A stretch of 64,000 bases of DNA from an uncultured Gammaproteobacteria bacterium (GTDB taxonomy: Bacteria > Patescibacteriota > Microgenomatia > UBA8517). Below, piece after piece: positions 1-64,000 of the stretch. Within the stretch, counting starts at the first letter, position 1; each line of letters begins with the position of its first letter. The stretch lies in NCBI GenBank assembly GCA_964599625.1, contig CAZRGC010000003.1, positions 97,759 to 161,758 on the forward strand, in the 5' to 3' direction. The position numbers were made by a program, and so were the translations under genes. The notes beneath the pieces were generated by a model. It made no database searches. It was not told the origin of the DNA and worked only from the letters and a program-made list of their open reading frames with translations.

Positions 1-1
1 G

Positions 2-361
2 GCAGACGCCGAAAAGATAACACTTCTTAAGTTCAATATAATTTACGAGCTTCTCAAAGAGATTGAGGAAATTATGAAAAAAGGAAAAGTGGTAGAAGTC
101 GGAAAGGCGGAGATATTGGCCATATTCCCGTTTGATAATAAAAAAGTTGCAGGCTCCAAAGTCATTTCCGGAAGAATCACCAAGGGTGACCAGATAATAT
201 TAAGACGGGCTGACAAAGATCTTGGTAAGGCAAAAGCAGTTTCTGTAAGAAAGGGGAAGCAAGAGGTGGGGTCGGTAGGACAAAGTGAAGAATTTGGCGT
301 TATTCTTGAACCACAGCTTGATTTTGCTGTAGGTGACGTGTTAGTATCCGTGGCGAAGTAA
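2..361 (+). CDS. infB: translation initiation factor IF-2, C-terminal end (5' part outside window)
   Basis: The frame is open from the window edge (ADAEKITLLKFNIIYELLKEIEEIMKKGKVVEVGKAEILAIFPF..GRITKGD..VGDVLVSVAK*). This matches the conserved C-terminal barrel text of IF-2. Confidence 0.8.
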   Translation, partial: ADAEKITLLKFNIIYELLKEIEEIMKKGKVVEVGKAEILAIFPFDNKKVAGSKVISGRITKGDQIILRRADKDLGKAKAVSVRKGKQEVGSVGQSEEFGVILEPQLDFAVGDVLVSVAK

Positions 362-379
362 ACCTGCCTCATTTAAGTA

Positions 380-1345
380 ATGGACAATACTCTATCTCAA
401 TTAATTGATTCGTCTTCATCTGTACTTATTATTTTGCCAACAAAACCGTACTTTGATCAGGTTGCTGCGGGGCTTTCGCTTTATTTATCTCTTAGGGATA
501 AGAAAGATGTGGCTATAACATGCCCAAGTCCAATGACAGTCGGATTTAATAGGCTCATAGGGGTTCAAAAGATTGTTTCTGAGGTTGGCAATAAGAATCT
601 AACAATTAGGTTTGCAGGATACGACGCCACAAACATTGAAAAGGTGAGTTATGATATCGAAAACGGTGAATTCAAACTAACTGTGGTTCCCAAGGTCGGT
701 TTCGATTCTCCTCAAAAGGAAAACTTGAACCTGAATTATTCAGGGATGTCTGCTGACCTTGTTATTTTGGTGGGTGGTGCCAACGAGACTCATTTTCCGG
801 TACTAACCTCACCTGATTTTAGTGTAGAAAAAATTGTTCATGTAGGCACAAGAGTTTTAACCACAACCCGTGAAGTCATGTCGCTTTCGAAACCGGGTTC
901 TTCTACCAGTGAAATTGTTGCCAACATAATTAAGACTAACGAGCTTGCAATGGACCCGGATATCGCAACCAATCTCATCATGGGTATAGAAGAGGGCAGC
1001 TCCCACTTTGAGAGTTCCGAAGTTCGTGCGGAAACCTTTGAGACTTTTGCTTTTCTTTTAAGAAATGGAGGAAGGAGAATGCCTAAAAACAAATTAAGTC
1101 CCATGAATTTTCCTCCAGGATCAATTCCCGGAGTACCCGTAGCCCAGCCAGGGATAAGGCTTCCAAAGATGCCACCGATGCCACCTTTGCAGACTCTACC
1201 TTCTTTTGATGAAGTTCTTGCTCCTGACATGGACTCAACCAAAGAGGAAGAATCTGAAATTGACCCCCCTGACGATTGGCTTCAGCCAAAAGTATTCAAA
1301 GGATCCGTTAACCAACCCGAGTCTTTTAGCGAGAACAAGGGTTAA
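380..1345 (+). CDS. hypothetical protein; N-terminal half resembles a degenerate DHH/NrnA-like fold, proline-rich acidic tail
   Basis: This is a 321-aa ORF. VLIILPTKPYFDQVAAGLSLYLSL..KDVAI parallels the DHH motif region but lacks the catalytic Asp/His. It has a PKMPPMPPLQTLP low-complexity C-terminus. Confidence 0.35.
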   Translation: MDNTLSQLIDSSSSVLIILPTKPYFDQVAAGLSLYLSLRDKKDVAITCPSPMTVGFNRLIGVQKIVSEVGNKNLTIRFAGYDATNIEKVSYDIENGEFKLTVVPKVGFDSPQKENLNLNYSGMSADLVILVGGANETHFPVLTSPDFSVEKIVHVGTRVLTTTREVMSLSKPGSSTSEIVANIIKTNELAMDPDIATNLIMGIEEGSSHFESSEVRAETFETFAFLLRNGGRRMPKNKLSPMNFPPGSIPGVPVAQPGIRLPKMPPMPPLQTLPSFDEVLAPDMDSTKEEESEIDPPDDWLQPKVFKGSVNQPESFSENKG

Positions 1346-1395
1346 ATTTCCCCATATGGTTTAAAATGAGATTTTCCTGATCACTTATAGATATT

Positions 1396-2013
1396 ATGGA
1401 CAAAAAAAATGACCCCGTAGGACATGGTTACGGAACAGATACCCAGAGAGTTATAGATACTTATGTTTCTAGTAGAGACATTGAAGAGTATAGAAGGAAC
1501 TTGGGTTTCGAAAACAAAGAATCTTTTTTAGCCAATATTCCCCAAGGTGCAGTACTGCTTGATATAGGTTCCGGTAACAATGAATTTTCCAGAAACATGA
1601 TGGATGTAAGACCTGACGTTAAGATATTTAACCTCAACCCCGCTTTGGCGGACAAAACAAATAGACTATTCAGCAAACGTTACAACAATTCCTCGAACGA
1701 TATAGCAGCAATTAATCCAGGGCTTCCTTACAAAGACGCTTCTTTTGATGTTGTTTTGGACTGCATGGCCAGTATTTACCGAGCAGATCCGATTTTTGGT
1801 ATGACGAGAGAGGAATCAAATTTACAAAAATTAAAGGAGGTTGTTAGGGTTCTTAAACCCAATGGCTTTGCAGCAGTGGGCCCCCTCTTGAGAGAAGACG
1901 AGATTGCAGAGTTAGTTGAGAATTCGAGACGCATTGGTGGTATTTCGGTTCAAAAAGCTAAAATTATCGAGCCTAACTTCCAAAGTTTTCATATCCGAAA
2001 ACTACCTCTTTGA
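1396..2013 (+). CDS. class I SAM-dependent methyltransferase
   Basis: It carries motif I VLLDIGSGNNEF, an acidic loop FDVVLDCMA, and VLKPNGFAAV. Confidence 0.6.
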   Translation: MDKKNDPVGHGYGTDTQRVIDTYVSSRDIEEYRRNLGFENKESFLANIPQGAVLLDIGSGNNEFSRNMMDVRPDVKIFNLNPALADKTNRLFSKRYNNSSNDIAAINPGLPYKDASFDVVLDCMASIYRADPIFGMTREESNLQKLKEVVRVLKPNGFAAVGPLLREDEIAELVENSRRIGGISVQKAKIIEPNFQSFHIRKLPL

Positions 2014-2038
2014 ACTCAGCCTTGAGTTGTGGTAAAAT
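2010..2038 (+). promoter_or_regulatory. sigma70-like promoter upstream of rpsO
   Basis: TTGAAC (2010-2015), a 17-nt spacer, then TGG-TAAAAT (extended -10, 2033-2038). Confidence 0.45.
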
Positions 2039-2114
2039 ACCCAAGATGAAAACAAGGTTTTCTCTGAAATGAGGCTACTTTGTTTAACATGACGAATAGT
2101 CTTTCAAGACAACT

Positions 2115-2384
2115 ATGGCACTAGCCAAAGATCACAAACAAGACATTATCAAGAAGTTTTCCCGCGAAAAGGGTGATACAGGTTCTCCTGAAGTTCAGGT
2201 TGCGCTTCTTACCATCCAAATTGAAAAACTCGTAGGGCATCTTAAGGAACACAAAAAGGACGTTCATTCCAGACGTGGACTTTTGTCCATGGTTGCCAAA
2301 AGGCGCAGGCTTTTGAACTATCTTAGAAGAAGAGATGAAGAAAGATACAAAAAGCTTATTGAGGAATTGAAATTAGAGAAGTAA
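2115..2384 (+). CDS. rpsO: 30S ribosomal protein S15
   Basis: 89 aa with [14 protein letters not shown] and HSRRGLL signatures. Confidence 0.95.
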
Positions 2385-2405
2385 AATACAAACAGTAGGT
2401 TTGAG

Positions 2406-2455
2406 GTTGAAGATGGTGTCCCGCAACGGCGGGACTTCAGAATACAACCTTCAAC
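2406..2455 (+). promoter_or_regulatory. nested stem-loop in the rpsO-pnp spacer (possible pnp leader processing/autoregulation stem)
   Basis: GTTGAAG (2406-2412) pairs with CTTCAAC (2449-2455). This encloses GTCCCGC (2418-2424) paired with GCGGGAC (2429-2435), loop AACG. Confidence 0.45.
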
Positions 2456-2470
2456 TTACCCCAGAATTAC

Positions 2471-4825
2471 ATGAAGAAAATAACAAAATCTTTAGAGCTC
2501 GGAGGAAAAACTCTGACTCTTACCACAGGTGAACTTGCAGAACAGGCAGCGGGTGCAGTTCTCGCTAGAATGGGCGACACAGTCGTATTGGCAACAGTGG
2601 CCGCAGCTCCACTCAAGATGGAAATGGATTATTTTCCACTTACAGTTGAATACCTCGAAAGACTTTATGCCGGTGGACGTATCAAAGGCAGTAAATGGGT
2701 CAAAAAAGAAGGAAGGCCCACAGATGAGGAAATTCTTTCCGCGAGACTTATAGACAGATCCATAAGACCCCTTTTCCCCAAGACCTACAAAAAAGAAGTT
2801 CAGGTGATTGTCACTGTAATGGCTGTGGACATGGAAAATGACCCTGCCATTTTGGGTGCAATCGCGGCTTCGGCAGCTGTTCACGTTTCTACACTTCCCT
2901 GGAAAGGTCCAGTTGCTCCACTTACGGTTGGACTTATAAACGGAGAGTACAAGATTAACCCGTCAAATTCAGAGATGGAAAATTCACTTATGGATCTTAC
3001 AGTTTCTTCGACAAAAGAGGCTGTTCTCATGATCGAGGCAGGAGCCAAAGAAGTAACAGAAGAGCAAATTGTGGGAGGAGTTGAATTTGCACAGAAAGAA
3101 TCTAAAGCGGTTTTGGCTTTTATTGAAGAACTTGCAAAAGAGGCAGGTAGGGACAGAGAAACATATGTTCCCGAAAAACCTTCTGCTGAACTTGAAAAAC
3201 AAGTAGAAAAACTGGTTGGAGACAAAATTGCGGGTGTTGTTGAAAGCTTGGTTAGTGTAGAAAACGGAAGATCTACAGAGCTTCAGGATTTGATTGACGC
3301 AGTTGTTGCAAATGTTACGGAGGAAGATGCTAAATGGGTTCCTGAGATTGTTGACCATATGAAGAAAGATTATATTCGTAGTCAGATTCTCAAAAAAGGA
3401 AAAAGACCAGACGGCAGGAAACTCACGGAAGTCAGAAAACTTTCTGGTGAGGTTGGCTATTTACCCAGAGTTCACGGTTCGGCTTTGTTCAAAAGAGGGC
3501 AGACACATGTCTTGTCTGTAGCTACGCTTGGTGCTCAGTCAATGGGACTCCTTTTGGAATCTGCAGAAGGCGAAGTCGAAAAAAGATATATGCACCAATA
3601 TTCCATGCCTCCTTATGCCAGCGGTGAGGTTGGAAGATTTGGTAACGCAGGAAGACGCGAAATTGGACACGGTGCTCTCGCAGAACGTGCACTTACACCG
3701 GTAATTCCTTCTCAGGATGAGTTCCCTTACACAATAAGAGTGGTATCAGAAGTTATGAGTTCAAATGGTTCGACTTCAATGGCTTCTGTTGTTGGTTCTA
3801 CATTGTCACTCATGGATGCAGGTGTACCCATAAAAGCTCCTGTTGCAGGTATTGCAATGGGTCTCATTATCGAAAACGAAAAAGAATTTGCGGTTCTTTC
3901 GGATATCATGGGCATCGAGGACTTCAACGGTGATATGGATTTCAAAGTGGCAGGCACCGATAACGGAATTACAGCACTTCAGCTTGATGTTAAGACCCTA
4001 AACCTTACCAAAGAAATTCTGGAGAAAGCACTTGAACAGTCCAAGGATGCAAGGTCCCAAGTGATGAAAGCCATCAAGGACACTTTGGCTGAACCCAGAA
4101 CTACAGTCTCGGAATATGCACCCAAGATTAAAGTGGTTAAGATTCCAGTTGAGAAGATTGGGGAATTTATAGGCCCAAGCGGAAAGAATATCAAAAAGCT
4201 TATGGCTGACACAGGGTGTCAGGTGGACGTTGAAGACGATGGAAGTGTTGCTATATCTGGAGTTGACCCGGACAAGATGCAGCAGGCGGTTGCATTTGTA
4301 GAAGGTTTTGCAAAAGTCGTGCAACCTGGAGAAATTTATGAAGGTGAAGTCGTGAGACTTATGTCATTCGGGGCATTTGTAAATATTTTGCCCGGCAAAG
4401 ACGGCATGGTGCATGTTTCAGACATGGGCCAGGAGGGATTTGTTAAAGATGCAGGAGATGTTGTAAGCATTGGACAAAAAGTTCAAGTTAGAGTTAAAGA
4501 AGTTGACGATATGGGAAGAATCAATCTTTCTATGAATATGGATCCTGCAATGGATGAAAAGATCAAAGCTGAAAGACAAGCAAAGTTTGGTGACAGAGGC
4601 GGCAGAGGTGGCGGACGAGGTGGATTTGGCGGAGGTCGCGGCGGATTTGGAGGCGGCAGAGGTGGCGGACGAGGTGGATTTGGCGGAGGTCGCGGCGGAT
4701 TTGGAGGCGGCAGAGGAAGAAGTTTTGACAGAGCCGATAGGGGTGCAAGTGGGGGACCACATTTTCCTGCATCCAGATTAATGGGTGACAATAATTCTTC
4801 GGGTGGCAACGACTTCGGAAGATAA
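2471..4825 (+). CDS. pnp: polyribonucleotide nucleotidyltransferase (PNPase) with C-terminal RGG-repeat tail
   Basis: 784 aa with two RNase PH-like halves (FPLTVEYLERLYAGGRIKG, GHGALAERAL), a KH region (IGEFIGPSGKNIKKL) and an S1 region (GEVVRLMSFGAFVNI). The tail is a Gly/Arg/Phe repeat. Confidence 0.95.
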   Translation: MKKITKSLELGGKTLTLTTGELAEQAAGAVLARMGDTVVLATVAAAPLKMEMDYFPLTVEYLERLYAGGRIKGSKWVKKEGRPTDEEILSARLIDRSIRPLFPKTYKKEVQVIVTVMAVDMENDPAILGAIAASAAVHVSTLPWKGPVAPLTVGLINGEYKINPSNSEMENSLMDLTVSSTKEAVLMIEAGAKEVTEEQIVGGVEFAQKESKAVLAFIEELAKEAGRDRETYVPEKPSAELEKQVEKLVGDKIAGVVESLVSVENGRSTELQDLIDAVVANVTEEDAKWVPEIVDHMKKDYIRSQILKKGKRPDGRKLTEVRKLSGEVGYLPRVHGSALFKRGQTHVLSVATLGAQSMGLLLESAEGEVEKRYMHQYSMPPYASGEVGRFGNAGRREIGHGALAERALTPVIPSQDEFPYTIRVVSEVMSSNGSTSMASVVGSTLSLMDAGVPIKAPVAGIAMGLIIENEKEFAVLSDIMGIEDFNGDMDFKVAGTDNGITALQLDVKTLNLTKEILEKALEQSKDARSQVMKAIKDTLAEPRTTVSEYAPKIKVVKIPVEKIGEFIGPSGKNIKKLMADTGCQVDVEDDGSVAISGVDPDKMQQAVAFVEGFAKVVQPGEIYEGEVVRLMSFGAFVNILPGKDGMVHVSDMGQEGFVKDAGDVVSIGQKVQVRVKEVDDMGRINLSMNMDPAMDEKIKAERQAKFGDRGGRGGGRGGFGGGRGGFGGGRGGGRGGFGGGRGGFGGGRGRSFDRADRGASGGPHFPASRLMGDNNSSGGNDFGR
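4598..4717 (+). repeat. perfect 54-nt tandem duplication (2.2 copies) encoding GGRGGGRGGFGGGRGGFG
   Basis: 4598-4651 and 4652-4705 are identical base for base. A partial third copy spans 4706-4717. Confidence 0.95.
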
Positions 4826-4882
4826 TCTTCATTGCCTAAGATTTAGGTGATACACTGGAAAGGAATTTTTTTTAAATTTGTT

Positions 4883-5929
4883 ATGGATACTGCCGCACAA
4901 GAAATAAACGTACTTATAGAAAAAGTTAAGGCCTCGGATATGCCCGACAAACTTCGTGAGAGAGTGATGGTAAGACTTAGTCAGTTGGCAAAACTTACAA
5001 ATTCCCCATCTTTTTTGCCAGAATTCGACAGCATGGTCAAATATATTGATTGGATAACAATTCTTCCTTGGAACAAAAGAACTAAAGATGTTTTGGATCT
5101 AGCTAACGCCGCAAAAATTTTGGAAGAACATCATTACGGATTGGCCGAGCTAAAAGAGAGAGTTTTGGAGTACATGAGTGTTATGAAACTTAAAACAGAG
5201 CGCGGAGAAAGTGCAGACATATATAGGGCCCCAATTCTTTGTTTTGTGGGACTTGTTGGTACAGGAAAGACAACGATCGCATATTCTATTGCCGAAGCTT
5301 TGGGACGCCCCATTGCCCGTATTCCTTTTGGAGGAATGGGAGACCCGCTTGATCTTCGTGGACAGTCTCGTATGCACCCCGAAGCAGAGCCGGGGAAGAT
5401 TATTAAAGCACTAAGAGACTGTCAGTCCAAAAATCCTGTCATACTTTTGGATGAAATCGACCGTGTCACAGAACAGGGTAGGGCTTCAATAATGGGTGTT
5501 TTGGTTGAGCTTTTGGACCCTAAACAGAATAAAGCTTTTACTGACCACTATTTAGATTTTCCAGTGGATTTATCCGAAGCATTGTTTATTGCGACAGCAA
5601 ACAACACAACCAATATAGCAACTGCTGTTATGGACAGAATCGAACCAATTTCCATGCCTTCATACTCAGATCAAGAAAAAATAGTAATTGCCAAAAAATA
5701 TATTCTGCCGCACGCGCTTAAAGCGTCAGGGCTTCCCGAGGGGTCTTTAACTATAGACGACGAAGTTTGGATTAATATTGTCCGTCCTTTGGGATTTGAT
5801 GCAGGTATCCGTACATTGGAAAGAAATATAGACGGCGTTGTGAGGAAAGTTGCAAGGTTAATGGTGGAAGGAAAAGCACAAACAGTAAGTGTTACCCCCC
5901 AGAACGTTAAACAATTCATGCCACAGTAA
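4883..5929 (+). CDS. Lon-like AAA+ ATPase module without a protease domain
   Basis: Lon-type text is present: EHHYGLAELKERVLEYMSV, Walker A GLVGTGKTT, Walker B ILLDEIDR, GIRTLERNI. The ORF stops where the S16 protease domain would begin. ATG 4883 is preferred over GTG 4847. Confidence 0.7.
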   Translation: MDTAAQEINVLIEKVKASDMPDKLRERVMVRLSQLAKLTNSPSFLPEFDSMVKYIDWITILPWNKRTKDVLDLANAAKILEEHHYGLAELKERVLEYMSVMKLKTERGESADIYRAPILCFVGLVGTGKTTIAYSIAEALGRPIARIPFGGMGDPLDLRGQSRMHPEAEPGKIIKALRDCQSKNPVILLDEIDRVTEQGRASIMGVLVELLDPKQNKAFTDHYLDFPVDLSEALFIATANNTTNIATAVMDRIEPISMPSYSDQEKIVIAKKYILPHALKASGLPEGSLTIDDEVWINIVRPLGFDAGIRTLERNIDGVVRKVARLMVEGKAQTVSVTPQNVKQFMPQ

Positions 5930-5992
5930 TGTCACAAGAAAGCTATGCCGCAGTAACTCACTAAGTCTGCGACATAAAATTTACAAGCTATT

Positions 5993-6559
5993 TTGTTGTG
6001 TATAATGTTTGAAATGGCAGAGGTTGGATACAATGTTTACGCACAAGAACGAAGATATATAGAAACCCGTGTTGCTGAGATTACATTGGTGGAGCATATA
6101 GCAACAATGTATAAATCCATTCAAGACAATGTTACTACGGGTTGGCATTCTGTAAACAATACTCAAAACCAAATTCTGGACATATTGGCAAACGATTACA
6201 ATTCATGGCAATCGTTTCCTGAGCACCAAAATAAAGCAGGTTTGGACAGGGGCGCTCACGGTGAATACTTTATGAGACTGATTGGAGCCGGAATATTGGA
6301 GGATTTACCTCACAGATTTTTGTCAGAAGATGGAAAAGACATTTCGGGCGTAGAAATTCTCGCCACTCCTTCAGGAGACGACGGTGTAGGTATATTTGAT
6401 GTGACTTTTAAAATAGAATCAGGCAAAAAGAATGAATTTGGAAGGGTTAGAGTAAACGCAAGTATGCAATCACTTAGAGCTAGGATGAAAGATTTGTCCG
6501 AAGAGATGCGAATTTATAACGAAAGAATAAATGAAGGTAGGGGCGATTGGCAAAAATGA
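5993..6559 (+). CDS. hypothetical protein
   Basis: 188-aa ORF that overlaps the next gene by 13 nt. No motif recognised, and the start is uncertain. Confidence 0.45.
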   Translation: MLCIMFEMAEVGYNVYAQERRYIETRVAEITLVEHIATMYKSIQDNVTTGWHSVNNTQNQILDILANDYNSWQSFPEHQNKAGLDRGAHGEYFMRLIGAGILEDLPHRFLSEDGKDISGVEILATPSGDDGVGIFDVTFKIESGKKNEFGRVRVNASMQSLRARMKDLSEEMRIYNERINEGRGDWQK

Positions 6560-7032
6560 AAATATTAGTCATTTCTGACTCTCATGGACAAATTTCCAAC
6601 CTTGAACATATCTTGGGTTTTGCAAAAAAGATAGGCGCCGGGGCACTTATTCACTGTGGAGATTGGGATAATTTATCTTCCGTAGAAAAAGTTTTGGAGT
6701 CACAAATTCCGCTTTATTCAGTTTCTGGAAATGCCGATGTCGACCCCAGTATTAAAAAAAGACTAGAAGAAGGATCGGAAAAATATGGAGAAAACTTTCT
6801 GTATTTTGAGTTGGAAGGAAAAAAAATCGGAGTGACCCACAAACCTAAAGATGTTAAAAAATATTTTGAAAATAGTGGGGCAGATATAGTTTTTTGTGGA
6901 CATTTACACTCTGTAGACGACAATTTTGTTTCCGGAATCCGAGTTGTCAGACCCGGAGCGGTAAAATCAGGAATAAATATTGTTGTTTATGAAACAAAAA
7001 ATGGAGACCTAGAATTTATAAAAGATGAATGA
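6547..7032 (+). CDS. YfcE/MJ0936-type metallophosphoesterase
   Basis: Motifs ISDSHG, HCGDW, GNAD and GHLH occur in canonical order. Confidence 0.8.
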   Translation: MAKMKILVISDSHGQISNLEHILGFAKKIGAGALIHCGDWDNLSSVEKVLESQIPLYSVSGNADVDPSIKKRLEEGSEKYGENFLYFELEGKKIGVTHKPKDVKKYFENSGADIVFCGHLHSVDDNFVSGIRVVRPGAVKSGINIVVYETKNGDLEFIKDE

Positions 7033-7615
7033 AAGTATAATTCACGAAAAATACAAAAAACTCCACGAGTTAAAAGACAAAATGGAAAAGGACGAATCTT
7101 TACCTTTGAAAAAGGGTGCCACCCGCCTTGTTTTTGGAACCGGTAACACAGAAGCAAAGATTTTATGTATTGGGGAAGGGCCGGGCTTTAATGAGGACCG
7201 AGAAGGTCTGCCTTTTGTGGGACAAGCAGGGAGGTTGTTGGATAAACTTTTACATCTTGCAGGCATCGAGCGCAAGACGGTATTTATAACAAACGTTGTT
7301 CATCACAGACCCCCTGAGAACCGTGACCCGTTGCCAGAAGAAATATCCGCTTACGGAAAATACCTGGACGAAATAATAAAAATAATAAATCCTAAAATGA
7401 TTATTACACTTGGAAGGTTTTCAATGGCAAAGTTTTTACCTGATGTATTTATTTCTCAGGTGCATGGTAAAAATTACAAAGTTGATTTTGGAGGCAGAAC
7501 AGTAACTATTGTGCCAATGTATCATCCCGCAGCAAGTTTGAGGAACGGCAATATTTTAGAAGCAGAAAAAAAAGATTTTTTAGAACTCGGAAAAATATTG
7601 CGGGATTTTAATTAA
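7025..7615 (+). CDS. uracil-DNA glycosylase, family 4/5 type
   Basis: GEGPGFNEDREGLPFVGQAGRLLDKLL and a C-terminal HPAA motif. Confidence 0.8.
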   Translation: MNESIIHEKYKKLHELKDKMEKDESLPLKKGATRLVFGTGNTEAKILCIGEGPGFNEDREGLPFVGQAGRLLDKLLHLAGIERKTVFITNVVHHRPPENRDPLPEEISAYGKYLDEIIKIINPKMIITLGRFSMAKFLPDVFISQVHGKNYKVDFGGRTVTIVPMYHPAASLRNGNILEAEKKDFLELGKILRDFN

Positions 7616-7649
7616 ACCGATTATTGGGTACAATATAGATACTTCGAAA

Positions 7650-9377
7650 ATGAAAACATCTTCGCAAAGCAAAAACATGAATGAAAAAAATATAAAAACC
7701 AATCCCTCGATAATGACAACAAAAGTTACAGGTGGAATGAAATTTATAGCACTTTCGGGAACAACAGGTGTTACAGAGAATCTTTATGTATATGAATACG
7801 GTAACGACATGGTTGTTGTTGACTGTGGTGTCGGGTTTCCCGAATCTGAAATGTTTGGGGTGGACCTGGTTATACCTGATTTTTCTTATATAAAACAAAA
7901 CGCCCACAAATTAAGAGGTGTTCTTATTTCTCATGGACACGAAGACCACATTGGAGGTTTACCTTTCCTGCTAAAGGAAGTAAAAACCACAGTGTATGCC
8001 AGTAAACTTGTTGCCGGTTTTATTCAGGAGAAACTTGATGATGCAGAGGTCCAGGGGAATATTAAAGTCTTTGACCCCGAACGTGATGTTTTGACACTTG
8101 GAGTTTTTAAAGTTACACCTTTCAGAGTTGCCCACTCGGTTCCCGATGGGGTTGGTTTTTGTATCGACACACCCGAAGGAAAAATGTTCCATGTGCCGGA
8201 TTACAAATTTGATTGGACACCTGTAGATGGTAGGCCGTTTGACGTCGCAAAACTTTCTGTTCTGGCATCTGGTGGTGCATTGGCCTTGGCATCGGATTCT
8301 CTGGGGTCTACTTCACCTGGATACACTGAAAGCGAGAGAGAGATAGAAGGCAGAATTGAACCTATTGTGCGGGACGCCAAAGGTAAGGTGTACCTGACCA
8401 CTATCTCGTCAAATATAAGTCGTATGCAGCAAACTCTTAATGTCGCAGCAAAAACAGGAAGAAAAGTATGTTTCATTGGCAGATCTATCGTCAGAAAGTC
8501 CGAAATAGCCAGAGATCTGGGTTTTATGTCGCAGGGGAACGGAATAATTGTTCAACCCAAACAAGCCGCCAAACTTCCACCCAATAAAGTTCTTTATATT
8601 ATTTCAGGTAGTTACGGTCAACCCGGAAGTGCACTATACAGGCTTTGTCTGGGCGACCACGACTTCTTGTCTATTGGCAGTAATGACGTGGTTATATTTT
8701 CGGCAGATCCTGCTCCTCCAGGCAGTAAGGCAAATGTTGATTTTTTGGTAGACAAATTAATCGAGTCTGATGTGGATGTGCATTATTACGACATGCAGGA
8801 AGATCTTCATGTTTCGGGACATGGATGTATCAAAGACATCGAAATGCTTTTTGCTTTAGTTAGACCAAAGTATTTTATACCAATTGGTGGAACAGTAAGA
8901 CACAATAGAGCATATGGACTTATTGCTCAAAGTATGGGTGCCGAAGAAAAAGAAATCCTTGCACTTTTGCCTGGCGACATTGTTGAGTTTAATTCTGGAA
9001 TAGCCAGAAGGTCCGGAAAAATTCAGGTTAAAGAGGTGCTGGTTGACGGATTAGGCATTGGAGATGTTGGCAATTCGGTATTAAGGGATAGACACATCCT
9101 TTCTAAAGAGGGAGTTGTTATTGCAATGTGCCAATTTGATCGCAACAACGGTGTTCTTTCCGCACTCCCCGAAATGATAAGCCGAGGTTTTGTTTTTGAA
9201 CAAAAATATGGCCGGCTTTTGGATGAAGCGTCACGGGACCTTGCAAAGGTCCTGGATAGAAAAAAGAATGTTAACGCGCTTTTTATACGAAACACTACGA
9301 TTGATTTTCTCGAAAAATATTTCTTCCAAAAAACAGGCAGGCGCCCAATGATACTTCCGTTGGTTGTGGAGACTTGA
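7650..9377 (+). CDS. rnj: ribonuclease J
   Basis: Metallo-beta-lactamase motif HGHEDHIGG, a beta-CASP region (LHVSGHG) and 575 aa length. The exact start is uncertain. Confidence 0.85.
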   Translation: MKTSSQSKNMNEKNIKTNPSIMTTKVTGGMKFIALSGTTGVTENLYVYEYGNDMVVVDCGVGFPESEMFGVDLVIPDFSYIKQNAHKLRGVLISHGHEDHIGGLPFLLKEVKTTVYASKLVAGFIQEKLDDAEVQGNIKVFDPERDVLTLGVFKVTPFRVAHSVPDGVGFCIDTPEGKMFHVPDYKFDWTPVDGRPFDVAKLSVLASGGALALASDSLGSTSPGYTESEREIEGRIEPIVRDAKGKVYLTTISSNISRMQQTLNVAAKTGRKVCFIGRSIVRKSEIARDLGFMSQGNGIIVQPKQAAKLPPNKVLYIISGSYGQPGSALYRLCLGDHDFLSIGSNDVVIFSADPAPPGSKANVDFLVDKLIESDVDVHYYDMQEDLHVSGHGCIKDIEMLFALVRPKYFIPIGGTVRHNRAYGLIAQSMGAEEKEILALLPGDIVEFNSGIARRSGKIQVKEVLVDGLGIGDVGNSVLRDRHILSKEGVVIAMCQFDRNNGVLSALPEMISRGFVFEQKYGRLLDEASRDLAKVLDRKKNVNALFIRNTTIDFLEKYFFQKTGRRPMILPLVVET

Positions 9378-9456
9378 CGTTAATGTTGCAGGCTTGAAGC
9401 TTCCAAGATCTTTTTGTAAAGTATACAATGCATTTGCGTAGTGAAATCAAAATAAA

Positions 9457-11592
9457 ATGAAGCAAAGAAAAAGAATAACAAAACGGGGTTTCAAATTAAA
9501 ACTTAAGAAGGAAACTACTTTTTCTATTGCTCAGATTTTTTTCTTTATTTTTTCTGCTCTTATTTTGGTCTCTTTTTCAAAACAGGGCGCAATTCTTCGG
9601 GGTTTTAATGACTTTTTAACAAATTATTTTGGATGGTCTGCTGTGTTTTTGCCATTTATAACCCTGTCGTTTGCGTTTCTGGTGTCCAAAATTAAATTTC
9701 CTTTGGGTCAACCCAATGTTGTTGTCGGCGGACTTCTTTTTTTTGTTTCTGTGATGGCTTTGGGTAAGGCGGGGGCTTTGGGAGTGGGCTCCTGGGAGAT
9801 GATTGCCAGTTTGATATCTGGGTTTGGGGCTGGATTGGTTTTTTTCTGCTCGGCCTTTATTGGGTTAATAGTTCTTTTTAACACTTCAGTAGATGTTGTT
9901 TTTAAATATTTACAGGGACTTTTCAAGACAGCAAAAGGATATGTAAAAAGCGATACACAATTTAAAGTTAGCGGTTCCGGCATTAGTAAACCCTTAAGCA
10001 CGGGTCCTTTGAAAGTTGTTGGTGGTGGCGCTTCCCCAGCCATTAATTCGAATACTACGGTTACTCCTACAAAAACTACTGTACCCGCAGCCGTTCCTCA
10101 TGCTGCGCTTGAACAAAAGTTGGTGAGCAATGTTCCAGGCGAAGAGATGATTTGGAAATATCCGTCGGTAAATCTTCTTAGTGAAACGGACAATGGTAAA
10201 GCAGAGCGAGGAGATATCAAAGGCAACGCTGATACTATCGAGAAAACCCTGGACTCTTTTGGAATATCTGCGCGTGTTGTGGAAGTAAACCTTGGCCCTG
10301 CTGTCACACAGTATGCCCTAGAGGTGGCACTTGGAACCAAGCTTTCCAAAATAACCTCACTCGAACGTGATTTGGCATTGGCACTTTCCGCACCAACAGG
10401 AACTATAAGAATAGAGGCTCCAATTCCTGGGCGTAATTTAGTGGGAATTGAGCTTCCAAACCGATCTGCCGAGTTTGTGAGTCTAAGAAAAATGATGTCT
10501 TCTGATGAAATGCTGGGTCATAAATCTAAGCTCGCGGTTGCATTGGGTTTTGATGTTTCGGGTAAGCCTATTGTTGCAGATGTTGCCAGAATGCCCCATG
10601 TGCTTATTGCAGGACAAACAGGATCCGGAAAGTCTGTTTGTATAAACACTTTCCTTGCATCAATTCTTTTCAGAGCAGCACCAACCGAAGTAAAAATGAT
10701 ATTGGTTGACCCTAAGCGAGTAGAAATGACTGGTTACAATGGAATTCCCCATTTGTTGACCCCTGTTATAGTTGAGCCGGATAAAGTCATAAACGCTCTT
10801 AATTGGGTAATGGGGGAAATGGATAGAAGATACAAACAATTTGCCGAAGCAGGCGCCAGAAACATTGAGGCTTATAACGAGATGTCCGGTTTTCAAGCCC
10901 TGCCTTATATAGTTGTAGTTATCGACGAACTTGCTGATATTATGCTTTTTTCACCTGTTCAAGTTGAGGACGCCATTACCAGGATTGCACAAATGAGCCG
11001 TGCAACCGGGATACACATGGTCCTGGCAACTCAAAGGCCGTCTGTGGATGTCATTACCGGACTCATTAAAGCAAATGTACCAAGCAGGATTGCATTTGCC
11101 GTGTCGTCCCAAATTGACTCTCGTGTTATTTTGGATACACAAGGAGCAGAAAAGCTTTTGGGTAAAGGTGATATGCTTTATCTACCTCCGGAACAAGCTA
11201 AGCCGTTGAGAATTCAAGGGGCTTTCGTGAATGACAAAGAAATAAACGCTTTGGTATCGTTTATTAAAAATCAGGGAATTGAGCCGCACTACACCGAAGG
11301 TGTCACAACAAGTGTTAAGCCGGGCACTGTTGTAGTTCCGGGAGTTGAAGGAGGGGTTGATGATATGTTCAAAGAAGCGGTAAGGGTGGTGTGTCAATTT
11401 GATCGAGCAAGCGCGTCACTTTTGCAAAGAAAACTTTCAATTGGTTATTCAAGGGCAGCAAGAGTTATAGATCAGTTGGAAGCTGCGGGGGTGGTGGGCC
11501 CCTCTGATGGAACAAGTAAACCCAGAGAAGTATTGGTGCAAAATGCGGAAGAATTCCTTGCCTCATTCGGTGCTCAGCCAGCCCAAGGTTAG
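9457..11592 (+). CDS. ftsK: DNA translocase FtsK/SpoIIIE
   Basis: N-terminal TM helices, Walker A GQTGSGKSV, VVVIDELADIM, and a C-terminal gamma wHTH (LLQRKLSIGYSRAARVIDQLE). Confidence 0.9.
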   Translation: MKQRKRITKRGFKLKLKKETTFSIAQIFFFIFSALILVSFSKQGAILRGFNDFLTNYFGWSAVFLPFITLSFAFLVSKIKFPLGQPNVVVGGLLFFVSVMALGKAGALGVGSWEMIASLISGFGAGLVFFCSAFIGLIVLFNTSVDVVFKYLQGLFKTAKGYVKSDTQFKVSGSGISKPLSTGPLKVVGGGASPAINSNTTVTPTKTTVPAAVPHAALEQKLVSNVPGEEMIWKYPSVNLLSETDNGKAERGDIKGNADTIEKTLDSFGISARVVEVNLGPAVTQYALEVALGTKLSKITSLERDLALALSAPTGTIRIEAPIPGRNLVGIELPNRSAEFVSLRKMMSSDEMLGHKSKLAVALGFDVSGKPIVADVARMPHVLIAGQTGSGKSVCINTFLASILFRAAPTEVKMILVDPKRVEMTGYNGIPHLLTPVIVEPDKVINALNWVMGEMDRRYKQFAEAGARNIEAYNEMSGFQALPYIVVVIDELADIMLFSPVQVEDAITRIAQMSRATGIHMVLATQRPSVDVITGLIKANVPSRIAFAVSSQIDSRVILDTQGAEKLLGKGDMLYLPPEQAKPLRIQGAFVNDKEINALVSFIKNQGIEPHYTEGVTTSVKPGTVVVPGVEGGVDDMFKEAVRVVCQFDRASASLLQRKLSIGYSRAARVIDQLEAAGVVGPSDGTSKPREVLVQNAEEFLASFGAQPAQG

Positions 11593-11673
11593 TGTAATAA
11601 TATAAAATTCCGTTAGGAGATGTTAGGCGATTCGAAGAATCTCCAAAGATGAATTTTATATAAAACAAATTTT

Positions 11674-12303
11674 ATGAAAACAATTGGACAGATACTCAAA
11701 AATGCCCGTGTTGAAAAAAAACTTTCAATTGCTGATCTGGAAGACACCACAAAGATCAAGGAATCTTTTCTAAGATCGATCGAAAATGAAAACTGGTCGT
11801 CACTTCCCGCATTCCCAGTGGTACTGGGTTTTGTAAAGAGCATATCAGGTGTGTTGCATTTAAACGAAAACACAACGGTGGCAATTCTTAAAAGGGACTA
11901 CCCACCCAAGAAACTGACAATAAATCCAAGTCCGGATATTTCTGATAAAAAAATGGTGTGGGGTCCAAAGACGACTTTTTTTGCCGGTGTTTTTTTTGTG
12001 GTTCTTTTTGTTGTTGGGTATTTGGGTTACCAATACTACAAATTTGTTTCTCCACCAATGATAAGACTGGAAAGTCCCAAGGAGAATCAAATGATTTCAG
12101 GGAGTTCTGTTCTCGTGTTTGGTTCAACAGATACAGACGCCAAAATAACTGTAAACAACCAACCTGTTTTGGTTGATGACGGGGGTAAGTTCAAAGTAGA
12201 TCTTGGAGTGAGCAAAGCGACTCAGGAAGTTGTTGTGAAGGCCACGTCCCGTACTGGCAAAGAGAGTGTAGTTTCGCGTAAAATAAACGTAAGTCAAAAC
12301 TGA
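11674..12303 (+). CDS. rodZ: RodZ-like cytoskeleton-associated protein (HTH + TM)
   Basis: N-terminal XRE-type HTH (IGQILKNARVEKKLSIADLEDTTKIKESFLRSIE), one TM helix, and a beta-rich C-terminal domain. Confidence 0.6.
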   Translation: MKTIGQILKNARVEKKLSIADLEDTTKIKESFLRSIENENWSSLPAFPVVLGFVKSISGVLHLNENTTVAILKRDYPPKKLTINPSPDISDKKMVWGPKTTFFAGVFFVVLFVVGYLGYQYYKFVSPPMIRLESPKENQMISGSSVLVFGSTDTDAKITVNNQPVLVDDGGKFKVDLGVSKATQEVVVKATSRTGKESVVSRKINVSQN

Positions 12304-12306
12304 TAT

Positions 12307-12540
12307 ATGGACTCTGTTCAAACACTTTTAGTGATCGTAGTGATAAGCCTGACGTTGCTTTTGATGGTTGTGGGTGTTCAAGTGATGCTTATAATTTTTG
12401 ATCTTAGAAAGGCAATCAAAAGACTCAATAGTATTTTGGAAGACTCAATTTTGGGTGGAGGACTTATACGACCCGAAAAGCTGACTTCAGTTATGGAGAT
12501 CCTCAGGAAAAACAAGAAAATTGAGACTCACGGAGGATAG
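12307..12540 (+). CDS. small single-pass membrane protein
   Basis: 77 aa with the TM segment LLVIVVISLTLLLMVVGVQVMLIIF. Confidence 0.5.
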   Translation: MDSVQTLLVIVVISLTLLLMVVGVQVMLIIFDLRKAIKRLNSILEDSILGGGLIRPEKLTSVMEILRKNKKIETHGG

Positions 12541-12582
12541 GAGTATAATCTATAGGATAGTTTTCGTTTAGAGGAGTGAACC

Positions 12583-12936
12583 TTGAACATAAGATTACCC
12601 TACTGGATTACAGGGATTGCCTGGATCCTTATATTTATCTACCTGGGATACAACAACATCAACTACCTTTCCGGGCGCCCTAACACATATTTTGGCGGTG
12701 TCGAGGCCATGATTCTCGTCATGGGTGGTGTTGGTCTTGTTTTTTCGGTCTTTCAATTTAAGTATGGGCTTTTGGGAGTTGGCATCCTGATGCTGGTGTT
12801 CGCTGTATGTGGCGGGCTTGCGACAATTATCACATCGGTGAACCTGGAATACATGGTGCAGTATTTGAAAGGTTTGTCCTTTCTGGCTCACACCTCCCTT
12901 CCCAATTTTGTGGTTCTTTTTGACAAAGAAAGTTAA
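12583..12936 (+). CDS. small multi-pass membrane protein (TTG start)
   Basis: 117 aa with 3-4 hydrophobic segments. AGAGGAG lies about 6-7 nt upstream of the TTG. An intrinsic terminator follows. Confidence 0.5.
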   Translation: MNIRLPYWITGIAWILIFIYLGYNNINYLSGRPNTYFGGVEAMILVMGGVGLVFSVFQFKYGLLGVGILMLVFAVCGGLATIITSVNLEYMVQYLKGLSFLAHTSLPNFVVLFDKES

Positions 12937-12941
12937 GGCCT

Positions 12942-12979
12942 AACCGCGACGACAAAAAACCGTCGCGGTTATTTTTTTT
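12942..12979 (+). terminator. rho-independent terminator
   Basis: AACCGCGACG (12942-12951) pairs perfectly with CGTCGCGGTT (12961-12970). A T8 run follows at 12972-12979. Confidence 0.85.
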
Positions 12980-13003
12980 GACCAAATGCGATATACTTTA
13001 CGC

Positions 13004-14815
13004 ATGACGACGAAGGAAATAAGAGAAAAATATTTAGAATTTTATAAAAAACAAAACCATAAGATTATTGCTCCATCTCCGTTGGTTTTGGAAAACGACC
13101 CAACAACGCTGTTTACTTCGTCCGGAATGCAACAAATGATCCCCTACTTAAAAGGTGAGACGCATCCTCTGGGAAAAAGACTTGTTGATTCGCAGCCGTC
13201 ACTCAGGCTGCAAGATTTGGAAGAAGTTGGAGATAATCGTCATACGACTTTTTTTGAAATGCTTGGTAATTGGAGTTTGGGTGATTACTTTAAAGACGAA
13301 CAACTCAATTGGATCTGGCAGTTTTTTACAAAGGAGCTTGGGCTTAATCCCGACAGACTTTACGTGTCATGTTTTGCCGGAAACGAGAGTGTTGCAAAAG
13401 ATGAGGAATCATACGAAATTTGGAAAAAAATTGGTGTTCCCGAAAATCACATTCATTTTTATGATGCCAAAAAAAACTGGTGGAGCAGAGCAGGTGGGCC
13501 CGACCAAATGCCTGCTGGTGAAGTGGGTGGACCAGATAGTGAAGTCTTTTTTGAATTTGAGAATGTGTCCCACAACCCAGAATTTGGCAAATTTTGTCAT
13601 CCGAACTGCGACTGTGGAAAATTCATGGAGATTGCCAACTCAGTTTTTATGCAGTTTAAAAAAGAGAGTAGCGGGAGTTTGAGCGAGCTGCCTCAGAAGA
13701 ATGTCGACTTTGGGGGAGGTCTCGAAAGAATCTCGGCTGCTTTAAACAATGATCCTGATATTTTTAAAATAGACATTTTTGACTCAATTGTTAAGAAGAT
13801 TGAAAAAGAAGTTGGTGCAGAGTACGGAACTGACGAAAAGAAGACAAAGAGTTTCAGGGTTATAGCGGATCATCTTCGTGCTTCCTGCAATCTTCTTTCG
13901 GAGGGCGTCATTCCTTCCAACAAGCTCCAAGGTTATGTGCTTAGGCGTTTGGTTAGACGGGCGATGTTTCACTTTCACTTGTTGGGAAGCGGAATTTCTG
14001 GGAGTGCAGTCTCATCCATCGCTGAAAGCCTTAGAAATGAGTATCCAATTATCGATAAAAACTGGCAAGTTGTATCAGAAAACTTGACTATAGAGGCAAC
14101 AAAGTTTGAATCTGCTCTCAAACGGGGTCTTGCCAAATTGACTAAGGGGGTTTCCGGTGGCAAAAACATTGACGGTAAGTTTGCATTTGACTTGTATCAA
14201 ACAGAGGGTTTTCCTCTTGAGCTTACGCTTGAGATTTTGACTCAAAACGGAATGCAGTTTAGTGACAACGAGAAGAATAATTTTGCATCGGAATTTGAAA
14301 AACATAAAGAAAACTCAAGAACAACAAGTGCCGGAATGTTTAAAGGTGGTTTGGAAAGTAAGAGCGATGAGACAATCACCAAGTTGCATACTGCGACACA
14401 TCTTTTGCATGCATCGCTGAGAAAGGTATTGGGAGAACATGTTTCCCAAAAAGGAAGCCATATTACGAAAGAAAGATTGAGATTTGATTTTTCTCACCAA
14501 TCTAAACTTACTCAAGAACAGATAAAAGAAATTGAAAATCTTATAAACGAACAAATTAAAAAAGATTTACCTGTGTCTTTTGAGATGAAAACTCTTGATG
14601 AGGCGATTACAGAAGGCGCTTTGCATTTTTTTGCGGAGAGATATGGGAGTGAGGTTAAAGTCTATACGATTGGTGACCCTAAGGGTGATTATTTTTCTAA
14701 AGAAATATGTGGCGGTCCCCATGTTGCCCACACTGGCGAGGTTGGTAATATTAGTATAATAAAGCAAGAGAGCATTGGTTCAGGAACAATTAGGATTTAT
14801 GCGTCTATAACCTGA
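13004..14815 (+). CDS. alaS: alanine--tRNA ligase, short form lacking the C-Ala domain
   Basis: N-terminus MTTKEIREKYLEFYKKQNHKIIAPSPLV, FTSSGMQQ, HTTFFEMLGNWSLGDYFK, and editing-site motifs HTATHLLH and CGGPHV. An alternative upstream ATG lies at 12986. Confidence 0.9.
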   Translation: MTTKEIREKYLEFYKKQNHKIIAPSPLVLENDPTTLFTSSGMQQMIPYLKGETHPLGKRLVDSQPSLRLQDLEEVGDNRHTTFFEMLGNWSLGDYFKDEQLNWIWQFFTKELGLNPDRLYVSCFAGNESVAKDEESYEIWKKIGVPENHIHFYDAKKNWWSRAGGPDQMPAGEVGGPDSEVFFEFENVSHNPEFGKFCHPNCDCGKFMEIANSVFMQFKKESSGSLSELPQKNVDFGGGLERISAALNNDPDIFKIDIFDSIVKKIEKEVGAEYGTDEKKTKSFRVIADHLRASCNLLSEGVIPSNKLQGYVLRRLVRRAMFHFHLLGSGISGSAVSSIAESLRNEYPIIDKNWQVVSENLTIEATKFESALKRGLAKLTKGVSGGKNIDGKFAFDLYQTEGFPLELTLEILTQNGMQFSDNEKNNFASEFEKHKENSRTTSAGMFKGGLESKSDETITKLHTATHLLHASLRKVLGEHVSQKGSHITKERLRFDFSHQSKLTQEQIKEIENLINEQIKKDLPVSFEMKTLDEAITEGALHFFAERYGSEVKVYTIGDPKGDYFSKEICGGPHVAHTGEVGNISIIKQESIGSGTIRIYASIT

Positions 14816-14878
14816 TATTATATAGTCATATTAAAACAAGATATCAGTTTTGTTTTGCTATAAATAGCTGCCCAAAAG

Positions 14879-17107
14879 ATGAATTTAAAAGATTTTTTGT
14901 CCAACAAAGGAAAACCACCCGAACTCTATTGGTCGTTGGTATTGGAAGACGGTTGGGTTCAAGCCGGTATTTGGTATATAGATCAGTCTGTTGCGCAGGT
15001 TGTTGGAACAAGTCCCGCAGCAGCATGGGAAGTCAAAGAAGAATTGGTTGGAGCAACTGATTCAGCTTTGTCTTCGGCGATTCAAAGACTTCCGGAGGAT
15101 TACCCCGAACCCAACAAGACAGTGTTTGGCGTTCCTTCTTCATGGGTCAAAAACGGCGAGATCGACGAAGATCATTTGAGGTTGATTAAAAAAATTTGTT
15201 CAGAACTATCATTGATACCTGTGGGTTTTGTTGTGCTTCCTGAAGCAATTGCACATCTTTACAAGTCTGAAGAAGGGGCGCCTGTTAATGCGATAGTAAT
15301 GGGAATAGGGAGAGAGAATTTGGAAATTGCAGTGTTTTCTTTGGGTAATCTGTTGGGTACAACTCAGGTTGCCAGAAGTGTGTCTTTAATCGATGATGTT
15401 ACCGAGGGGCTATCCAGATTTGAAAGCTCTTCACCGCTCCCGTCTAGGTTTATTCTTTTTGACGGAAAAGGGGGAGAGTTGGAGGATGCTAAAGACCAAA
15501 TCCTAAAAAATCGTTGGGAAGAGAGTGAAAGAGTCAAATTTTTACACACACCAAAAGCTGAAATATTGCTCCCCGAAAGGAAAGTTTTGGCAACGTCTTT
15601 GGCGGGTGCAAACGAAATTGCAGATGTCTCAAAAGTTGAAACTCAAGACCAAAAAGAAGTTATCGAAGGTCCCTATACGGAGAACATCCCACCCGAAACA
15701 GCAAATGTCCAGGAAACAAACGAAGTTACACCTGAAGACCTTGGTTTTTCTTTGGATTCCGACGTGAGTTTGAACAAACAGGTTGAACCTGATGTTGTAA
15801 AAGCTTTTGAAAAACCGCCGGCTACTGAGCACGTGCAGCCCACGATTCACCGTCAATCTCCTGTTTTTGAACATAAGCCAAAAATTAACCTTAAAGAAAT
15901 GTTCAATAAAGTGAAAACAAAAGCATCGGCTTTGCTGAAAAGACTTTCGTTTTCGGCAAAAATCTCTTCTGCCAGACATGGAGTGATGAAGCCGGTGTAT
16001 CTGGTTGTTCTTGTGCTTGTTTTGGCAGGACTAGGGGCGCTTTGGTGGTTTGTACCCAAAGCGGAAGTAGTTGTATATGTTAGGCCTCAAATAGTTCAGG
16101 AAGAAACAGAAGTTGTATTTACAACTAGTGGCCAGGGTGACATAAATTCGGGGTTGGTTGCTGCCAAATCCGTGACCTCTAATGTTAGCGGCGAAAAGAC
16201 GAAGTCGGCAACTGGAAGCAAACTTGTCGGTGACAAAGCCAAGGGTACAGTACAAATTCAAAACGGCACAGCATTTCCAATCAATCTGACTGCCGGAACT
16301 TTTTTGGTGTCGTCGGGTAATTTAAAATTCGAACTTGATCAGGCAGCCTCAGTCTCTGCTGCGCTGTCCCCGACTTCGCCGGGAACGGCTAGCTTGTCTG
16401 TGACGGCGGGTTCGATAGGCGCGGAATACAATTTGGCAAAAAGTGAAGTATTCAAGGTAGGCAATTATCCCAAAGCCGAGGTTGATGCCACATCAATAAC
16501 CGACTTTGCAGGAGGAAGCTCCAGACAGATTTCAGCCGTAAGCAAAGTGGATATTGAAACATTGCAAACTTCACTTAAAGAGGAGCTAGTACAAAAAGCA
16601 AAGGAAGATTTATCGTCTAAGGTTTTAGACGGCCAAGTGTTGGTTTCTGATTTTGTTTCAAGCGATGTTGCATCCGAAACATTTGATCACAAACAGGGTG
16701 AAGAAGCCAACAACGTTAAGTTAAATATGGAGATTGCTGCCAATGCGCTTGTGGCCGACAAGAACAATTTATATGATTTTGCATCAAAAGTTCTGACTGA
16801 CAAAAAACCGGAGGGTTTTGTTTTAAGAAACGAACAAATAAAGTTCGAGTTTAGTTTTGTGGAACAAAAAGACGAGGGTTATGTTTACAAGGTAAAAATC
16901 AATGCAAATTTCCTACCTTCATTTTCTGAGAAGGACATAGTAGATAAAATTATTGGAAAGAACCGGGCAACCGCAAAAAATTATCTGTCGAGTATTCCTG
17001 GCTTCGTAAGGGTGGAACTGAAAATCAATCCGCCTTATCCGTTTATATTTAACAGCCTTCCAAGAGTTAGAAAAAACATTGATATTACAGTTGAGGCAGA
17101 CAGGTAG
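14879..17107 (+). CDS. membrane-anchored protein: divergent FtsA/PilM-like actin-fold N-domain, TM helix, beta-rich extracytoplasmic domain
   Basis: 742 aa. The N-terminal pattern (VFGVPSSW..LIPVGFVVLPEAIAHLY..AIVMGIGRENLEIAVF) resembles an actin-like ATPase. The TM segment is VYLVVLVLVLAGLGALWWFV. The C-terminal region has repeated G.a.G.v patterns reminiscent of baseplate-J-like proteins (weak). Confidence 0.35.
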   Translation: MNLKDFLSNKGKPPELYWSLVLEDGWVQAGIWYIDQSVAQVVGTSPAAAWEVKEELVGATDSALSSAIQRLPEDYPEPNKTVFGVPSSWVKNGEIDEDHLRLIKKICSELSLIPVGFVVLPEAIAHLYKSEEGAPVNAIVMGIGRENLEIAVFSLGNLLGTTQVARSVSLIDDVTEGLSRFESSSPLPSRFILFDGKGGELEDAKDQILKNRWEESERVKFLHTPKAEILLPERKVLATSLAGANEIADVSKVETQDQKEVIEGPYTENIPPETANVQETNEVTPEDLGFSLDSDVSLNKQVEPDVVKAFEKPPATEHVQPTIHRQSPVFEHKPKINLKEMFNKVKTKASALLKRLSFSAKISSARHGVMKPVYLVVLVLVLAGLGALWWFVPKAEVVVYVRPQIVQEETEVVFTTSGQGDINSGLVAAKSVTSNVSGEKTKSATGSKLVGDKAKGTVQIQNGTAFPINLTAGTFLVSSGNLKFELDQAASVSAALSPTSPGTASLSVTAGSIGAEYNLAKSEVFKVGNYPKAEVDATSITDFAGGSSRQISAVSKVDIETLQTSLKEELVQKAKEDLSSKVLDGQVLVSDFVSSDVASETFDHKQGEEANNVKLNMEIAANALVADKNNLYDFASKVLTDKKPEGFVLRNEQIKFEFSFVEQKDEGYVYKVKINANFLPSFSEKDIVDKIIGKNRATAKNYLSSIPGFVRVELKINPPYPFIFNSLPRVRKNIDITVEADR

Positions 17108-17145
17108 CACTTAACTTCATCCAAATAATTGTTTATATTTGTGAG

Positions 17146-17826
17146 ATGGATCAACGTACAGTTCTTAGAATATCGGCAATAATCTCAGGTATATCAGGGG
17201 TAATAATACTGGTTGGAGTTTTTTATCCAATAATTTCATACAATTCATCAAAAACCATACCACTCGTTGCACCCGTAACCGAAGAAAATTCCGGTAACCC
17301 TGTTGTTGAAGGTTATCAAACCACACAAAGTTTGGACTACACCCAGGCCAGCAATTGGTTTCAGGGTGGTAATGTTACCAAGAGTGACTTTATTTCTTCG
17401 AAAATTGAATACTACACAATAACCATCCCCAAACTGAAAATTGACTCTGCAACTGTGGCAATTGGTGGAGAGGATTTAAGCAGCCACCTTATACAGTATC
17501 CCGGAACCGCCGTACCGGGAAAAAGGGGAAACTCAGCGATTTTTGGACATTCTATTTTGCCAATTTTTTACAACCCCAAAAATTATCTTGCAATATTTTC
17601 ACTTCTGCCAACCCTTAAGAAAGGTGACGAGATTTTCATCAACTACGACGGTATAGCCTACACTTATAAGGTTGAGTCCATGTTTGAAGTTCTTCCAACA
17701 GACATTCAAGTTCTTGACCAGGATTCCTCTGACTCATTTTTGACACTTGTCACATGCGTACCTCCGGGAGACCCAGGACAACCAAGGAGGCTTGTTGTTA
17801 GGGCAAGAGTTGTTCCGCCTACTTAA
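17146..17826 (+). CDS. sortase family transpeptidase
   Basis: N-terminal TM anchor, catalytic His (AIFGHS), the TLVTC motif, and a conserved Arg (RLVVRA). Confidence 0.85.
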   Translation: MDQRTVLRISAIISGISGVIILVGVFYPIISYNSSKTIPLVAPVTEENSGNPVVEGYQTTQSLDYTQASNWFQGGNVTKSDFISSKIEYYTITIPKLKIDSATVAIGGEDLSSHLIQYPGTAVPGKRGNSAIFGHSILPIFYNPKNYLAIFSLLPTLKKGDEIFINYDGIAYTYKVESMFEVLPTDIQVLDQDSSDSFLTLVTCVPPGDPGQPRRLVVRARVVPPT

Positions 17827-18219
17827 ATGAAAATCATCGGAATAGATTACGGAAGAAAAAAAATAGGAGTGGCACTTTCTATAAACGGATTTGTGGAGCC
17901 AATCAAGGTGTTGCATCTTTCCAACTACCAAGATGGTTTGCAAAAAATAAGAAGCGTGGTTGAATCCGAGAGTCCAGAAAAGATTGTCGTGGGTGTTTCT
18001 GAGGGCGAAATGGGCCTTGAGATAGAAGATTTTGCTGATGACTTGGCAGAAATGCTCAGTCCAACTCAGATTGAACTTTTTGATGAGACCCTCTCTACAA
18101 AAGATGCTAACTTTATTGCCAGGGAATCTGGTGTCGGACGTAAAAAGCTAAAAGAGATGGAAGATGCCTATGCGGCTACGATAATGCTCCAAAACTATTT
18201 AGACTCAAGCGTCTCGTAG
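17827..18219 (+). CDS. ruvX: YqgF/RuvX-type putative pre-16S rRNA nuclease / Holliday junction resolvase-like protein
   Basis: MKIIGIDYGRKKIGVALS N-terminus, 130 aa, and a C-terminal AAATIMLQNYL. Confidence 0.8.
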   Translation: MKIIGIDYGRKKIGVALSINGFVEPIKVLHLSNYQDGLQKIRSVVESESPEKIVVGVSEGEMGLEIEDFADDLAEMLSPTQIELFDETLSTKDANFIARESGVGRKKLKEMEDAYAATIMLQNYLDSSVS

Positions 18220-18273
18220 TTTGCCAATTCTTGGCTGGTCCTAAAAAAGATAGTTTGGATTTGTCGAAAAAGG

Positions 18274-18300
18274 TTGACACGCCAGCCTTCGTGTTATACT
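18274..18300 (+). promoter_or_regulatory. sigma70-like promoter
   Basis: TTGACA (18274-18279), a 15-nt spacer, then TGT-TATACT (18295-18300). It overlaps the TTG start proposed by the ORF track, which argues for the ATG at 18313. Confidence 0.4.
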
Positions 18301-18312
18301 TTTATTACACAA

Positions 18313-18507
18313 ATGTTTAAAACAGTTATAGCACCAATACAGGCTTGGTTGATGAGTCAAGGAAGATGTGTGGGTTGTGGAACTGAACTTTCGGAAGGAA
18401 CAACCAAAAGTACAAGATTTGGTGAACAGGTTACCTGCAAAAAATGCGGTAGGATTTTTATCAAGAAAGACGGAAAATACCGCAGGGCCCTTCTTGAAGA
18501 GGTTTGA
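18313..18507 (+). CDS. small zinc-ribbon protein
   Basis: 64 aa from the ATG, with CVGC..x..CKKC (CxxC-x20-CxxC). Confidence 0.5.
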   Translation: MFKTVIAPIQAWLMSQGRCVGCGTELSEGTTKSTRFGEQVTCKKCGRIFIKKDGKYRRALLEEV

Positions 18508-18515
18508 TTTTTTAA

Positions 18516-19487
18516 ATGAAAAAGCTACTTTACGTTCCTTTGTTTCTCTTGTTGCTTGCTTTGGGAATTTTTGCCTGGTTTTACTCAGTAATTAAACCCG
18601 TGGCATCAACCAAAGAGTTCACAACTTTTGTAATCAATAGGGGCCAGTCTGCAGGTCAAATTGCTCAAAATTTGGAAAGTTCTGGGATTATAAGAAGTGC
18701 TTTGGCTTTCAAAGTTTATCTTCAATTCACAAATCAGTCTGGAAAAATTCAAACGGGTGAATTTAGACTTTCGCCGGGACTTTCGCTGTTCGAAGTTGTT
18801 GATGCATTGCAAAAAGGACCATTGGAAATTTGGGTCACAATACCCGAAGGACTAAGAAGAGAAGAGGTGGCTTCAAGATTTGCAGATACTCTTGGAAAAG
18901 ATCAGCTGTTTGTCGACGAATTTTTGAGTCTGACTGAGGGCAAAGAAGGAATGCTTTTTCCTGACACATATCTGTTTCCTAAAGAAGCGTCTGCGTCATC
19001 AATTGTTAAAAAGTTGTTGAGCAATTTTGATGCCAAAACCCAAGGTTTGTCTTCCGCAACCAACCTTAACCCTAACCAAGTACTAACATTGGCATCCCTG
19101 ATCGAGAGAGAGACAAAAAAAGGCAGTGAAAGAGAAATTGTTGCGGGAATACTTTTGAAACGCATGGAAGCGGGTTGGCCCCTGCAGGTTGATGCTGCCG
19201 TTCAGTATGCAGTTGCAGATAAAAAGTCGGGAGGAAAGTCTTTGGATAATTGGTGGCCGATATTAACCAGAGATGACTTGGGAATAGATTCACCATACAA
19301 TACTTACAGGTTTCAGGGCCTACCACCGGCACCAATTGCAAACCCAGGGTTGACCGCAATTAAAGCTGCTTATAGTCCCCAAGACTCAGAATATTGGTAC
19401 TATATACATGACAACTCAGGTGTAATCCACTACGGCAGGACACTTGAAGAGCACAACCAAAACATTGCAAAGTACTTGGGGAAATGA
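18516..19487 (+). CDS. mltG: endolytic murein transglycosylase MltG (YceG family)
   Basis: N-terminal TM, LASLIERETKK, and SPYNTYRFQGLPPAPIANPG. Confidence 0.9.
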   Translation: MKKLLYVPLFLLLLALGIFAWFYSVIKPVASTKEFTTFVINRGQSAGQIAQNLESSGIIRSALAFKVYLQFTNQSGKIQTGEFRLSPGLSLFEVVDALQKGPLEIWVTIPEGLRREEVASRFADTLGKDQLFVDEFLSLTEGKEGMLFPDTYLFPKEASASSIVKKLLSNFDAKTQGLSSATNLNPNQVLTLASLIERETKKGSEREIVAGILLKRMEAGWPLQVDAAVQYAVADKKSGGKSLDNWWPILTRDDLGIDSPYNTYRFQGLPPAPIANPGLTAIKAAYSPQDSEYWYYIHDNSGVIHYGRTLEEHNQNIAKYLGK

Positions 19488-19500
19488 TCTATATTACCTG

Positions 19501-19528
19501 TTGACATGGTGTATTTTTCTAATATAAT
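19501..19528 (+). promoter_or_regulatory. sigma70-like promoter for rpoBC
   Basis: TTGACA (19501-19506), a 16-nt spacer, then TATAAT (19523-19528). Confidence 0.6.
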
Positions 19529-19536
19529 CCCCATTA

Positions 19537-19580
19537 GGCGTACATAGATTGGTACGCCAGTCCCGCTTCTTTGTAGCGGG
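19537..19580 (+). promoter_or_regulatory. two leader hairpins at the predicted 5' end of the rpoB mRNA
   Basis: GGCGTAC (19537-19543) pairs with GTACGCC (19552-19558). CCCGCT (19562-19567) pairs with AGCGGG (19575-19580). Confidence 0.5.
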
Positions 19581-19605
19581 AATTTAGTGTCTTTAAACTA
19601 CAAAA

Positions 19606-22600
19606 ATGAACTCAAAAACTAACCGCAGAAATTTTGGTAAAGATGACACAAACCTCCCAGTCATAAATTTATCAGAAGTCCAAACAGAAAGCTGGAAGTG
19701 GTTTTTGACAGAAGGAATCAAAGAAGAACTCATTCAAATTTCCCCAATTGATGATTTTACCGGGAAAAACTGGCAACTAATTCTCGGAGACCATTCCTTG
19801 GGAGTCCCCACAATTTCTCCAAGACAGGCACAGAAAAAAGGCATAACATACTCCTCACCTTTGAAGATAAGAGCAACTTTAGTAAACAAGAAAAATGGAC
19901 GTGAAGTAACCCAGGATGTTTTCTTGGGAGATATTCCACAAATGACTACCCGTGGCACCTTCATCGTTAACGGAATTGAAAGAGCAGTTATCAACCAGAT
20001 TGTCAGATCTCCGGGAGCATATTTCTCAGGTGAACTCGATCCTTCATCAGGAAGGGTTTTGTATAAGGCTGAAATCAGACCACTTCACGGAAGTTGGTTG
20101 GAATTTGAAGTTACAAGAGGTGATCTCATTTATGCAAGAATTGACAGGCGCAGAAAAGTGTTGGCGACCACTTTCCTGAGGGCAATGGGTCTTGAATCCG
20201 ATCAGGAAATAATGTCTGCCTTTGCAGATTCTGATAAACATGCAGAACATAAATATATTGCCACAACACTTGCTAAGGATTCCACAAAGACTAGGGAAGA
20301 AGCTCTTATAGAAATTTACAGAAAAATGAGGCCAGGAGAACCAGCTGTTTTGGACAATGCCGAAACACTTTTTGCTACTCTTTTTACAGACGGCAGAAGG
20401 TACGACCTTGGTAAAGTTGGAAGGTTCAAGATTAATAAAAGACTTGGTGTAACTCTTCCCAACGATAAGTCCACATGGGTTTTAACAAAACAAGACGCAG
20501 CCGCATCGATCAATTACCTTTTGGGACTCCAAAATGGAAACGGAAGAATTGACGACATTGACCATCTTAGCAATCGAAGACTCAGAAGAGTTGGTGAACT
20601 TGTTGCTGTCAACGCATTTAGAGTGGGACTTTTAAGACTTGAAAGGTCCGTTAAGGAAAAGATGAGTTTGATTTCCCCTGATGACAAACCTCTTCCTGCA
20701 AGCCTCATCAACGCAAGACCTTTAATAGCATCACTAAACGAATTTTTCCGAAGCAATCAGCTGTCAACCATATTGGATGACACAAACCCCTTGAGTGAGG
20801 TAGATAACCTTAGACGTGTTTCTGTTCTTGGTACGGGTGGTATAAACAGGGAACGTGCAAGTTTCTCAATTCGTGACGTTAACGCTTCTCAATATGGAAG
20901 AATTGATCCGGTCAGAAGCCCTGAAGGACCAAACATTGGATTGGTAACATATCTTACCCTTTACGCAAAAGTAGACGAATTTGGATTTATTCAGGCTCCA
21001 TACAAAAAAGTTGAAAAAGTTAACGGAAAAATGAAAATCTCAGATGAGGTGTCCTACCTTACAGCCGACGACGAAGAAGACAAATACATTACCCATTCGG
21101 GAGTTGGAGTCGATAAAGACGGTTTTATAACAGATACTCGTGTACCGCTTAGACAAAGAGGAAAGTTTATCGAAGGTGACGTCGAGCTTGTTGAGTATAT
21201 TGACATTACACCTAGAGAAGTTATTGGTGCATCTGCTTCTCTCATTCCGTTTTTGGCCAACGACGAAGGTAACAGAGCCCTCATGGGAAGTAACATGCAA
21301 TGTCAGTCTGTTCCTCTTGTAAATCCGGAATCTCCAGTGGTCGGAACTGGTATGGAAAAGGTAATTTCGGCAGGAATGCAGAGAGTTTTTACAGCCAGGC
21401 ACGCAGGAGTTGTTGAATGGGTTGACGGGGAAAAAGTAATAGTCAAACTGGACAAGAAGGAAGAGACAGAGCCGGGAACCGAGATGGAGGACGTTGAGAT
21501 TACTGACGGAGGAAAGAAAGAAGTCTATTATCTTACAAAGTTTAAGCGCACTGCTCACTCAACTGCTTACAACCAAATAGCACGGGCAATGCCAGGCCAG
21601 AAAGTTAATGTTGGAGATCTTTTGGTGGACGGTCCTGCAAGTCAGCACGGAGAGCTTGGACTTGGACGTAATTTGGTGGTTGCTTATGCAAACTATGGTG
21701 GATACGGTTTTGAGGACGCTATTCTCATATCCGACAGATTAGTCAGAGAAGATCTTTTGACCTCTATTCATATCGAAGAATACGACGCCGAGGTTGTTGA
21801 TACCAAACTTGGTCCTGAAGAAATTACCAACGACATTCCTAACGTTTCCGAAGCCGAACTTGCAAATTTGGCAAGTGATGGAATTGTAATGATTGGAGCC
21901 GAAGTTGGCCCCAATGACATTTTGGTGGGTAAAATCGCACCAAAAGGAGAAACAGAGCTGACATCTGAGGAGAGGCTTCTGAGAGCCATATTCGGTGAAA
22001 AGGCAAGAGAAGTTAGAGACACATCTCTAAGAGTTCCTCATGGAGAAAAAGGAATTGTAGTTGATGTTCAGGTTTTGGATCGCGACAAGGGTGATGAACT
22101 AGGGGCAGGTGTAATCAAAAAGGTTATAGTCAGAGTAGCCCAAATCAGAAAGATCACAGTAGGTGACAAAGTTGCGGGCCGTCACGGAAACAAGGGTGTT
22201 GTTGCTAAAGTAATGCCAGTTGCAGACATGCCTTATATGGAAGACGGAACACCTGTAGATATTATTATCTCCCCACTTTCTGTTATTTCCCGTATGAATT
22301 TGGGACAGCTCATGGAAGCACATCTCGGATGGGCACTTCTTAAAAAAGGTGACAAAGCTGCACTCCCTGTTTTTGACAAGATTGGTGCAGACACAATTAC
22401 AAATGAGCTTAAAGATGCCGGTCTTCCTGTAACAGGAAAAACACGACTTTATGACGGTAGAACCGGTGAGCCGTTCAAAGAGGATACTGTGGTCGGAGTT
22501 TCATACATCATGAAGCTTATCCACATGGTGGAGGACAAGACTCATGCACGCTCAACAGGTCCGTACTCACTGGTTACACAACAGCCGTTGGGAGGAAAAG

Positions 22601-22974
22601 CTCAAATGGGAGGTCAGAGACTTGGAGAAATGGAAGTCTGGGCACTCGAGGCACACCGTGCCAGCCATACATTGCAGGAAATGCTTACCATTAAATCCGA
22701 CGATGTGTTAGGGCGTGCCAAAGCATTCGAAGCAATTGTCAAAGGAATTGATATTCCAGAAGCAACAATACCAGAGTCGTTTAAGGTTTTGGTTAGGGAA
22801 CTTAACTCATTGGGTCTTGCAATTGACCCTAAAGGAGTTAGCCTTGCAAAGGTAGAGGAAACATCAACAGACGAAGGGGCGATTCTTGCAGAAGCAGCCG
22901 GAGCTGAATTGGTTGCAACAGAAGAACTTTTAGCCAAAGACAGTCCAATGGAAGTCGAGGAGGCGGCAGTCTAA
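19606..22974 (+). CDS. rpoB: DNA-directed RNA polymerase subunit beta
   Basis: 1122 aa with GDKVAGRHGNKGVV and RSTGPYSLVTQQPLGGKAQMGGQRLGEMEVWALEA. Confidence 0.98.
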   Translation: MNSKTNRRNFGKDDTNLPVINLSEVQTESWKWFLTEGIKEELIQISPIDDFTGKNWQLILGDHSLGVPTISPRQAQKKGITYSSPLKIRATLVNKKNGREVTQDVFLGDIPQMTTRGTFIVNGIERAVINQIVRSPGAYFSGELDPSSGRVLYKAEIRPLHGSWLEFEVTRGDLIYARIDRRRKVLATTFLRAMGLESDQEIMSAFADSDKHAEHKYIATTLAKDSTKTREEALIEIYRKMRPGEPAVLDNAETLFATLFTDGRRYDLGKVGRFKINKRLGVTLPNDKSTWVLTKQDAAASINYLLGLQNGNGRIDDIDHLSNRRLRRVGELVAVNAFRVGLLRLERSVKEKMSLISPDDKPLPASLINARPLIASLNEFFRSNQLSTILDDTNPLSEVDNLRRVSVLGTGGINRERASFSIRDVNASQYGRIDPVRSPEGPNIGLVTYLTLYAKVDEFGFIQAPYKKVEKVNGKMKISDEVSYLTADDEEDKYITHSGVGVDKDGFITDTRVPLRQRGKFIEGDVELVEYIDITPREVIGASASLIPFLANDEGNRALMGSNMQCQSVPLVNPESPVVGTGMEKVISAGMQRVFTARHAGVVEWVDGEKVIVKLDKKEETEPGTEMEDVEITDGGKKEVYYLTKFKRTAHSTAYNQIARAMPGQKVNVGDLLVDGPASQHGELGLGRNLVVAYANYGGYGFEDAILISDRLVREDLLTSIHIEEYDAEVVDTKLGPEEITNDIPNVSEAELANLASDGIVMIGAEVGPNDILVGKIAPKGETELTSEERLLRAIFGEKAREVRDTSLRVPHGEKGIVVDVQVLDRDKGDELGAGVIKKVIVRVAQIRKITVGDKVAGRHGNKGVVAKVMPVADMPYMEDGTPVDIIISPLSVISRMNLGQLMEAHLGWALLKKGDKAALPVFDKIGADTITNELKDAGLPVTGKTRLYDGRTGEPFKEDTVVGVSYIMKLIHMVEDKTHARSTGPYSLVTQQPLGGKAQMGGQRLGEMEVWALEAHRASHTLQEMLTIKSDDVLGRAKAFEAIVKGIDIPEATIPESFKVLVRELNSLGLAIDPKGVSLAKVEETSTDEGAILAEAAGAELVATEELLAKDSPMEVEEAAV

Positions 22975-23023
22975 AAAAATTGAAGCTTAACCAAGGCTAA
23001 AAATTTGGTAAAATACGAAAATT

Positions 23024-26000
23024 ATGGAACAAATGGCAGATCTAAAAAACTTAGCAGACTTTAAGAGTCTTTTGGTGCGTTTCGCGTCACCGGAAGAAAT
23101 CAGAGCTTGGAGCCGTGGAGAAATAACCAAACCCGAGACAATCAACTACAGAACCCTCAAGCCGGAGAAAGATGGACTTTTTGACGAAAGGATCTTTGGA
23201 CCTACAAAAGATTGGGAGTGTTATTGTGGTAAGTACAAGAGGATTAGATACAAAGGAGTTATTTGTGATAAATGTGGTGTCGAAGTCACCCAATCTCGTG
23301 TTAGACGCGAAAGAATGGGTCATATCACACTTGCTTCGCCGGTTGCACATGTCTGGTTCTTTAAAGGTGCACCTTCAAAGATCTCACTTCTTTTAGGGGT
23401 TGCTCCAAGAGGAATTGAACAAGTGGTCTATTTTGCAAGATATTTGGTCACTGAAGTAGACGAAGAGAAGAAGAAAGATGCCATGAAGAGCATTGAGAAT
23501 GCCAAGAATGAAAGACTCGACGAAATCGCAGAAGGTTTTAAATCCAGAAAAGATGCACTCAAGCAAGAAGAGAAAGAAGCTAAGGACAAAATATCTGCAA
23601 AAATCAAAGACAAAGAACAGGCGTCATTAGCCATAAGTGAAATCGAGCTTTCATTAAGAAAGAAAGAAGCTGCAGTAGGCGAAGAAGAAAAAGGTACTAT
23701 TTCCAAAACAGAACAGCTTTTTGAAAATCTTAACCTTGTAATTAAAAGCCTTAAACCTCTTAGTATTCTTTCTGAAGAAGAATACGATGAGCTTTATCAG
23801 CATGGTGCAGCAGATTTCTTTACAGCCAAAATGGGTGCTGACGCAGTATTGGAAGCCGTATCCAAACTTAATTTGGAAGAAATAGTCAAACCTTTGAGAG
23901 AAGAAATCACAACAATTAAGGGTGGAAGTAGCAAGTATGTGAAATTGGTTAAAAGACTCAAGCTTATAGAAGGACTCAAAAGAGCAAAGGTAAATCCTTC
24001 GTGGATGGTTCTTAAGGTTCTTCCGGTGCTTCCGCCAGACTTGAGACCAATGGTTCAACTTTCAGGCGGGAGATTTGCAACAAGCGATCTTAACGATCTT
24101 TATAGAAGAGTAATCAACAGAAACAACAGATTAAAACATCTTATTAGTCTTGGTGCCCCCGAAATTATCTTGAGAAACGAAAAGAGAATGTTGCAGGAAG
24201 CAGTCGACTCTTTGATTGATGCATCCCAAAGAAAGGCAACAAGAAAGTCCCGAGGTAGACAACCATTAAGGTCGCTTTCCGACATGCTTCGTGGTAAACA
24301 GGGAAGATTCAGACAAAACCTTTTGGGTAAACGTGTCGACTATTCCGGCAGGAGCGTCATCATCGTCGGACCCGAACTCAAACTCACTCAGTGCGGACTT
24401 CCCAAAGATATGGCTCTTGAAATGTTTAAGCCTTTTGTTCTTCGTGAAATGATTGCCAGAGGAATTGCACCCAACGTAAAAAGTGCCAAAAACATGCTCG
24501 AAAGACGACCTCCCGAGGTGTTTGATATTTTGGAAGAAATCACCAAAGATCATCCTGTGCTTTTGAATCGTGCGCCAACTTTGCACAAACTTTCAATTCA
24601 GGCTTTTTATCCTGTTCTTATTGAAGGGAGCGCAATAAGACTTCATCCTGCAGTTTGTAGCGGATTTAACGCAGACTTTGACGGAGACCAGATGGCTGTA
24701 CACGTTCCACTTTCAAAACAGGCTATCGAAGAGGCCAGAGCCTTGATGCTTCCATCCAACAACTTGCTTAGACCTGCTGACGGATCTCCTGTTGCCACCC
24801 CTTCGTCTAAAGAAATTGCTTTGGGCGCTTATTATCTCACCAGTGATGACGACAGAATTCCGATGGGTGAAACTGTTTTTTCAGACAAAGACGAAGCCAT
24901 ATATGCATATCAGTGTGGACGAATTGAGGTAAGGCAAAAAATAAACGTTTATATGAGTGGCAAAATAGTTACAACAACAGTTGGAAGAATTCTTTTCAAC
25001 GAAGTTTTGCCAGAGAACTTTGATTATGTGAACGAGGCGGCGACATCATCGCTCATCAAGGGACTATTCGTAAAAGCTTATGCCACAGTATCCAAAGATA
25101 GAGTTGTTCAAATGGTAGACGACATTAAAGACCTCGGATTTTTGGGAGGGACAATGTCTGGTATATCTTTTGGAGTGTTTGATGCCAAAGTCTATCCCGG
25201 AAAAGCAGATGTTCTTAAAGAAGCAGATGCAAAAGTTGCCGAAATCGAAGACAACTTTGATCAGGGGCTTATCACAGCAGAAGAGAAAAAGCGCCTTACT
25301 CAGGAAGTTTGGATCGACGTTTCTGAGGACTTGGCAGACAAGACTTGGAACGAAATGGAGCCCACAAACCCAATTAGGGTTGTTATTGATGCAAAAGTAG
25401 GTCGTGCAAGCAAAGATCAAGTTAAACAGCTTGCAGCCATCCGCGGACTTGTTGTTGACCCGCTTGGAAAAATCGTTGAACTTCCTATTAAGTCCAACTT
25501 CAGGGAAGGACTTTCGATATTTGAATATGTTACATCATCTCGTGGTTCCAGAAAGGGTCTTACCGATACAGCTATCAAAACCGCCGACGCAGGTTATCTT
25601 ACACGCCGTTTGGTAGACGTTGCTCATGACGTGATCATTAGACTCGAAGATTGTGAAGCCAAAGAAGGACTAATCATTAAAAGAGACATCAGGACACCGG
25701 CATTTTATGCCAGAATCCTTGGAAGGTTTGCAGCAAAAGATGTTGTAGGGAAAGATGGGAAGAAAGTTTTGGTTCCCGCCGGCGAGCTTATTGACGAAGA
25801 AAAAGCAAAAATGATCGACGAAAGTGGAATTTCAGAACTTACTTTGAGATCTCCTCTGGAGTGCAGGGCCAGATATGGAATGTGTGCCAAGTGTTACGGA
25901 TGGGATTTGGGTACCAAGAAAGTTGTTGATTTGGGAATGCCTGTGGGAGTTGTTGCTGCACAATCAATCGGAGAGCCTGGAACCCAGCTAACACTTCGTA

Positions 26001-26743
26001 CTAAACACGCAGCTGGTGTGGTTGGAGTAGACGTTACACAAGGTCTTCCTAGGGTTGAAGAACTTGTGGAATCAAGAATTCCCAAAGTTGTGTCTGCACT
26101 TTCAGAAATCGCAGGCAAAGTCAGAGTTGGTGAAGCAGAAGAAGGTTGGACTGTTACCGTTGTTAGCAAGGGTACTCCCAAAGAAGAGAAGTCATACATT
26201 ATTCCAAAGACCTTGGAACTGGCAGTGGGAGATGGAGATCTTATAGACTCGGGTACACCTTTGGCCAAAGGACCGCTTGATATCAAAGATGTTCTTTCTA
26301 TAAAAGGGCTGAGAGCTGCTCAGGAATATTTGGTAAACGAAATCCAAAGAGTCTATGAATCTCAGGGAATTCCCATTAATGACAAACACTTTGAGGTAAT
26401 TGTCCGAAAGATGAGTGATGAAGTAAGGATTGTTACAACAGGAGACACTCCTTTCCTTCCGGGAGAGCTTACAAGTCGTGCAGTATTTGAAGAAGAAAAC
26501 GAAAAAGTTTTGGCAGCGGGTGGGGAACCTGCAAGCGCACAACAAGTTGTCTTGGGAATTACCAGAAGGGCTTTGTACACAGACAGCTGGCTTTCGGCAG
26601 CATCTTTTGAACAGACAACAGATGTTCTTACGGAGGCTTCACTCTTGGGCCGAGAAGACAGGCTTATTGGACTCAAGGAAAACGTTATCATCGGAAGACT
26701 TATTCCGGTTTCCCCAGAACGGGCCGCCTTGCCTCAGAAGTAA
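23024..26743 (+). CDS. rpoC: DNA-directed RNA polymerase subunit beta'
   Basis: 1239 aa with a zinc-binding CYCGKYKR..CDKCG, catalytic NADFDGDQMAVH, and the trigger loop/bridge region. Confidence 0.98.
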   Translation: MEQMADLKNLADFKSLLVRFASPEEIRAWSRGEITKPETINYRTLKPEKDGLFDERIFGPTKDWECYCGKYKRIRYKGVICDKCGVEVTQSRVRRERMGHITLASPVAHVWFFKGAPSKISLLLGVAPRGIEQVVYFARYLVTEVDEEKKKDAMKSIENAKNERLDEIAEGFKSRKDALKQEEKEAKDKISAKIKDKEQASLAISEIELSLRKKEAAVGEEEKGTISKTEQLFENLNLVIKSLKPLSILSEEEYDELYQHGAADFFTAKMGADAVLEAVSKLNLEEIVKPLREEITTIKGGSSKYVKLVKRLKLIEGLKRAKVNPSWMVLKVLPVLPPDLRPMVQLSGGRFATSDLNDLYRRVINRNNRLKHLISLGAPEIILRNEKRMLQEAVDSLIDASQRKATRKSRGRQPLRSLSDMLRGKQGRFRQNLLGKRVDYSGRSVIIVGPELKLTQCGLPKDMALEMFKPFVLREMIARGIAPNVKSAKNMLERRPPEVFDILEEITKDHPVLLNRAPTLHKLSIQAFYPVLIEGSAIRLHPAVCSGFNADFDGDQMAVHVPLSKQAIEEARALMLPSNNLLRPADGSPVATPSSKEIALGAYYLTSDDDRIPMGETVFSDKDEAIYAYQCGRIEVRQKINVYMSGKIVTTTVGRILFNEVLPENFDYVNEAATSSLIKGLFVKAYATVSKDRVVQMVDDIKDLGFLGGTMSGISFGVFDAKVYPGKADVLKEADAKVAEIEDNFDQGLITAEEKKRLTQEVWIDVSEDLADKTWNEMEPTNPIRVVIDAKVGRASKDQVKQLAAIRGLVVDPLGKIVELPIKSNFREGLSIFEYVTSSRGSRKGLTDTAIKTADAGYLTRRLVDVAHDVIIRLEDCEAKEGLIIKRDIRTPAFYARILGRFAAKDVVGKDGKKVLVPAGELIDEEKAKMIDESGISELTLRSPLECRARYGMCAKCYGWDLGTKKVVDLGMPVGVVAAQSIGEPGTQLTLRTKHAAGVVGVDVTQGLPRVEELVESRIPKVVSALSEIAGKVRVGEAEEGWTVTVVSKGTPKEEKSYIIPKTLELAVGDGDLIDSGTPLAKGPLDIKDVLSIKGLRAAQEYLVNEIQRVYESQGIPINDKHFEVIVRKMSDEVRIVTTGDTPFLPGELTSRAVFEEENEKVLAAGGEPASAQQVVLGITRRALYTDSWLSAASFEQTTDVLTEASLLGREDRLIGLKENVIIGRLIPVSPERAALPQK

Positions 26744-26789
26744 GGTAGATGATACAATACAGCCTTGAATTAACCTAAACCGATTTATT

Positions 26790-27215
26790 ATGCCAACAAT
26801 TAACCAACTTACCAGGAAAGGTAGAAAAAGAGTTATTAAGAAAATGAAAACTACTTCTCTCAAGAAGTGGTTTAACGCTAAAGAAAGAAGTTTCAAAGAA
26901 AACCCTTCGGCTTTCAAAAGAGGGGTGGTTTTGGCTGTGCGTACTATGACTCCCAGAAAACCAAATTCGGCTCTTCGAAAAGTTGCCAGGGTTAGGCTTT
27001 CCAACAAGCAGGAAGTTACAGCTTATATTCCAGGTGAAGGGCACGAACTCGCCGAGCATTCTATCGTATTGGTCCGAGGAGGGCGTGTTAAGGATTTGGC
27101 CGGGGTTAAATATCATGTAGTTCGTGGAAAGTTTGACACAACCGGTGTTACTGGAAGAATTAACGGTCGAAGCAAATATGGAGCAAAGATGAATCAAAAA
27201 GCAGCAACTAAATAA
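26790..27215 (+). CDS. rpsL: 30S ribosomal protein S12
   Basis: MPTINQL.., [36 protein letters not shown]. Confidence 0.97.
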
Positions 27216-27217
27216 AT

Positions 27218-27697
27218 ATGTCACGAAAAGGACAGTTCAGAAGAATAAAAGCACAGCCCGACCCGGTTTACGGAAGTTTCCTTATTTCCAAGCTCATCAA
27301 CAGGGCAATGTTTGATGGCAAAAAGTCTGTTGCCAGAAAAGAAATATATAGCGCGCTCGAGATCATAAGAGAAAAGATGGGCGAAGATCCGGTTAAAGTC
27401 TTCGACAGAGCAATGGAAAATATTAAGCCTGTGATGGAAGTCAGACCCAGACGTGTAGGAGGAGCTGCCTATCAGGTTCCTCAACAGGTCAGAGGTGATA
27501 GGCGTGAATCTTTGGGAATAAGGTGGTTGGTTGCAGCAGCAAATTCAAAATCCAACTCCGAATTCAAGACATTTGGTCACAAAATGGCCCAAGAAATAAT
27601 GGACGCGGCAAAGGGCGAAGGGGCGTCTGTCAAAAAGAGACAGGATGTCGAACGTGTTGCCGAAGCCAACAAAGCCTTCAGCCATTTTAGATGGTAA
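27218..27697 (+). CDS. rpsG: 30S ribosomal protein S7
   Basis: 159 aa with MEVRPRRVGGAAYQVP and a C-terminal NKAFSHFRW. Confidence 0.97.
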   Translation: MSRKGQFRRIKAQPDPVYGSFLISKLINRAMFDGKKSVARKEIYSALEIIREKMGEDPVKVFDRAMENIKPVMEVRPRRVGGAAYQVPQQVRGDRRESLGIRWLVAAANSKSNSEFKTFGHKMAQEIMDAAKGEGASVKKRQDVERVAEANKAFSHFRW

Positions 27698-27731
27698 ATA
27701 TGGTTTGTCACTCAAGGTGATAATATAAAAC

Positions 27732-28511
27732 ATGTCTGGCCCCGATTCCCCTTTTCACTCAGACTCAAGTGTTTTCGAAACAAAAAACTCTCATATAGAC
27801 ACCCCTTTAGAGACAGTAATAAAAGCGGATTATTGGGCCAATTCACATTATCCTCAAATGTGGATAGCAAAACGCCTGGTTACAACGCACGCAGCTTTGG
27901 AACAGGTGCTTGCGGGAAAGTTGTTGTGGAGTGATTTTTCCACATCACAACTCCCCGACGTTTTTATTGAACCCCATATGAAAGAAAAGGCAAATAAAGC
28001 ACATGCTGCATATGGGCAACCTGCAATAATGGATCGTGATCTTAACAACCTGTGGAGGTCTGATGTAAGTGATGTATCAAATACACTTTGGAATTTGCTG
28101 CCCGACAAGGGAGACCCGTTGGAAATCCAAGACGTAACAATTGCCAAAGCCTTGAAAGACCCAAAAAATAAACAGTTTTTTGGGTCGTTGTTGGGTGTAT
28201 TGGCGGCAGAGAAGTCGGCCTTGGAAAGCCAGGAGTGCCTGGAGATATCAAAAGACCTGCGTGAGTCATTAAGAGACCTTCATCATAAAAAATTTGACCG
28301 CGGGTATAGTTTTTCTTTAAAGGAACAAGCTGACTTAAGGGTCAGATGGAACGCTATTTCAGACCGTCTCGAGTCTGTTTTGCAGCGGGAGCTTTCAAAG
28401 GCCAATCAAAAAGCAAAACTGATGCTTAACGATAGCCAATTGGAGTTTCTAACGCATCAAATCCATGTTGGTTCGAGAGTTGTGGCCAGTACGCCGATGG
28501 AGTCTTTTTGA
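27732..28511 (+). CDS. hypothetical protein inserted between rpsG and fusA
   Basis: 259-aa ORF, predicted helical, with no motif recognised. Sampled 60-nt lines are 50-57% G+C, above the flanking genes. Confidence 0.55.
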   Translation: MSGPDSPFHSDSSVFETKNSHIDTPLETVIKADYWANSHYPQMWIAKRLVTTHAALEQVLAGKLLWSDFSTSQLPDVFIEPHMKEKANKAHAAYGQPAIMDRDLNNLWRSDVSDVSNTLWNLLPDKGDPLEIQDVTIAKALKDPKNKQFFGSLLGVLAAEKSALESQECLEISKDLRESLRDLHHKKFDRGYSFSLKEQADLRVRWNAISDRLESVLQRELSKANQKAKLMLNDSQLEFLTHQIHVGSRVVASTPMESF

Positions 28512-28517
28512 TTCATA

Positions 28518-28546
28518 TTGAGCTTTGGAGTTTTAACTGATAAAAT
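28518..28546 (+). promoter_or_regulatory. sigma70-like promoter upstream of fusA
   Basis: TTGAGC (28518-28523), a 17-nt spacer, then TGA-TAAAAT (28541-28546). Confidence 0.4.
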
Positions 28547-28554
28547 CACTTTTG

Positions 28555-28574
28555 CTTCCGATAGGGAGTTTTTT
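28555..28574 (+). terminator. weak hairpin + T6 (terminator of the inserted gene or fusA leader attenuator)
   Basis: CTTCC (28555-28559) pairs with GGGAG (28564-28568), loop GATA, including one G-U pair. TTTTTT follows at 28569-28574. Confidence 0.35.
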
Positions 28575-28591
28575 GTTTGGATCTTACTTAA

Positions 28592-30763
28592 ATGGCAGAA
28601 GTTGCAAAGAAAAAGGCAAGTATTGTTATGACGGCCACCAAGGACCGTGTAGTTTCCTATGAAAAAATTAGAAACATAGGAATTATTGCCCACATCGACG
28701 CAGGAAAAACTACAACAACAGAGAGGCTTCTTTATGAAACAGGCAGGACCTACAAATTGGGGAGTGTCGATGATGGAACCACAGTTACAGATTGGATGGC
28801 CCAAGAAAGGGAGCGTGGGATCACAATTGTTTCTGCTGCAATCACCGCTTTTTGGGACCTTAAAACAGATTCGTCTGTAGAAGCTGGTCATTACAGAATT
28901 AACCTTATTGATACACCAGGCCACATCGACTTTACTGCAGAGGTAGAAAGAAGTTTGAGAGTTCTAGACGGTGCTGTAATGGTATTTGATGGAAGGACAG
29001 GTGTTGAGTCCCAATCCGAAACAGTTTGGAGACAGGCAGATAAATACAACGTCCCAAGAATTTGTGTTCTAAATAAACTCAACTTGATTGGAGCTGACTT
29101 TGAAAGCTCAATCCAATCAATCAGAGAAAGACTCAAGGCAAATGCATCCCCGGTAGTAGTTCCAATTGGTCAAGAACACGACCACAGAGGTGTTGTGAAC
29201 CTTATTACAATGAAAGCTTTGACATTCAAAGCTATCGAAGACCACGAACTTACAGAAGGAGAAATTCCTGCAGAAGTTGCCGACATGGCCCAAAAATACA
29301 GAGCCGAACTAATTGAAAAGGTTTCAGAATTTGACGACGAAGCTCTTAACATGTTTTTGGAAGGAAAAGAACCGGATGAAATAACTCTTAAGCGGGCAAT
29401 CAGAAAAGGAGTTATTGCCGGCAAGTTCTTCCCCGTATTTGGTGGAGACAACAGAACTGCAGAAAGCCAGTTGCTTTTGAACGGGGTTGTGGAATTTTTG
29501 CCGTCTCCAATCGACGTTCCACCTGTGGTCGGTTCAAATCCCAAGACCGGAGAAGAAGAAAAAAGAGAAAGAAAGAACGAAGCTCCGCTTTCCGCTTTGG
29601 CATTCAAGGTTATCACGGATCCTCATGTAGGACGATTGGTTTATATGAGAGTTTATTCCGGAACACTCAAAACAGGACAAGAAGTCTATAACTCATCCAA
29701 ACAAAAATACGAAAGAATTGGAAAACTGGTTCTTTTGCACGCTGACCAAAGAGAGCTTATTGAAGAAGCATTCGCAGGAGAAATTGTTGCGGTTGTCGGT
29801 GTAAAAGATACTTCTACAGGTGATACGGTTTGTGATTCGGATCATCCAATATTCTTGGAGTCAATTTCGTTCCCAGAACCTGTCATATCACTGGCAATCG
29901 AACCCGCAACCAAATCTGATCAAGAAAAAATGGGAATTGCCCTTTCCAAGCTTTCGGACGAAGATCCAACCTTTAGAATCAAAAGCAATCCCGAGACAGG
30001 GCAGACAATTATCTCCGGTATGGGTGAGTTGCAGCTAGAGGTTTTGGTAGACCGTATGAAACGGGAATTCAATGTTGTCGCTAATACCGGTGCTCCGCAG
30101 GTTGCGTACAAAGAAACAATCAAAAAATCAGGCGATGGAGAAGGAAAATACATCAGACAAACAGGAGGACGCGGACAGTATGGACACTGTCTCCTTAGAC
30201 TTGAACCTTTGGGCAGGGGTGAGGGTTTTGAATTCAAGAGTGAAATCAAAGGAGGGGCAATTCCACAAGAATACATTGGGCCAATCGAAAAAGGTGTCAA
30301 AGAAAAGATGGAGAATGGAGTTTTGGCGGGCTTTCCTATGGTTGACATGAGAGTTGTCGTTTATGACGGATCATTCCACGAAGTTGACTCTTCTGAAATG
30401 GCCTTCAAGATTGCAGGATCGATGGCTCTTGAGGATGGTTTCAAAAAATCAGATCCGGGACTTTTGGAGCCCATAATGAAGATAGAGGTTTTCACCCCAG
30501 GTGAATTCATGGGAGATGTCATAGGAGACCTTTCTAGTAAACGTGCACAAATTTCAGGGTCCGAAGAAAAAGCGGGAGAAACAGTTATCTACGGCAGTGT
30601 TCCTTTGGCCGAGCTTTCTGGTTATGCAACCAAACTTAGGTCGTTGACTCAGGGTCGTGCCAGGGCCTATGTGGAGCCGTCACACTATGACGACGTTCCT
30701 TCGCATATAGCCGCGCAGGTTATAGAAAAGGCAGGTAAAGTTACAATGGCCAGGGGCCAGTAA
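28592..30763 (+). CDS. fusA: elongation factor G
   Basis: 723 aa with AHIDAGKTTTTERLL, DTPGHIDF and NKLN. Confidence 0.97.
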   Translation: MAEVAKKKASIVMTATKDRVVSYEKIRNIGIIAHIDAGKTTTTERLLYETGRTYKLGSVDDGTTVTDWMAQERERGITIVSAAITAFWDLKTDSSVEAGHYRINLIDTPGHIDFTAEVERSLRVLDGAVMVFDGRTGVESQSETVWRQADKYNVPRICVLNKLNLIGADFESSIQSIRERLKANASPVVVPIGQEHDHRGVVNLITMKALTFKAIEDHELTEGEIPAEVADMAQKYRAELIEKVSEFDDEALNMFLEGKEPDEITLKRAIRKGVIAGKFFPVFGGDNRTAESQLLLNGVVEFLPSPIDVPPVVGSNPKTGEEEKRERKNEAPLSALAFKVITDPHVGRLVYMRVYSGTLKTGQEVYNSSKQKYERIGKLVLLHADQRELIEEAFAGEIVAVVGVKDTSTGDTVCDSDHPIFLESISFPEPVISLAIEPATKSDQEKMGIALSKLSDEDPTFRIKSNPETGQTIISGMGELQLEVLVDRMKREFNVVANTGAPQVAYKETIKKSGDGEGKYIRQTGGRGQYGHCLLRLEPLGRGEGFEFKSEIKGGAIPQEYIGPIEKGVKEKMENGVLAGFPMVDMRVVVYDGSFHEVDSSEMAFKIAGSMALEDGFKKSDPGLLEPIMKIEVFTPGEFMGDVIGDLSSKRAQISGSEEKAGETVIYGSVPLAELSGYATKLRSLTQGRARAYVEPSHYDDVPSHIAAQVIEKAGKVTMARGQ

Positions 30764-30805
30764 AGTATTTGACTTAAAAACCCCGCGGTGTAAACTGAAT
30801 TAAGT

Positions 30806-31600
30806 ATGAATTTCTTTAAGAAAGTTGCTTCTAGTGTTTATTCCCCGGAGTTCTATTCCCAAATACCCAAAATGACACTTGGTTCTGTGTTGGGTTATTT
30901 TTTCTTGCTGCTTCTAGTGGTCGAACTTGTCATGTTTGGCAAAAGCATGCCGGAGTTTATGTTTGGTTTCTCAGGAAAGATAAAATCTACAATAAGCGAG
31001 GTTATCGACACTTATCCCAGTAATTTGGTTTTGACAATCAAAGATGGAGCGCTTTCCACCAATGTTAAGGAGCCTTACTACCTTATGGATAAAACCAACA
31101 ACAAGTTCGCGGTTATAGACACAAAAACTGCATACTCTGCCGATCAATTTAAAAAGTACAACGTACCGGTCTGGGTTACCAAAGATACTGTTTTTTACCA
31201 AGACAGCGACCAAATCAAGAGCAATAGTTTTGTAGAGATGAAAGATATGGTGGTAAACAAAGAACTTGTAAACAGTTTTTCTGCCAAAATATCTCCCTGG
31301 ATTCCATATTTTGGCCCTGTTGTTATGATTTTTGCACTCGTAACTCTTTACGCCCTCCAATCTTTCAGACTGGTTTATGGGTTTTTCCTTGCACTTTTAA
31401 TTTTGCTGGTTGCCAAAATGACCAAGAAAAGTCTGACGTATAAAGAATCTTACAAAGTAGGGATATTTGCCATGACACTACCCTTTATTTTAGAAGCGCT
31501 TAATACCTATATCGGTTGGAAGGCTTTTCCGTTCACTTTTACTATAATTGCACTTATTGTTGTTGGCGTAAATTTTGCAGGATCCAACTCGAAGAAGTAG
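30806..31600 (+). CDS. DUF1189-like polytopic membrane protein
   Basis: 264 aa. The N-terminus MNFFKKVASSVYSPEFYSQIPKMTLGSVLGYFFLLLLV follows the DUF1189 pattern. C-terminal TM helices are present. Confidence 0.45.
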   Translation: MNFFKKVASSVYSPEFYSQIPKMTLGSVLGYFFLLLLVVELVMFGKSMPEFMFGFSGKIKSTISEVIDTYPSNLVLTIKDGALSTNVKEPYYLMDKTNNKFAVIDTKTAYSADQFKKYNVPVWVTKDTVFYQDSDQIKSNSFVEMKDMVVNKELVNSFSAKISPWIPYFGPVVMIFALVTLYALQSFRLVYGFFLALLILLVAKMTKKSLTYKESYKVGIFAMTLPFILEALNTYIGWKAFPFTFTIIALIVVGVNFAGSNSKK

Positions 31601-31610
31601 AATATTCCTA

Positions 31611-31640
31611 TTGACAGCTTTATTTAGGCTCAATTATAAT
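31611..31640 (+). promoter_or_regulatory. sigma70-like promoter upstream of tuf
   Basis: TTGACA (31611-31616), an 18-nt spacer, then TATAAT (31635-31640). Confidence 0.55.
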
Positions 31641-31683
31641 TGCTCTAGGTAATTAGATTTCTTAGAGAAATCATAATAACTTT

Positions 31684-31710
31684 GGAGGCTAAATATGCCT
31701 CTTGTTTTTT
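31684..31710 (+). promoter_or_regulatory. short hairpin + U-rich tract in the tuf leader
   Basis: GAGGC (31685-31689) pairs with GCCTC (31697-31701), loop TAAATAT. TTGTTTTTT follows. Confidence 0.3.
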
Positions 31711-31754
31711 GAAAGACAGTTATTTATACTAGCATTTCGGTAAAATTAAAAAAA

Positions 31755-32945
31755 ATGGCAGACGCAAAACAAAAATTTGATCGCAGCAAACCACACGTAA
31801 ACATTGGTACTATTGGTCACGTTGATCACGGAAAGACAACCTTGACCTCTGCTATCACCATGGTTCTTGCCAAGCAAGGACTCGCCACAGCTAAGAAATA
31901 CGAAGACATCGATTCAGCCCCAGAAGAGAAAGAAAGAGGAGTTACAATCAACCTTTCTCACCAAGAATACCAAACAGCAAAAAGACACTATGCTCATATT
32001 GACGCTCCTGGCCATGCCGACTATATCAAGAACATGATTACCGGTGCAGCACAAATGGACGGAGCAATTCTGGTTGTTTCCGCAGCAGACGGACCCATGC
32101 CTCAGACAAGAGAACACGTTATTTTGGCCAGACAGGTTAACGTGCCAGCTTTGGTAGTTTTCCTCAACAAATGTGATACAGTTGATGATCCAGAAATTAT
32201 CGACTTGGTAGAAGCAGACGTAAGAGAACTTCTCAAAAAATACGAATACCCAGGAGATGAAGTTCCTGTAATTCGAGGTTCCGCTCTCAAAGCAGTCGAA
32301 GGCGACGCAGAAGCAGAAAAGAAGATCACAGAGCTCATGGATGCAGTAGACAGCTACATCCCTGATCCTGTAAGACAAACAGATAAACCTTTCTTAATGC
32401 CTGTTGAAGACGTATTTACAATTTCAGGACGCGGAACAGTTGTTACAGGTAGAGTAGAACGCGGAGTTATCAAAGTTAACGAAGAAATTGAAATAGTTGG
32501 TATCAAAGACACAGCAAAGTCAGTTGTCACAGGTCTTGAGATGTTCAGGAAGACTTTGGACGAGGCTATGGCAGGTGACAACGTTGGAGTTCTTCTAAGA
32601 GGTGTAGAAAAAGATCAAGTAGAAAGAGGACAAGTTCTCGCAAAGTCGGGAAGTGTTACTCCGCACACAGAATTTGAAGCAGAAGTTTATATTCTTTCAA
32701 AGGAAGAAGGAGGAAGACACACGCCTTTCTTTACAGGTTACAAACCTCAGTTTTATATTAGGACTGCAGATGTAACAGGAGAAGCAACACTCCCCGAAGG
32801 AATCGAAATGGTTATGCCTGGCGACAACGCTAAGATGAAAGTCAAACTTATTCAGCCAGTAGCTCTCGAGGAAGGTCTTAGGTTTGCAATCAGAGAAGGC
32901 GGACACACAGTAGGTGCAGGAGTTATCACCAAGGTACTTGTATAA
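31755..32945 (+). CDS. tuf: elongation factor Tu
   Basis: 396 aa with [18 protein letters not shown] and NKCD. Confidence 0.98.
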
Positions 32946-32985
32946 CCGCTAAAAGCTTTCACGCTTCTAGCTCTTTCATAAGGAT

Positions 32986-33291
32986 ATGGCAATTAGACTA
33001 AGAGTCAAACTTAAAAGTTATGACCACAGGGTCTTAGATGAAGCAGCCGGTAAAATTATAGATACCGCGCTATCATCTGGTGCAAAAATTGTCGGTCCTA
33101 TTCCTCTCCCCACAAACCGCAGCGTAATGGCAATCAAAGAATCACCATTTACGGACAAAGACGCTCAGGAACACTTTGAAGTTCTAACCCACAAAAGACT
33201 TATTGATATTTTGGACCCAACCCCCAGAACTGTTGATTCTTTGGGCAACCTCGACCTCCCTGCGGGAGTTTCTATCGAGATTAAGATGTAA
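32986..33291 (+). CDS. rpsJ: 30S ribosomal protein S10
   Basis: 101 aa: [35 protein letters not shown]. Confidence 0.97.
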
Positions 33292-33318
33292 GGCCTCTTG
33301 TTCGACCAAACCCCATAG

Positions 33319-33346
33319 TTGGAATAACTGAACTACCTGATATAAT
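33319..33346 (+). promoter_or_regulatory. island promoter P-A (preceded by a CCCATAGTT box)
   Basis: CCCCATAGTTGGAA, with -35 TTGGAA (33319-33324), a 16-nt spacer, then TGA-TATAAT (33341-33346). Confidence 0.55.
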
Positions 33347-33398
33347 GCCAATGTCTGAATTAAGTTAGATCTTTGTACAATCAAAAAGGAATTTGACT

Positions 33399-33701
33399 AT
33401 GGATCCGATAAGAGTAGTTGTTGCAGTGGATGGCGACAAGGCAAAGTTCCACACCACTTTTCCGTTGGACGTGTATTTACCAGGACGACAAAAAAGGTCT
33501 GAAAAAGGCCAGGAGCTGGTAAACAAGTTGAAAGAGGTCAAGGGTATTAAAAACGAAGAGTTGGATATCTGGATCTACGAATATGAAATTTCGGCCAATA
33601 AGCTACACGCCTTTAAATGGAAGGATGAGGTCGCACCTGCTGTAGTTGAGGTTCTCAAGACCTTTTACAATCTCGGCACAGTCGAAATTGTATACGAATA
33701 A
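33399..33701 (+). CDS. island ORF A, orphan protein (100 aa); weak Nfu_N-like pattern
   Basis: ATG at 33399 with AAAGGAA 7 nt upstream. No family recognised. The EKGQELVNKLKEVKGI...WKDEVAPAVVEVL pattern is shared with ORF D. Confidence 0.6.
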   Translation: MDPIRVVVAVDGDKAKFHTTFPLDVYLPGRQKRSEKGQELVNKLKEVKGIKNEELDIWIYEYEISANKLHAFKWKDEVAPAVVEVLKTFYNLGTVEIVYE

Positions 33702-33735
33702 TACCCTGTCCGAATATCTGTTGTGTTAGTTTTTG

Positions 33736-33771
33736 CTCCGCTTTGTGGAAATTTCCCGGGCGGAGTTTTTT
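33736..33771 (+). terminator. island terminator, junction copy alpha
   Basis: CTCCGC (33736-33741) pairs with GCGGAG (33760-33765). The inner palindrome is GGAAATTTCC. T6 follows at 33766-33771. Confidence 0.8.
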
Positions 33772-33793
33772 GTGGCCAACATTAGTCCCATAG

Positions 33794-33823
33794 TTGGATT
33801 TATGGTGGTTAATCTGCTAGAAT
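33794..33823 (+). promoter_or_regulatory. island promoter P-B
   Basis: CCCATAGTTGGAT, with -35 TTGGAT (33794-33799), an 18-nt spacer, then TGC-TAGAAT (33818-33823). Confidence 0.55.
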
Positions 33824-33866
33824 CCGCTAGCACGTTGAATTATTACAGAACGTCCTTGGAGGAACA

Positions 33867-35015
33867 ATGATTCTTGGACTGAAATTAACTGTCGAAAACG
33901 ACGATATTGTCGACATTGGCGGAGATTTGTACGTCAAAAACTCCAAAGCCATGAAGCGTCTTCACAGGGAGCTTCGCTACCTGGGATACCAAATCGACAA
34001 CTTGCGGCACGATAAATACCGCTTGGACAAGGGAGCCACCCCGCGCGAAATGGAAAAAGGTGGTTGGTCGCTTTGGTTTGCCAAGTTACCCAATATCAGA
34101 CGTGGTGTCTGTGGAAGCTGTGGAGCAACCATTTCCACTCTCGGCATTCAGTCACACGGCCACAAATGCGAGAGGTGCGGCGAAGTGACCTACTGGGAAA
34201 TGGTGGAAGGATCAGTAATCCGGTTCGTCTTTTTGCAAAAAGAGGGCCGTGGAATGTGGGATCCCGAGCTTAAGATGAAAGTGCACCATTGGGATACGCG
34301 TGAAGGGCTTTTATATCTTTACCCGGAAGCCTTGGAAGGTGGCCTTTCGACTGTGACGGGAGATACAGCACGGCAGTACTTGGGCAATAACCACGAAAAG
34401 TGGAATGTAGTCACGATCGATGGCCAAAAAATTATCGTGATCAAGTACCCCAAGCAGTGGCGGCGCGATACGGCTGTTATCGAACCTTATGAGATTTACG
34501 GTCATCAGTGGAATCACAAGATCGTCAAAATCTACAAAGGTAAACATTACAGTGACTGGGACCGGCTCCCTGTTCCCGAGACATTTTCTATCTACGAAAC
34601 CTGGCACTGGGACAAGCTTGTGGCTTCGCCAACATTGCACAGGCGTGTATTGCAGGCTGTTCACAACACCGATGACAAGGGTTGGCACTACCAAGACGGT
34701 CGTCCCTGGTTTAGAGAAGGAAGCTGGAAGGGCATGGCAAAGTTTATTCGCCATTTTACAGCCCTTGATGCTGATGCCTTTGACCGAGCCTGGCCACGTT
34801 TCAGAAACGACGGTCCCGGCGGGATCGACGACTTGGCACACTTCTGTCACCCCAAAGCCATCACTCGTGATGAGCCAAACATAGGTAATGTTCTTGTTGC
34901 CATGGGGAAACGCATGGAAAATAAGTCTCTCACGCGCGATGAGATCGAAGCAGCCAAACGCGGCTTGAGCGATCCATTGACGGGTGATTTTTTACGTTCC
35001 CTGCGTAAGCGTTAG
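33867..35015 (+). CDS. island ORF B, orphan Trp-rich protein with a CxxC..CxxC zinc ribbon (382 aa)
   Basis: GGAGG lies 4 nt upstream of the ATG. It contains CGSCGATISTLGIQSHGHKCERCG and many Trp residues (WHW, WDxxW). No family recognised. Confidence 0.7.
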   Translation: MILGLKLTVENDDIVDIGGDLYVKNSKAMKRLHRELRYLGYQIDNLRHDKYRLDKGATPREMEKGGWSLWFAKLPNIRRGVCGSCGATISTLGIQSHGHKCERCGEVTYWEMVEGSVIRFVFLQKEGRGMWDPELKMKVHHWDTREGLLYLYPEALEGGLSTVTGDTARQYLGNNHEKWNVVTIDGQKIIVIKYPKQWRRDTAVIEPYEIYGHQWNHKIVKIYKGKHYSDWDRLPVPETFSIYETWHWDKLVASPTLHRRVLQAVHNTDDKGWHYQDGRPWFREGSWKGMAKFIRHFTALDADAFDRAWPRFRNDGPGGIDDLAHFCHPKAITRDEPNIGNVLVAMGKRMENKSLTRDEIEAAKRGLSDPLTGDFLRSLRKR

Positions 35016-35028
35016 TTTTGGAGTCTCA

Positions 35029-35064
35029 CTCCGCCTTGTGGAAATTTCCCGGGCGGAGTTTTTT
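35029..35064 (+). terminator. island terminator, junction copy beta
   Basis: CTCCGC (35029-35034) pairs with GCGGAG (35053-35058). T6 follows at 35059-35064. It is near-identical to copies alpha and gamma. Confidence 0.8.
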
Positions 35065-35087
35065 GTGGCTAAAATAAGCCCCATAGT

Positions 35088-35116
35088 TTGACATAACTTT
35101 GAACCTTTGATATATT
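35088..35116 (+). promoter_or_regulatory. island promoter P-C
   Basis: CCCATAGTTTGACA, with -35 TTGACA (35088-35093), a 17-nt spacer, then TGA-TATATT (35111-35116). Confidence 0.65.
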
Positions 35117-35156
35117 CACAAGGTTTATTTGCACATTATGGTTAAAAGGAGAGACT

Positions 35157-35660
35157 ATGGGAATTACCCATGCAGAGGGTGTTGACTTGCAAGAGTGGGC
35201 GAATGCTCACAAACCGGATGATGACTTGATTTACAGGGATGGTTATTGGCATCAAATCATCTTTGTCCGGGATCGCTTGCCACAGCCGCTTTTTGGCTCA
35301 TACGAAGAGTACAAAGCCAATCCGGTACGCGTGGTGGGTGATCATACAAGCAAATCAGTACTCCTTCCTGTTTACAGTATCAAATTTGCTCCTCTCGAAA
35401 TTCGGATGCGTTACAACTTTTACGACTGGAAAGTGAGTGTGGTATCTCAAGTTCCCATCAGGTCGAACTTTTACCCGTTCCTTTTTAGAGATGAAGCTGT
35501 GCACCCGGTTTATTTTGAGGGTTTTACCAATGACTGGGTTTTTGGCTCCTACTCTGCCGACAACACCAAATTTTCTGTTGAAATTAGCAACGAACACATG
35601 TTGTTCGCTTTCATGGCTATTTTAGCGGGTGATTTGGGCTTGGGAGGCAATAAGAAGTAG
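35157..35660 (+). CDS. island ORF C, orphan aromatic-rich protein (167 aa)
   Basis: AAGGAGAG lies 3 nt upstream of the ATG. No TM segment or signal peptide, and no family recognised. Confidence 0.65.
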   Translation: MGITHAEGVDLQEWANAHKPDDDLIYRDGYWHQIIFVRDRLPQPLFGSYEEYKANPVRVVGDHTSKSVLLPVYSIKFAPLEIRMRYNFYDWKVSVVSQVPIRSNFYPFLFRDEAVHPVYFEGFTNDWVFGSYSADNTKFSVEISNEHMLFAFMAILAGDLGLGGNKK

Positions 35661-35672
35661 TTTGGAGCTCAA

Positions 35673-35708
35673 CTCCGCTTTGTGGAAATTTCCCGAGCGG
35701 AGTTTTTT
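35673..35708 (+). terminator. island terminator, junction copy gamma
   Basis: CTCCGC (35673-35678) pairs with GCGGAG (35697-35702). T6 follows at 35703-35708. Confidence 0.8.
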
Positions 35709-35731
35709 GTGGCAAAAACAAGTCCCATAGT

Positions 35732-35761
35732 TTGACAAAGCCTCGAATATGGTTTTATAAT
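35732..35761 (+). promoter_or_regulatory. island promoter P-D
   Basis: CCCATAGTTTGACA, with -35 TTGACA (35732-35737), an 18-nt spacer, then TATAAT (35756-35761). Confidence 0.65.
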
Positions 35762-35805
35762 CATCTGTTGTCAGAAATTTGTACTTTACAAAAAATAGCT
35801 TGGCA

Positions 35806-35846
35806 GGCAGCTTTTTACCCGTAAAATTTATGGTTGAAAAGCTGCC
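35806..35846 (+). promoter_or_regulatory. 10-bp perfect stem in the ~155-nt 5' UTR of ORF D
   Basis: GGCAGCTTTT (35806-35815) pairs with AAAAGCTGCC (35837-35846), with a 21-nt loop. Confidence 0.5.
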
Positions 35847-35922
35847 TACGGATGATAGTGAGGCGTATGGGAGCACTCCTAAAACAAAAACCAAATAAAA
35901 ATTAGAAAGTAACAGGAGCAAA

Positions 35923-36300
35923 ATGTCTCAATCTCAAAAGCGCGTTTCCGAACGCGAGGTACCCGAAGTCAATCCCAACAAGAGGTTTTTCCCAGACTTT
36001 CCTCTTTGCAACGACACGGCTACCCACACAAGCTATTCATACAGGAACAAGAAGGATGTCGGTGAAAAGGGTGTCGCCTTGGTAGAGGCTGTTTTGGCAA
36101 TCCACGGCGTGATCGATCTGACGATCTCAAAGAATGAACTTCGGGTCGTCAAACAACCTGCCCACACCTGGGAAGAGGTTACACCTTTGATCCACAATGC
36201 TTTCAGGCATGTTTACGGCGACGATATCAAATTTATCGGAGAAAACAAGGCTATTTTGGCCTACAGACGTCTCCGAGTTGCCATGAACGTGGCTAAGTAA
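35923..36300 (+). CDS. island ORF D, orphan protein (125 aa); weak Nfu_N-like pattern
   Basis: AGGAG lies 4 nt upstream of the ATG. EKGVALVEAVLAIHGVIDLTISKNELRVVKQPAHTWEEVTPLI resembles the Nfu/NifU N-terminal domain text and ORF A. Confidence 0.65.
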   Translation: MSQSQKRVSEREVPEVNPNKRFFPDFPLCNDTATHTSYSYRNKKDVGEKGVALVEAVLAIHGVIDLTISKNELRVVKQPAHTWEEVTPLIHNAFRHVYGDDIKFIGENKAILAYRRLRVAMNVAK

Positions 36301-36315
36301 CATCAATGGCCTTCC

Positions 36316-36347
36316 GGCCCAAATCTCACAAGGTTTGGGCCTTTTTT
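36316..36347 (+). terminator. strong rho-independent terminator closing the island
   Basis: GGCCCAAATCT (36316-36326) pairs with AGGTTTGGGCC (36331-36341), loop CACA. T6 follows, and the TTTTTTGTGG tail is shared with the junction repeats. Confidence 0.85.
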
Positions 36348-36364
36348 GTGGGTTTGACCCGTGC

Positions 36365-36393
36365 TTGCGGCGTTTTGGTATATCTGATATAAT
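36365..36393 (+). promoter_or_regulatory. promoter re-starting transcription toward rplC
   Basis: TTGCGG (36365-36370), a 17-nt spacer, then TGA-TATAAT (36388-36393). Confidence 0.45.
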
Positions 36394-36465
36394 TCCGAAT
36401 AACAAATATGGTGGTTACAATGTTTGCTCAACCACGCTAAGTTAGTCTTTGGCAGATGCCTCACT

Positions 36466-36489
36466 GGCGCCTTCCGAAGGCGCTTTTTT
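36466..36489 (+). terminator. terminator-like hairpin inside the rplC leader (attenuator or end of a ~90-nt small RNA)
   Basis: GCGCCTT (36467-36473) pairs with AAGGCGC (36477-36483). T6 follows at 36484-36489, 50 nt upstream of the rplC ATG. Confidence 0.5.
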
Positions 36490-36539
36490 GTTTAATGTCC
36501 TTCGACTCGCAAGAGCTCGCTCTAGGATCCAAAACAAAT

Positions 36540-37265
36540 ATGATCAACACAATTTTAGGTTCCAAGCTGAAAAACAGTCAAACCTTCTTGCAAGGGTTTA
36601 GGATTCCCGTGACCAAAATCATGGCAGGCCCCTGTACAGTCACTCAAATTAAGAAAATGGACAAAGATGGATATTGGGCAGTTCAGATCGGATTCGGTAC
36701 CAGACGCACCAAAGTTACTTCAAAAGCACTCCAAGGACACCTCAAACTAACAGCAAAAGAAAACCTTTTCCCCAGACATCTTAGAGAAATAAGATTAACA
36801 GAAGAACCCGAGTTTAAAGTAGGCGATACAATAAATGTCGCCGATATTTTTGCTGCAGGGGACGTTGTTGCTGTCACTGGGGTTTCCAAAGGCAAGGGAT
36901 TTGCCGGCGTTGTCAAAAGGCACGGTTTTCGTGGAGGACCCAGAACTCATGGACAATCTGACCGCGAACGCGCACCCGGATCAATCGGACAAACAACAAC
37001 ACCAGGCAGGGTCTACAGAGGCAAAAGAATGGCAGGAAGAATGGGTGGCGAACAAATAACCATCAAAAATTTGCATGTGGTATCAGTGAATGCAGACACC
37101 GGCGAGGTGGAAATTTCAGGACAGGTTCCGGGATCCGTTGGAACACTTCTTTCAATCAAAAAGATCAAAGCAGGCAGTCTTAAAGATTTGGAACACGAAA
37201 CAGTTGCTCAGGTAGTAGAAGGAGAAGGTGCTAAGGTTGCAGGTTCGGCACCAAAATCAGAATAA
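36540..37265 (+). CDS. rplC: 50S ribosomal protein L3
   Basis: MINTILGSKL..PVTKIMAGPCTVTQIK and GKGFAGVVKRHGFRGGPRTHGQS. The track start at 36456 would read through the leader hairpin, so ATG 36540 is preferred. Confidence 0.93.
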   Translation: MINTILGSKLKNSQTFLQGFRIPVTKIMAGPCTVTQIKKMDKDGYWAVQIGFGTRRTKVTSKALQGHLKLTAKENLFPRHLREIRLTEEPEFKVGDTINVADIFAAGDVVAVTGVSKGKGFAGVVKRHGFRGGPRTHGQSDRERAPGSIGQTTTPGRVYRGKRMAGRMGGEQITIKNLHVVSVNADTGEVEISGQVPGSVGTLLSIKKIKAGSLKDLEHETVAQVVEGEGAKVAGSAPKSE

Positions 37266-37270
37266 TCAAA

Positions 37271-37933
37271 ATGCTGAAAATAAATTCATACACACTCAAA
37301 GGTGAGAAGAAAGGAGAAATAGTTCTTCCCAAGGAGTTTGATGTCAAACTAAATCTTCCTTTGTTGGCTCAGGCAATTAGAGTTTACGAAGAAAGATCTC
37401 ATGTCGGTCTTAGAAACACAAAAACAAGATCCGAGGTCAACAGAACCACCAAAAAAATTTACAAACAAAAAGGAACAGGTGGGGCCAGACATGGAAGCAG
37501 ACGCGCTAACGTGTTTGTGGGCGGAGGCATAACTTTTGGTCCCAGACCGGAACGAAGAATCTTAACTCTTACTTCGGCTCTTAAGTCTTTGGCAAAAATG
37601 ACAGCCTTTGTTTACAAAGCAAGTGAAAAGTCGCTGATTGCTGTCGAAGGCCTTTCTAAAATTGATAAGACAAAAGTAGCCGGAGAATTTCTCAAAAAGT
37701 TATCCACCGAGCTTAAGGCAAATAGGTTCACTTTTGTAATTGCAGACAAAAACGCCGCTTCAAGAAAGTTCCTTAGAAACTTGGGCAATGCTGTTCCGAT
37801 TTCGTTCAAAGAAGTTAGCGCCTTTGATGTGGCCCGCGGTGGTGTTGTAATAATGGACGCTGATATTTTTGAAAAAGCAGCCGACAAAGCCGTAAAGACT
37901 GTCAAAAAGATAGCTGTTAAGAAGCAAACATAA
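37271..37933 (+). CDS. rplD: 50S ribosomal protein L4
   Basis: QKGTGGARHGSRRANVFVGGGITFGPRP. Confidence 0.95.
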   Translation: MLKINSYTLKGEKKGEIVLPKEFDVKLNLPLLAQAIRVYEERSHVGLRNTKTRSEVNRTTKKIYKQKGTGGARHGSRRANVFVGGGITFGPRPERRILTLTSALKSLAKMTAFVYKASEKSLIAVEGLSKIDKTKVAGEFLKKLSTELKANRFTFVIADKNAASRKFLRNLGNAVPISFKEVSAFDVARGGVVIMDADIFEKAADKAVKTVKKIAVKKQT

Positions 37934-37950
37934 GAAATAAATATATAACT

Positions 37951-38226
37951 ATGATTAAACCAGTATTTACAGAAAAAAGTTTAACGCTTGCCAGACAGGG
38001 TAAGTATTCATTTTGGGTGGACAAAAATGCAACCAAGCCCGCGCTTAAGGCTGCCATTGCAAAAATGTTTGGAGTTCATGTTTTGTCCATTAAAACAATC
38101 ACCATCCCGGGTGAATCCAAAAGAAATGTACGAGGCAAAAAGATAGTTGTTCTCCCAAGTAAGAAGGCGGTTGTAACTCTCAAAAAAGACGAAAAAATAG
38201 ACATTTTTGAAGAAACCAAGAAATAA
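37951..38226 (+). CDS. rplW: 50S ribosomal protein L23
   Basis: 91 aa in the conserved operon position, with IKPVFTEKS...VDKNATK. Confidence 0.9.
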   Translation: MIKPVFTEKSLTLARQGKYSFWVDKNATKPALKAAIAKMFGVHVLSIKTITIPGESKRNVRGKKIVVLPSKKAVVTLKKDEKIDIFEETKK

Positions 38227-38264
38227 AACATAGAATATAGAACATAAAACATAAAAAATAAAAT

Positions 38265-39017
38265 ATGAAAAGACTCAAATCAATATTATCCAAAAAATCA
38301 GGACGTGCAGGGGGAACAGTTGTTGTCAGACACCAAGGTGGACGACACAAAAGATTTTTGAGAGAAATCGATTTTAAGCGTGTTCACAAGGATGTTTGGG
38401 GAGTTGTTCAGGCAGTAGAATACGATCCCAACAGAAACTCAGAAATCGCCCTGGTACTTTACGAAAACGGCAAGAGAGGGTATATTTTGTCTCCTGTCGG
38501 TCTTACGGTTGGGATGAAGGTGATAAGCTCAGAGTCCGCGCCAATAGAGCCCGGGAACTCACTTCCTTTAAAATTGATTCCAGTGGGTGCTCAGGTTCAC
38601 AACATAGAATTAACAAAAGGCAAAGGTGGCCAAATAGTTAAAGGGGCAGGAAGCGCAGCCGTTATTTTTGGACGTGAAGAAGCTTGGATTTTGGTTAAGC
38701 TTCCGTCTGGAGAAATCAGAAGATTTGATCCGGAATGTTATGCCACAGTTGGTCAAGTCGGCAATGTTGATGCCAAAAACGAGATAATGGGGAAAGCGGG
38801 AAGAGTGAGGCATATGGGTGTAAGACCTTCAGTTCGTGGAGTTGCAATGCATCCTAATGCACATCCTCACGGAGGAGGAGAAGGAAGAAGTGGAATTGGT
38901 ATGAAGCACCCCAAGACTTTTTATGGTAGAAGTGCAGTCGGAAAAACAAGGGCTAAGAAAAAATATTCTGATAGACTAATAGTTCAAAGGAAGGGAGGCA
39001 AAGCCCTTCTGGGTTAA
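38265..39017 (+). CDS. rplB: 50S ribosomal protein L2 (short N-terminus)
   Basis: VRHQGGRHKRFLREIDFKR, VEYDPNRNSEIALV, HPHGGGEGRS. The usual N-terminal KPxTPGRR segment is absent. Confidence 0.93.
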   Translation: MKRLKSILSKKSGRAGGTVVVRHQGGRHKRFLREIDFKRVHKDVWGVVQAVEYDPNRNSEIALVLYENGKRGYILSPVGLTVGMKVISSESAPIEPGNSLPLKLIPVGAQVHNIELTKGKGGQIVKGAGSAAVIFGREEAWILVKLPSGEIRRFDPECYATVGQVGNVDAKNEIMGKAGRVRHMGVRPSVRGVAMHPNAHPHGGGEGRSGIGMKHPKTFYGRSAVGKTRAKKKYSDRLIVQRKGGKALLG

Positions 39018-39025
39018 TTTAAATT

Positions 39026-39307
39026 ATGGCAAGAAGTTCAAAAAAGGGTCCGTTTGTAGACCCGATACTAGTCAAAAAGTTGGAAAAAGGAATGGGCACA
39101 AAAGAAAGCCCTATCAAAACCTGGTCCAGAAGATGCCAAATTTCACCGGAATTTGTTGGTAAATATTTTCAGGTTCATAACGGTCGTGTATTTATCGATG
39201 TATTTGTAACAGAAGACATGGTCGGCCATAGGCTTGGTGAGTTTTCACCTACAAGAACATTCAGAGGACACGGAGAGATAGTCAAAAGAACGATGGACAA
39301 GACGTAA
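39026..39307 (+). CDS. rpsS: 30S ribosomal protein S19
   Basis: [11 protein letters not shown] and [16 protein letters not shown]. Confidence 0.96.
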
Positions 39308-39341
39308 ATGTCTTCGTCTGGCGACGTAAAAAAGTAAAACT

Positions 39342-39803
39342 ATGGAAAAAACATACACATCAACTCAAAAATATCTGATTATGAGTCCTAGAAAAATAAG
39401 ACTTGTAACTGAACTTGTAAAAAAGATGAAACCGCTTGATGCGATTGAGAAGTTGCCCTTTGTTCAAAAAAGAGCAGGAGAGGTTGTTGCAAAAGTAATA
39501 AAAAGCGCTTTAGCAAACGCTAGAGTTCAGGGTGCGACCGATACAGATTTGGTTTTTAAAGAGATTCAAGTTGGCGAAGGACCCAGACTCAAAAGAGGTA
39601 GGGCTGCAAGCCGCGGAAGATGGCATCCGTTTAAACACAGAATGTCACACATTAGAGTGGTTTTGGTATCAGGTAAACAAGTAAAGACAGTGGAAGCCGA
39701 AGTGACCAAGAAAGTAGAAGATAAAGAAGTCAAAGCAGAAGTAGTGAAGAAAGAGACGCCGGCAAAAAAAGCCGCAGCAAAGAAAAATGGGACAAAAGGT
39801 TAA
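39342..39803 (+). CDS. rplV: 50S ribosomal protein L22 with Lys/Glu/Val-rich C-terminal extension
   Basis: SPRKIRLVTELV and GEGPRLKRGRAASRGRWHPFKHRMSHIRVVL, followed by a ~45-aa KKVEDKEVKAEVVKKETPAKKAAAKK tail. Confidence 0.92.
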   Translation: MEKTYTSTQKYLIMSPRKIRLVTELVKKMKPLDAIEKLPFVQKRAGEVVAKVIKSALANARVQGATDTDLVFKEIQVGEGPRLKRGRAASRGRWHPFKHRMSHIRVVLVSGKQVKTVEAEVTKKVEDKEVKAEVVKKETPAKKAAAKKNGTKG

Positions 39804-40443
39804 TCCAATCGGTATAAGAATCGGAAGCTACCTTCCTTGGAAATCAAGATGGTTTGCCGACGGTGGTGTTCTGAAGGACTTTTTGGTGGAAGATATCAAA
39901 ATCAGAAAAGGACTCATGGAACGTCTCAAGCTTGCCGGAGTCACAACTGTTGAAATCGAAAGACTTCCCAAAAGCATGGTGATTTCGATAACAGTCAGTA
40001 GGCCAGGAGTTGTAATTGGGCGAGGCGGAACAGGAATCGAAGACGTCAAAAAATTCGTAATGAGCATAATTAACGAGGTTAGAAAGAAAAAAGTTAAAGA
40101 TCTTAAAATCGACATTAGAATCAATGAAGTCAAAAATGCAGAACTTTCGGCACATCTTGTTGCAGGAAGGATTGTGGGAGAGTTGGAACGTAGAATTCCC
40201 CACAGACGTGCAGTTACAAAAGCTCTCGAAAGAGTAATGGCCTCGGGGGCCTTGGGAGCCAAAGTTGTTTTGGCAGGGCGCATAAACGGAGCAGAAATCA
40301 GCAGAGTTGAAAAGTTCCATGTTGGATCTGTTCCCACTCAAACACTTAGAGAAACTGTCGATTATGCACAGACACCGGCATCGCTTAAAAGAGGTTATGT
40401 CGGGGTAAAAGTTTGGATACACAAAAAACAGGAAGGTAATTAA
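39787..40443 (+). CDS. rpsC: 30S ribosomal protein S3
   Basis: MGQKVNPIGIRIG and a KH domain. It overlaps the rplV 3' end. Confidence 0.96.
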   Translation: MGQKVNPIGIRIGSYLPWKSRWFADGGVLKDFLVEDIKIRKGLMERLKLAGVTTVEIERLPKSMVISITVSRPGVVIGRGGTGIEDVKKFVMSIINEVRKKKVKDLKIDIRINEVKNAELSAHLVAGRIVGELERRIPHRRAVTKALERVMASGALGAKVVLAGRINGAEISRVEKFHVGSVPTQTLRETVDYAQTPASLKRGYVGVKVWIHKKQEGN

Positions 40444-40448
40444 CGATT

Positions 40449-40859
40449 ATGATGCAACCAAAGCGAAGAAAGTTTGTAAAAGAGTTTAGGGGAAGACGAC
40501 GCGGTCTCGCTACCCGCGGTGCCAGTATGGCTTTTGGAGAATTTGCACTGAAGGCTCAGGAAGTTTCTTGGATAACATCTGCTCAGATTGAGGCAGCTAG
40601 AAGAAGCATAACCCACAATCTAAAAAAAGGTGGACGTGTTTGGATTAGAATTTTTCCGGACAAGCCCATTACCAGTAGGCCAGCAGGAAAAAGAATGGGT
40701 GGAGGAAAGGGAGATATTTCGACATATGTTGCAGTAGTTAAACCCGGAATGATACTTTTTGAAGTTGCAGGGGCAGCGGAAGATGTGGTTAGGACTGCAT
40801 TCAAAAGAGCATCCGCCAAGCTCCCGATAGATGTCAAGATAGTTACAAGAGAAGACTAA
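40449..40859 (+). CDS. rplP: 50S ribosomal protein L16
   Basis: MQPKRRKF..RGRRRG..FGEFALKA and RMGGGKG. Confidence 0.96.
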   Translation: MMQPKRRKFVKEFRGRRRGLATRGASMAFGEFALKAQEVSWITSAQIEAARRSITHNLKKGGRVWIRIFPDKPITSRPAGKRMGGGKGDISTYVAVVKPGMILFEVAGAAEDVVRTAFKRASAKLPIDVKIVTRED

Positions 40860-40863
40860 GACT

Positions 40864-41091
40864 ATGAAAAGAAAAGAATTTACAGATTTAAAAACAAAAC
40901 AGATAAAAGACCTTTTAAAAATGGTTTCTGCCAAAAGTCTTGAGGCGGGCAAGAAACAAATGGAAGTGTCCGGAGGAAAAGAAAAGAATCTAAGATCGGT
41001 CAAAAATATCCGAAAAGATATTGCCAGAATTTTGACGTTAATCAAAGAAAAGCAGATAATCGAGACTTTGGAGAAAGGAGTGAATAAATAA
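40864..41091 (+). CDS. rpmC: 50S ribosomal protein L29
   Basis: 75 aa, helical, in the conserved position between rplP and rpsQ. Confidence 0.85.
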   Translation: MKRKEFTDLKTKQIKDLLKMVSAKSLEAGKKQMEVSGGKEKNLRSVKNIRKDIARILTLIKEKQIIETLEKGVNK

Positions 41092-41094
41092 TTT

Positions 41095-41340
41095 ATGAAA
41101 ATTTTTAGAGGAAAAGTAATCGGTAAAAAGATGACCAATACTGCGACTGTGGCTGTAGAGCGTGTTATTGTTCACCCTCTTTATCAAAAAAGATTCAGAC
41201 GCGATACAAAATATCAAGTCCACGACGAGATGGATACAAAAGTTGGTGATACTGTCAAATTTGCAGCCAGTAAACCCTATTCAAAGACAAAGAAATGGAA
41301 AATTTTGGAGATAGTTAAGGAGAAAGGGGGAGCCAAATAA
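41095..41340 (+). CDS. rpsQ: 30S ribosomal protein S17
   Basis: GKVIGKKMTNTATVAVERVIVHPLYQKRFRRDTKYQVHD. Confidence 0.95.
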   Translation: MKIFRGKVIGKKMTNTATVAVERVIVHPLYQKRFRRDTKYQVHDEMDTKVGDTVKFAASKPYSKTKKWKILEIVKEKGGAK

Positions 41341-41705
41341 TGGTGCAGTTAAGAACAATGTTGGTTCCTGCAGACAACAGCGGAGCCAAAAGACTCCAGA
41401 TAATTGGAGTTCCTGGAAGAGTTGGTAAAATTGCCACTTTGGGAGATGTTGTTCTTTGTGTAGTCAAAGGCGCGGACCCAACAGGTGTGGTGGCTGATCA
41501 CGAAAAAGTGAAAGTGCTTATCGTACGCACCAAAAAAGAAGTAGGCAGACCAGATGGAAGCTATATCAGATTTGACGATAACGCAGGGGTGGTAATTGAT
41601 AAACAAGGGTTGCCAAGGGGTACCAGAATATTGGGACCGGTTGCCCGCGAGGTTAAAGAGGCAGGGTACAACAAAATTGCATCACTCGCCCGTGAGGTTA
41701 TATAA
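41340..41705 (+). CDS. rplN: 50S ribosomal protein L14
   Basis: MVQLRTMLVPADNSGAK...IRFDDNAGV. Confidence 0.96.
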   Translation: MVQLRTMLVPADNSGAKRLQIIGVPGRVGKIATLGDVVLCVVKGADPTGVVADHEKVKVLIVRTKKEVGRPDGSYIRFDDNAGVVIDKQGLPRGTRILGPVAREVKEAGYNKIASLAREVI

Positions 41706-41720
41706 GCAAACAAAACAAAT

Positions 41721-42035
41721 ATGCTCAAAATTAAACTTGGAGACACAGTCAAAATAACAGCAGGCAAAGACAAAGGCCGCGAAGGGAAGGTTGAAAAAAT
41801 CTACCCAGAGGACTCAAAGGTTGTTGTGCCAGGCGTAAACCTGTACAAAAAACACGTTAAAGGTTTTGGTGACGTTAAGGGTGGAATCTACGAAATTCCC
41901 AGAGCTTTGGGATTTGGAAAAATTGCACTTATATGTCCAAAATGCAAAAAAATAACCAGAGTTGGTTTCAAATTTGCGGGTAAGGAAAAAGTGAGAGTTT
42001 GCCGCAAGTGCGGAAAAGAAATCGACGGTAAATAA
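41721..42035 (+). CDS. rplX: 50S ribosomal protein L24 (Cys4 variant)
   Basis: KOW motif GDTVKITAGKDKGREGKV. The C-terminal part carries CPKC..x18..CRKC. Confidence 0.92.
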   Translation: MLKIKLGDTVKITAGKDKGREGKVEKIYPEDSKVVVPGVNLYKKHVKGFGDVKGGIYEIPRALGFGKIALICPKCKKITRVGFKFAGKEKVRVCRKCGKEIDGK

Positions 42036-42040
42036 ACAAT

Positions 42041-42619
42041 ATGGAAAATAATAAACAAAGATTACAGGTTAAATACGAAAAAGAGGTTAAGCCGGTTTTG
42101 ATGAAAGAGTTTGGCATCAAACACGAACTGGCCACTCCCAAGATTGCCAAAGTGGTTGTTAATATGGGAGTCGGAAAACTCTCCAAGAACCAAGCCCAGA
42201 TGGACGCACTTAAAAAAGATATTGCTACCATGACAGGTCAGGCGCCGTCGGTCAGAAACGCGAAGGTTTCTATTGCGAGCTTCTCGCTCAGGGAAGGACA
42301 GCCTGTAGGTTTGTCAGTGACTCTTAGAGGTGCCTCTATGTACGGTTTTCTGGATAGACTAGTTTCTATAACCTTACCGCGTCTTAGGGACTTTAGAGGA
42401 GTTTCTGGTAAGTCTTTTGACCAGGCAGGCAACTACACCCTTGGTTTTCAGGAACATACGGTTTTTCCGGAAATTGACCCGACCCGGTCTGCTCAGCCTC
42501 ACGGAATGGAAGTAACAGTAGTTGTAACAGGCACCGATCCGTCAGATAAATCAGGCACAAACGTGGTAAAATCCAAAAGACTTTTAGAGCTTATGGGTAT
42601 GCCTTTTGAAAAACCCTAA
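42041..42619 (+). CDS. rplE: 50S ribosomal protein L5
   Basis: PKIAKVVVNMGVG and RDFRGVSGKSFDQAGNYTLGFQEHTVFPEI. Confidence 0.96.
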   Translation: MENNKQRLQVKYEKEVKPVLMKEFGIKHELATPKIAKVVVNMGVGKLSKNQAQMDALKKDIATMTGQAPSVRNAKVSIASFSLREGQPVGLSVTLRGASMYGFLDRLVSITLPRLRDFRGVSGKSFDQAGNYTLGFQEHTVFPEIDPTRSAQPHGMEVTVVVTGTDPSDKSGTNVVKSKRLLELMGMPFEKP

Positions 42620-42655
42620 GGTTTTTGGTTCTAAAGTACAAATAAATATAAACAT

Positions 42656-42841
42656 ATGGCAACAACAGCAAAAGAAGTAAGAGAAACAAAAAAATTAAAG
42701 TACGCAATTAGGTACCGCAATAGGTGCCGCCTTTGCGGAAGAAGCAGAGGTTACCTTAGAAAATATGGTATTTGCAGACTGTGTTTTAGAGAGCATGCCT
42801 TAAGAGGTGAAATTCCAGGTGTCAGAAAGGCAAGTTGGTAA
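42656..42841 (+). CDS. rpsN: 30S ribosomal protein S14, type Z (zinc form)
   Basis: 61 aa with [23 protein letters not shown]. Confidence 0.95.
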
Positions 42842-42853
42842 TTAATAATAACT

Positions 42854-43261
42854 ATGAAAAAAGCAGAAACAATCAAACACGGAACAGTTAACTACGGAGT
42901 AGGAGATTTTCTTATAAAAATCAAAAACTGTTCTATGGCCAAAAACAAAAGCCTGGTAACCAGATATACAAAACACAATATGGCTATCGCAGAAACTCTC
43001 AAGAAACTTGGCTATTTGGACGAAGTCAAAAAAGACGGACTCAACCTCCATCTTTCTCTGACATTCAAAAACAAAAGACCTGTAGTTATGGACCTCAAAC
43101 TTGTTTCCAAACCAGGACTTAGGGTTTACAAGGGAGTAGATGAAATTGAAAGCAAAAAAGGACCTTCCCTTCTTTTGATTTCTACACCTTTGGGAGTAAT
43201 TTCTTCCAAAGAAGCCATCAAAAAGAGAGTTGGCGGAGAAGTAATAGCAGAAATTTGGTAA
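42854..43261 (+). CDS. rpsH: 30S ribosomal protein S8
   Basis: 135 aa in operon position, with a C-terminal GGEVIAEIW. Confidence 0.92.
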   Translation: MKKAETIKHGTVNYGVGDFLIKIKNCSMAKNKSLVTRYTKHNMAIAETLKKLGYLDEVKKDGLNLHLSLTFKNKRPVVMDLKLVSKPGLRVYKGVDEIESKKGPSLLLISTPLGVISSKEAIKKRVGGEVIAEIW

Positions 43262-43265
43262 AAAT

Positions 43266-43814
43266 ATGTCAAAGATAGGAAGACAACCAATTAAAATTGC
43301 CCAAGGAGTAACGGTTGCGGCCGACAAATCAAATGTCAAAGTCACCGGTCCCAAAGGAACGCTTGATCTTGCATTGCCTGCAGGTGTAAGTGTGGAAGTT
43401 AAAGATGGTGAAGCGCTTGTGAATGTCAAAGGCACAGGTAAGTTTTACTCTAGCCTTCACGGAACAATCCGTTCGCGCATCAACAACAATGTAAAAGGTG
43501 TGAGTACGGGTTGGAATAGACAGCTTGAACTTGTGGGTACAGGTTTTAGGGCCGAAGTTTCGGGAAAAACATTGACACTTACTGTAGGATATTCTCACCC
43601 TGTAAAAATCGAGGCACCCGAAGGGATTACGTTCAAGGTGGAAAAATTAATAGTAACCGTTGAGGGTTACGATAGAGTAGTTGTCGGACAAGTGGCTGCA
43701 AATATCAGAGCAGTAAGACCGCCCGAACCATACAAAGGAAAAGGAATTAAATATGTCGACGAGGTTATAAGAAGAAAGCCTGGTAAAGCTGCAGCAAAAA
43801 CAACAGGAGCATAA
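43266..43814 (+). CDS. rplF: 50S ribosomal protein L6
   Basis: MSKIGRQPIKI..V.V.GPKGTL and PEPYKGKGIKY. Confidence 0.95.
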   Translation: MSKIGRQPIKIAQGVTVAADKSNVKVTGPKGTLDLALPAGVSVEVKDGEALVNVKGTGKFYSSLHGTIRSRINNNVKGVSTGWNRQLELVGTGFRAEVSGKTLTLTVGYSHPVKIEAPEGITFKVEKLIVTVEGYDRVVVGQVAANIRAVRPPEPYKGKGIKYVDEVIRRKPGKAAAKTTGA

Positions 43815-43832
43815 TCCCAGCAGTAAAATATT

Positions 43833-44192
43833 ATGAAAACAATACAACTTAAAGCTAAAAGACAAGCAAGAAGAAAAACAAGTGTTAAGTCCAAGATTTT
43901 TGGGACAACCGATAGGCCAAGACTTTCCGTTTTCAGGTCCAACCTGCACATTTACGGACAGTTGGTGGACGATGTTAAAGCTATTACAGTCGCAGCTTTT
44001 TCCGACCTTAAACTCAAAAAATCAGATAAAATGACAAAATCGCAAATTGCAGAAGCGGTTGGCGAGGAACTTGCCAAGCTCGCAGTTGCTAAAAAAGTCA
44101 AAAAAGTAATTTTTGACAGAAACGGATTTATTTATCACGGACGAGTAAAATCACTGGCAGAGGGAGCAAGAAAGGGAGGATTGGAGTTTTAA
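43833..44192 (+). CDS. rplR: 50S ribosomal protein L18
   Basis: [20 protein letters not shown] and [20 protein letters not shown]. Confidence 0.95.
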
Positions 44193-44201
44193 GATATAAA
44201 T

Positions 44202-44708
44202 ATGGCAAATTTTAACCGAACATATGCCGACCAGGCACCAAAAGAATATGAGGAGACAGTTGTTCAAATAAACAGGATCTCCAAAAAGACAAAAGGTGGA
44301 AACACAATGAGATTTTCTGCACTTATTGTGGTGGGCAACAGAAAAGGAAGAGTTGGGGTTGGTATGGCCAAGGCACACGACGTTAGAAACGCAATCCGAA
44401 AATCAATCGAGGCAGCCAAAAGAAATTTGGTGGACGTTCCTCTTACTGGAACAACCATCCCTTACTCAGTAAGCGAAAAGTATTCTGCAGCTAAAATTCT
44501 TTTGAAACCAGCACCCCCCGGATCCGGAATTATTGCAGGCGGACCAATGAGAGTTGTTTTGGAAGCGGCAGGAATCAGAGATGCAGTCGGAAAAATTTTG
44601 GGAACAAAGAATAAAATTTCTAATGTTTATGCGACACTCAAGGCGCTGGAGCAAGTATCACGCCTTGTTGTTATGAAGAAAAATGAGCCAAAAGCAGAAA
44701 CTAAATAA
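44202..44708 (+). CDS. rpsE: 30S ribosomal protein S5
   Basis: VVQINRISKKTKGGNTMRFSALIVVGN..GRVGVGMAKA. Confidence 0.95.
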   Translation: MANFNRTYADQAPKEYEETVVQINRISKKTKGGNTMRFSALIVVGNRKGRVGVGMAKAHDVRNAIRKSIEAAKRNLVDVPLTGTTIPYSVSEKYSAAKILLKPAPPGSGIIAGGPMRVVLEAAGIRDAVGKILGTKNKISNVYATLKALEQVSRLVVMKKNEPKAETK

Positions 44709-44710
44709 CT

Positions 44711-45118
44711 ATGAGCAAATTACCAAAAGTTGTAACAAAGTCAAAAAAGAGAATCGGTAGAGGTTTTGGAACCGGTAAAGGTGGACACACCACAAACCGC
44801 GGACAGAAGGGGCAAAAATCCCGTGGTTCCATTGGAGTTCTTTTCGAAGGAATGAAAGTCAAGAAGTCACTTCTTAAAAGACTTCCATTGCAGCGCGGAA
44901 AAGGAAAGTTCAAAGCCAACGGAAAACCGGTTATTGTTACCCTTACCGACCTGGATATTCTCCCAACCGGTAGTGAAATTACTTTAGATCTTTTGATCAA
45001 AGAGAACTTGGTCGACCCTATTTTAGGCCGAAAATTCGGAGTAAAAGTCTTGGGAGGAGGAAAATCTACCAAGAAATTTACTTTCAAAGTCCCAACTTCC
45101 AAATCTGTAGCCAAATAA
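44711..45118 (+). CDS. rplO: 50S ribosomal protein L15
   Basis: KRIGRGFGTGKGGHTTNRGQKGQKSR. It starts 2 nt after the rpsE stop, so there is no rpmD between them. Confidence 0.94.
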   Translation: MSKLPKVVTKSKKRIGRGFGTGKGGHTTNRGQKGQKSRGSIGVLFEGMKVKKSLLKRLPLQRGKGKFKANGKPVIVTLTDLDILPTGSEITLDLLIKENLVDPILGRKFGVKVLGGGKSTKKFTFKVPTSKSVAK

Positions 45119-45122
45119 ATAT

Positions 45123-45599
45123 ATGACAGAAAGTCCAACACCTGTTGGAGAAGAAGCAGAAAAACTACAAAAAACATCACTTTTAGTGATGTATTCACGC
45201 CAAGATATGGCAGATACAGCCCTTGAGGTAATAAAAGAACTTAGGGAAGCAGGTCTTAATGTCATCGATATAAACGATAAGATTGCAGATGGCTCGTGGG
45301 TGGGTGAGTCGGATAAAATATTGGAAAATACCCCAGCAGTTCTTGTTATTCCATCAAAATCCATAAAAGAAGATGGTTTGGTTAAGGACGCAGTTTACCG
45401 TGCCGACATGCTAAGGGTAGAAAAAAGAAAGAGAATCGTTCCAATATTTTTTCAGGCTAATGCAAATGTTTCGATAGGAGGCCTTGGCAGCCTTGCCGGA
45501 ATAAATTGGGACGGTGAGACAGAAGGGATTCAAAATTTTGATAAGACTGCAGCTTTCGGCCACCTCAAAACTTTTGTCGCCCAAAATACTAATTCATAA
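45123..45599 (+). CDS. TIR-like domain protein (tentative)
   Basis: SLLVMYSRQDMADTALEVIKELREAGLNVIDINDKIADGSW..AVLVIPSKSI..RIVPIFF follows the bacterial TIR_2 layout (hSYSxxD, G..W, hhhhS, hhPhhh). The conserved catalytic Glu is not evident. Confidence 0.4.
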   Translation: MTESPTPVGEEAEKLQKTSLLVMYSRQDMADTALEVIKELREAGLNVIDINDKIADGSWVGESDKILENTPAVLVIPSKSIKEDGLVKDAVYRADMLRVEKRKRIVPIFFQANANVSIGGLGSLAGINWDGETEGIQNFDKTAAFGHLKTFVAQNTNS

Positions 45600-45601
45600 A
45601 C

Positions 45602-46030
45602 ATGGAAACAATTAAACCTAACGGGTTTTTGACAAGCTTCGAGTTTGAGGGATTAAAACTTCCTGTGGAATACGTGAGAACAGATCAAGTTTGTGAGGGT
45701 GTAACTTGCGACGTTTACAAATTTTGGGGAGACAAAAAGAAGGACTTGGCGATAATAACAATACAACCTGACGCCAAAACACCACCCCAAAAAGTTTTGT
45801 CGGGAGAAAAAACAATCGAAGGATATATTTCGGGATCGGGTGTATTTACAGTGAAAAAGGACGACGGGGGTGAAGAAAGAATATTGGTAGAAGATAAGCC
45901 CACAGAGTACTTTTCAATTCAAGTAAACGTAGGGGACACAATGCAATGGAAAGCTTCGGAAGATTCTATTCTTACTGTTTTTGAAGTTTGCTACCCCCCA
46001 TACGAAGACGGCAGGTTTCAAAATCTTTAG
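45602..46030 (+). CDS. cupin-fold protein (tentative)
   Basis: 142 aa, beta-rich. GYISGSGVFTV...VNVGDTMQW...LTVFEVCYPP resembles the two cupin motifs. Confidence 0.4.
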   Translation: METIKPNGFLTSFEFEGLKLPVEYVRTDQVCEGVTCDVYKFWGDKKKDLAIITIQPDAKTPPQKVLSGEKTIEGYISGSGVFTVKKDDGGEERILVEDKPTEYFSIQVNVGDTMQWKASEDSILTVFEVCYPPYEDGRFQNL

Positions 46031-46045
46031 TGTTATACTTCCAAT

Positions 46046-46489
46046 ATGTCCCGCGATAGATTCAGACTTCTTGCAGCGTGTTACTTATTGCCAATAAAGG
46101 GGAAGAAAGTTCTTTTGTCCCGCCGTTTTAACACTGGCTGGAAGGATGGTTGGTATTCCTTGATTGCAGGGCATTTGGATGGCAACGAATCTGTAAGCGA
46201 CTCAATGATTCGTGAAGCGAAAGAGGAGTCTGGTATTGAAATTGCCAAAAAAGACTTGGTTCCTTTAACCTCCGTTCACCACAAAACAGAAGACTCAGAA
46301 TATGTGGACTTTTTCTTCGCAGTAAAAAAGTGGAAAGGTGAACCGCAAATCAAGGAGCCCAACAAGTGTGACGATATGTCCTGGTTTCCAATAGACAAAC
46401 TTCCGGAAAAATTACTTCCACACGTTAAGCAAATAATTCAAAACCTGGACTCCAATGTTCCTTTTTTTGAACACGGATGGAACAAATAA
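46046..46489 (+). CDS. NUDIX hydrolase
   Basis: Complete Nudix box GHLDGNESVSDSMIREAKEESGI (Gx5Ex7REx2EExGU). Confidence 0.85.
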   Translation: MSRDRFRLLAACYLLPIKGKKVLLSRRFNTGWKDGWYSLIAGHLDGNESVSDSMIREAKEESGIEIAKKDLVPLTSVHHKTEDSEYVDFFFAVKKWKGEPQIKEPNKCDDMSWFPIDKLPEKLLPHVKQIIQNLDSNVPFFEHGWNK

Positions 46490-46504
46490 CTGCTAAACTA
46501 TTTT

Positions 46505-47476
46505 GTGGCTCAAAAAGAAGACGACTCCTACCAAAAATATCTTGAAGACAAACACTTGGCATTTGCAACGCCCGAAAGTCTGGTATCGTCTATGGTAAAA
46601 AAGGCAACGGGATCAGAACCCTTTTCTGTCGAAAAGTTGATTCAGGGTGAAGTGAACGAGGTTTATGATGTGGAGGCTGGTGGTCAAAATGTAATAGTAA
46701 GAATTTCCCGACAAGGACCGGAAAATTTTGAAACCGAAGAAACTGTAATACGCCTCGCTTTGCAAGCAGGTGTACCCGCTCCCAAAGTTCTTCTTTTGGA
46801 ATCTGCCTCAACCGAAACCGAAGAATTGACCTTTTGTATAGAAGAAAAGATTGAAGGAAAGCCATTGAAAGAATTACTAAAAACTCTGGACGCAGAAACT
46901 CTCAAGGCAATTCTGATTCAGTCGGGCGAGATATTATCCCGTATCCATTCATTGGAAACGGACAGATTTGGGCCCTTGGATAGGCAGGTCTTTTATCCTT
47001 CATGGACAGAATATTTATTCAGGAAGGAAGAAAATAAACGTGAGATAATTGAGTATGGCTCTAAAGTGGGACTCCTGCCCGGTGTTATAGATAAAGCCTT
47101 TTCTATACAAAGGAAAAACTCAGGAATTTTGGAAATACAAATCCCCTATATTCTGCACGGCGATTTTAGTCCCAAACACATTCTCACGAATGGAAAAACA
47201 GTCACTGGAATAATAGATTTTGAAGACGCCAAAGGAGGCGATCCGGTGAGAGATATTGCTTGGATGAACTTTTTTTATGGCGATTCGGTAAATCTTGAGT
47301 GGTTTTTAGAAGGATACGGAAGGGAAAAAACAGGAATGGACTTTGATATAAAAATGAGACTTTTGAAAGTTAACTTGGGACTGGACCTGTTGGATTATTA
47401 CGGATCAGAAGGTAATATTTCAGGACTTAAATACTCGAAACGTAAATTGGAGGAAGAGATGGAATTTTTCAAATGA
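46505..47476 (+). CDS. APH/choline-kinase-family phosphotransferase (GTG start)
   Basis: Kinase-like N-lobe (VYDVEAGGQNVIVRI), catalytic loop ILHGDFSPKHIL, and metal-binding IIDFEDA. Confidence 0.75.
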   Translation: MAQKEDDSYQKYLEDKHLAFATPESLVSSMVKKATGSEPFSVEKLIQGEVNEVYDVEAGGQNVIVRISRQGPENFETEETVIRLALQAGVPAPKVLLLESASTETEELTFCIEEKIEGKPLKELLKTLDAETLKAILIQSGEILSRIHSLETDRFGPLDRQVFYPSWTEYLFRKEENKREIIEYGSKVGLLPGVIDKAFSIQRKNSGILEIQIPYILHGDFSPKHILTNGKTVTGIIDFEDAKGGDPVRDIAWMNFFYGDSVNLEWFLEGYGREKTGMDFDIKMRLLKVNLGLDLLDYYGSEGNISGLKYSKRKLEEEMEFFK

Positions 47477-47483
47477 CCCGACA

Positions 47484-48065
47484 ATGAATTCAAACACAAT
47501 AGTAATTTTGGGAACCCTGATTGGTGCAATTGGCTCGATCTTTTATCTTGTCGACGTTGTTAAGGGAAAAATAAAACCCAATCGGGTTTCTTTTATTCTT
47601 TGGTCACTCCCACCATTGATATCTGCATACGCAAATATTAAAAGTGGCGGTGGAATTGAATCTTTAATGACTTTTAGTGTTGGTTTTTTTCCACTGCTTA
47701 TATTTTTGGCAACTTTTCTCAACAAAAAATCCGTTTGGAAACTTACCAAATTTGATTTTGTTTGCGGCGCACTTTCACTTTTGGGATTCCTGCTTTGGCA
47801 GGTAACAAAAGAAGGATATTTGGCAATAACTTTTAGTATAGTTTCCGATTTTTTGGCTGGAATTCCCACCATAACAAAAACTTACAAACACCCAGAAACG
47901 GAACTGGCTTGGCCCTGGTTGATGCCGGTCTTGGGAGAAATTCTTACACTTTCCACACTTGGGGATATTACTTATCTCAACTCAGGTTTCATGATTTACG
48001 TAACTTTGTATAACACAGTCATTTTTCTTTTGGCGCAGTATAAAATCGGAAAGATATGGAAATAA
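47484..48065 (+). CDS. polytopic membrane protein, unknown function
   Basis: 193 aa with about six hydrophobic segments. Confidence 0.55.
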   Translation: MNSNTIVILGTLIGAIGSIFYLVDVVKGKIKPNRVSFILWSLPPLISAYANIKSGGGIESLMTFSVGFFPLLIFLATFLNKKSVWKLTKFDFVCGALSLLGFLLWQVTKEGYLAITFSIVSDFLAGIPTITKTYKHPETELAWPWLMPVLGEILTLSTLGDITYLNSGFMIYVTLYNTVIFLLAQYKIGKIWK

Positions 48066-48562
48066 TTAAACTACCTGTTTCAGAGTGGAAAAGTTATAAA
48101 GCAATAAGGCTTCGAGCTCTCAAGGAAGACCCTCAGGCATTTGGAGCCTCATACGACGATGCGGTCAAATTTGACGAGTCCGAATGGAGACGCAGGCTTG
48201 AAAATGCCGAAAATTCGGACAGAAGTTGGTTATGGTTTGCACAAGAAAACCAGAAAATTGTAGGCCTTATTGGGGCATATATGGAAAAAGGTGCAACAAA
48301 TGAGGCAACTATAGTTTCTGTTTTTGTTCCCAAGGAAGAAAGAGGGAAAGGAATATCGAGCCTTTTGATGGATAAGATGATATCCGAACTTTCAGCTAAA
48401 CCATATCTCAAAAAAATTAATTTGACTGTGAACAAAGACCAAGTAGCGGCCGTAAATCTTTATACAAAGTTTGGTTTCGTAAAAGTCGGTGAGCAAAATT
48501 TTAAAATGGGAAACGGTCAGAAGGCTGTGGAATTTGTTATGGAAAGACAAATTAGCACTTAA
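48056..48562 (+). CDS. GNAT family N-acetyltransferase
   Basis: Motif A VFVPKEERGKGISSLLM, and a C-terminal NLYTKFGF. Confidence 0.8.
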   Translation: MEIIKLPVSEWKSYKAIRLRALKEDPQAFGASYDDAVKFDESEWRRRLENAENSDRSWLWFAQENQKIVGLIGAYMEKGATNEATIVSVFVPKEERGKGISSLLMDKMISELSAKPYLKKINLTVNKDQVAAVNLYTKFGFVKVGEQNFKMGNGQKAVEFVMERQIST

Positions 48563-48565
48563 GGT

Positions 48566-48595
48566 CTGTCATTGATAACTTAGTTGCGATATAAT
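48566..48595 (+). promoter_or_regulatory. possible promoter upstream of secY
   Basis: CTGTCA (48566-48571), an 18-nt spacer, then TATAAT (48590-48595). The -35 is weak. Confidence 0.3.
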
Positions 48596-48606
48596 TCAAC
48601 TTCGGT

Positions 48607-49890
48607 ATGTTTGAACAAATTTTGAATTTCTTCAAGAAAGCTGTAACCACACCTTCTATTAGGAAGAAGCTTCTGGTTACCGCGGTTATCCTTGTTGTAT
48701 TTCGTTTGGCAGGACATATCCCGGCCGCAGGAATAGATCGCAATACACTCACCGCACTCTTTTTGGGAAGCCCTCTTCTTTCGCTTTTGGATGTGTTTTC
48801 CGGAGGAACTCTTGCAAACTTTTCTATTTTGGCCTTAGGGCTTAACCCTTACATCAATGCATCCATTATTTTGCAGCTTTTGGGTTATGTAGTTCCATCG
48901 TTGGAAGCCTTGCAAAAAGAGGGTGAGTACGGCCAGGAGAAAATAAATCAGTACACAAGGCTTTTGACAGTGCCTCTTGCGGCTCTCCAGGCGTTTGGTA
49001 TGTACGCACTCCTTAAGGGGCAAAATGTAATTTCCAATCTTGCTCCTTTGGAACTTTTGGCTTTGGTGATTACGATGACAGCCGGAACTGTTTTCTCGGT
49101 TTGGTTGGGAGAGCTGATTAGCGAGTATGGATTTAAAAATGGAGTTTCCCTGCTAATTTTTACAGGAATAGTAGCAAGACTTCCTGTTGTTTTGGGACAG
49201 TCGGCCAGTGTTGTACAGTCGCAGGATATTCTGAAAGTAATTCTCTTCCTGGTTGTAGCAGCTTTGGTTGTGGGAATGATTATTTTCATAAGTGAAGCTT
49301 CCCGCAAAATCCCAATACACTATGCAAAAAGACGCACCGACACAGGTTTGGGGGCAACTTCCTATTTACCACTAAGACTCAATCAAGCAGGTGTGATTCC
49401 TATCATATTCGCGGTTTCATTGGTTTTGATACCTTCGCTTATGGGTCAGTTTTTGGCCAACATTCCAAATGCTGCTGTTGCGAATGCTGCCAGATTCATA
49501 AGTACTGCATTTAATCCCCAGTCTGTTGTCTATAACCTTACATATTTTGTTTTAGTGTTTGGTTTCACTTATTTTTATACAGCGGTTATTTTCAATCCGG
49601 ATAAAATTTCCGAAGATTTACAAAAAGGTGGAGGTTTTATTCCGGGAATCAGACCCGGAAAAGAAACATCCAAATATTTGTCTTTCGTTTTGTCTCGTTT
49701 GACAGTGGTTGGAGGAGTGTTTTTGGGTTTGGTTGCTGTCATGCCTTCTTTCTTTCAAAATTCGATTGGTGCCAGTAATTTAGCAATTGGAGGAACTGGG
49801 GTGTTGATTGTTGTTTCTGTGGCTTTGGAAATTGTCAGAGAAATGGAAGGTGAGTTGGTAATGGGTAAGTATGAAGGTTTTCTAAGATGA
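48607..49890 (+). CDS. secY: preprotein translocase subunit SecY
   Basis: 427 aa, 10-TM pattern, with [16 protein letters not shown] and [13 protein letters not shown]. Confidence 0.96.
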
Positions 49891-50519
49891 ACATCATTTT
49901 AATTGGGCCTCAAGGGTCCGGAAAAGGAACTCAAGCAAGACTTATTTATGAGAAGTTTAACTTTTTTTATTTTGAGTCTGGGGCCTTCTTGCGAAAAATT
50001 GCCGAAAACAATCAGGAGCTGAAAGAAGCATTGGCCTCTGGTATGTTAGTACCAGACAGGGAAATGACATCATACCTTTCTGCTTTTTTGGATCAGGAGG
50101 GTCTTTATGACGATGTGATTTTTGACGGGTTTCCAAGAACTGTTGACCAATTTAAGTTTTGGAGAAAATGGCTTGAAGACAAAGAGGTGAAATTGGACCT
50201 AACACTCCTTCTGGTTATTAGCGAGGACGAAACAGTCAGAAGACTGTCGGCAAGAAGGCTCGATCCCGCCAGCGGGGCCATATACAATTTGGTGACAGAT
50301 CCCCCACCCAAAGAAGTAGACATTAGCAAATTGGTTCACAGGGACGACGACAAACCCGAGGCAATTAAAAAAAGGCTTGCTTTATACAAGGAACGCACAG
50401 AACCCCTGATAGAGGAACTCAGGAGTGTGTCAGAGGTTGTGGAAGTCAGCGGAGAACGACCAATTGACGAGATTGCCAAGGAGATTAGAAAGATTATAGA
50501 ATACCGCCTCAGGTCATGA
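49887..50519 (+). CDS. adk: adenylate kinase
   Basis: [12 protein letters not shown] and FDGFPRT. The lid has no Cys4. Confidence 0.93.
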
Positions 50520-51265
50520 TTACAATTAAAACTGACGAAGAGATCAAAATAATGGCGGAGGGTGGCGCCAAACTTGGACGGGTTAAAAACTCCCTCAAAG
50601 AAGCGGTGGCTTCGGGTGTCAGGGCCTCTGAGATAGACAAGTTGGCCGTTGAGCTCATCAAAAAGGAGGGAGCGGAAGTGGCATTTAGCAAAGTGAAAGA
50701 CTACAAATGGGCTACCTGCATAAATGTAAATGAGAGTCTGGTGCATGGAATTCCCCATGACTCAATAGTTTTCAAAGATGGCGATGTTGTTTCAATAGAT
50801 GTTGGGGTTTATTACAAGGGCTTTTTTACCGACACTTCTATATCTACAGTCATCAACCCTTCTCCCGAAGTAAAAAAATTTGTGAATATAGGAAAGATGG
50901 CTCTTGAGAAGGCAATATCCAAAGTAAGGATTGGAAACTATATATACGACATCTCAAAGGTGATCGAAGACGCCGTCGAAGGTGCAGGCTACGCAACAGT
51001 CAAAGCCCTTGTGGGGCATGGTGTGGGGCGTGAGCTTCACGAGGATCCGCAGATACCATGTTTCGTTCCCGGCAAACGTGAGGAAAGCCCGGAAATCAAA
51101 AAGGGTATGGTTTTGGCCGTGGAGGTAATGTATGCTATGGGAAGCGATAAAGTGGCCATCGCCGAAGACGGGTGGACAATTGTTATGCGTGATGGTAAAA
51201 TATCAGCACTTTTCGAGGAGACAGTGGCAGTAACCGAAAAAGGCCCTAAGATACTGACTCTTTAA
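50516..51265 (+). CDS. map: type I methionine aminopeptidase
   Basis: VHGIP, D..SIDVG, GHGVGRELHE, and EETV metal ligand text. Confidence 0.94.
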   Translation: MITIKTDEEIKIMAEGGAKLGRVKNSLKEAVASGVRASEIDKLAVELIKKEGAEVAFSKVKDYKWATCINVNESLVHGIPHDSIVFKDGDVVSIDVGVYYKGFFTDTSISTVINPSPEVKKFVNIGKMALEKAISKVRIGNYIYDISKVIEDAVEGAGYATVKALVGHGVGRELHEDPQIPCFVPGKREESPEIKKGMVLAVEVMYAMGSDKVAIAEDGWTIVMRDGKISALFEETVAVTEKGPKILTL

Positions 51266-51316
51266 GTTAGTTATATCCACGTAAAGTAGGTAGTCTAAGG
51301 CTATCTGTGTCAAAAA

Positions 51317-51532
51317 ATGAAAACGACAAGCGTACTGGAAGTTGACGGAACAGTTAGTCAGGCCTTGCCCAATACAATGTTTAGGGTTGATTTGGCTGAC
51401 GGCCGAGAGGTCTTGGCAACTTTGAAAGGCAAAATGAGACGAGCCTATGTCAGGATTTTTCCGGGCGACAGGGTTAAAGTTGAAATGACACCTTTTGACG
51501 AAAAGAGAGGGAGAATAGTTTTTAAGTATTAA
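51317..51532 (+). CDS. infA: translation initiation factor IF-1
   Basis: 71 aa: LEVDGTVSQALPNTMFRVDLADGREVLATLKGKMR...PGDRVKVEMTPFD..RGRIVFKY. Confidence 0.95.
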   Translation: MKTTSVLEVDGTVSQALPNTMFRVDLADGREVLATLKGKMRRAYVRIFPGDRVKVEMTPFDEKRGRIVFKY

Positions 51533-51565
51533 AAAGAGAAAGGAATTTATATCAATAAGATAGCT

Positions 51566-51679
51566 ATGAAAGTTATAAGCTCAATCAAGCCAAGATGTAA
51601 GGACTGCAAAATTGTCAAAAGACGAGGGGTGCTTTATATTATTTGCAAAAATCCTAGGCACAAACAGCGTCAAGGTTAA
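51566..51679 (+). CDS. rpmJ: 50S ribosomal protein L36
   Basis: This 37-aa ORF is below the track cutoff. Hand translation gives [37 protein letters not shown]. Confidence 0.93.
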
Positions 51680-51689
51680 TTTTAAATAA

Positions 51690-52100
51690 ATGAGAATTGT
51701 AGGTATTGATTTACAAGACGGTTGGAAGGTAGACTACGCTCTGACAAAAATCAAGGGGCTTGGATGGACATTGTCCAGAAAAGTCATGAAAAGCGTAGGA
51801 GTTGATTTGGCAAAAAGAGTTTCAGAACTTACAACCGACGAGGTTAGCAAGATCTCTGCAGAGCTCGAAAAATATACAGTAGAAGGAGATTTGGCCAGGG
51901 TTGTCAGAGGTAACATTCAAAGACTGCAAGTAATCGGATCTTATAGGGGTTTGAGACATTCCAGAAATCTTCCGGTTAGGGGTCAAAGAACCAAAACTAA
52001 CGGTCGTACAAAACGAGGTAAAAGAAAGACAGTTGGTGCATTCAAGAAAGAAGTTCTTTCCAAGATGGCAACTGCCAAAGCTGAAGACGCAAAGAAATAA
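51690..52100 (+). CDS. rpsM: 30S ribosomal protein S13
   Basis: MRIVGIDL and GSYRGLRHSRNLPVRGQRTKTN. Confidence 0.95.
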   Translation: MRIVGIDLQDGWKVDYALTKIKGLGWTLSRKVMKSVGVDLAKRVSELTTDEVSKISAELEKYTVEGDLARVVRGNIQRLQVIGSYRGLRHSRNLPVRGQRTKTNGRTKRGKRKTVGAFKKEVLSKMATAKAEDAKK

Positions 52101-52109
52101 TTTATTTAA

Positions 52110-52490
52110 ATGGCTACAACAACTAAAAATATTAAAAAAGAATCCAAACTCGGAAAGATTTACGTTTCTGCTTCGTTCAATAATACATTGGTTACCATTA
52201 CAAACGATCGTGGGGAAACACTCGCTTGGGGTAGCTCAGGTGCGTCAGGTTTCAAAGGAACAAGGCGCGCAACTCCTTATGCTGCAACAACTGCAGTTGA
52301 GAAAGTCTTAGGAAAAGCTAAATCTGAATTTGGTGTTGAAGAAGTTGAGATTTACGTAAAAGGTCCCGGACCGGGCAGAGATGCCGCACTGCGTGCTGTA
52401 AGAAGCACTGGGGTTAAAATCAATTTGATTGCGGACATCACACCGGTTCCACACAACGGACCAAGACCCAAGAAAAAGAGGAGAGTGTAA
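52110..52490 (+). CDS. rpsK: 30S ribosomal protein S11
   Basis: GKIYVSASFNNTLVTITNDRGETLAWGSSG and DITPVPHNGPRPKKKRR. Confidence 0.96.
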   Translation: MATTTKNIKKESKLGKIYVSASFNNTLVTITNDRGETLAWGSSGASGFKGTRRATPYAATTAVEKVLGKAKSEFGVEEVEIYVKGPGPGRDAALRAVRSTGVKINLIADITPVPHNGPRPKKKRRV

Positions 52491-52520
52491 GCAAATAAAT
52501 AAAACAAAAATAAAAAAGAC

Positions 52521-53120
52521 ATGGCAAAATACGTAGGACCAAAAGATAGACTTTCAAGACGCGAAGCGTTTGATATTTTTAGTGCTGGAACAAAACTCAC
52601 AAGACTCAATGTTCCGCCCGGGGTTCATGGGCCAAAAGGTTCCAGATCTTCTTCCCAATACGGAAAGCAGCTCAGGGAAAAACAAAAGGTCAAAAGAATG
52701 TATGGCATTATGGAAGCACAGTTCGAGAGGTATGCAACCGAAGCTTTCAAATCCAAAGGAAACACAGGTGAAGCACTTCTATCTGCTCTTGAGAGACGTT
52801 TGGATAGTGTTGTCTACAGACTTGGCCTTGCTCCCAAAAGGACATCTGCAAGACAGCTTGTTTCTCACAGACACGTGCTCGTGAACGGAAAAAAGCTTAA
52901 TATTCCTTCGTACAAAGTCATGGTGGGGGATACAATTTCCCTGGATGGTAAGGGTATGAATATTCCCGAAATCAAAAAAAGCATCGACAATGACGAGTAC
53001 AAAGCCCCTGAGTGGTTGGAAAGAAAAGCTGCAGCAGGAAAAATGGTTAGAGAGCCAAAAAGAGGAGATATAACAGAACCTATCAGCGAACAGGACATAG
53101 TAGAGTTTTATAGTAGATAA
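52521..53120 (+). CDS. rpsD: 30S ribosomal protein S4 (no N-terminal zinc ribbon)
   Basis: MAKYVGPK..LSRREA, an S4 domain (RLDSVVYRLGLAPKRTSARQLVSHRHVLVNG), and no Cys. Confidence 0.95.
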   Translation: MAKYVGPKDRLSRREAFDIFSAGTKLTRLNVPPGVHGPKGSRSSSQYGKQLREKQKVKRMYGIMEAQFERYATEAFKSKGNTGEALLSALERRLDSVVYRLGLAPKRTSARQLVSHRHVLVNGKKLNIPSYKVMVGDTISLDGKGMNIPEIKKSIDNDEYKAPEWLERKAAAGKMVREPKRGDITEPISEQDIVEFYSR

Positions 53121-53170
53121 AGACAAATTGAGGCTATTTTGTGCCTAAATAGGCAATTTCAGAATTGGTG

Positions 53171-53199
53171 TTGAAAAACACTTAAATTAGGTTTAAAAT
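53171..53199 (+). promoter_or_regulatory. sigma70-like promoter upstream of rpoA
   Basis: TTGAAA (53171-53176), a 17-nt spacer, then TAAAAT (53194-53199). Confidence 0.4.
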
Positions 53200-53207
53200 A
53201 GCTCAAT

Positions 53208-53234
53208 TCCCAAGAAATCTTGGGACTTTTATTT
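53208..53234 (+). promoter_or_regulatory. hairpin + U-rich tract between rpsD and rpoA
   Basis: TCCCAAG (53208-53214) pairs with CTTGGGA (53219-53225), loop AAAT. CTTTTATTT follows. Confidence 0.45.
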
Positions 53235-53251
53235 GTAAGCGAGTTAATAAT

Positions 53252-54169
53252 ATGAACGAACCAATGTTTGAGATCAAAGAAGAAGGAAAGTCGGCAAACT
53301 ATTCAAAGTTTGTGATTTCTCCTTTGGAGAGGGGTTACGGACTTACAGTCGGAAACTCTCTCAGGAGAGTTTTATTGACCAGCCTTTCCGGAATTGCAGT
53401 TACTTCTGTTAAGATTGCAGGTGTTAAGCACCAATTCTCAAGCCTTAGCGGCATGAGAGAGGATGTAGTAGAGTTTGTTTTAAACCTCAAAAAAGTCAGA
53501 TTCTCCGGAGACATAGATAAAGTAACCAAAGCCACAATCGAAGTAAGTAAAGAGGGTGAATTCACAGCAGAAAACATTAAAGTTTCAGGAGGGGTAAAGG
53601 TTGTTAATCCGGAACTGGTACTAGGAACACTCAACAAGGGGACAAAACTTTCTGCGGAGCTCACAATCGAAAAAGGAGTAGGTTTTTCTCCCGCGGAAGA
53701 TAGATCAGTGGAAACAATTGGACTTATCCCCATGGACGCATCTTTCTCTCCTGTCAAAAGAGTAAGCTACAAAATCGAAGAGACACGTGTTGGACGCCTT
53801 ACAAACTACGACAAACTTATTTTGGAAGTCTGGACAGATGGCACAATGGACGCCGCAGATGCAGTTACCGAATCTGGTAAAATTTTGGTTTCTTACTTTG
53901 GACAGGTGGTAAACCCCAAAAAAGTAGAGGAAGCCGAAGTCGAAATTAAAAACGACCTTGGTTTGGTGGGTAAACTCTCTGTAGAAGAAATTGGACTCCC
54001 AACAAGAGTCGCAAATGCTTTAATCAAGGCTGGTTTTGAAACAGTCGAGCAATTGGCATATGCCAAGAAAGAAGATTTGGTCAAAGTCAGAAACTTGGGA
54101 GAAAAGTCCCTCAAAATTATAGCGGCTGCACTCGGAACAAAAGGAGTCGAGTTCCAGGCTATAAAATAA
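53252..54169 (+). CDS. rpoA: DNA-directed RNA polymerase subunit alpha
   Basis: 305 aa with an NTD (PLERGYGLTVGNSLRRVLL) and a CTD HhH (LPTRVANALIKAGFETVEQL). Confidence 0.96.
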   Translation: MNEPMFEIKEEGKSANYSKFVISPLERGYGLTVGNSLRRVLLTSLSGIAVTSVKIAGVKHQFSSLSGMREDVVEFVLNLKKVRFSGDIDKVTKATIEVSKEGEFTAENIKVSGGVKVVNPELVLGTLNKGTKLSAELTIEKGVGFSPAEDRSVETIGLIPMDASFSPVKRVSYKIEETRVGRLTNYDKLILEVWTDGTMDAADAVTESGKILVSYFGQVVNPKKVEEAEVEIKNDLGLVGKLSVEEIGLPTRVANALIKAGFETVEQLAYAKKEDLVKVRNLGEKSLKIIAAALGTKGVEFQAIK

Positions 54170-54215
54170 TAGTCCCGAACTTCGATTTTCTACATTCTGT
54201 CTTAAATTTCATCAC

Positions 54216-54695
54216 ATGAACAAGAAAGTCTTTGGAAGAAAATTGTCCAGAAGCAGGCCTGCAAGAGAAGCTTTATTTGCCTCAATTGCTCGCGCAATGC
54301 TTCTTAATGGAAAAGTTGAAACAACCAGGGCCAAAGCCAAGGCTACTCTTGGCATGCTTGAAAAAATGGTAACAGTTTCCAAAAAGGGAACAGTTGCAGG
54401 TATGAGGCGTGTTTTGGCAGATCTGGATAATCAAAGAGATGCTCTAAACGCTTTGTATCAGGAGGTTGCACCATCGTTTACAAGGACGTCCGGTTTTATC
54501 AGACTTATCCAACTTCCAAACAGGAAGGGTGACAATGCCCAGATGGTAAGGATGGAATGGACTGATAAAATTGTCAAAAAAGCCGTGCCCGCCGGCAGGC
54601 AGGAAAAAGTTGTTAAAGAACCTAAGAAAAAAGAAGTTAAAAAAGTAGAAAAATCGGCTAAAAAAGTAGCAACAAAGAAAGAAACAAAGAAATAA
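54216..54695 (+). CDS. rplQ: 50S ribosomal protein L17 with Lys-rich C-terminal extension
   Basis: GRKLSRSRPAREALFASIARAML..ETTRAKAK, followed by a KEPKKKEVKKVEKSAKKVATKKETKK tail. Confidence 0.9.
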   Translation: MNKKVFGRKLSRSRPAREALFASIARAMLLNGKVETTRAKAKATLGMLEKMVTVSKKGTVAGMRRVLADLDNQRDALNALYQEVAPSFTRTSGFIRLIQLPNRKGDNAQMVRMEWTDKIVKKAVPAGRQEKVVKEPKKKEVKKVEKSAKKVATKKETKK

Positions 54696-54696
54696 A

Positions 54697-55116
54697 ATGA
54701 AAACATACCAGCCATCATCCAAAGAAATCACAAGAACCTGGCGTGTAATGGACGCCAAGGATAAGATTTTGGGTAGATTCGCCACAGAAGTTGCAATAGC
54801 ACTTACAGGCAAAGACAAAGTTACCTACAGCACACATATGGATTCTGGTGATTTTGTGGTTGTTTTGAACTCCGAAAAAGTAAAGGTAACAGGCCGAAAG
54901 GCCTCTCAGAAAGTTTACAGAAGCCATTCTGGATACCCAGGTGGTTTTCGAGAAAGAAAGTTCTCCAAGGTTATGAACGAACATCCTGAGAGAATCTTGG
55001 AAAATGCAATTTCCGGAATGCTTCCTGACAACAAACTCAAAGCCAAAAGAATGGCAAGGCTCAGAGTTGTGGTAGGTGACAAAAATCCGTATTCGGATAA
55101 AATTGAGAAACAATAA
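54697..55116 (+). CDS. rplM: 50S ribosomal protein L13
   Basis: WRVMDAKDKILGRFATEVAIALTGK and HSGYPGG. Confidence 0.95.
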   Translation: MKTYQPSSKEITRTWRVMDAKDKILGRFATEVAIALTGKDKVTYSTHMDSGDFVVVLNSEKVKVTGRKASQKVYRSHSGYPGGFRERKFSKVMNEHPERILENAISGMLPDNKLKAKRMARLRVVVGDKNPYSDKIEKQ

Positions 55117-55118
55117 CT

Positions 55119-55523
55119 ATGGCAAAGAAACTTGATTACACATACGCAATTGGTCGCAGAAAAGAATCCCAGGCAAGGGTGAGGGTATACCGTGGCAAAG
55201 GAGAAAACACTGTTAACGGAATGCCGGCATCAAAATATTTCGAGGGTGAACTTTTCCAAAAAATGCTTGCAAAGCCGATGGGTGCAACCGAAACATCCGA
55301 CAAGCATTATTATTCCGGACGCGTTGTGGGCGGCGGGAAAATGGGACAGCTTTCCTCGTTGATCCTGGCACTTTCCAGGGCTTTGGTAAAGATTTCTCCC
55401 GAAAAAAACAGAATAGTTCTTAGAAAATTAAATCTTCTCACCCGTGATTCCAGAATCAGACAACGAAGGATGGTTGGAATGGGTGGAAAAGCCCGCAGAA
55501 AGAAACAATCTCCAAAACGTTAA
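55119..55523 (+). CDS. rpsI: 30S ribosomal protein S9
   Basis: GRRKESQARVRV and a C-terminal KARRKKQSPKR. Confidence 0.95.
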   Translation: MAKKLDYTYAIGRRKESQARVRVYRGKGENTVNGMPASKYFEGELFQKMLAKPMGATETSDKHYYSGRVVGGGKMGQLSSLILALSRALVKISPEKNRIVLRKLNLLTRDSRIRQRRMVGMGGKARRKKQSPKR

Positions 55524-55567
55524 CGGTTTTCTTTTTCCATAGCTTCACTTTGTAGTACAATCTTTCT

Positions 55568-55939
55568 ATGGTAAGTGATCGTATTTTGGCAGAGGCTAAA
55601 AAATATATACCTGAGTGTGACTACATCGTAGATCTTTTTGACCTAATGTTTATTTGGGTTAGCGACAAAGCACTAAAGGAGACAGGTTTTACCAAGGATG
55701 AGATTTTGAGGATGCGAAACCTTGATCTTATAGCCGAAGGAATGTATTCCGAAGTTGACTTGCGCAAGCAACTTATTGAAAGAATTACCAAAAAACAGGG
55801 CGAAAACACTTACATTCTCAAAACCGCCAAGGGTCTTTTGAATGTGCGTTATCAATATCAGGCATTTCAATTTGATGGCGGCTGGTACATAACGGGAAAG
55901 ATTTTGGAAACCTCCCCCGCCCCAAATCCTCAGTCTTAA
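55568..55939 (+). CDS. small PAS-like domain protein (tentative)
   Basis: 123 aa. FIWVSDKALKETGFTKDEILRMRNLDLI resembles the PAS N-cap/core text. Confidence 0.3.
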   Translation: MVSDRILAEAKKYIPECDYIVDLFDLMFIWVSDKALKETGFTKDEILRMRNLDLIAEGMYSEVDLRKQLIERITKKQGENTYILKTAKGLLNVRYQYQAFQFDGGWYITGKILETSPAPNPQS

Positions 55940-55954
55940 GTTATAATTTTTACA

Positions 55955-56998
55955 ATGTCAGAACCACTTTATGATCCGACGGTTTTGGAAAAATATGAAG
56001 TGCCGGAAGCTTTCCGTTATTCGTTGGACGAAGAAGAGGTGACCAACGAAGAAATTTCGGCTGTCAGGCGTTTGGTAAGGGAAAATAAAATAGAGCAAAA
56101 AGGAGCATTTGCAGCAGGTATTAAATACGCGAGGCAAGAGATAATAGCGCTGGAGAATGATCTGGGTCTGGTTCAGAAAGATGAAAGGTCGATGCAAGTA
56201 GCTGTCTTACCCGACGCAGTATTTGAAAAGGCATACTTTGATCTTACCCGTCAAGAAGCCGGAGACAGTGGTGGCGGTTATGCAAACGCACTGGGAAGTG
56301 TTGTATTAAGAGCAAGTACCGACCCTGCATATATAAAATCTTCAATGGTTTACCACGAGTTTGTACATAAGTTTATAGATAAGCATATACAGGTTTTTTC
56401 CAAGGTAAGACGCCCAAGTGGCAGAATTGCCCATGATTATGTAGATAGAAGATCGGGTCTATCGGTGGAAAATGTAACCAAAGAAAGCTCGGCAAAAGGG
56501 ACAAAACCCCGCGGCGAACTTTTGAATGAGCTGGGAAACTACATGGAACAGCATAGGTTTATTTTAAATATATTGGATAAGCCCGAATTTGCTGAAGAAA
56601 AACAGAGGCGCGAGAAACTTCTCAGATCGATGGGTTTTGGAGAATCGGGAGGGTTTTGGATAGCAAATGTCAAAAAGCAGGATGGGAGTACATTGCAGAT
56701 AAACCTTGATAGAGACAGTATTCATATTGACGAAAACGGGGATTTTAATCCCGCAACCCTGTTTTTTTATATGCAACTTGCAACGGATTTGGGAAAGGCA
56801 TGTGACCCACAAAACGATGGGGCGGCTTTCAGGAAGCTTCTTTTGGATTGTAAAGTTGATCCCTCAAAACAAAACGAACTCAGAAAGATGGTGGATATGG
56901 GAATGGGAGAGGGTTTTTACACCAGATTAAAGTCGGCGGGTTACCAATCGGACGATGAACTTTTAGACCTCATTGTAGAGGTGCAATCCAAACTATAG
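55955..56998 (+). CDS. hypothetical protein with HExxH motif (possible zinc metallopeptidase)
   Basis: 347 aa with MVYHEFVHKF, and a downstream Glu-rich segment ELLNELGNYMEQ about 50 aa later (gluzincin-like spacing). Confidence 0.35.
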   Translation: MSEPLYDPTVLEKYEVPEAFRYSLDEEEVTNEEISAVRRLVRENKIEQKGAFAAGIKYARQEIIALENDLGLVQKDERSMQVAVLPDAVFEKAYFDLTRQEAGDSGGGYANALGSVVLRASTDPAYIKSSMVYHEFVHKFIDKHIQVFSKVRRPSGRIAHDYVDRRSGLSVENVTKESSAKGTKPRGELLNELGNYMEQHRFILNILDKPEFAEEKQRREKLLRSMGFGESGGFWIANVKKQDGSTLQINLDRDSIHIDENGDFNPATLFFYMQLATDLGKACDPQNDGAAFRKLLLDCKVDPSKQNELRKMVDMGMGEGFYTRLKSAGYQSDDELLDLIVEVQSKL

Positions 56999-57030
56999 TG
57001 AAACCTATTGTGTGGTAAAATAGGCTCCTA

Positions 57031-57172
57031 CGGGGTGTAGTTTTAGCCAGCAGGCGAAATACACACTTTAGTCTTAGTTACAAACGGGGTGTAGTTTACC
57101 CGGTAAGCTTCGATGGGTCCCTTCCCATCTCAGGTGCTTTGCACCAAGCTTGGCCAGTAATCTCCACCCCTC
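57031..57172 (+). repeat. two upstream partial copies of the tRNA-Pro 5' end; the second is embedded in a nested stem structure
   Basis: CGGGGTGTAGTTT occurs at 57031, 57085 and 57181. In 57086-57170 the pairings are GGGGTG/CACCCC, GTTTAC/GTAATC (one mismatch), AAGCTT/AAGCTT, GATGGG/CCCATC and GGTGC/GCACC. Confidence 0.6.
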
Positions 57173-57180
57173 GCATAGCT

Positions 57181-57251
57181 CGGGGTGTAGTTTACCGGTA
57201 GAATGGGCGCATGGGGTGCGTCCGGACTGAGTTCAATTCTCAGCACCCCGA
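57181..57251 (+). tRNA. tRNA-Pro (anticodon GGG), no encoded CCA
   Basis: Hand-folded cloverleaf. The acceptor is CGGGGTG/CACCCCG and U8 is present. The D-loop carries GG. The anticodon stem is GGCGC/GCGTC with loop AU-GGG-GU. The T arm is CTGAG-TTCAATT-CTCAG. The discriminator is A. Confidence 0.75.
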
Positions 57252-57754
57252 CCGAATGGTGGGTTTAGTTTATAAAGGTCGGCAAGGGTTTTTTTGACGC
57301 TTTCAAAACCGATATTTTTAAGATTTGGAATATCTTTGATATCCACCCAAACCAGTTCTGATACGTCGTCACTTGCTTCTATCTCTCCACCCGTAATCTC
57401 CACAATAAACTGAAATACTAATATTGGTTTGTCCGCATCACCATATGTGTCGGGATAATTCCCGAGAAGTCTGATTACTTTAACATCAAGCCCTGTTTCT
57501 TCTTTTGTTTCCCGAATAGCAGCCTCTTCAGCTGACTCTCCCGGGTTTATAAATCCTCCAATCACATCATATGTTCCTTTGAATGGTTCGTTTTTTCTTA
57601 TTGCCAGAAGTACTTTATTGTTTTTTATGGGAATTGCTGAGGCGCCGGGTACAGGGTCTTGGTAAATACTAAACCCGCAGTCCAAACAAATGATTTTGGT
57701 TTCTTTGAGGTCCAGTTTCCGACTTCCGCAAACAGGGCAAAATATATATTTCAT
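57233..57754 (-). CDS. NUDIX hydrolase with N-terminal zinc ribbon
   Basis: MKYIFCPVCGSRKL..CLDCG, and Nudix box GGFINPGESAEEAAIRETKEETGL. The start at 57754 forms an ATGA overlap with the upstream gene's stop. The 3' end overlaps tRNA-Pro by 19 nt on the opposite strand. Confidence 0.8.
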   Translation of the reverse strand: MKYIFCPVCGSRKLDLKETKIICLDCGFSIYQDPVPGASAIPIKNNKVLLAIRKNEPFKGTYDVIGGFINPGESAEEAAIRETKEETGLDVKVIRLLGNYPDTYGDADKPILVFQFIVEITGGEIEASDDVSELVWVDIKDIPNLKNIGFESVKKTLADLYKLNPPFGRGAEN

Positions 57755-58311
57755 TTTTCTACCTTCGAATTTTCGAACATTGTCTTTAGTGTCTTCCAAT
57801 TCTCTGGTAACGGTGTGCCATTTTGTGATAATTCCAAAGCAAAAAGAATTATTTTTTCGTCTCCATCTTGCCAATCCTCAATTCTTCTGTCGGGATAATA
57901 ATAACCATTCGGTGGTATTTGGATGTCTTTGTTTACCTTGTAATCAGTAAAATACTGAGGTATTTTGTCGGGAAACATGTGTGCAATTCCCGAAAAGGCG
58001 TCCATAACAGAAGCGGCATATTTTGAACCGTTTTCGGAAACATCAGGGCCGTCTTCCACATGTCTTTGTAAATTTTTTATATGCATGTGCAACACTTTTG
58101 TTTCAAATACTTTCTTTTTTCCATCCTTGGTTACCGGCAGATAAACCTGACTTCCACCTTGGTCCAAGATGTAATCATGTGACACTTTGTCCAATACACT
58201 TCTGGCTTTTTCCCTGAAGTCGTTGCCAAGACGTTCTGTTAAGTGCAAATTATTTTCGGCAAGTTTTCCTGTGTGTTGTCTCAATTCTATTTTGTCGTTT
58301 GTTGAGTCCAT
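57751..58311 (-). CDS. hypothetical protein
   Basis: 186-aa ORF, translationally coupled (ATGA) to the Nudix gene. No motif recognised. Confidence 0.55.
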   Translation of the reverse strand: MDSTNDKIELRQHTGKLAENNLHLTERLGNDFREKARSVLDKVSHDYILDQGGSQVYLPVTKDGKKKVFETKVLHMHIKNLQRHVEDGPDVSENGSKYAASVMDAFSGIAHMFPDKIPQYFTDYKVNKDIQIPPNGYYYPDRRIEDWQDGDEKIILFALELSQNGTPLPENWKTLKTMFENSKVEK

Positions 58312-58366
58312 GGAGATAGTCTAACATTTTAATTGCTTTTTTATCTGCTAAGGAGTAAAAAAAGCT

Positions 58367-58981
58367 ATGCCCAAGAAAGAAACACATTCTTTGATTGAGT
58401 ACTTGGCAATACGCGAAGAAGAACGAATGAAAGCTGTTCGCGAGGGAACACCCGGAGTGCAAAAACGGCTTAAAGAAATGATTCTTCACAGATGGGGGGA
58501 GATTTTGGCAATAAAACAAACAGAAATCCCGCCCGAAATCCATGAAATGGTTGGGTACAAAATGCCGAAAACCGCGGCAACAGTTCTTTGGATGTCGCCT
58601 TCCCCAAACGATTTTGATGTTTTTGGTAAAACCGACATTGATTCAGTGAGTCTTTTTACACAACTTGCCCAAAACACACTTTGGGAAGCCAATAAAAAAA
58701 GTGACGTTTTGAATTATTTCCAAAAACTTGCCGATAATTTGTCGGATTTGAAACACAAATTTAAAATTCCCACCGAGATCAGATATTTTTCACCGCGTCT
58801 AAATGAAAGTGTTTTGCAAACATTATGGAGGCTTCCTTCACCTTGGCTTTGGGGATTTGATGACCGCGATGAGGTTGTTGACTTGCGAAGGTCGCCAATG
58901 GGTATGTGGAAAGACAACGACAGACAACAAGTTATAAATTATATGAGAGTTGTTGCTGACAACATTGAGTATATTCATTAA
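58367..58981 (+). CDS. hypothetical protein
   Basis: 204-aa ORF, divergent from 57751-58311. Trp-rich, with no motif recognised. Confidence 0.55.
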   Translation: MPKKETHSLIEYLAIREEERMKAVREGTPGVQKRLKEMILHRWGEILAIKQTEIPPEIHEMVGYKMPKTAATVLWMSPSPNDFDVFGKTDIDSVSLFTQLAQNTLWEANKKSDVLNYFQKLADNLSDLKHKFKIPTEIRYFSPRLNESVLQTLWRLPSPWLWGFDDRDEVVDLRRSPMGMWKDNDRQQVINYMRVVADNIEYIH

Positions 58982-59042
58982 TTCTACCTTCATCCTGTAA
59001 TTGCTTCTTGTAATTTGTTTTTACAAATAGTAAAAAGTACCA

Positions 59043-60131
59043 ATGGCAAACAAGAAAAAACCCGAAACAGACGCACCGGTCAAACAAGAAGGTGCATCCG
59101 CAAAGCTTCAGGCAATCAAACTTGCCATGGATCAGATTGAGAAACAATACGGAAGGGGTTCCATTATGCGACTTGGAGAAAGAACTCCGGAGCAAATGAA
59201 AATAGAAGTAATCTCAACAGGGGCAGTTGCCTTGGACTTGGCACTTGGAGTGGGTGGATTTCCCAGGGGAAGGATAATTGAAATCTATGGACCAGAAGCT
59301 TCCGGAAAAACTACACTGGCATTATCAGTAATTGCAGAAGCTCAGAAAAAAGGCGGGCAGTGTGCTTTTGTAGATGCAGAACATGCTCTAGACCCAGTAC
59401 GGGCCGAAACAATAGGAGTTGATTTGGACAATCTTCTTATGAGCCAGCCTGATACAGGCGAGCAGGCTTTAGAAATTACAGAAACTTTAATCAGGTCGGG
59501 TGCGCTGGACGTTGTCGTTGTTGACTCGGTCGCCGCTCTTGTGCCGCGGGCAGAGTTGGAGGGTGAAATGGGTGACTCTGTCATGGGTATGCAGGCACGC
59601 CTTATGTCCCAAGCATTAAGAAAGCTCACAGGCGCAATTTCCAAGTCTAAAACTGTTCTTATATTTACAAACCAACTCAGACAAAAAATCGGTGTCATGT
59701 TTGGAAATCCGGAGACAACACCCGGCGGACTTGCGCTTAAGTTTTATGCATCCGTAAGAATTGACACCAGAAGGATAGAAGTCCTGAAAGATGGTGAACG
59801 TGTAATTGGTTCACGCCACAGGGCCAGAATAGTCAAAAACAAAGTTGCGCCCCCTCTTCGAGTAGCTGAATTCGACATAATGGAGTCAGAAGGAATATCC
59901 AAGTCCGGCGGACTTTTGGATGTGGGACTTGAGCTTGGTATAGTTGGAAAAAACGGTTCATTCTTTAATTACGACGGTAAACCCATAGCCCAAGGAAAAG
60001 AGGCTGCCAAAATGTATCTTTCCGACAATCCCAAAGTTGCAGACGAGATAGAAAAGAAAATCCGCGATATGGCAACCTCCGGAAAAAAGCTTCCCAAGGA
60101 AATAGGCGAAGAAGATTCAGAGGAAGAGTAG
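59043..60131 (+). CDS. recA: recombinase RecA
   Basis: [21 protein letters not shown], and an acidic C-terminus. Confidence 0.98.
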
Positions 60132-60140
60132 AATAAGATT

Positions 60141-60746
60141 GTGCCGACAGTCACTTCATTAAAAAGCCAGAAAAAAGACGGAAGAGTTAATGTTTTTATA
60201 GATGGCAAATTTGGATTCGGAATAGACCTGGACAATTTAGTTCTCCAAAAAATAAAAATCGGAAAAGAGTTTACCGACGAAGAATTGGCAGAGGTGGTTA
60301 AAAAAGCAGAGTTTCAAAAGACTTTGGACAAACTCTTGGCATATGCAACACTCAGACCCAGGTCAGAAAAGGAAGTGTCCAACTACTTCAAAAGAAAAAA
60401 GATTCATGATAGTTTATGGAACACCCTTACCGACAAACTTCGGCATTTTGAACTTTTGGACGATCTTAAATTTGCCCGTTGGTGGGTGGACCAAAGGCAA
60501 TCTTTCAAGCCCAAGCCAAAAAGAATATTGGTTGCGGAACTAAAGACAAAGGGTATAAAAGATGTTTTTATTGAAGAGGTTTTGGGTGAAACAAAATTGG
60601 ATGAGGTGGTTATGGCCAAAAACATTTTGGAAAAAAGATCCTATAAATGGGCCAAATTTGAACCAAGGATAGCACGACAAAAAATGGCGCAATACCTGGG
60701 TGGAAAAGGTTTTTCTTGGGAAACTATTGAGAAAGTTCTTCCTTGA
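60141..60746 (+). CDS. recX: recombination regulator RecX (GTG start)
   Basis: 201 aa immediately after recA, with repeated three-helix text (ALRLL-type: AYATLRPRSEKEVSNYFKRK, FARWWVDQR). Confidence 0.8.
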   Translation: MPTVTSLKSQKKDGRVNVFIDGKFGFGIDLDNLVLQKIKIGKEFTDEELAEVVKKAEFQKTLDKLLAYATLRPRSEKEVSNYFKRKKIHDSLWNTLTDKLRHFELLDDLKFARWWVDQRQSFKPKPKRILVAELKTKGIKDVFIEEVLGETKLDEVVMAKNILEKRSYKWAKFEPRIARQKMAQYLGGKGFSWETIEKVLP

Positions 60747-60862
60747 TTAGAGGTGGTCTAAGATGGTAAAATAGCACAGTCAAAGATTATGGTTAAAAGA
60801 GCACAAAATTCAGCCCCTTTTGCCACAAGGCTTTCTTAAGCCCCTCTTTGCGTTATTAGAAT

Positions 60863-62026
60863 ATGTCTAAACAGGACGAATATATCGAAAAATTGGCCAA
60901 AGTGGCTAAAATGACCTCTGAAGAGGCTAAGCGAGCTCTTCTTGACGAGGTACAAAAGGATCTGGTGGGCGAAATTGCCAAGAAGATTAGAGCCGCGGAA
61001 GAAAAGATTAAAGAAGAGGCCAAATTAAAGGCTCAGGAAATTCTTTTGGACGCCATGAAACAGGGAGCCACCCAATACACCGCTGAGTACACAGTTTCTG
61101 CGGTTACAGTCCCCAACGAAGACGTCAAAGGAAGAATAATAGGTGCGGGTGGAAGGAACATCAGAACTTTTGAAAAAGAAGCAGGTGTGGAAATTGAAAT
61201 TGACGAAACAAACGAAATCAGACTTTCCTCGTTCGACGCAATAAGACGTGAAATTGCCAGGAGATCTTTGGAAATACTTATCAATGATTCAAGAATTCAG
61301 CCTTCCAGAATTGAGGAAGTGATTAGACAAGTGAAAGCAAGTATGGAGGATGTTCTTTTGGAAGAAGGAAAGAAAATCACTCACGAGTGTGGTGTTTACA
61401 ATCTTCCGCTTGAGCTTATGAAGATGATAGGCAGATACAGGTTTAGAACTTCTTACGGGCAGAATTTGGGCATCCACACAATCGAGGAAACCAAAATGGG
61501 AGTTGCTATCGCCGAAGAGATCGGCGCCAATACAGACATTGTAAGACTTGGATGTTTACTCCATGACGTTGGTAAAATTGTCACCGACGAAGAAGGTAAT
61601 CATGTGGAGTTGGGAGTGAATCTTCTTAAAAAGTACGGCATTCCCAAAGAGGTGGTTGCTTGTGTTGCAGAGCATCATGAGGATAGACCTTTTTCTTCAA
61701 ACGAGTCAGTTTGTGTGTGGATAGCAGATGCAGTTTCGGGTTCCCGCCCTGGTGCCAGATATGAACCACACGAAGGTTATGTTAAAAGAATGAGCAAGAT
61801 TGAGGAAATCAGCAAAGGTTTCCCGGGTGTTGACGCAGTATTTGCTTTCCAGGCAGGCCGTGATGTTCGTGTTATTGTTAACCCTGATGAAGTAGATGAT
61901 GACAAACTTACAGTTTTGGCACACGATATTGCCAGAAAATTAGAAAAAGAAGCAGAATATGCAGGTCAGGTTAAAGTATCTGTGATTAGAGAAGTTAGGG
62001 CCACCGAAATTACTTCAGCAAAATAA
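60863..62026 (+). CDS. rny: ribonuclease Y, short form without N-terminal membrane anchor
   Basis: KH domain (GRIIGAGGRNIRTFEKEAGVEIEID), HD domain (LLHDVGK, EHHED), and a C-terminal QVKVSVIRE. Only a ~60-aa coiled-coil lies ahead of the KH domain. Confidence 0.9.
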   Translation: MSKQDEYIEKLAKVAKMTSEEAKRALLDEVQKDLVGEIAKKIRAAEEKIKEEAKLKAQEILLDAMKQGATQYTAEYTVSAVTVPNEDVKGRIIGAGGRNIRTFEKEAGVEIEIDETNEIRLSSFDAIRREIARRSLEILINDSRIQPSRIEEVIRQVKASMEDVLLEEGKKITHECGVYNLPLELMKMIGRYRFRTSYGQNLGIHTIEETKMGVAIAEEIGANTDIVRLGCLLHDVGKIVTDEEGNHVELGVNLLKKYGIPKEVVACVAEHHEDRPFSSNESVCVWIADAVSGSRPGARYEPHEGYVKRMSKIEEISKGFPGVDAVFAFQAGRDVRVIVNPDEVDDDKLTVLAHDIARKLEKEAEYAGQVKVSVIREVRATEITSAK

Positions 62027-62105
62027 TTTTTTAAATTATAAATTTAGTTTCTATCTTTGCCCGAAATCTTGACTTTTTATTCAATGTGTCATATCCTTTT
62101 CGGTA

Positions 62106-62381
62106 ATGACAAAAGGTGAACTTATGGATCAGGTCGCAAGAAAAGCGCACCTCACAAAAAAAGCCGCAGAAGAGGCAGTAGAAGTTTTTTTGGACGAAAT
62201 TGGAAGAGTTTTGGGTAAGGGAGAAAAAGTAGTTTTGTCAGGCTTCGGAACTTTCAGAGTTATCTCCATGAAAGGTAAAACCGTAAAAATTCCCAAAACC
62301 GATAAACTGGTTACAATAAAATCACATAGATCTCCAAGGTTTACTCCTGGTAAAAAACTCAAAAGACAAGTAAGCAGATAA
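62106..62381 (+). CDS. hup: HU family DNA-binding protein
   Basis: MTKGELMDQVA, LSGFGTFRV, and RFTPGKKLK. Confidence 0.92.
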   Translation: MTKGELMDQVARKAHLTKKAAEEAVEVFLDEIGRVLGKGEKVVLSGFGTFRVISMKGKTVKIPKTDKLVTIKSHRSPRFTPGKKLKRQVSR

Positions 62382-62444
62382 TTTCCTCGTTATATTTCAA
62401 AGTAGTATACTGGGCCCAGGGGCTAGTTAGCTGTAATAACTATT

Positions 62445-63431
62445 ATGGATAGAGCTGTCATTGTAGATCATCTTGTTAAAAACTTCGAAGTACCCGTAAG
62501 GGGTAAGGGTCTGTCTGGTGCTATTTCTTCATTTTTGTCTCCCAAGGTGAAAACCGTAAACGCTGTCCGCGATATAACCTTTACAATTCAACCGGGTGAG
62601 TTGGTGGGTTTTATCGGCCCAAATGGCGCAGGTAAAACAACCACACTCAAAACACTTTCCGGCCTTTTGTACCCAACTAACGGATTTGTACAAGTCCTTG
62701 AGTTCGACCCTTGGGATAGACGGCCGGAGTTTTTGAAACAAATAGCACTTGTTATGGGTCAGAAAAATCAGATGTGGTGGGATTTGCCTGCAATTGAAAC
62801 TTTTGAACTAAATAGAGCAATTTACGAAATTCCTAAAAAGGAGTACGAAGACTCACTTAAAGAACTTGTCGGTATGTTAGAGGTTGGCAAACTTTTGGAT
62901 ACACCAGTTAGAAAATTATCTTTGGGGCAGAGGATGAGGATGGAGTTGATCGCGGCGTTGATTCATAAACCAAAAATTCTTTTTTTGGATGAACCCACCA
63001 TTGGCTTAGATCTTGTTGCTCAACAAAAAGTTCGTGATTTTATATACGAATACAACCGAAAATACAAAGCAACAATATTGCTCACATCTCACAACATGGA
63101 CGACCTTACAGACTTGGCCAGACGGGTGATTGTAATAGATGAAGGGAAAATGTTATTTGATGGGGTTATCGATGAACTTGTATCAAAATTCGCAAAAGAC
63201 AAAATAATCAAAGTTACCTTTAAAGGCGGCGAAGACATTAAAGAATTGGAAAATATTGGCAAAGTCAAAAAGTTAAATTATCCAACAGCGGTTATTAGTG
63301 TTCCCAGGGATACTGTGCCGGTTGCTGCTTCAGAGCTTTTGCAAAACTATCCTGTGGAAGATCTGACAATTGAGGAGGTTCCCATTGAAGACATAATTAG
63401 AAAAGTCTTTAAAGGAGAACTCAAAAAATGA
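62445..63431 (+). CDS. ABC transporter ATP-binding protein
   Basis: Walker A GPNGAGKTT, signature LSLGQRMR, Walker B LFLDEPTIGLD. Confidence 0.93.
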   Translation: MDRAVIVDHLVKNFEVPVRGKGLSGAISSFLSPKVKTVNAVRDITFTIQPGELVGFIGPNGAGKTTTLKTLSGLLYPTNGFVQVLEFDPWDRRPEFLKQIALVMGQKNQMWWDLPAIETFELNRAIYEIPKKEYEDSLKELVGMLEVGKLLDTPVRKLSLGQRMRMELIAALIHKPKILFLDEPTIGLDLVAQQKVRDFIYEYNRKYKATILLTSHNMDDLTDLARRVIVIDEGKMLFDGVIDELVSKFAKDKIIKVTFKGGEDIKELENIGKVKKLNYPTAVISVPRDTVPVAASELLQNYPVEDLTIEEVPIEDIIRKVFKGELKK

Positions 63432-64000
63432 ACACTCTGATTTCTGTCTTCAAGATATCGTTTCAACAAGAATTTATTTACAAAGCAAACTTCATTATGT
63501 GGAGAGTCAGAAATATATTTCAGATAATTGTTAATTTCTTTTTATGGACAACTATTTTTGCCGCAAAAGACAGTCAATTTTTTGGTTATGACAAAACAAT
63601 GATACTAACATATGTTTTTATGCTCATGGTGGTAAGGTCAATAGTTTTGTCCGGTCGTGCAAGCGATGTTTCAACAGATGTATCCGAAGGTAACATTTCG
63701 AACTACCTTCTCAAGCCAATAAGCTATTTTAAATATTGGTTTGTAAGAGACATTGCCGGAAAATCGTTGAATCTTTTTTTTGCTTTTTTGGAATTTGGTG
63801 CTTTGTATATTATTTTGCAGCCGGAAATTTTTATCCAAAGTAATCCCTTGTACTTACTCCTTTTTGCTCTGTCATTGGCTATCGCAATACTTATTTATTT
63901 CAATGTTGTTTTCTTAATTTCTGCAGTTCCTTTTTGGGCTCCTGAACTCGGATGGGCATCACAATTTTTGGTGGCTGTGGTTGTTGTTGAGTTTTTGTCC
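63428..64000 (+). CDS. ABC-2 type transporter permease (3' end outside window)
   Basis: ATGA overlap with the ATPase gene. The frame stays open to the window end and gives a hydrophobic polytopic translation (MNTLISVFKISFQQEFIYKANFIMWRV...). This ORF is not in the track because no stop codon is reached. Confidence 0.75.
   Translation, partial: MNTLISVFKISFQQEFIYKANFIMWRVRNIFQIIVNFFLWTTIFAAKDSQFFGYDKTMILTYVFMLMVVRSIVLSGRASDVSTDVSEGNISNYLLKPISYFKYWFVRDIAGKSLNLFFAFLEFGALYIILQPEIFIQSNPLYLLLFALSLAIAILIYFNVVFLISAVPFWAPELGWASQFLVAVVVVEFLS

Follow-up and report, generated by a model that had tools for sequence, protein, structure and literature searches.

A probable hypervariable slot for accessory gene cassettes between rpsJ and rplC in a Patescibacteria chromosome

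Introduction

The hyperplastic regions of T4-type phages contain promoter-early stem-loops (PeSLs), in which a repeated stem-loop terminator and a sigma70-like promoter motif precede small ORFan-type genes (Arbiol et al. 2010, PMC2839356; Comeau et al. 2014, PMC4122927). In transfer hotspots, gene turnover is concentrated between a given pair of core genes (Oliveira, Touchon, Cury, Rocha 2017, PMC5635113), and phage morons each carry a promoter and a terminator and are transcribed independently (Cumby et al. 2012, PMC3594210). Here, we describe a 3.25-kb island of four genes between rpsJ and rplC in a 64-kb window (the whole stretch of 64,000 nucleotides that was analyzed) and compare it with these systems.

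Results

In the window, rpsJ (S10; 32986 to 33291, plus strand; Pfam Ribosomal_S10, E value of 2.7e-29) has its stop at 33291, and rplC (L3; 36540 to 37265, plus strand; Pfam Ribosomal_L3) starts at 36540. The interval contains four plus-strand genes of 100, 382, 167, and 125 aa, with the positions and lengths given in the first-pass annotation. ORF1 (33399 to 33701) and ORF4 (35923 to 36300) encode divergent Nfu_N-like small proteins, ORF2 (33867 to 35015) encodes a zinc-ribbon protein of an uncharacterized Patescibacteria/phage family, and ORF3 (35157 to 35660) belongs to a large uncharacterized family that is often encountered on contigs of uncultivated viruses. A good Shine-Dalgarno sequence precedes each of the four ORFs. 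The start assigned to rplC is that of the MINTILG sequence kept in all relatives; an alternative ATG at 36456 was rejected, as it falls upstream, within the conserved leader described below. The island genes are accessory and, as had been proposed, compositionally foreign, with GC3 values from 0.495 (ORF1) to 0.563 (ORF4) versus 0.37 ± 0.04 for the window (maximum, 0.468) and z values of 3.3 to 5.1. Also in agreement with the initial description, the scan of 20 non-ribosomal ORFs of the window revealed no integrase, transposase, or recombinase, and neither the flanks nor the 20 other ORFs scanned include phage genes. RecA, RecX, and RuvX are encoded within the same 64 kb.

Neither outer boundary results from misassembly, as both are spanned by assemblies from independent samples: L095 and L098 cover rpsJ-ORF1-ORF2 at 98 to 99.9% identity, and L184 covers ORF3-ORF4-rplC-rplD-rplW. 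The ORF2/ORF3 junction, inside the second copy of an 87-nt repeat (see below), is the sole junction without an independent spanning assembly, and short-read unitigs end inside these repeats.

The first-pass annotation held that the island had broken an inseparable gene pair and set up its own insulation within the operon, and that a new promoter after the last terminator restarted rplC. The relatives argue against both claims. A predicted rplC promoter (36364 to 36393, plus strand; CTTGCG, 17-nt spacer, TGaTATAAT) is conserved in the Woesebacteria-like clade (14 loci aligned), with the -35 box TTGCGG at 36365 to 36370 and the extended -10 box TGaTATAAT at 36385 to 36393; a TTGACC further upstream was discarded as the -35 box, the conserved one being TTGCGG. 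Downstream, a clade-conserved leader (36394 to 36539, plus strand; leader length, ca. 120 nt) comprises P1 (36411 to 36416/36430 to 36435), a GTCTTTG box, P2 (36466 to 36484), and a TTGTTTAATG box. P2 is terminator-like in the window and in some relatives a hairpin without a T-run, and searching the leader against Rfam (cmscan, E value of ≤1) gave only two chance-level sRNA hits and no family. Promoter and leader are kept in every relative, including L111 and L113, whose rpsJ-rplC sites are empty (gap of 205 to 210 nt). Because both elements are conserved even at empty sites, the island appears to lie at a preexisting operon boundary, and a promoter conserved in all relatives was not imported by the island and "restarts" nothing. 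Judged from this conservation, the junction is a long-standing boundary of two transcription units in the clade, tuf-rpsJ and the rplC-led operon.

Across the 14 loci compared (S10 at least 90% identical), the gap measured 205, 210, 781, 781, 889, 1232, 1272, 1565, 1921, 2329, 2385, 2634, 3220, and 3248 nt, and its contents formed at least nine architectures, unrelated or mosaic. In 80 other bacteria, taken as a control, the median gap was 25 nt, and in 79 of them it did not exceed 115 nt. The first-pass annotation proposed to look for an empty junction in relatives; L111 and L113 have one, and the site holds many different gene sets across the relatives. The gap genes of several relatives are likewise atypical in GC3, although not every slot gene is foreign, since the His_Phos_1 gene in the slot of L105 has a host-like GC3. 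Judged from sequence comparison, the site is a hotspot and not the scene of a one-off insertion.

Within the island, the hairpin and T6 tract located 3' of ORF1, ORF2, and ORF3 belong each time to a copy of the same 87-nt repeat (three copies, 0 expected by chance), at 75 to 85% identity and always on the plus strand: copy 1 at 33724 to 33810 (hairpin, 33736 to 33765), copy 2, the reference copy, at 35017 to 35103 (hairpin, 35029 to 35058), and copy 3 at 35661 to 35747 (hairpin, 35673 to 35702). The hairpins are stable (-18.7 to -21.2 kcal/mol), and in copy 1 the hairpin and T6 are followed by the motif CCCATAGTTGGA, of which there are four exact copies, all within the island (0.49 expected at ≤1 mismatch). 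This motif (33312 to 33323) also opens the promoter-like site of ORF1 (33312 to 33346, plus strand), whose predicted boxes, TTGGAA-16-TATAAT, match 10 of the 12 consensus positions. The predicted promoters at copy 2 (TTGACA-17-TATATT, extending to 35116) and copy 3 (TTGACA-18-TATAAT, extending to 35761) precede ORF3 and ORF4, for which the matches are 11/12 and 12/12, while the candidate for ORF2 (TTGGAT-18-TAGAAT) is under the scan threshold and weak by consensus. After ORF4, a predicted terminator at 36316 to 36341 differs from the 87-nt repeat; it lies in the segment annotated as the last terminator of the slot (36316 to 36347, plus strand; 11-bp stem and T6). Each cassette therewith has a predicted sigma70-like promoter with a common CCCATAGTTKGA motif and a predicted intrinsic terminator, and we infer promoter and terminator activity at all of these sites. 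The promoter-gene-terminator units of the first-pass annotation stand as a layout, with the reservations that the ORF2 promoter is subthreshold and that no hairpin was found between rpsJ and ORF1; because of the latter, ORF1 is probably also transcribed by read-through from tuf-rpsJ. Generic scans were not enriched on their own for promoters (18 versus 11.2 ± 3.2 in shuffles) or terminators (11 versus 8.3 ± 3.6), so that it is the repeats that make the pattern significant. The 87-nt repeat had no match in IMG/VR or JGI metagenomes, and no donor with matching junctions is known.

The only alternative allele of this species recovered, L090, has flanks 99.4% and 98.2% identical to those of the window; its slot contains ORF1, the same junction repeat, and one unrelated 144-aa gene that replaces ORF2 to ORF4. 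The left breakpoint of this swap, at ca. 33801, is inside repeat copy 1. The right one has no 87-nt copy and falls in the last terminator/leader/rplC tract, the edge of the swapped tract beginning at the last terminator, whose counterpart in L090 is similar but diverged. Downstream, 64 of 131 mismatches are within the first 400 nt past the island, and the first ca. 170 nt of rplC belong to this diverged tract; upstream, 10 of 25 are within the last 400 nt before the island. Since mismatches cluster at both swap edges, homologous recombination is indicated, and we infer it as the exchange mechanism. The acquired module of the first-pass annotation survives insofar as content differs between near-identical strains, but as part of a hotspot with many gene sets rather than as a single event.

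The impression that no protein family could be recognized did not hold. ORF2 has 102 homologous clusters, and ORF3 has 787 representative homologues plus 68 viral (IMG/VR) loci. Both families are uncharacterized and occur also on IMG/VR viral contigs, and the predicted structures are confident, yet no solved fold matched. ORF2 homologues are found at unrelated sites in other Patescibacteria as well as on viral contigs; those in L100 and L101 adjoin phage polynucleotide kinase, ParB-like, and Cas4-like genes, and one homologue adjoins a large serine recombinase. ORF3 relatives in two IMG/VR loci sit between topoisomerase II subunits. A tblastn search with ORF2 and ORF3 against 50,697 GenBank phage records gave nothing, so the phage link is drawn from IMG/VR calls and neighbor genes. 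Three lineages (the window, L007, and L102) have ORF2 in the rpsJ-rplC gap, with 64 to 69% amino acid identity, near the 72 to 74% found for L3 among them, and ORF2 could be an old occupant of the site instead of a recently acquired cargo gene.

When ORF1 was searched against 5.8 billion clusters, the sole match was ORF1 itself. It resembles the 111-aa protein encoded in the gap of L112 (E value of 4e-7) and is 100% identical in L090, being present in both strain alleles. ORF4 is similar to the gap proteins of L112, L114, and L115 and matched Pfam Nfu_N (PF08712) with an E value of 2.4e-5 and 24.7 bits, under the 27-bit gathering cutoff; ORF1 had no Nfu_N match in Pfam. Profile A4 matched the Nfu_N-like PDB entries 1pqx (E value of 0.0017) and 2k1h and, weakly, the NFU1 N-domain. 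ORF1 and ORF4 likely share the fold of Nfu_N, membership of PF08712 not being established. In L112, L114, and L115, a Nfu_N-like gene is again located immediately 5' of the rplC promoter, and the window has two Nfu_N-like genes. No viral relatives of this family were found, and the GC3 values of ORF1, ORF4, and the L112 gene are above those of every background gene tested.

Discussion

Given the observed anatomy, variability, breakpoints, foreign composition, and family distributions, we consider it probable that the 3.25 kb represents a single allele of a slot whose accessory-gene content is hypervariable, with homologous exchange and partly phage-shared cargo. The slot would be placed between the tuf-rpsJ unit and a rplC-led ribosomal operon with its own promoter and leader, and in the window it would consist of four self-contained cassettes joined by the 87-nt composite terminator/promoter repeat. 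Strains would exchange its content via RecA-type homologous recombination, not an integrase, with homology supplied by the conserved flanks and the junction repeats, in a manner akin to PeSL-mediated shuffling in T4-type hyperplastic regions and to core-gene-flanked transfer hotspots. The ORF1 and ORF4 cargo would be drawn from a small Nfu_N-like family recurring at the site and, as part of the same explanation, ORF2 and ORF3 from a gene pool common to phages; tiny bacteria of a Woesebacteria-like clade would thus keep an exchangeable slot at an operon boundary. A role of the cargo in phage-host conflict is a guess, made with low confidence. In a bolder scenario, which strikes us as rather improbable, the 87-nt junctions would be mobile regulatory cassettes with which the bacterium and phages trade single genes into a "hyperplastic region" via PeSL-like recombination or mini-circles, and the cargo, including the fold-novel ORF2 and ORF3, would be an anti-phage or translation-targeting arsenal. 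If so, this arsenal would be expressed from a privileged chromosomal site beside the ribosomal operon.

A single recent, moron-like foreign insertion that split rpsJ-rplC and brought its own insulation together with a new operon-restarting promoter would account for the foreign GC3, the promoter-gene-terminator layout, the lack of integrase or transposase among the 20 non-ribosomal ORFs scanned, and the usual adjacency of the pair outside the clade. It is largely refuted by the rplC promoter and leader in the empty-site L111 and L113 and all other relatives, and it has to contend with at least nine contents at the site and with ORF2 there in three lineages, so that we regard it as unlikely. 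The opposite extreme, an ancestral, vertically inherited ribosome-associated set in which ORF1, ORF4, and perhaps ORF2 are resident, nonmobile translation-related factors, would fit the recurrence of Nfu_N-like genes 5' of the rplC promoter, the lack of viral relatives found for them, and an ORF2 divergence near that of L3 in the window, L007, and L102. A strain with 98 to 99% identity that lacks ORF2 to ORF4, the two empty sites, the extreme GC3 of ORF1, ORF4, and the L112 gene, and the ORF2 homologues at unrelated Patescibacteria sites and on viral contigs leave it a low probability.

More unlikely still is an integron-like array, with the hairpin repeats as sites of a site-specific recombinase encoded elsewhere that captures and excises cassettes. 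Imperfect-palindrome junctions repeated between single-gene cassettes, a left breakpoint inside such a junction, and the large serine recombinase beside one ORF2 homologue point that way; the predicted promoter of each cassette and the terminator-type T-runs of the hairpins do not, nor does the lack of a recombinase among the 20 non-ribosomal ORFs scanned in the window, and the right diverged tract, which covers ca. 400 nt of the rplC leader and gene, is what homologous rather than site-specific exchange predicts. Finally, a chimeric assembly or a repeat that was collapsed or expanded in it could be suspected from the unitigs that break in the repeats and from the unspanned ORF2/ORF3 junction, but L095, L098, and L184 cover the remainder in other samples and two other lineages also have ORF2 between rpsJ and rplC, which makes this extremely improbable.

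Our preferred explanation, the exchangeable slot, can be set against known systems. Integrons have an IntI tyrosine recombinase by the array and mostly promoterless cassettes served by a common Pc promoter. The island resembles them in its tandem single-gene cassettes parted by imperfect-palindrome repeats and differs in that the scanned ORFs of the 64-kb window include no IntI-type integrase, its cassettes have predicted promoters, and its hairpins look like intrinsic terminators. The leader of the Escherichia coli S10 operon, which acts by L4-mediated attenuation, is located upstream of rpsJ. The leader described here is also promoter proximal, with a terminator-like hairpin ahead of rplC-rplD-rplW, but it lies upstream of rplC, has no Rfam match, and in some relatives has a hairpin without a T-run.

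As in phage morons (PMC3594210), we found predicted promoters and terminators, deviant composition, and variable presence, a likeness at the sequence level; in contrast to morons, there is no surrounding prophage, the neighbors being tuf, rpsJ, and rplC. Compared with transfer hotspots (PMC5635113), a likeness in gene content and flanks, the flanks are unusual in that rpsJ and rplC are adjacent in almost all bacteria. In common with them, the same core pair flanks at least nine architectures in 14 loci, the slot is without recognizable mobile-element genes, and the flanks carry a recombination signal, with mismatches clustered in 400 nt on both sides. Unlike PeSLs, the island is in a Patescibacteria chromosome within a ribosomal cluster and not in a phage, the 64 kb contain three to four repeat copies, all in this slot, and the repeat has no sequence similarity to phage PeSLs, so that the resemblance is functional only. 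Like PeSLs, the island repeat combines a predicted stem-loop terminator with a predicted sigma70-like promoter ahead of small ORFan-type genes in a variable region between core genes, and a replacement breakpoint between near-identical genomes falls inside the motif on the left (copy 1), if not on the right.

Cassette structure of the rpsJ-rplC intergenic slot

The four plus-strand ORFs that the first-pass annotation had placed between rpsJ (32986-33291) and rplC (from 36540) were present as described, at 33399-33701 (ORF1, 100 aa), 33867-35015 (ORF2, 382 aa), 35157-35660 (ORF3, 167 aa), and 35923-36300 (ORF4, 125 aa), with both ribosomal genes confirmed by Pfam and a good ribosome-binding site ahead of each ORF. 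Each ORF had also been credited with its own sigma70-like promoter and hairpin-plus-T6 terminator. Consensus promoter sites were found ahead of ORF1, ORF3, and ORF4, but the candidate for ORF2 was weaker. The terminators after ORF1, ORF2, and ORF3 exist but are not independent, being three copies (at 33724, 35017, and 35661; 75 to 85% identical) of a single 87-nt repeat, each with a folding energy of −18.7 to −21.2 kcal/mol (z = −2.4 to −3.2). The motif CCCATAGTTKGA ends every copy and supplies the −35 box of the following cassette, and a fourth copy of this motif lies directly after rpsJ, ahead of ORF1. The 41-nt core of the repeat had no further copy in the 64-kb window (0 expected by chance), and the 87-nt repeat found no match in scans of metagenome and viral contigs. 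The ORF4 terminator (36316-36341) differs from the repeat hairpins. Transcripts of the four cassettes and of rplC are predicted to begin a few nt past 33346, 33822, 35116, 35761, and 36393, respectively, and the cassette transcripts to terminate at T-runs near 33771, 35064, 35708, and 36347. Since no hairpin was found by folding the rpsJ-ORF1 interval, ORF1 is probably also transcribed from upstream. The untranslated region of ORF4 is unusually long (160 nt, 35762-35922), with a 10-bp inverted repeat (35806-35815/35837-35846) and a second promoter-like site (35800-35827). A 16-nt likeness between the −10 regions of ORF1 and rplC was considered as a target-site duplication and rejected, as the extended −10 consensus accounts for it.

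The third-position GC content (GC3) of ORF1 to ORF4 was 0.495, 0.561, 0.500, and 0.563, respectively, while the mean for the window's remaining 64 genes was 0.369 ± 0.038 (maximum, 0.468). Atypical values were also found for slot genes of several relatives (L-numbers denote comparison loci or contigs), such as the ORF2 homologue of L007 (0.50 versus 0.29 in its flanks) and a 144-aa gene of L090, the locus of a near-identical strain (0.61 versus 0.37); the slot gene of L105 (His_Phos_1) had a host-like GC3.

The island is not an assembly artifact. Exact-sequence look-ups returned contigs assembled independently from other samples, of which L095 and L098 cover rpsJ-ORF1-ORF2 at 98 to 99.9% identity and L184 covers ORF3-ORF4-rplC-rplD-rplW. 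Sequencing runs in which this population is present are SRR14932608/9, SRR29708228/9, SRR31638238, SRR31850038/41/42, SRR29476910, and SRR20745516. The look-up with exact L3 sequence matched only L184, and further alleles were not recovered. Short-read unitigs containing ORF2 stop within the 87-nt repeats, which are therefore real and assembly breaking.

Variation of the slot among relatives

Given that the nearest named relatives of both S10 and ORF2 belong to Candidatus Woesebacteria, we refer to the clade as Woesebacteria-like. Among 14 loci with S10 at least 90% identical, the rpsJ-rplC gap ranged from 205 to 3,248 nt, with modules common to different loci in mosaic fashion. The gap was empty in L111 and L113, held a single 111-aa Nfu_N-like gene in L112 and L115, and a 90-aa gene plus the Nfu_N-like gene in L114. 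His_Phos_1 occurred alone in L105, with a 96-aa gene in L109, and in L106 and L108 within a series of HTH regulator, His_Phos_1, 75-aa gene, epimerase, and 89-aa gene. L107 carried an epimerase, a 329-aa membrane protein, and an 87-aa gene, and L110 carried 23S_rRNA_IVP, a Trp-repressor-like gene, and a 127-aa gene. ORF2 homologues were found in L102/L103 (62-aa TM protein, called on L103, ORF2 homologue, 80-aa TM protein, and 165-aa gene) and L007 (139-aa gene, 61-aa TM protein, ORF2 homologue, and 80-aa TM protein). The ORF2 homologue and the conserved small membrane proteins on either side of it (61 to 62 aa and 80 aa) form a three-gene module in these two other lineages (L007, 5806-7402; L102, 5613-7008; L103, 1343-1531), and the window lacks both of the small membrane-protein genes.

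As a control, we took 80 other bacteria with S10 ca. 60% identical from among the matches listed in the S10 contig scan; for these listed matches, the median gap was 25 nt, and 79 of the 80 had a gap of ≤115 nt. The sole outlier among them, L011, an unrelated metagenome-assembled genome labelled Gammaproteobacteria (S10 63% identical), has a 1.4-kb gap (8297-9727) with a 219-aa ORF. A full-text literature search found no paper on an rpsJ-rplC insertion site in Patescibacteria. Two more nonribosomal genes interrupt the str cluster of the window. A 259-aa ORF without a Pfam match lies between rpsG and fusA (27732-28511), where relatives have different ORFs (119 to 137 aa) or nothing, and a gene for a DUF1189 protein, missing from L105 and L106, lies between fusA and tuf (30806-31600).

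Replacement between near-identical strains

The S10 of L090 is identical to that of the window, and the two loci share 99.4% identity over 4.4 kb upstream and 98.2% over 7 kb downstream. L090 retains ORF1 and the first junction repeat, while ORF2-ORF3-ORF4 are replaced by the single, unrelated 144-aa gene; beyond it, as in the window, come a last terminator of similar type and then the rplC promoter and leader. The left breakpoint (ca. 33801) falls within repeat copy 1, and similarity returns on the right at 36307. Differences were concentrated at these edges, with 10 of the 25 upstream within 33435-33834 and 64 of the 131 downstream within 36307-36706, against 0 to 1 in most other 400-nt bins. 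Such edge-clustered mismatches are the signature of a recombination tract, apparently imported from a more distant relative. Patchy divergence was also seen at 39107-39906, 40707-41906, and 43107-43261, where bins with 4 to 22 differences lie between zero bins, a pattern that suggests a mosaic of recombination tracts in the ribosomal operon. The window encodes RecA, RecX, and RuvX.

An integron-like reading, in which the slot would be a cassette array, is disfavored by these data. The exchanged tract reaches into the flanking homologous DNA, the slot cassettes carry predicted promoters of their own, and neither an integrase nor a transposase was found among the 20 nonribosomal window ORFs scanned.

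A conserved promoter and leader upstream of rplC

The promoter after the last terminator had been read at first pass as a new one that restarts rplC. Aligning the 260 nt that precede rplC in the related loci showed that this promoter (CTTGCR, 17-nt spacer, GATATAAT) and the following leader of ca. 120 nt (together 36364-36539 in the window) are conserved at all 14 loci; because both empty sites are included, the promoter is a feature of the clade and not part of the island, which is predicted to sit between two transcription units. The leader, whose conservation exceeds that of the surrounding coding DNA, contains hairpin P1 (GTGGTT/AACCAC), a GTCTTYG box, hairpin P2 (GCGCC-loop-GGCGC), and a TTGTTTAATG box. 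RNAalifold recovered both P1 and P2, with only one compensatory pair. Hairpin P2 is not followed by a T-run in L111 and L112. No Rfam family matched the leader, nor did any contig in the metagenome scan. The comparison brings to light a previously undescribed conserved rplC leader, which may be a new attenuator or other ribosomal-protein leader. The region just upstream of tuf (31611-31702) has the same layout of promoter plus leader hairpin, with a perfect TTGACA-18-TATAAT promoter followed by a terminator-like hairpin (31684-31702).

Cargo proteins

None of ORF1 to ORF4 scored above cutoff against Pfam, PHROGs, NCBIfam, or PADLOC, and a PHROGs scan of nine other slot proteins yielded only an HTH regulator. 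ORF2 has 102 full-length homologous clusters (35 to 69% identity), all of the named ones from Patescibacteria, with an invariant zinc-ribbon set (C82, C85, H97, and C101), QDG (276-278), and GPG (316-318). Elsewhere, its homologues are singletons amid housekeeping genes or adjoin a large serine recombinase. In L185 (6181-7869), which looks like a mobile island, the homologue (55% identity) adjoins a 562-aa recombinase of this type and an Omega-repressor-like gene. Two homologues are on IMG/VR contigs, with neighbors matching phage polynucleotide kinase, ParB-like, and Cas4-like families. L100, a viral contig of 327 kb that carries an ORF2 homologue, has a repeat family of its own, made up of intergenic motifs that contain a promoter (TTCTGAA...CTTGACG..., 3414-13701); one copy begins inside the final 12 nt of the homologue.

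ORF3 has 787 representative homologues (E ≤ 1e-3) and 68 IMG/VR loci, many on contigs of 100 to 670 kb. On two IMG/VR contigs (L118, 4191-7979; L120, 4155-8018), the homologue is located between the genes for the large and medium subunits of phage topoisomerase II. Its profile had no match in PDB, and tblastn searches of GenBank phage records with ORF2 and ORF3 gave none. For both of these sizeable families, which also occur in uncultivated phages, the models are confident and match no solved fold.

A word-seeded search found no homologue of ORF1, and ORF4 scored slightly below the Pfam Nfu_N cutoff. Direct BLASTP produced no alignment between them; both resemble the 111-aa protein encoded in the slots of L112, L114, and L115, and the link between ORF1 and ORF4 runs only through the L112 protein. 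In PDB, their joint profile matched best to the Nfu_N-like entries 1pqx and 2k1h and, at weaker scores, to NFU1 N-domains, and the Nfu_N-like profile found no viral relatives in IMG/VR. We lean towards a role of the cargo in phage-host conflict, solely on the grounds that a gene pool is shared with phages, that the content turns over between strains, and that the expression signals are autonomous.

Comparison with known systems

The observation made at first pass stands, and its interpretation is supported in part. Apart from the absence of a prophage, the layout matches what defines a moron (PMC3594210), as proposed. Our preferred description of the slot is a hotspot, at an unusual site, that holds PeSL- or moron-like cassettes. 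The S10-L3 link belongs to the syntenic ribosomal block used for binning and tree placement of Patescibacteria, a group whose gene-flow mechanisms are poorly known; here, the link gives way to a slot that varies between strains and reaches ca. 3 kb, and its repeats break short-read assemblies. The site behaves like those hotspots flanked by core genes that lack mobile-element genes and show recombination in the flanks (PMC5635113). The closest mechanistic analogue of the 87-nt junctions is the promoter-early stem-loop (PeSL) of T4-type phages. This motif combines a terminator with a promoter, recurs ahead of ORFans in a hyperplastic region, and is where replacements between near-identical genomes take place (PMC2839356; PMC4122927). 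The slot is a candidate bacterial-chromosome case of terminator/promoter-mediated cassette shuffling, so far described for T4-type phages.

Follow-up and report, generated by a model that had tools for sequence, protein, structure and literature searches.

The window analysed here, a 64,000-nucleotide stretch of a CPR/Patescibacteria (Microgenomates-like) genome without uL30, carries an island of four ORFs (A to D) that fills a gap of 3249 nt between rpsJ and rplC and is adjoined by tuf and rpsJ on one side and by rplC and rplD on the other, with no phage genes nearby. The adjacency of rpsJ and rplC is among the most conserved in bacteria; the gap measured 0-154 nt in 77 other contigs, and its median was 39 nt over all 81 contigs measured, four slot-bearing contigs included. 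No integrase, transposase, tRNA or flanking direct repeat was found at the island, whose four ORFs were domain-searched; the nearest tRNA lies at 57181, and the sole 'flanking repeat' is an extended -10 box, CTGATATAAT, common to two promoters. Of the usual marks of a genomic island, deviant composition and absence from or difference among relatives were observed, and mobility hallmarks at the site were not. Please refer to Table 1 for the coordinates of all features.

Table 1. Features of the rpsJ-rplC island and of the adjoining host boundary (window positions; promoters and terminators are predicted).
Feature	Position	Strand	Details
Whole island	33292-36352	+	rpsJ stop (33291) to rplC promoter; ORFs at 33399-36300
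Cassette A promoter	33312-33346	+	motif CCCATAGTTGGA, -35 TTGGAA, 16-nt spacer, TG-extended TATAAT
SD of ORF A	33385-33391	+	AAAGGAA, 7 nt before ATG 33399; -5.6 kcal/mol, weakest of four
ORF A	33399-33701	+	100 aa, near-orphan
Repeat module copy 1	33724-33810	+	terminator hairpin 33735-33766 + T-run, then ORF B promoter motif CCCATAGTTGGA 33787-33798; ORF B -10 TAGAAT, 33818-33823, just past the module
SD of ORF B	33858-33862	+	GGAGG, 4 nt before ATG 33867; -9.3 kcal/mol
ORF B	33867-35015	+	382 aa; Cys/His zinc ribbon (C82, C85, C101, C104)
Repeat module copy 2 and ORF C promoter	35017-35116	+	module 35017-35103: terminator 35028-35059 + T-run, motif 35080-35091; promoter TTGACA-17-TATATT, 35088-35116
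SD of ORF C	35146-35153	+	AAGGAGAG, 3 nt before 35157; -8.7 kcal/mol
ORF C	35157-35660	+	167 aa; family common to CPR genomes and phages
Repeat module copy 3 and ORF D promoter	35661-35761	+	module 35661-35747: terminator ~35671-35704 + T-run, motif 35724-35735; consensus promoter TTGACA-18-TATAAT, 35732-35761
ORF D leader hairpin	35805-35847	+	strong, z -3.5, in ~155-nt 5' leader
SD of ORF D	35914-35918	+	AGGAG, 4 nt before 35923; -6.6 kcal/mol
ORF D	35923-36300	+	125 aa, weak Nfu_N-like match
Cassette D terminator	36316-36348	+	11-bp stem + T6, -18.2 kcal/mol; right island end
Host rplC promoter and conserved leader	36365-36539	+	TTGCGG-17-TG-extended TATAAT; terminator-like hairpin 36466-36490 within leader; host boundary, outside island

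The island is made up of four monocistronic units, each comprising a predicted promoter with the motif CCCATAGYTKGA, a Shine-Dalgarno (SD) site, one ORF and a predicted intrinsic terminator. The motif is present in four copies, against 0.49 expected by chance, and the four putative sigma-70-like promoters display 10-12 of 12 matches or a TG-extended -10. The four candidate terminators, each a hairpin followed by a U-run, have calculated energies of -16 to -19 kcal/mol. An 87-nt terminator-promoter module was identified three times in the island with 75-85% identity between copies, the hairpin of copy 1 having an energy of -16.4 kcal/mol (z -2.7). The putative promoter of cassette A begins 20 nt past the rpsJ stop, with no terminator between them.

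The proteins were compared with sequence, domain and structure collections. ORF A gave 3 weak matches only among 1.84 billion representatives, its exact protein being present on 9 contigs. ORF B, modelled by AF2 with a pLDDT of 93, has homologues in more than 100 clusters at 35-69% identity, from CPR wherever the source is named; the motifs YQDGR, RHFTxLDAD and DGPGGIDD are conserved in the alignment, and no match was found in Pfam, PHROG, PADLOC, PDB or BFVD. ORF C likewise gave no structural match in the PDB, and ORFs B and C represent two abundant, structurally novel families common to CPR bacteria and phages. ORF D matched the Nfu/NifU N-terminal domain PF08712 weakly (24.7 bits, Pfam cut-off 27), an assignment also given by precomputed collection annotation for ORF D and its one homologue, which is 62% identical and lies in the same rpsJ-rplC slot of lineage L033, where the hairpin of the ORF D leader is kept as well. 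Apart from this sub-threshold match, no significant PHROG or Pfam match was obtained for ORFs A to D, and a search of PADLOC-DB 2.0 with these and six cassette proteins of relatives returned no defence match save one 15-bit DrmE fragment.

An earlier note on this DNA had placed SD sites before ORFs A to D and described the flanking host genes as lacking them, with rplN and the TTG-start gene at 12583 as exceptions; all four sites were found where it had put them, and both exceptions are real. Duplex energies were calculated with an assumed canonical anti-SD, ACCUCCUUA, as the window contains no 16S gene. On this basis the mean for 70 host genes was -1.6 kcal/mol, and 7 of the 70 reached -6 kcal/mol or lower, equal to the 10.5% found at random window positions, whereas three of the four island genes did so (Fisher p=0.007). 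Upstream of host genes the sequence is rich in A and depleted in G, GGAG being observed 5 times against 6.1 expected. Retention of the anti-SD has been reported for most CPR (PMC9297842).

The island also differs from the host in codon usage and composition. GC3 was 0.495, 0.56, 0.49 and 0.57 for ORFs A, B, C and D respectively, against 0.370±0.045 for the 70 flanking genes (z 2.8-4.4), and the contrast held when Met and Trp codons were left out (z 2.8-4.7). The CGN arginine preference described in the earlier note was borne out by CGN:AGR counts of 36:15 in the island vs 279:722 in the host (Fisher p=9e-10). The island lies outside the host distribution both by a CAI-like index based on host codon usage, in which ORFs A, B and D fall under all 70 host genes, and by tetranucleotide distance, which is maximal at 33501-36500 (z=5.1), first of 123 3-kb segments in the 64 kb. 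Total G+C is only 45.9% in the island vs 41.6% in the rest of the window; the range of 50-55% noted previously applies to ORF B only, and no more than 31% of the island's 60-nt lines reach 50%. The compositional signal is carried by third codon positions. The highly expressed host genes, tuf and those for ribosomal proteins, have low GC3.

The same slot was examined in relatives. It contains A, B, C and D in the window; 139aa, TM61, B and TM80 in L007 (gap 2389 nt); TM61, B, TM80 and 158aa in L135; 156aa, 128aa, C, DUF7919, TM61 and 293aa in L029 (gap 4053 nt); and 126aa, 109aa and D in L033. ORF B is thus held in three lineages and ORFs C and D in two each, and the slot is a long-lived swap site, variable across five lineages. 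The nearest outgroup, L036 (rpsJ 81% identical), is island-free, its gap of 152 nt containing a promoter and leader of its own, analogous to the rplC promoter and leader conserved in the window, L007, L029 and L135. All five arrays carry the promoter motif CCCATAGYTKGA or a close variant, with no further occurrence elsewhere in the window or among the 35 loci scanned, and L029 has its own terminator module, repeated three times. Cassettes in the other slots display the SD AAGGAG(G) and a GC3 of 0.45-0.67 vs 0.26-0.43 for their hosts. Phage core genes are present in none of the five arrays.

Elsewhere, ORF B homologues were found between VanW and Lon, and, in other CPR genomes, alongside large serine recombinases and a LexA-like repressor. 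A terminator-like GC-rich hairpin and T-run directly follow ORF B in about 13 of the 18 non-viral loci, as judged by eye. A further homologue, carried by the 327-kb IMG/VR viral contig L034, looks native there and fits the composition of its neighbours (z 1.5), which have an AAGGAG SD, 76% CGN and a GC3 of 0.47. ORF C homologues were identified in 16 contigs from IMG/VR, and two phage-like contigs (L116, in which 82% of genes have an SD, and L118) also contain them. SD-led initiation and CGN arginine are common in the predicted phage contigs L034, L116 and L118; however, the fraction of neighbouring genes preceded by an SD was 0.00-0.24 in 8 of 15 ORF C-bearing viral contigs, indicating that SD use is true of some phage contigs only. 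ORF C exceeded its neighbours in GC3 in 14 of 15 viral contigs (mean z 1.6). No exact match to the window's terminator module was found in IMG/VR, nor was a donor phage. ORF B identity roughly tracks host taxonomy (Microgenomates 52-69%, Parcubacteria 43-50%, Saccharibacteria 40-43%), a pattern as compatible with long residence in CPR as with mobility.

Divergence within the slot bears on the age of the signature. The slot copies of ORF B are 64-69% identical at the amino acid level, compared with 70% for rplC, 65% for rplD and 78% for rplB, and the slot copies of B, C and D are about as diverged as the neighbouring ribosomal genes. Fourfold-degenerate sites are saturated between cassette-sharing lineages, in host genes and cassettes alike. 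The GC3 of ORF B nevertheless lies above that of its own host by about 0.2 in the window and L007 and by about 0.08 in L135, and it exceeded that of neighbouring genes in 15 of 18 non-viral loci (mean +0.10, Wilcoxon p=4e-4). These loci span many CPR phyla, and most of the homologues in them have kept a strong SD. ORF B GC3 also appears to climb with host GC3, as read from the values and not from a computed correlation. Given the saturation and the family-wide excess of GC3 and SD, the signature is old and belongs to the family rather than tracing one recent event, and the proposal in the earlier note of a recent, unameliorated transfer is not supported.

These results are best explained by a long-lived, variable array of self-contained, moron-like cassettes fed by a mobile pool of phages and integrative elements, a reading to which we assign a probability of roughly 0.55. 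A foreign, phage-linked origin of the cassettes is supported: of the foreign donor previously suggested, the non-host composition and signals stand, and a phage-linked source is plausible from the L034 contig, the viral contigs with ORF C and the serine recombinases, while the single recent event is not supported. The array would sit between two host transcription units, one ending with tuf-rpsJ and one starting at the rplC promoter and leader, and each cassette would be an independent unit like a phage 'moron', with a sigma-70-type promoter, the clade-specific CCCATAGYTKGA, a strong SD, one ORF and a terminator, the promoters and terminators presumably working in vivo. Because each unit would have a terminator and rplC its own promoter and leader, cassettes could be added, lost or swapped without upsetting ribosomal-protein expression, and the slot would for this reason be a safe harbour. 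The cassette genes would be drawn from a pool shared with phages and integrative elements, whose SD and CGN habits would explain the foreign look beside A-rich, SD-free host leaders. Turnover may proceed by homologous recombination between the conserved flanks (rpsJ and the rplC leader) and the repeated modules, and the GC3 offset is probably upheld not by selection but by ongoing exchange with the mobile pool. As neither integrase nor transposase, tRNA or flanking direct repeat is present at the island, we infer the insertion mechanism and do not see it. The GC3 excess of ORF C in viral contigs and the trend of ORF B with host GC3 hint at a gene-intrinsic cause that the mobile pool does not fully cover.

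The same two observations, taken with a signature that outlives synonymous saturation, could be accommodated if the cassettes were long-resident host genes, whose SD, CGN and GC3 were kept by a selected expression regime (translation only when the anti-SD is free or the tRNA pool shifts, for example) or by GC-biased gene conversion at a site of frequent recombination. The offset appears to climb with host GC3 instead of following a fixed donor value, the promoter motif common to the cassettes suggests shared regulation, and the anti-SD is kept in most CPR (PMC9297842) though host genes here ignore it. However, the families have a patchy distribution, with members in settings unrelated to one another (VanW/Lon, recombinase islands, phage contigs), slot content is unlike among close relatives, and the low GC3 of tuf and ribosomal-protein genes argues that expression level alone does not raise GC3, and we regard this explanation as rather unlikely. 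It is improbable that a 3-kb block was acquired in a single recent transfer from a G+C-richer, SD-dependent bacterium or phage: the strong GC3, codon, k-mer and SD contrast and the lack of an island in L036 would agree with such an event, but ORFs A, C and D accompany B in 0 of the 28 loci compared and A to D match unrelated cassettes across lineages, so that the block is not one unit, and copies of B, C and D as diverged as ribosomal genes lie in the same slot of saturated lineages, the signature being found with ORF B homologues in a variety of contexts and in many CPR phyla.

Although ORFs B and C have relatives in phages and integrative elements, the remnant of a prophage or integrative element decayed in place is very improbable, since no integrase, repressor, structural, lysis or replication gene, att-like repeat or tRNA lies at the site and five lineages have small arrays in the slot, none with phage core genes. 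We give little credence to the slot being a dedicated platform for genes with phage-type expression signals, namely a special promoter motif, CGN-rich codons and SD-led starts in a translatome otherwise blind to the SD. Such genes would be made efficiently chiefly during infection, once transcription or translation had been remodelled by the phage (through its sigma factor, its ribosomal proteins or its tRNAs, for instance), and the slot would be an infection-sensing defence or superinfection-exclusion array of captured phage genes placed within the ribosomal operon; if true, it would account for a foreign signature that was kept and not ameliorated. The repeat modules are break points of short Logan contigs, as might be expected in a chimeric or misjoined metagenome assembly, but ORF B was recovered with the same flanking modules in independent assemblies from several sequencing runs, and four relatives have rpsJ-cassettes-rplC or cassettes-rplC on single contigs, which leaves a chimera with next to no probability.

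With rpsJ-rplC made a swap site by this clade, the ribosomal super-operon can host flexible content in streamlined CPR genomes. The equation of atypical composition with recent transfer can fail, as the signature here outlasts complete synonymous turnover, and its persistence points to continued exchange with the phage pool or to selection. An SD-less core beside SD-using accessory genes in one genome makes anti-SD use in CPR testable gene by gene, and the ORF B and ORF C families are targets for functional work.

Several known systems resemble the variable cassette array in part. In bacterial pangenomes, genomic islets or hot spots hold variable accessory or defence genes between conserved core genes; they have in common with the island fixed core flanks, variable cargo, atypical composition and no obligatory integrase, and differ in that the island is flanked by rpsJ and rplC, its cargo has no PADLOC defence match and each gene is transcriptionally insulated, as predicted from its signals. 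Integron arrays likewise consist of tandem single-gene cassettes with a repeated structured element between them and a content that varies among relatives. However, no IntI was found among the genes adjoining the array (tuf, rpsJ, rplC, rplD), the island repeat is, judged from structure, a terminator, T-run and promoter rather than an attC, and integron cassettes are usually promoterless whereas the island cassettes would carry their own promoters. Phage morons, first described for HK97/HK022, come with a promoter and a terminator of their own and a deviant GC (PMC3594210), and are single accessory genes that lie as independent units between genes adjacent in relatives and spread horizontally, all as in the island. 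Its cassettes have a putative promoter and terminator each and a GC unlike that of their neighbours; they lie outside any phage or prophage, in the chromosome between ribosomal-protein genes, whereas morons are prophage-borne, and four of them make up an array with homogenised modules and a promoter motif conserved across lineages. For translation, the closest parallel is the SD-poor Bacteroidetes, in which, in the account of Jha et al. (2021) as cited in PMC9723584, the anti-SD has been retained but is sequestered, and an SD is kept by few genes; a core without SD enrichment, A-rich leaders and a strong-SD minority are shared with the host here. The two belong to different phyla, and the SD minority here comprises accessory and mobile genes instead of a regulatory gene such as rpsU.

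The elements on which the earlier note based its contrast between island and host genes were all found where it had placed them. ORFs B, C and D carry the Shine-Dalgarno (SD) sites GGAGG, AAGGAGAG and AGGAG, 3-4 nt 5' of their ATGs, and AAAGGAA lies 7 nt 5' of the ATG of ORF A. Assuming a canonical anti-SD, as there is no rRNA within the window, duplex energies of -5.6, -9.3, -8.7 and -6.6 kcal/mol were calculated for the leaders of A, B, C and D, compared with a mean of -1.6 kcal/mol for 70 host genes, whose starts were taken from ORF lists; -6 kcal/mol was reached by 10% of these genes versus 10.5% of random window positions. The host leaders are rich in A and poor in G over positions -12 to -1 and display no enrichment of GGAG (5 observed versus 6.1 expected), and translation of the host core thus looks independent of SD sites. 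Arginine is encoded by 36 CGN and 15 AGR codons in the island, compared with 279 and 722 in the host genes (p=9e-10), and third-position G+C (GC3) is 0.49-0.57 in the island genes versus 0.370±0.045 in the host (z 2.8-4.4). A Met/Trp-codon artefact was ruled out, as this excess was unchanged after removal of these codons. On a host-referenced codon index A, B and D score lower than all host genes, and 33501-36500 is the most deviant 3-kb segment in tetranucleotide usage (z 5.1). The G+C that had been claimed needs correction: overall the island has just 45.9% G+C, with at least 50% in ORF B alone. The contrast is located at third codon positions. The only host-region gene with the island's signature is a TTG-start gene of 117 aa (GC3 0.547, GAGGAG SD site, no Pfam match), which may be another single foreign cassette.

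Judging from its repeats and signals, the island is best described as four putative monocistronic units and not as a block. The motif CCCATAGTTKGA of the CCCATAGYTKGA promoters (CCCATAG promoters) occurs in four exact copies versus 0.49 expected by chance, and elsewhere in the 64 kb there is none except one chance-like match with one mismatch. An 87-nt module is present three times in copies that are 75-85% identical; its first part is a hairpin, CTCCGCYTTGTGGAAATTTCCCGRGCGGAG, followed by T6 and folding at -16 to -19 kcal/mol, and its second part carries the motif CCCATAGTTKGA, overlapping the -35 box of a sigma-70-like predicted promoter. The fourth copy of the promoter motif begins 20 nt 3' of the rpsJ stop codon. 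ORF D has a terminator different from the module and a leader of ~155 nt with a strong hairpin, which is kept in the ORF D cassette of the relative L033 with base changes on both arms and is followed in both by the conserved TGGGAGCA; the hairpin may regulate this gene in cis as an RNA element, the gene product having a weak Nfu_N likeness. To the right of the island, rplC is served by a TG-extended promoter of its own and by a leader carrying a terminator-like hairpin. A minus-strand ORF of 99 aa, which overlaps a terminator and a promoter and is without a significant family match, was taken as spurious. Three short-read Logan contigs of this organism (L001-L003, ~1.32 kb) break exactly at the 87-nt repeats, leaving ORF B alone on the contig, and in practice such assembly breaks may cause arrays of this kind to go under-reported in metagenome bins.

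Coordinates of features in the window and in related contigs
Feature	Contig	Position	Strand
TTG-start gene	window	12583-12936	
str operon, first additional gene	window	27732-28511	
str operon, second additional gene	window	30806-31600	
rpsJ stop	window	33291	
ORF A	window	33399-33701	+
87-nt module, starts	window	33724, 35017, 35661	
ORF B	window	33867-35015	+
Terminator after ORF B (module)	window	35029-35058	
ORF C	window	35157-35660	+
Spurious ORF	window	35622-35921	-
ORF D leader hairpin	window	35805-35847	
ORF D	window	35923-36300	+
ORF D terminator	window	36316-36348	
rplC leader	window	36365-36539	
rplC start	window	36540	
uL15	window	44711-45118	
Second non-ribosomal insert	window	45123-48562	
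secY	window	48607	
TM61-ORF B-TM80 unit	L007	7806-9402	
rplC leader	L007	~9480-9650	
TM61-ORF B-TM80 unit	L135	~380-1972	
rplC leader	L135	~2740-2870	
TM61 before 293-aa gene	L029	3880-4065	
rplC leader	L029	~5130-5285	
ORF D leader hairpin	L033	~1620-1665	
rplC leader	L036	~8310-8450	
Terminator after ORF B	L012	11170-11205	

The rplC leader is conserved in four relatives in the order of a TG-extended -10 promoter, a hairpin GGTGGTT...AACCAC and a GC-rich hairpin with a T-run just 5' of the rplC start. This layout resembles that of an attenuator or an autoregulatory leader of ribosomal-protein genes, and L4-type control would be a guess. No matching Rfam family was found for this leader, and its pattern had no match in JGI metagenome contigs. 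Across the whole window Rfam gave zero matches at the gathering threshold, the island giving only two sub-threshold terminator-like matches.

The core genes of the window are co-directional, from rpoB, rpoC, rpsL, rpsG, fusA, tuf and rpsJ to rplC and through the spc and alpha operons to recA, with ~41.6% G+C. uL15 directly follows rpsE with no uL30 between them, and lack of uL30 is a characteristic feature of Candidate Phyla Radiation (CPR) bacteria (PMC9297842). Among named relatives of the island proteins, the closest comes from a Woesebacteria genome. The gap from rpsJ stop to rplC start spans 3249 nt and holds four plus-strand ORFs. The str operon contains two additional genes of host-like composition, a 259-aa gene of no assigned family between rpsG and fusA and a gene for a DUF1189 membrane protein between fusA and tuf, the latter at the same position in L007. 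A second non-ribosomal insert, between uL15 and secY, encodes a TIR-domain protein, a 142-aa protein, a NUDIX hydrolase, an APH-type kinase, a 193-aa presumed membrane protein without family match and a GNAT acetyltransferase; compared with the island, its GC3 is host-like and SD sites are absent. The gene at ~45123 previously called rplO is the TIR gene of this insert.

The rpsJ-rplC gap measures 0-154 nt in 77 other bacterial metagenome contigs. An rpsJ-based metagenome scan, in which L036 was the one near relative (rpsJ 81% identical), provided the outgroup and the gap-length background; the L036 gap is 152 nt long and already includes the rplC promoter and leader. In closer lineages (rpsJ 88-95% and tuf 95-97% identical to the window) the gap is expanded and its contents differ, indicating a cassette site that varies throughout the clade. 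Every slot-bearing relative has the promoter motif or close variants of it, e.g. CCTATAGCTTGA and CCCTGTAGTTTGA, and cassette genes that are likewise SD-led and GC3-rich compared with ribosomal genes. L029 has a terminator module of its own, repeated three times. The terminator-promoter modules are homogenised within genomes, which suggests that recombination may occur among them. ORF B lies between TM61 and TM80, both small and membrane-protein-like by eye, as a three-gene unit in two relatives; in L029 TM61 precedes a different gene, and the window's ORF B stands alone without either.

Contents of the rpsJ-rplC gap (percentages, identity to the window's protein)
Contig	Genes in order
window	A, B, C, D
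L007	139-aa gene, TM61, ORF B (69%), TM80
L135	TM61, ORF B (64%), TM80, 158-aa gene
L029	156-aa, 128-aa, ORF C (60%), DUF7919, TM61, 293-aa
L033	126-aa, 109-aa, ORF D (62%); contig end before rplC

Searches of A-D and of the relatives' cassette proteins against Pfam, PHROGs and PADLOC gave no usable match and no known family or defence system, and PDB sequence profiles gave no match. ORF B contains several invariant motifs besides a zinc ribbon, and no structural neighbour was found for its confident predicted model; for ORF C, a small alpha/beta protein, the similarities were generic only.

The earlier note had proposed an SD-dependent donor genome or phage, and the distribution of homologues supports an SD-using, phage-linked source. 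Homologues of ORF B form more than 100 clusters, in Woesebacteria, Collierbacteria, Paceibacteria, Magasanikbacteria, Gracilibacteria, Saccharibacteria, Kaiserbacteria and others, with a few distant copies in bins labelled DPANN archaea or Proteobacteria. Its contexts are mutually unrelated: in one complete Woesebacteria chromosome it is flanked by VanW and Lon, and elsewhere it adjoins a large serine recombinase accompanied by LexA-like or Omega-like repressors. A further homologue is found in a 327-kb IMG/VR contig of predicted viral status, among small co-directional genes, including a phage polynucleotide kinase, which have AAGGAG SD sites, 76% CGN and a GC3 of 0.47, values that ORF B fits (z 1.5). 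ORF C has 56 clusters, and its homologues occur in 16 IMG/VR contigs (9-203 kb, viral status predicted) and two phage-like contigs, in one of which 82% of genes are preceded by an SD site. ORF D has a single homologue and ORF A is a near-orphan. The idea that A, C and D move together with B was rejected, since they did not co-occur with it at any other ORF B locus then examined. The donor search found no exact match to the window's terminator module in IMG/VR. In a complete Woesebacteria genome (L012) the loop of the terminator after ORF B, TTTTTGGGAAATTTTCTC, resembles that in the window, TTGTGGAAATTTCCC, which hints that gene and terminator may travel together.

The further claim, that the transfer was too recent for amelioration, fails, as ORF B is as diverged as the host genes between the window and L007 and has kept its offset. 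Fourfold-degenerate sites of tuf, rpsJ, rplC, rplD and rplB are 24-58% identical between the two, essentially saturated; for ORF B the figure is 26%, at an amino acid identity of 69% versus 65-78% for rplC, rplD and rplB. If the common ancestor had ORF B in the slot, its third positions have completely turned over. The GC3 excess of ORF B over the host is ~0.2 in both copies and ~0.08 in that of L135; with neighbours defined by greedy longest-ORF calls, GC3 is higher than that of the neighbours in 15 of 18 non-viral loci (mean +0.10, Wilcoxon p=4e-4), and appears to climb with host GC3, as read off the table with no correlation computed. Most copies have kept a strong SD site, which 0-40% of their neighbours possess. 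ORF C displays the same GC3 offset, even within viral contigs (14 of 15). The signature is thus a lasting property of both gene families. The favoured explanation of how it is upheld is that exchange with a mobile, phage-linked pool has continued; it could also be due to selection favouring a special expression regime or to a recombination hot spot with GC-biased gene conversion.

The initial observation therefore stands, and its interpretation was half right, supported as to the phage-linked source and not as to the recent, unameliorated transfer. Integron, prophage and assembly-chimera readings were rejected. The island is best read as an array of moron-like cassettes that occupies a safe-harbour slot in the ribosomal super-operon of a CPR clade, and it would draw on a gene pool held in common with phages. 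Among known kinds of system, its cassettes are likened to moron units and its slot to core-flanked hot spots, and the array is a variant of both.

Follow-up and report, generated by a model that had tools for sequence, protein, structure and literature searches.

How do small accessory genes come to lie between two ribosomal protein genes, and what are the near-identical sequences that join them there? Patescibacteria genomes are very small, and the acquisition and control of their accessory genes are poorly understood. In the 64-kb stretch of a Patescibacteria genome analysed here (the window), four self-contained genes encoding 100, 382, 167 and 125 aa are inserted between rpsJ and rplC and chained by short intergenic modules. 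All features located below are on the plus strand. The conserved left flank is rpsJ, the gene for ribosomal protein S10 (32986..33291; homologous ORFs in related loci carry PF00338), and the conserved right flank is rplC, the gene for ribosomal protein L3 (36540..37265; PF00297 in related loci). Further out, the flanks are tuf-rpsJ and rplC-rplD, with no phage genes there. In front of rplC lie a promoter of its own (TTGCGG-17-TGaTATAAT) and a conserved structured leader (36365..36539) with an attenuator-like hairpin at 36466-36490.

The modules are three copies (alpha, beta, gamma) of a unit of ∼65 nt, all on the plus strand and absent elsewhere in the window. Each unit opens with a 13-bp hairpin and U6; an A-rich, variable spacer follows, then the CCCATAG box and finally a -35 hexamer. 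The -10 element is not part of the unit, as the next cassette provides its own, 16-18 nt past the -35. Module alpha (33735..33799) comprises the hairpin (33735-33766), T6 (33766-33771), the variable spacer, CCCATAG (33787-33793) and the -35 TTGGAT (33794-33799); the extended -10, TGcTAGAAT, read from the sequence, is carried by cassette 2 (33818..33823). In module beta (35028..35093), the hairpin (35028-35059) and T6 (35059-35064) are followed by the spacer, CCCATAG (35080-35086) and TTGACA (35088-35093), and the -10 TATATT (35111-35116) is part of cassette 3. Module gamma (35672..35737) has the same arrangement, with the hairpin at 35672-35703, T6 at 35703-35708, then the spacer, CCCATAG at 35724-35730 and TTGACA at 35732-35737; the -10 TATAAT (35756-35761) is part of cassette 4.

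The first-pass annotation had placed the unit at 33736-33799, 35029-35093 and 35673-35737, and pattern and profile searches returned these three copies. In particular, the 41-nt pattern CTCCGCYTTGTGGAAATTTCCCGRGCGGAGTTTTTTGTGGC has three exact matches, at 33736, 35029 and 35673, all on the plus strand, and none in 100 shuffles, while nhmmer with a profile built from five copies found no further module, even a diverged one, in the 64-kb window. In beta and gamma, the repeat family found by the repeat search stretches to 87 nt; the TTTGGAG stretch earlier reported upstream of these two copies is indeed common to both, with one indel between them. Logan contigs assembled independently from three or more sequencing runs show the 382-aa cassette flanked by the alpha joint on the 5' side and the beta joint on the 3' side. 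Hence, the module array is not an assembly artefact. The Logan contigs end within the repeat, and the module repeat breaks short-read assemblies at rpsJ-rplC.

At the edges of the island, two half-modules had been proposed. The left one, a promoter half only (33312..33346), was borne out: CCCATAG (33312-33318) is followed by the -35 TTGGAA (33319-33324), a spacer of 16 nt and the -10 TGaTATAAT ending at 33346, and the scan called a promoter there. Moreover, CCCATAGTT occurs four times in 64 kb, compared to 0.45 expected, with all four copies inside the island, the fourth being the left edge (33312-33320). On the right, only part of the proposal stood, as the terminator at 36316..36347 (an 11-bp stem and T6) has TTTTTTGTGG in common with the modules but a different stem (GGCCCAAATC.../...GGTTTGGGCC). 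It is 89% identical in the related locus L028, where it stands behind an unrelated gene, and on this comparison we assign it to the island backbone and not to a cassette.

The 5' half of the module looks like an intrinsic terminator, and by its agreement with the consensus would end transcription. The hairpins fold as 13 bp with two one-base bulges (-16.0, -18.5, and -16.5 kcal/mol), are followed by U6, and lie 12-34 nt past the stop codons, as intrinsic terminators do. Substitutions in the stems of the five copies always keep the pairing (C-G, U-G, and U-A at one pair, U-G and U-A at another), so that 65 of 65 sequence-by-pair cells are paired. With five copies only, the covariation is statistically weak, 212 of 500 shuffles having scored equally well. 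No Rfam family matched the window at the gathering score; below the threshold, the only matches were to terminator-like 3' ends of small RNAs. A suggested alternative structure pairing GGAG with CUCC is not supported, since two of the five copies lack it and its energy is 5-6 kcal/mol less favourable than that of the terminator fold.

The 3' half carries the promoter elements. The promoters at the left edge, beta (TTGACA, spacer 17, TATATT) and gamma (TTGACA, spacer 18, TATAAT) were called by the scan and have 10-12 of 12 matches to the consensus, a spacing of 16-18 nt and an ORF with a Shine-Dalgarno sequence downstream, as expected of the sigma-70 type. The alpha promoter (TTGGAT, spacer 18, TGcTAGAAT) was read by eye, since its -35 matches at only three of six positions and is too weak for the scan; its -10 is extended. 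These positions agree with the -10 placement given earlier, and the consensus predicts that transcription starts at the module promoters. Overall, the proposed terminator-plus-promoter reading fits the hairpin energies, the U-tract, the substitutions that preserve pairing, and the cassette-supplied -10 at the right spacing. The hairpin, T-tract, box and -35 together vary at 6 of 54 columns and the spacer at 7 of 11 (Fisher p = 5.5e-4), which points to constraint on the functional blocks.

The form CCyATAGyTTGA occurs upstream of cassettes in the window and in five related loci (L007, L026, L028, L036, and L038). It also precedes homologues of the 382-aa ORF (ORF2) outside the rpsJ-rplC gap, in L039 and L040. 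The housekeeping promoters of the 64-kb window lack it, and upstream of the viral homologues it is not so placed. The first-pass annotation had proposed a shared regulator binding either the hairpin palindrome or the box. The box gained support, being kept across lineages with unrelated terminators and absent from the housekeeping promoters of the window; the palindrome did not, as GGAAATTTCC is just the upper part of the hairpin, and the related terminators of L005 and L039 have not retained it. All cassettes are probably controlled through the CCCATAG box, either by one putative DNA-binding factor or as members of one specialised promoter class. The box could define a regulon of otherwise uncharacterised genes, and CCyATAGyTTGA provides a sequence handle for finding such cassettes and their regulator.

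These observations also bear on a simpler explanation, in which an ancestral joint was duplicated together with the genes and has been held by co-regulation, the joints have no role in turnover, and differences between relatives are ordinary deletions and insertions. Both the concentration of variation in the spacer and the retention of the box across lineages, also outside the gap, speak for this explanation. We return to it below with the comparison of relatives.

Turning to the genes themselves, cassette 1 (33399..33701) encodes 100 aa and belongs to no known family; its orthologue in L028 has 59% amino acid identity over the C-terminal 73 codons. Cassette 2 (33867..35015) encodes 382 aa, including four cysteines in a zinc-ribbon-like arrangement. 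Its family is accessory and occurs in Patescibacteria and on viral contigs, its GC content is 0.47-0.53 compared to about 0.42 in the flanks, and its homologues elsewhere adjoin serine recombinase or restriction-modification genes. The family of cassette 3 (35157..35660, 167 aa) likewise occurs in Patescibacteria and on viral contigs; IMG/VR contig loci with homologues number two for ORF2 and 45 for ORF3, and the contigs are large. Cassette 4 has in its 5' UTR a conserved inverted repeat forming a 21-bp hairpin (35801..35851), with seven compensatory pairs in three lineages. Its ORF (35923..36300, 125 aa) has a weak Nfu_N-like match below the Pfam cut-off, and homologues occupy the same gap in L026 and L038.

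Could the modules be a dispersed repeat (REP-, BIME- or MITE-like, or a DNA-uptake sequence) whose clustering in the island is a coincidence? A generic REP-like element had been named as the finding that would undo the cassette interpretation. The unit is indeed a short, palindromic, intergenic repeat, and TTTTTTGTGG is over-represented in the window, with six copies compared to 1.0 expected. However, no other copy of the unit exists in the 64 kb, the profile search included, and its core has no real match in the databases: the 16 matches in GTDB representative genomes are single and come from unrelated organisms, so that we read them as chance, the one match in JGI metagenomes lies within a DegV-like coding ORF, and IMG/VR yielded no match. 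Nor does the full beta module match GenBank phages. Moreover, the copies share a single orientation and always stand in the same place, with a stop codon ahead of them and a promoter behind, and target-site duplications are absent. We consider this explanation extremely unlikely.

The rpsJ-rplC gap has different small genes in ten related contigs, representing about eight distinct lineages (the loci with differing gap genes are L007-L009, L026, L027, L028, L030, L031-L033, L036, and L038). On this comparison, the gap is a variable hotspot in this Patescibacteria group. Remnants of the rpsJ 3'-end are found within the islands of L036 and L038, and these islands repeat terminators of their own, different from those of the window, three times in L036 and twice in L038. 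The CCyATAG box is common to lineages whose repeated terminators differ.

The argument for exchange draws on a single comparison, as L028 is the one relative that has the same module. Swapping of cassettes at the joints in homologous islands had been suggested as a check, and it is seen here: in L028, the 382-aa cassette is missing and a 144-aa ORF stands in place of ORF4. The similarity between the window and L028 begins at the first base of the hairpin and stops just after the -35. The nucleotide identity is 72% in ORF1, whose 3' UTR is not alignable, then 94.7% in module beta, 93.8% in ORF3, and 89.6% in module gamma up to TTGAC, after which the sequences are unrelated. The L028 cassettes likewise supply their own -10 past the module -35. 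At conserved residues, identical codons are used in 86% of cases in ORF3, compared to 69% in rplC, 55% in rplD, and 51% in ORF1. The codon identity of ORF3, being higher than that of rplC, rplD and ORF1, suggests that the module-ORF3-module segment has been exchanged recently.

This comparison allows us to weigh the explanation by co-regulation alone. An old duplication followed by ordinary deletion would yield the same picture for the window and L028. Positional copies are closer across strains (beta and L28_1, 96.9%) than copies within the genome (beta and gamma, 92.3%; alpha and beta, 87.7%), as that explanation would have it, and therefore ongoing homogenisation within the genome is not demonstrated. 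On the other hand, both differences in L028 have both breakpoints at module or terminator edges, and at synonymous sites the ORF3 segment shows far higher similarity than the backbone on either side. Moreover, other islands repeat different terminator sequences, which means that the exact hairpin sequence is not demanded by selection and that identity within an island reflects copying. We thus regard conservation for regulation alone as unlikely, though deserving of some weight.

Rather probable, in our view, is that the cassettes are moron-like transcription units whose terminator-promoter joints double as shared sequence for recombination. Each unit would run from a promoter through a 5' UTR, in which lies a Shine-Dalgarno sequence, and an ORF to an intrinsic terminator. 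At each joint, the hairpin and U-tract of the 5' half would end the upstream transcript, and the 3' half (the A-rich stretch, CCCATAG, and -35), together with the -10 of the next cassette, would start the following one. The cassettes would so be insulated from read-through out of tuf-rpsJ and from their neighbours. As the joints are the only sequence common to otherwise unrelated cassettes, they can serve as short shared stretches for recombination, which we infer to be RecA-dependent. Possible routes include unequal crossover, integration and excision of circular intermediates, and import of foreign DNA. Recombination at the joints would add, delete or replace whole cassettes and would keep the copies alike within a lineage. 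RecA, RecX, and RuvX are encoded in the 64-kb window. Against the RecA reading, 65-87 bp is short for efficient RecA-mediated recombination.

A site-specific system similar to integrons could produce the same kind of array, if the hairpin repeat were a recombination site like the single-stranded folded attC and the recombinase were encoded elsewhere. The precise cassette boundaries and the imperfect hairpins with unpaired bulged bases are consistent with this, and so is the likeness of repeats within an array and their difference between lineages. The attC sites of chromosomal integrons are likewise similar within an array and differ between lineages. However, no integrase, tyrosine or serine recombinase, or transposase was detected in the island or, in the 64-kb window, among the ∼30 non-ribosomal ORFs that the scan covered, and the site ends lack the RYYYAAC / GTTRRRY core pair. 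In addition, every cassette here has a promoter, while integron cassettes usually have none; the hairpin, with its U-tract behind it, lies exactly where a terminator would be needed; and the right-hand breakpoint is some 60 nt away from the hairpin, inside the promoter. An integron-like system is therefore very unlikely.

The locus exhibits a fixed hotspot, within the most conserved region of the chromosome, at which phage-related small genes turn over. The terminator-promoter fusion would let each newcomer be expressed alone, leaving the ribosomal operons undisturbed. As rpsJ-rplC is usually taken as syntenic in marker-gene phylogenomics, this is also a practical warning. The modules themselves are candidate compact promoter and terminator parts for genetics in Patescibacteria. 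A broader idea, which we put forward tentatively and judge distinctly improbable, is that Patescibacteria possess an undescribed cassette-capture system, in which phage-related genes with a portable CCyATAG-box promoter would be collected at a fixed ribosomal-cluster site, with lineage-specific joints as recombination sites and one putative box-binding factor. Such a system would be integron-like in function, although it would lack an integrase and each cassette would bring its own promoter; as far as we found, a cassette-capture system of this kind is apparently undescribed in the literature.

Among the known systems that come close to the island are phage morons, which are inserted into conserved operons, between genes, as independent transcription units (PMC3594210). 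Like morons, every cassette is equipped with a promoter and a factor-independent terminator, the genes on either side of the cassettes are neighbours, or almost neighbours, in relatives, the GC content of cassette 2 deviates from that of its surroundings, and large viral contigs carry members of two of the gene families. Unlike morons, the array lies in a bacterial chromosome, in a ribosomal-protein gene cluster rather than in a phage or prophage; its four units are chained by near-identical joints, and all of them have the CCCATAG box just upstream of the -35.

Similar to minimal mobile elements, the flanks rpsJ and rplC are fixed while the content between them varies among relatives (in ten loci), and there are no dedicated mobility genes. 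The mosaic of synonymous-site identity and the rpsJ 3' remnants would be consistent with homologous recombination in the flanks. The differences are that the internal repeats would here permit the exchange of a single cassette, and not only of the whole region, that the host is a Patescibacterium, and that transformation and recombination are presumed. With integron arrays, the island shares one-directional single-gene cassettes parted by hairpin-forming repeats; it has no integrase, attI site or attC core sites, and its repeat is a terminator joined to a promoter.

Finally, taken separately, the two halves of the joint are ordinary: a GC-rich hairpin with a U-tract, as in intrinsic terminators, and a TTGACA-like -35 with a TATAAT-like -10 at 16-18 nt, as in sigma-70-type promoters, with TGn preceding most of the -10 elements as in the extended -10 class. 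Unlike in these, both are fused here in one duplicated 65-nt unit, and the promoter has an extra conserved CCCATAG element at about -44 to -38.

The island lies in the rpsJ-rplC gap, and the gene order, all on the plus strand, is fusA, a DUF1189 gene, tuf, rpsJ, island, rplC, rplD and then the remaining genes of the ribosomal cluster. As rpsJ lacks its own terminator, and rplC is served by a separate promoter and leader, the island is situated between two transcription units. Its four cassettes carry plus-strand ORFs: ORF1 (33399-33701, 100 aa), ORF2 (33867-35015, 382 aa), ORF3 (35157-35660, 167 aa), and ORF4 (35923-36300, 125 aa). None of the four had a significant match in Pfam, PHROG, PADLOC, or NCBIfam. 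Other non-ribosomal genes within the ribosomal gene cluster (27732-28511, 30806-31600, 46505-48562) encode a 259-aa protein without a family, a DUF1189 protein, an APH-like phosphotransferase, a 193-aa protein, and a GNAT acetyltransferase.

The cassettes are separated by three modules, alpha, beta, and gamma. The first-pass annotation had reported three near-identical copies, and indeed a 41-nt core, CTCCGCYTTGTGGAAATTTCCCGRGCGGAGTTTTTTGTGGC, has exactly three matches in the window (33736, 35029, and 35673), always on the plus strand, and none in 100 shuffles. The same family was recovered by a repeat search, which extended the beta and gamma copies to 87 nt. In addition, CCCATAGTT is found four times in the window against 0.45 expected, three times in modules and once at the left edge of the island (33312-33320). 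A search with a profile built from five copies found no further modules in the 64 kb of the window. We also considered an assembly artefact as the origin of the repeat and rejected it, as the same order, with alpha 5' and beta 3' of the 382-aa gene, recurs in Logan assemblies made independently from several sequencing runs. The Logan contigs with this gene end inside the repeat, as expected of a de Bruijn graph. The ORF3 start region (35154-35165, ACTATGGGAATT) and the gamma box region (35720-35731, AAGTCCCATAGT), 554 nt apart, can pair at 11 of 12 bases, probably by chance.

The 5' half of the module forms a hairpin of 13 bp that is interrupted by two single-base bulges (-16.0, -18.5, and -16.5 kcal/mol in the three window copies), immediately followed by U6. 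The palindrome of the first-pass annotation, suggested there as a possible target of a shared regulator, is the apex of this hairpin, GGA-AAUU-UCC. Among five copies, three from the window and two from the related contig L028, all stem substitutions preserve pairing: C-G, U-G, and U-A at one pair, U-G and U-A at a second, and G-U and A-U at the base. All 65 of 65 sequence-by-pair cells are paired, which is not statistically distinctive, 212 of 500 shuffles being equally good. The U-tract is followed by GTGG, 10-11 nt of variable A-rich sequence, the CCCATAG box, and the -35 hexamer. The repeat does not include the -10 elements; each cassette brings its own, mostly of the extended TGn type, at a spacing of 16-18 nt. 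Variable columns comprise 7 of 11 in the spacer and 6 of 54 in the rest of the unit (p = 5.5e-4), as would be expected if a terminator block and a promoter block were under constraint.

In L028, the order is ORF1, module, ORF3, module, an unrelated 144-aa ORF, right-edge terminator, and rplC, with the module present twice. The 382-aa cassette of the window is missing there, and the two also differ by replacement of the last cassette. Nucleotide identity to the window is 72% in ORF1, whose 3' UTR is not alignable; similarity starts at the first hairpin base of module beta (94.7%) and extends through ORF3 (93.8%) and module gamma up to TTGAC of the -35 (89.6%). There is no similarity 3' of the gamma -35, while identity is 89% in the right-edge terminator, 88% in rplC, and 77% in rplD. 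For both cassette differences, the breakpoints thus coincide with edges of modules or terminators, and the proposed exchange of cassettes at the junctions is supported by one comparison, with the sole relative sharing the module. The fraction of identical codons at conserved residues is 86% in ORF3, 69% in rplC, 55% in rplD, and 51% in ORF1. As ORF3 exceeds the backbone, the module-ORF3-module segment appears to have been shared far more recently than the backbone around it. Positional counterparts of the modules in the window and L028 are closer than copies within the window genome, hence the duplication is older than the split of the two strains.

The content of the rpsJ-rplC gap varies in every relative fetched. 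The ORFs are of 139, 61, 382, and 80 aa in L007, 142, 58 (minus strand), and 123 aa in L026, 112 aa in L027, 89 aa in L030, and 126, 109, and 125 aa in L038, the last being an ORF4 homologue; L033 has several small ORFs on both strands, and L036 six genes, one an ORF3 homologue. Terminators repeated in other islands are unrelated to the window module, and each island has its own: TAGCCCTGAACA...TGTTCAGGGCTATTTTTTT in three near-identical copies in L036 (2067-2118, 3680-3731, 4968-5017), and GGCACC...GGTGCCTTTTTTT in two in L038 (979-1026, 2141-2188). The hairpin sequence is thus copied inside each island, without being required in itself. L033 contains two identical, promoter-like 31-nt stretches ending in TTGTCAA (2396-2426, 3252-3282). 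Remnants of the rpsJ 3' end occur directly upstream of a box promoter within the islands of L036 (1340-1380, encoding ...AGVSIEVKM and a stop, with differing codons) and L038 (1529-1546), and look like traces left by past recombination or insertion with rpsJ as the anchor.

The box, in its cross-lineage form CCyATAGyTTGA, lies upstream of cassettes in the window, L007, L026, L028, L036, and L038, and also 5' of ORF2 homologues outside the hotspot in L039 and L040, where the neighbours are restriction-modification genes and a serine recombinase, respectively. It is absent from the window's housekeeping promoters (upstream of tuf, probable rpoB, rplC, and others), and was not found in the upstream position at viral homologues. 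A 20-nt promoter stretch, CCCATAATCTTGACATTTGG, is identical in the Woesebacteria chromosome L005 (~36, minus strand) and in L036 (2576), an unrelated island, where it stands before the ORF3 homologue. Promoters of the box type may be portable, or they may be under tight constraint. In L005 and L039, the ORF2 homologues, which occupy other genomic positions, are followed by a common terminator (11170-11220 and 6170-6220, respectively; ACCTCCGTTTT...ACGGAGGTTTTTTT, also given as ACCTCCGT...ACGGAGGTTTTTTT) and a common 3' UTR. As these resemble the module hairpin, in a weak match (E = 0.05), ORF2's own terminator may be the source of the window module.

The GC content of ORF2 is 0.47-0.53 compared to ~0.42 in its surroundings. 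Its family comprises ~100 clusters in the protein database, with all source-given names from Patescibacteria, and the nearest homologues that carry a name come from Candidatus Woesebacteria and other Patescibacteria. Relatives were also found on two IMG/VR contigs, one of 327 kb (L034) with phage-like neighbours. The ORF2 AlphaFold model is confident (pLDDT 93), with four nearly invariant cysteines in a zinc-ribbon-like motif; comparison with solved structures yielded no meaningful relative. For the ORF3 family, IMG/VR contigs yielded relatives at 45 loci (L042-L086), many of these contigs being 100-500 kb long. The ORF4 family is rare. Its 5' UTR contains a 21-bp hairpin (window 35801-35851; L026 ~12244-12290; L038 ~1617-1667), kept in three lineages with seven compensatory pairs, that may represent a cis-regulatory RNA particular to this cassette.

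Between the rplC promoter and start codon, we found a structured conserved leader (36394-36539), also present in L028, L026, L007, L027, L030, L033, and L036. It consists of a GTGGTT/AACCAC hairpin, a long helix, a terminator-like hairpin with T6 (36466-36490), and a helix adjacent to the start codon, with compensatory changes at nine pairs in eight lineages. It had no match in Rfam, and may be an attenuator controlling ribosomal-protein synthesis.

Judging by sequence, we infer that the modules are terminator-promoter joints of phage-moron-like transcription units in a chromosomal hotspot, providing both termination and initiation. Such joints would insulate every cassette transcriptionally and, as the sole sequence common to the cassettes, would serve as a recombination site for adding, deleting, or replacing whole cassettes. 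The window encodes RecA, RecX, and RuvX, and no site-specific recombinase or transposase was seen among the ~30 non-ribosomal ORFs scanned. Within an incomplete coverage of the literature, we found no published description of the rpsJ-rplC hotspot or of the box. Frequent recombination around rpsJ-rplC would fit one study, according to which tuf and ribosomal-protein genes stand out among the genes that Patescibacteria have acquired horizontally (PMC12455944). In its behaviour, the hotspot resembles the "minimal mobile elements" of Neisseria (as defined in PMC3594210 and PMC3787668).
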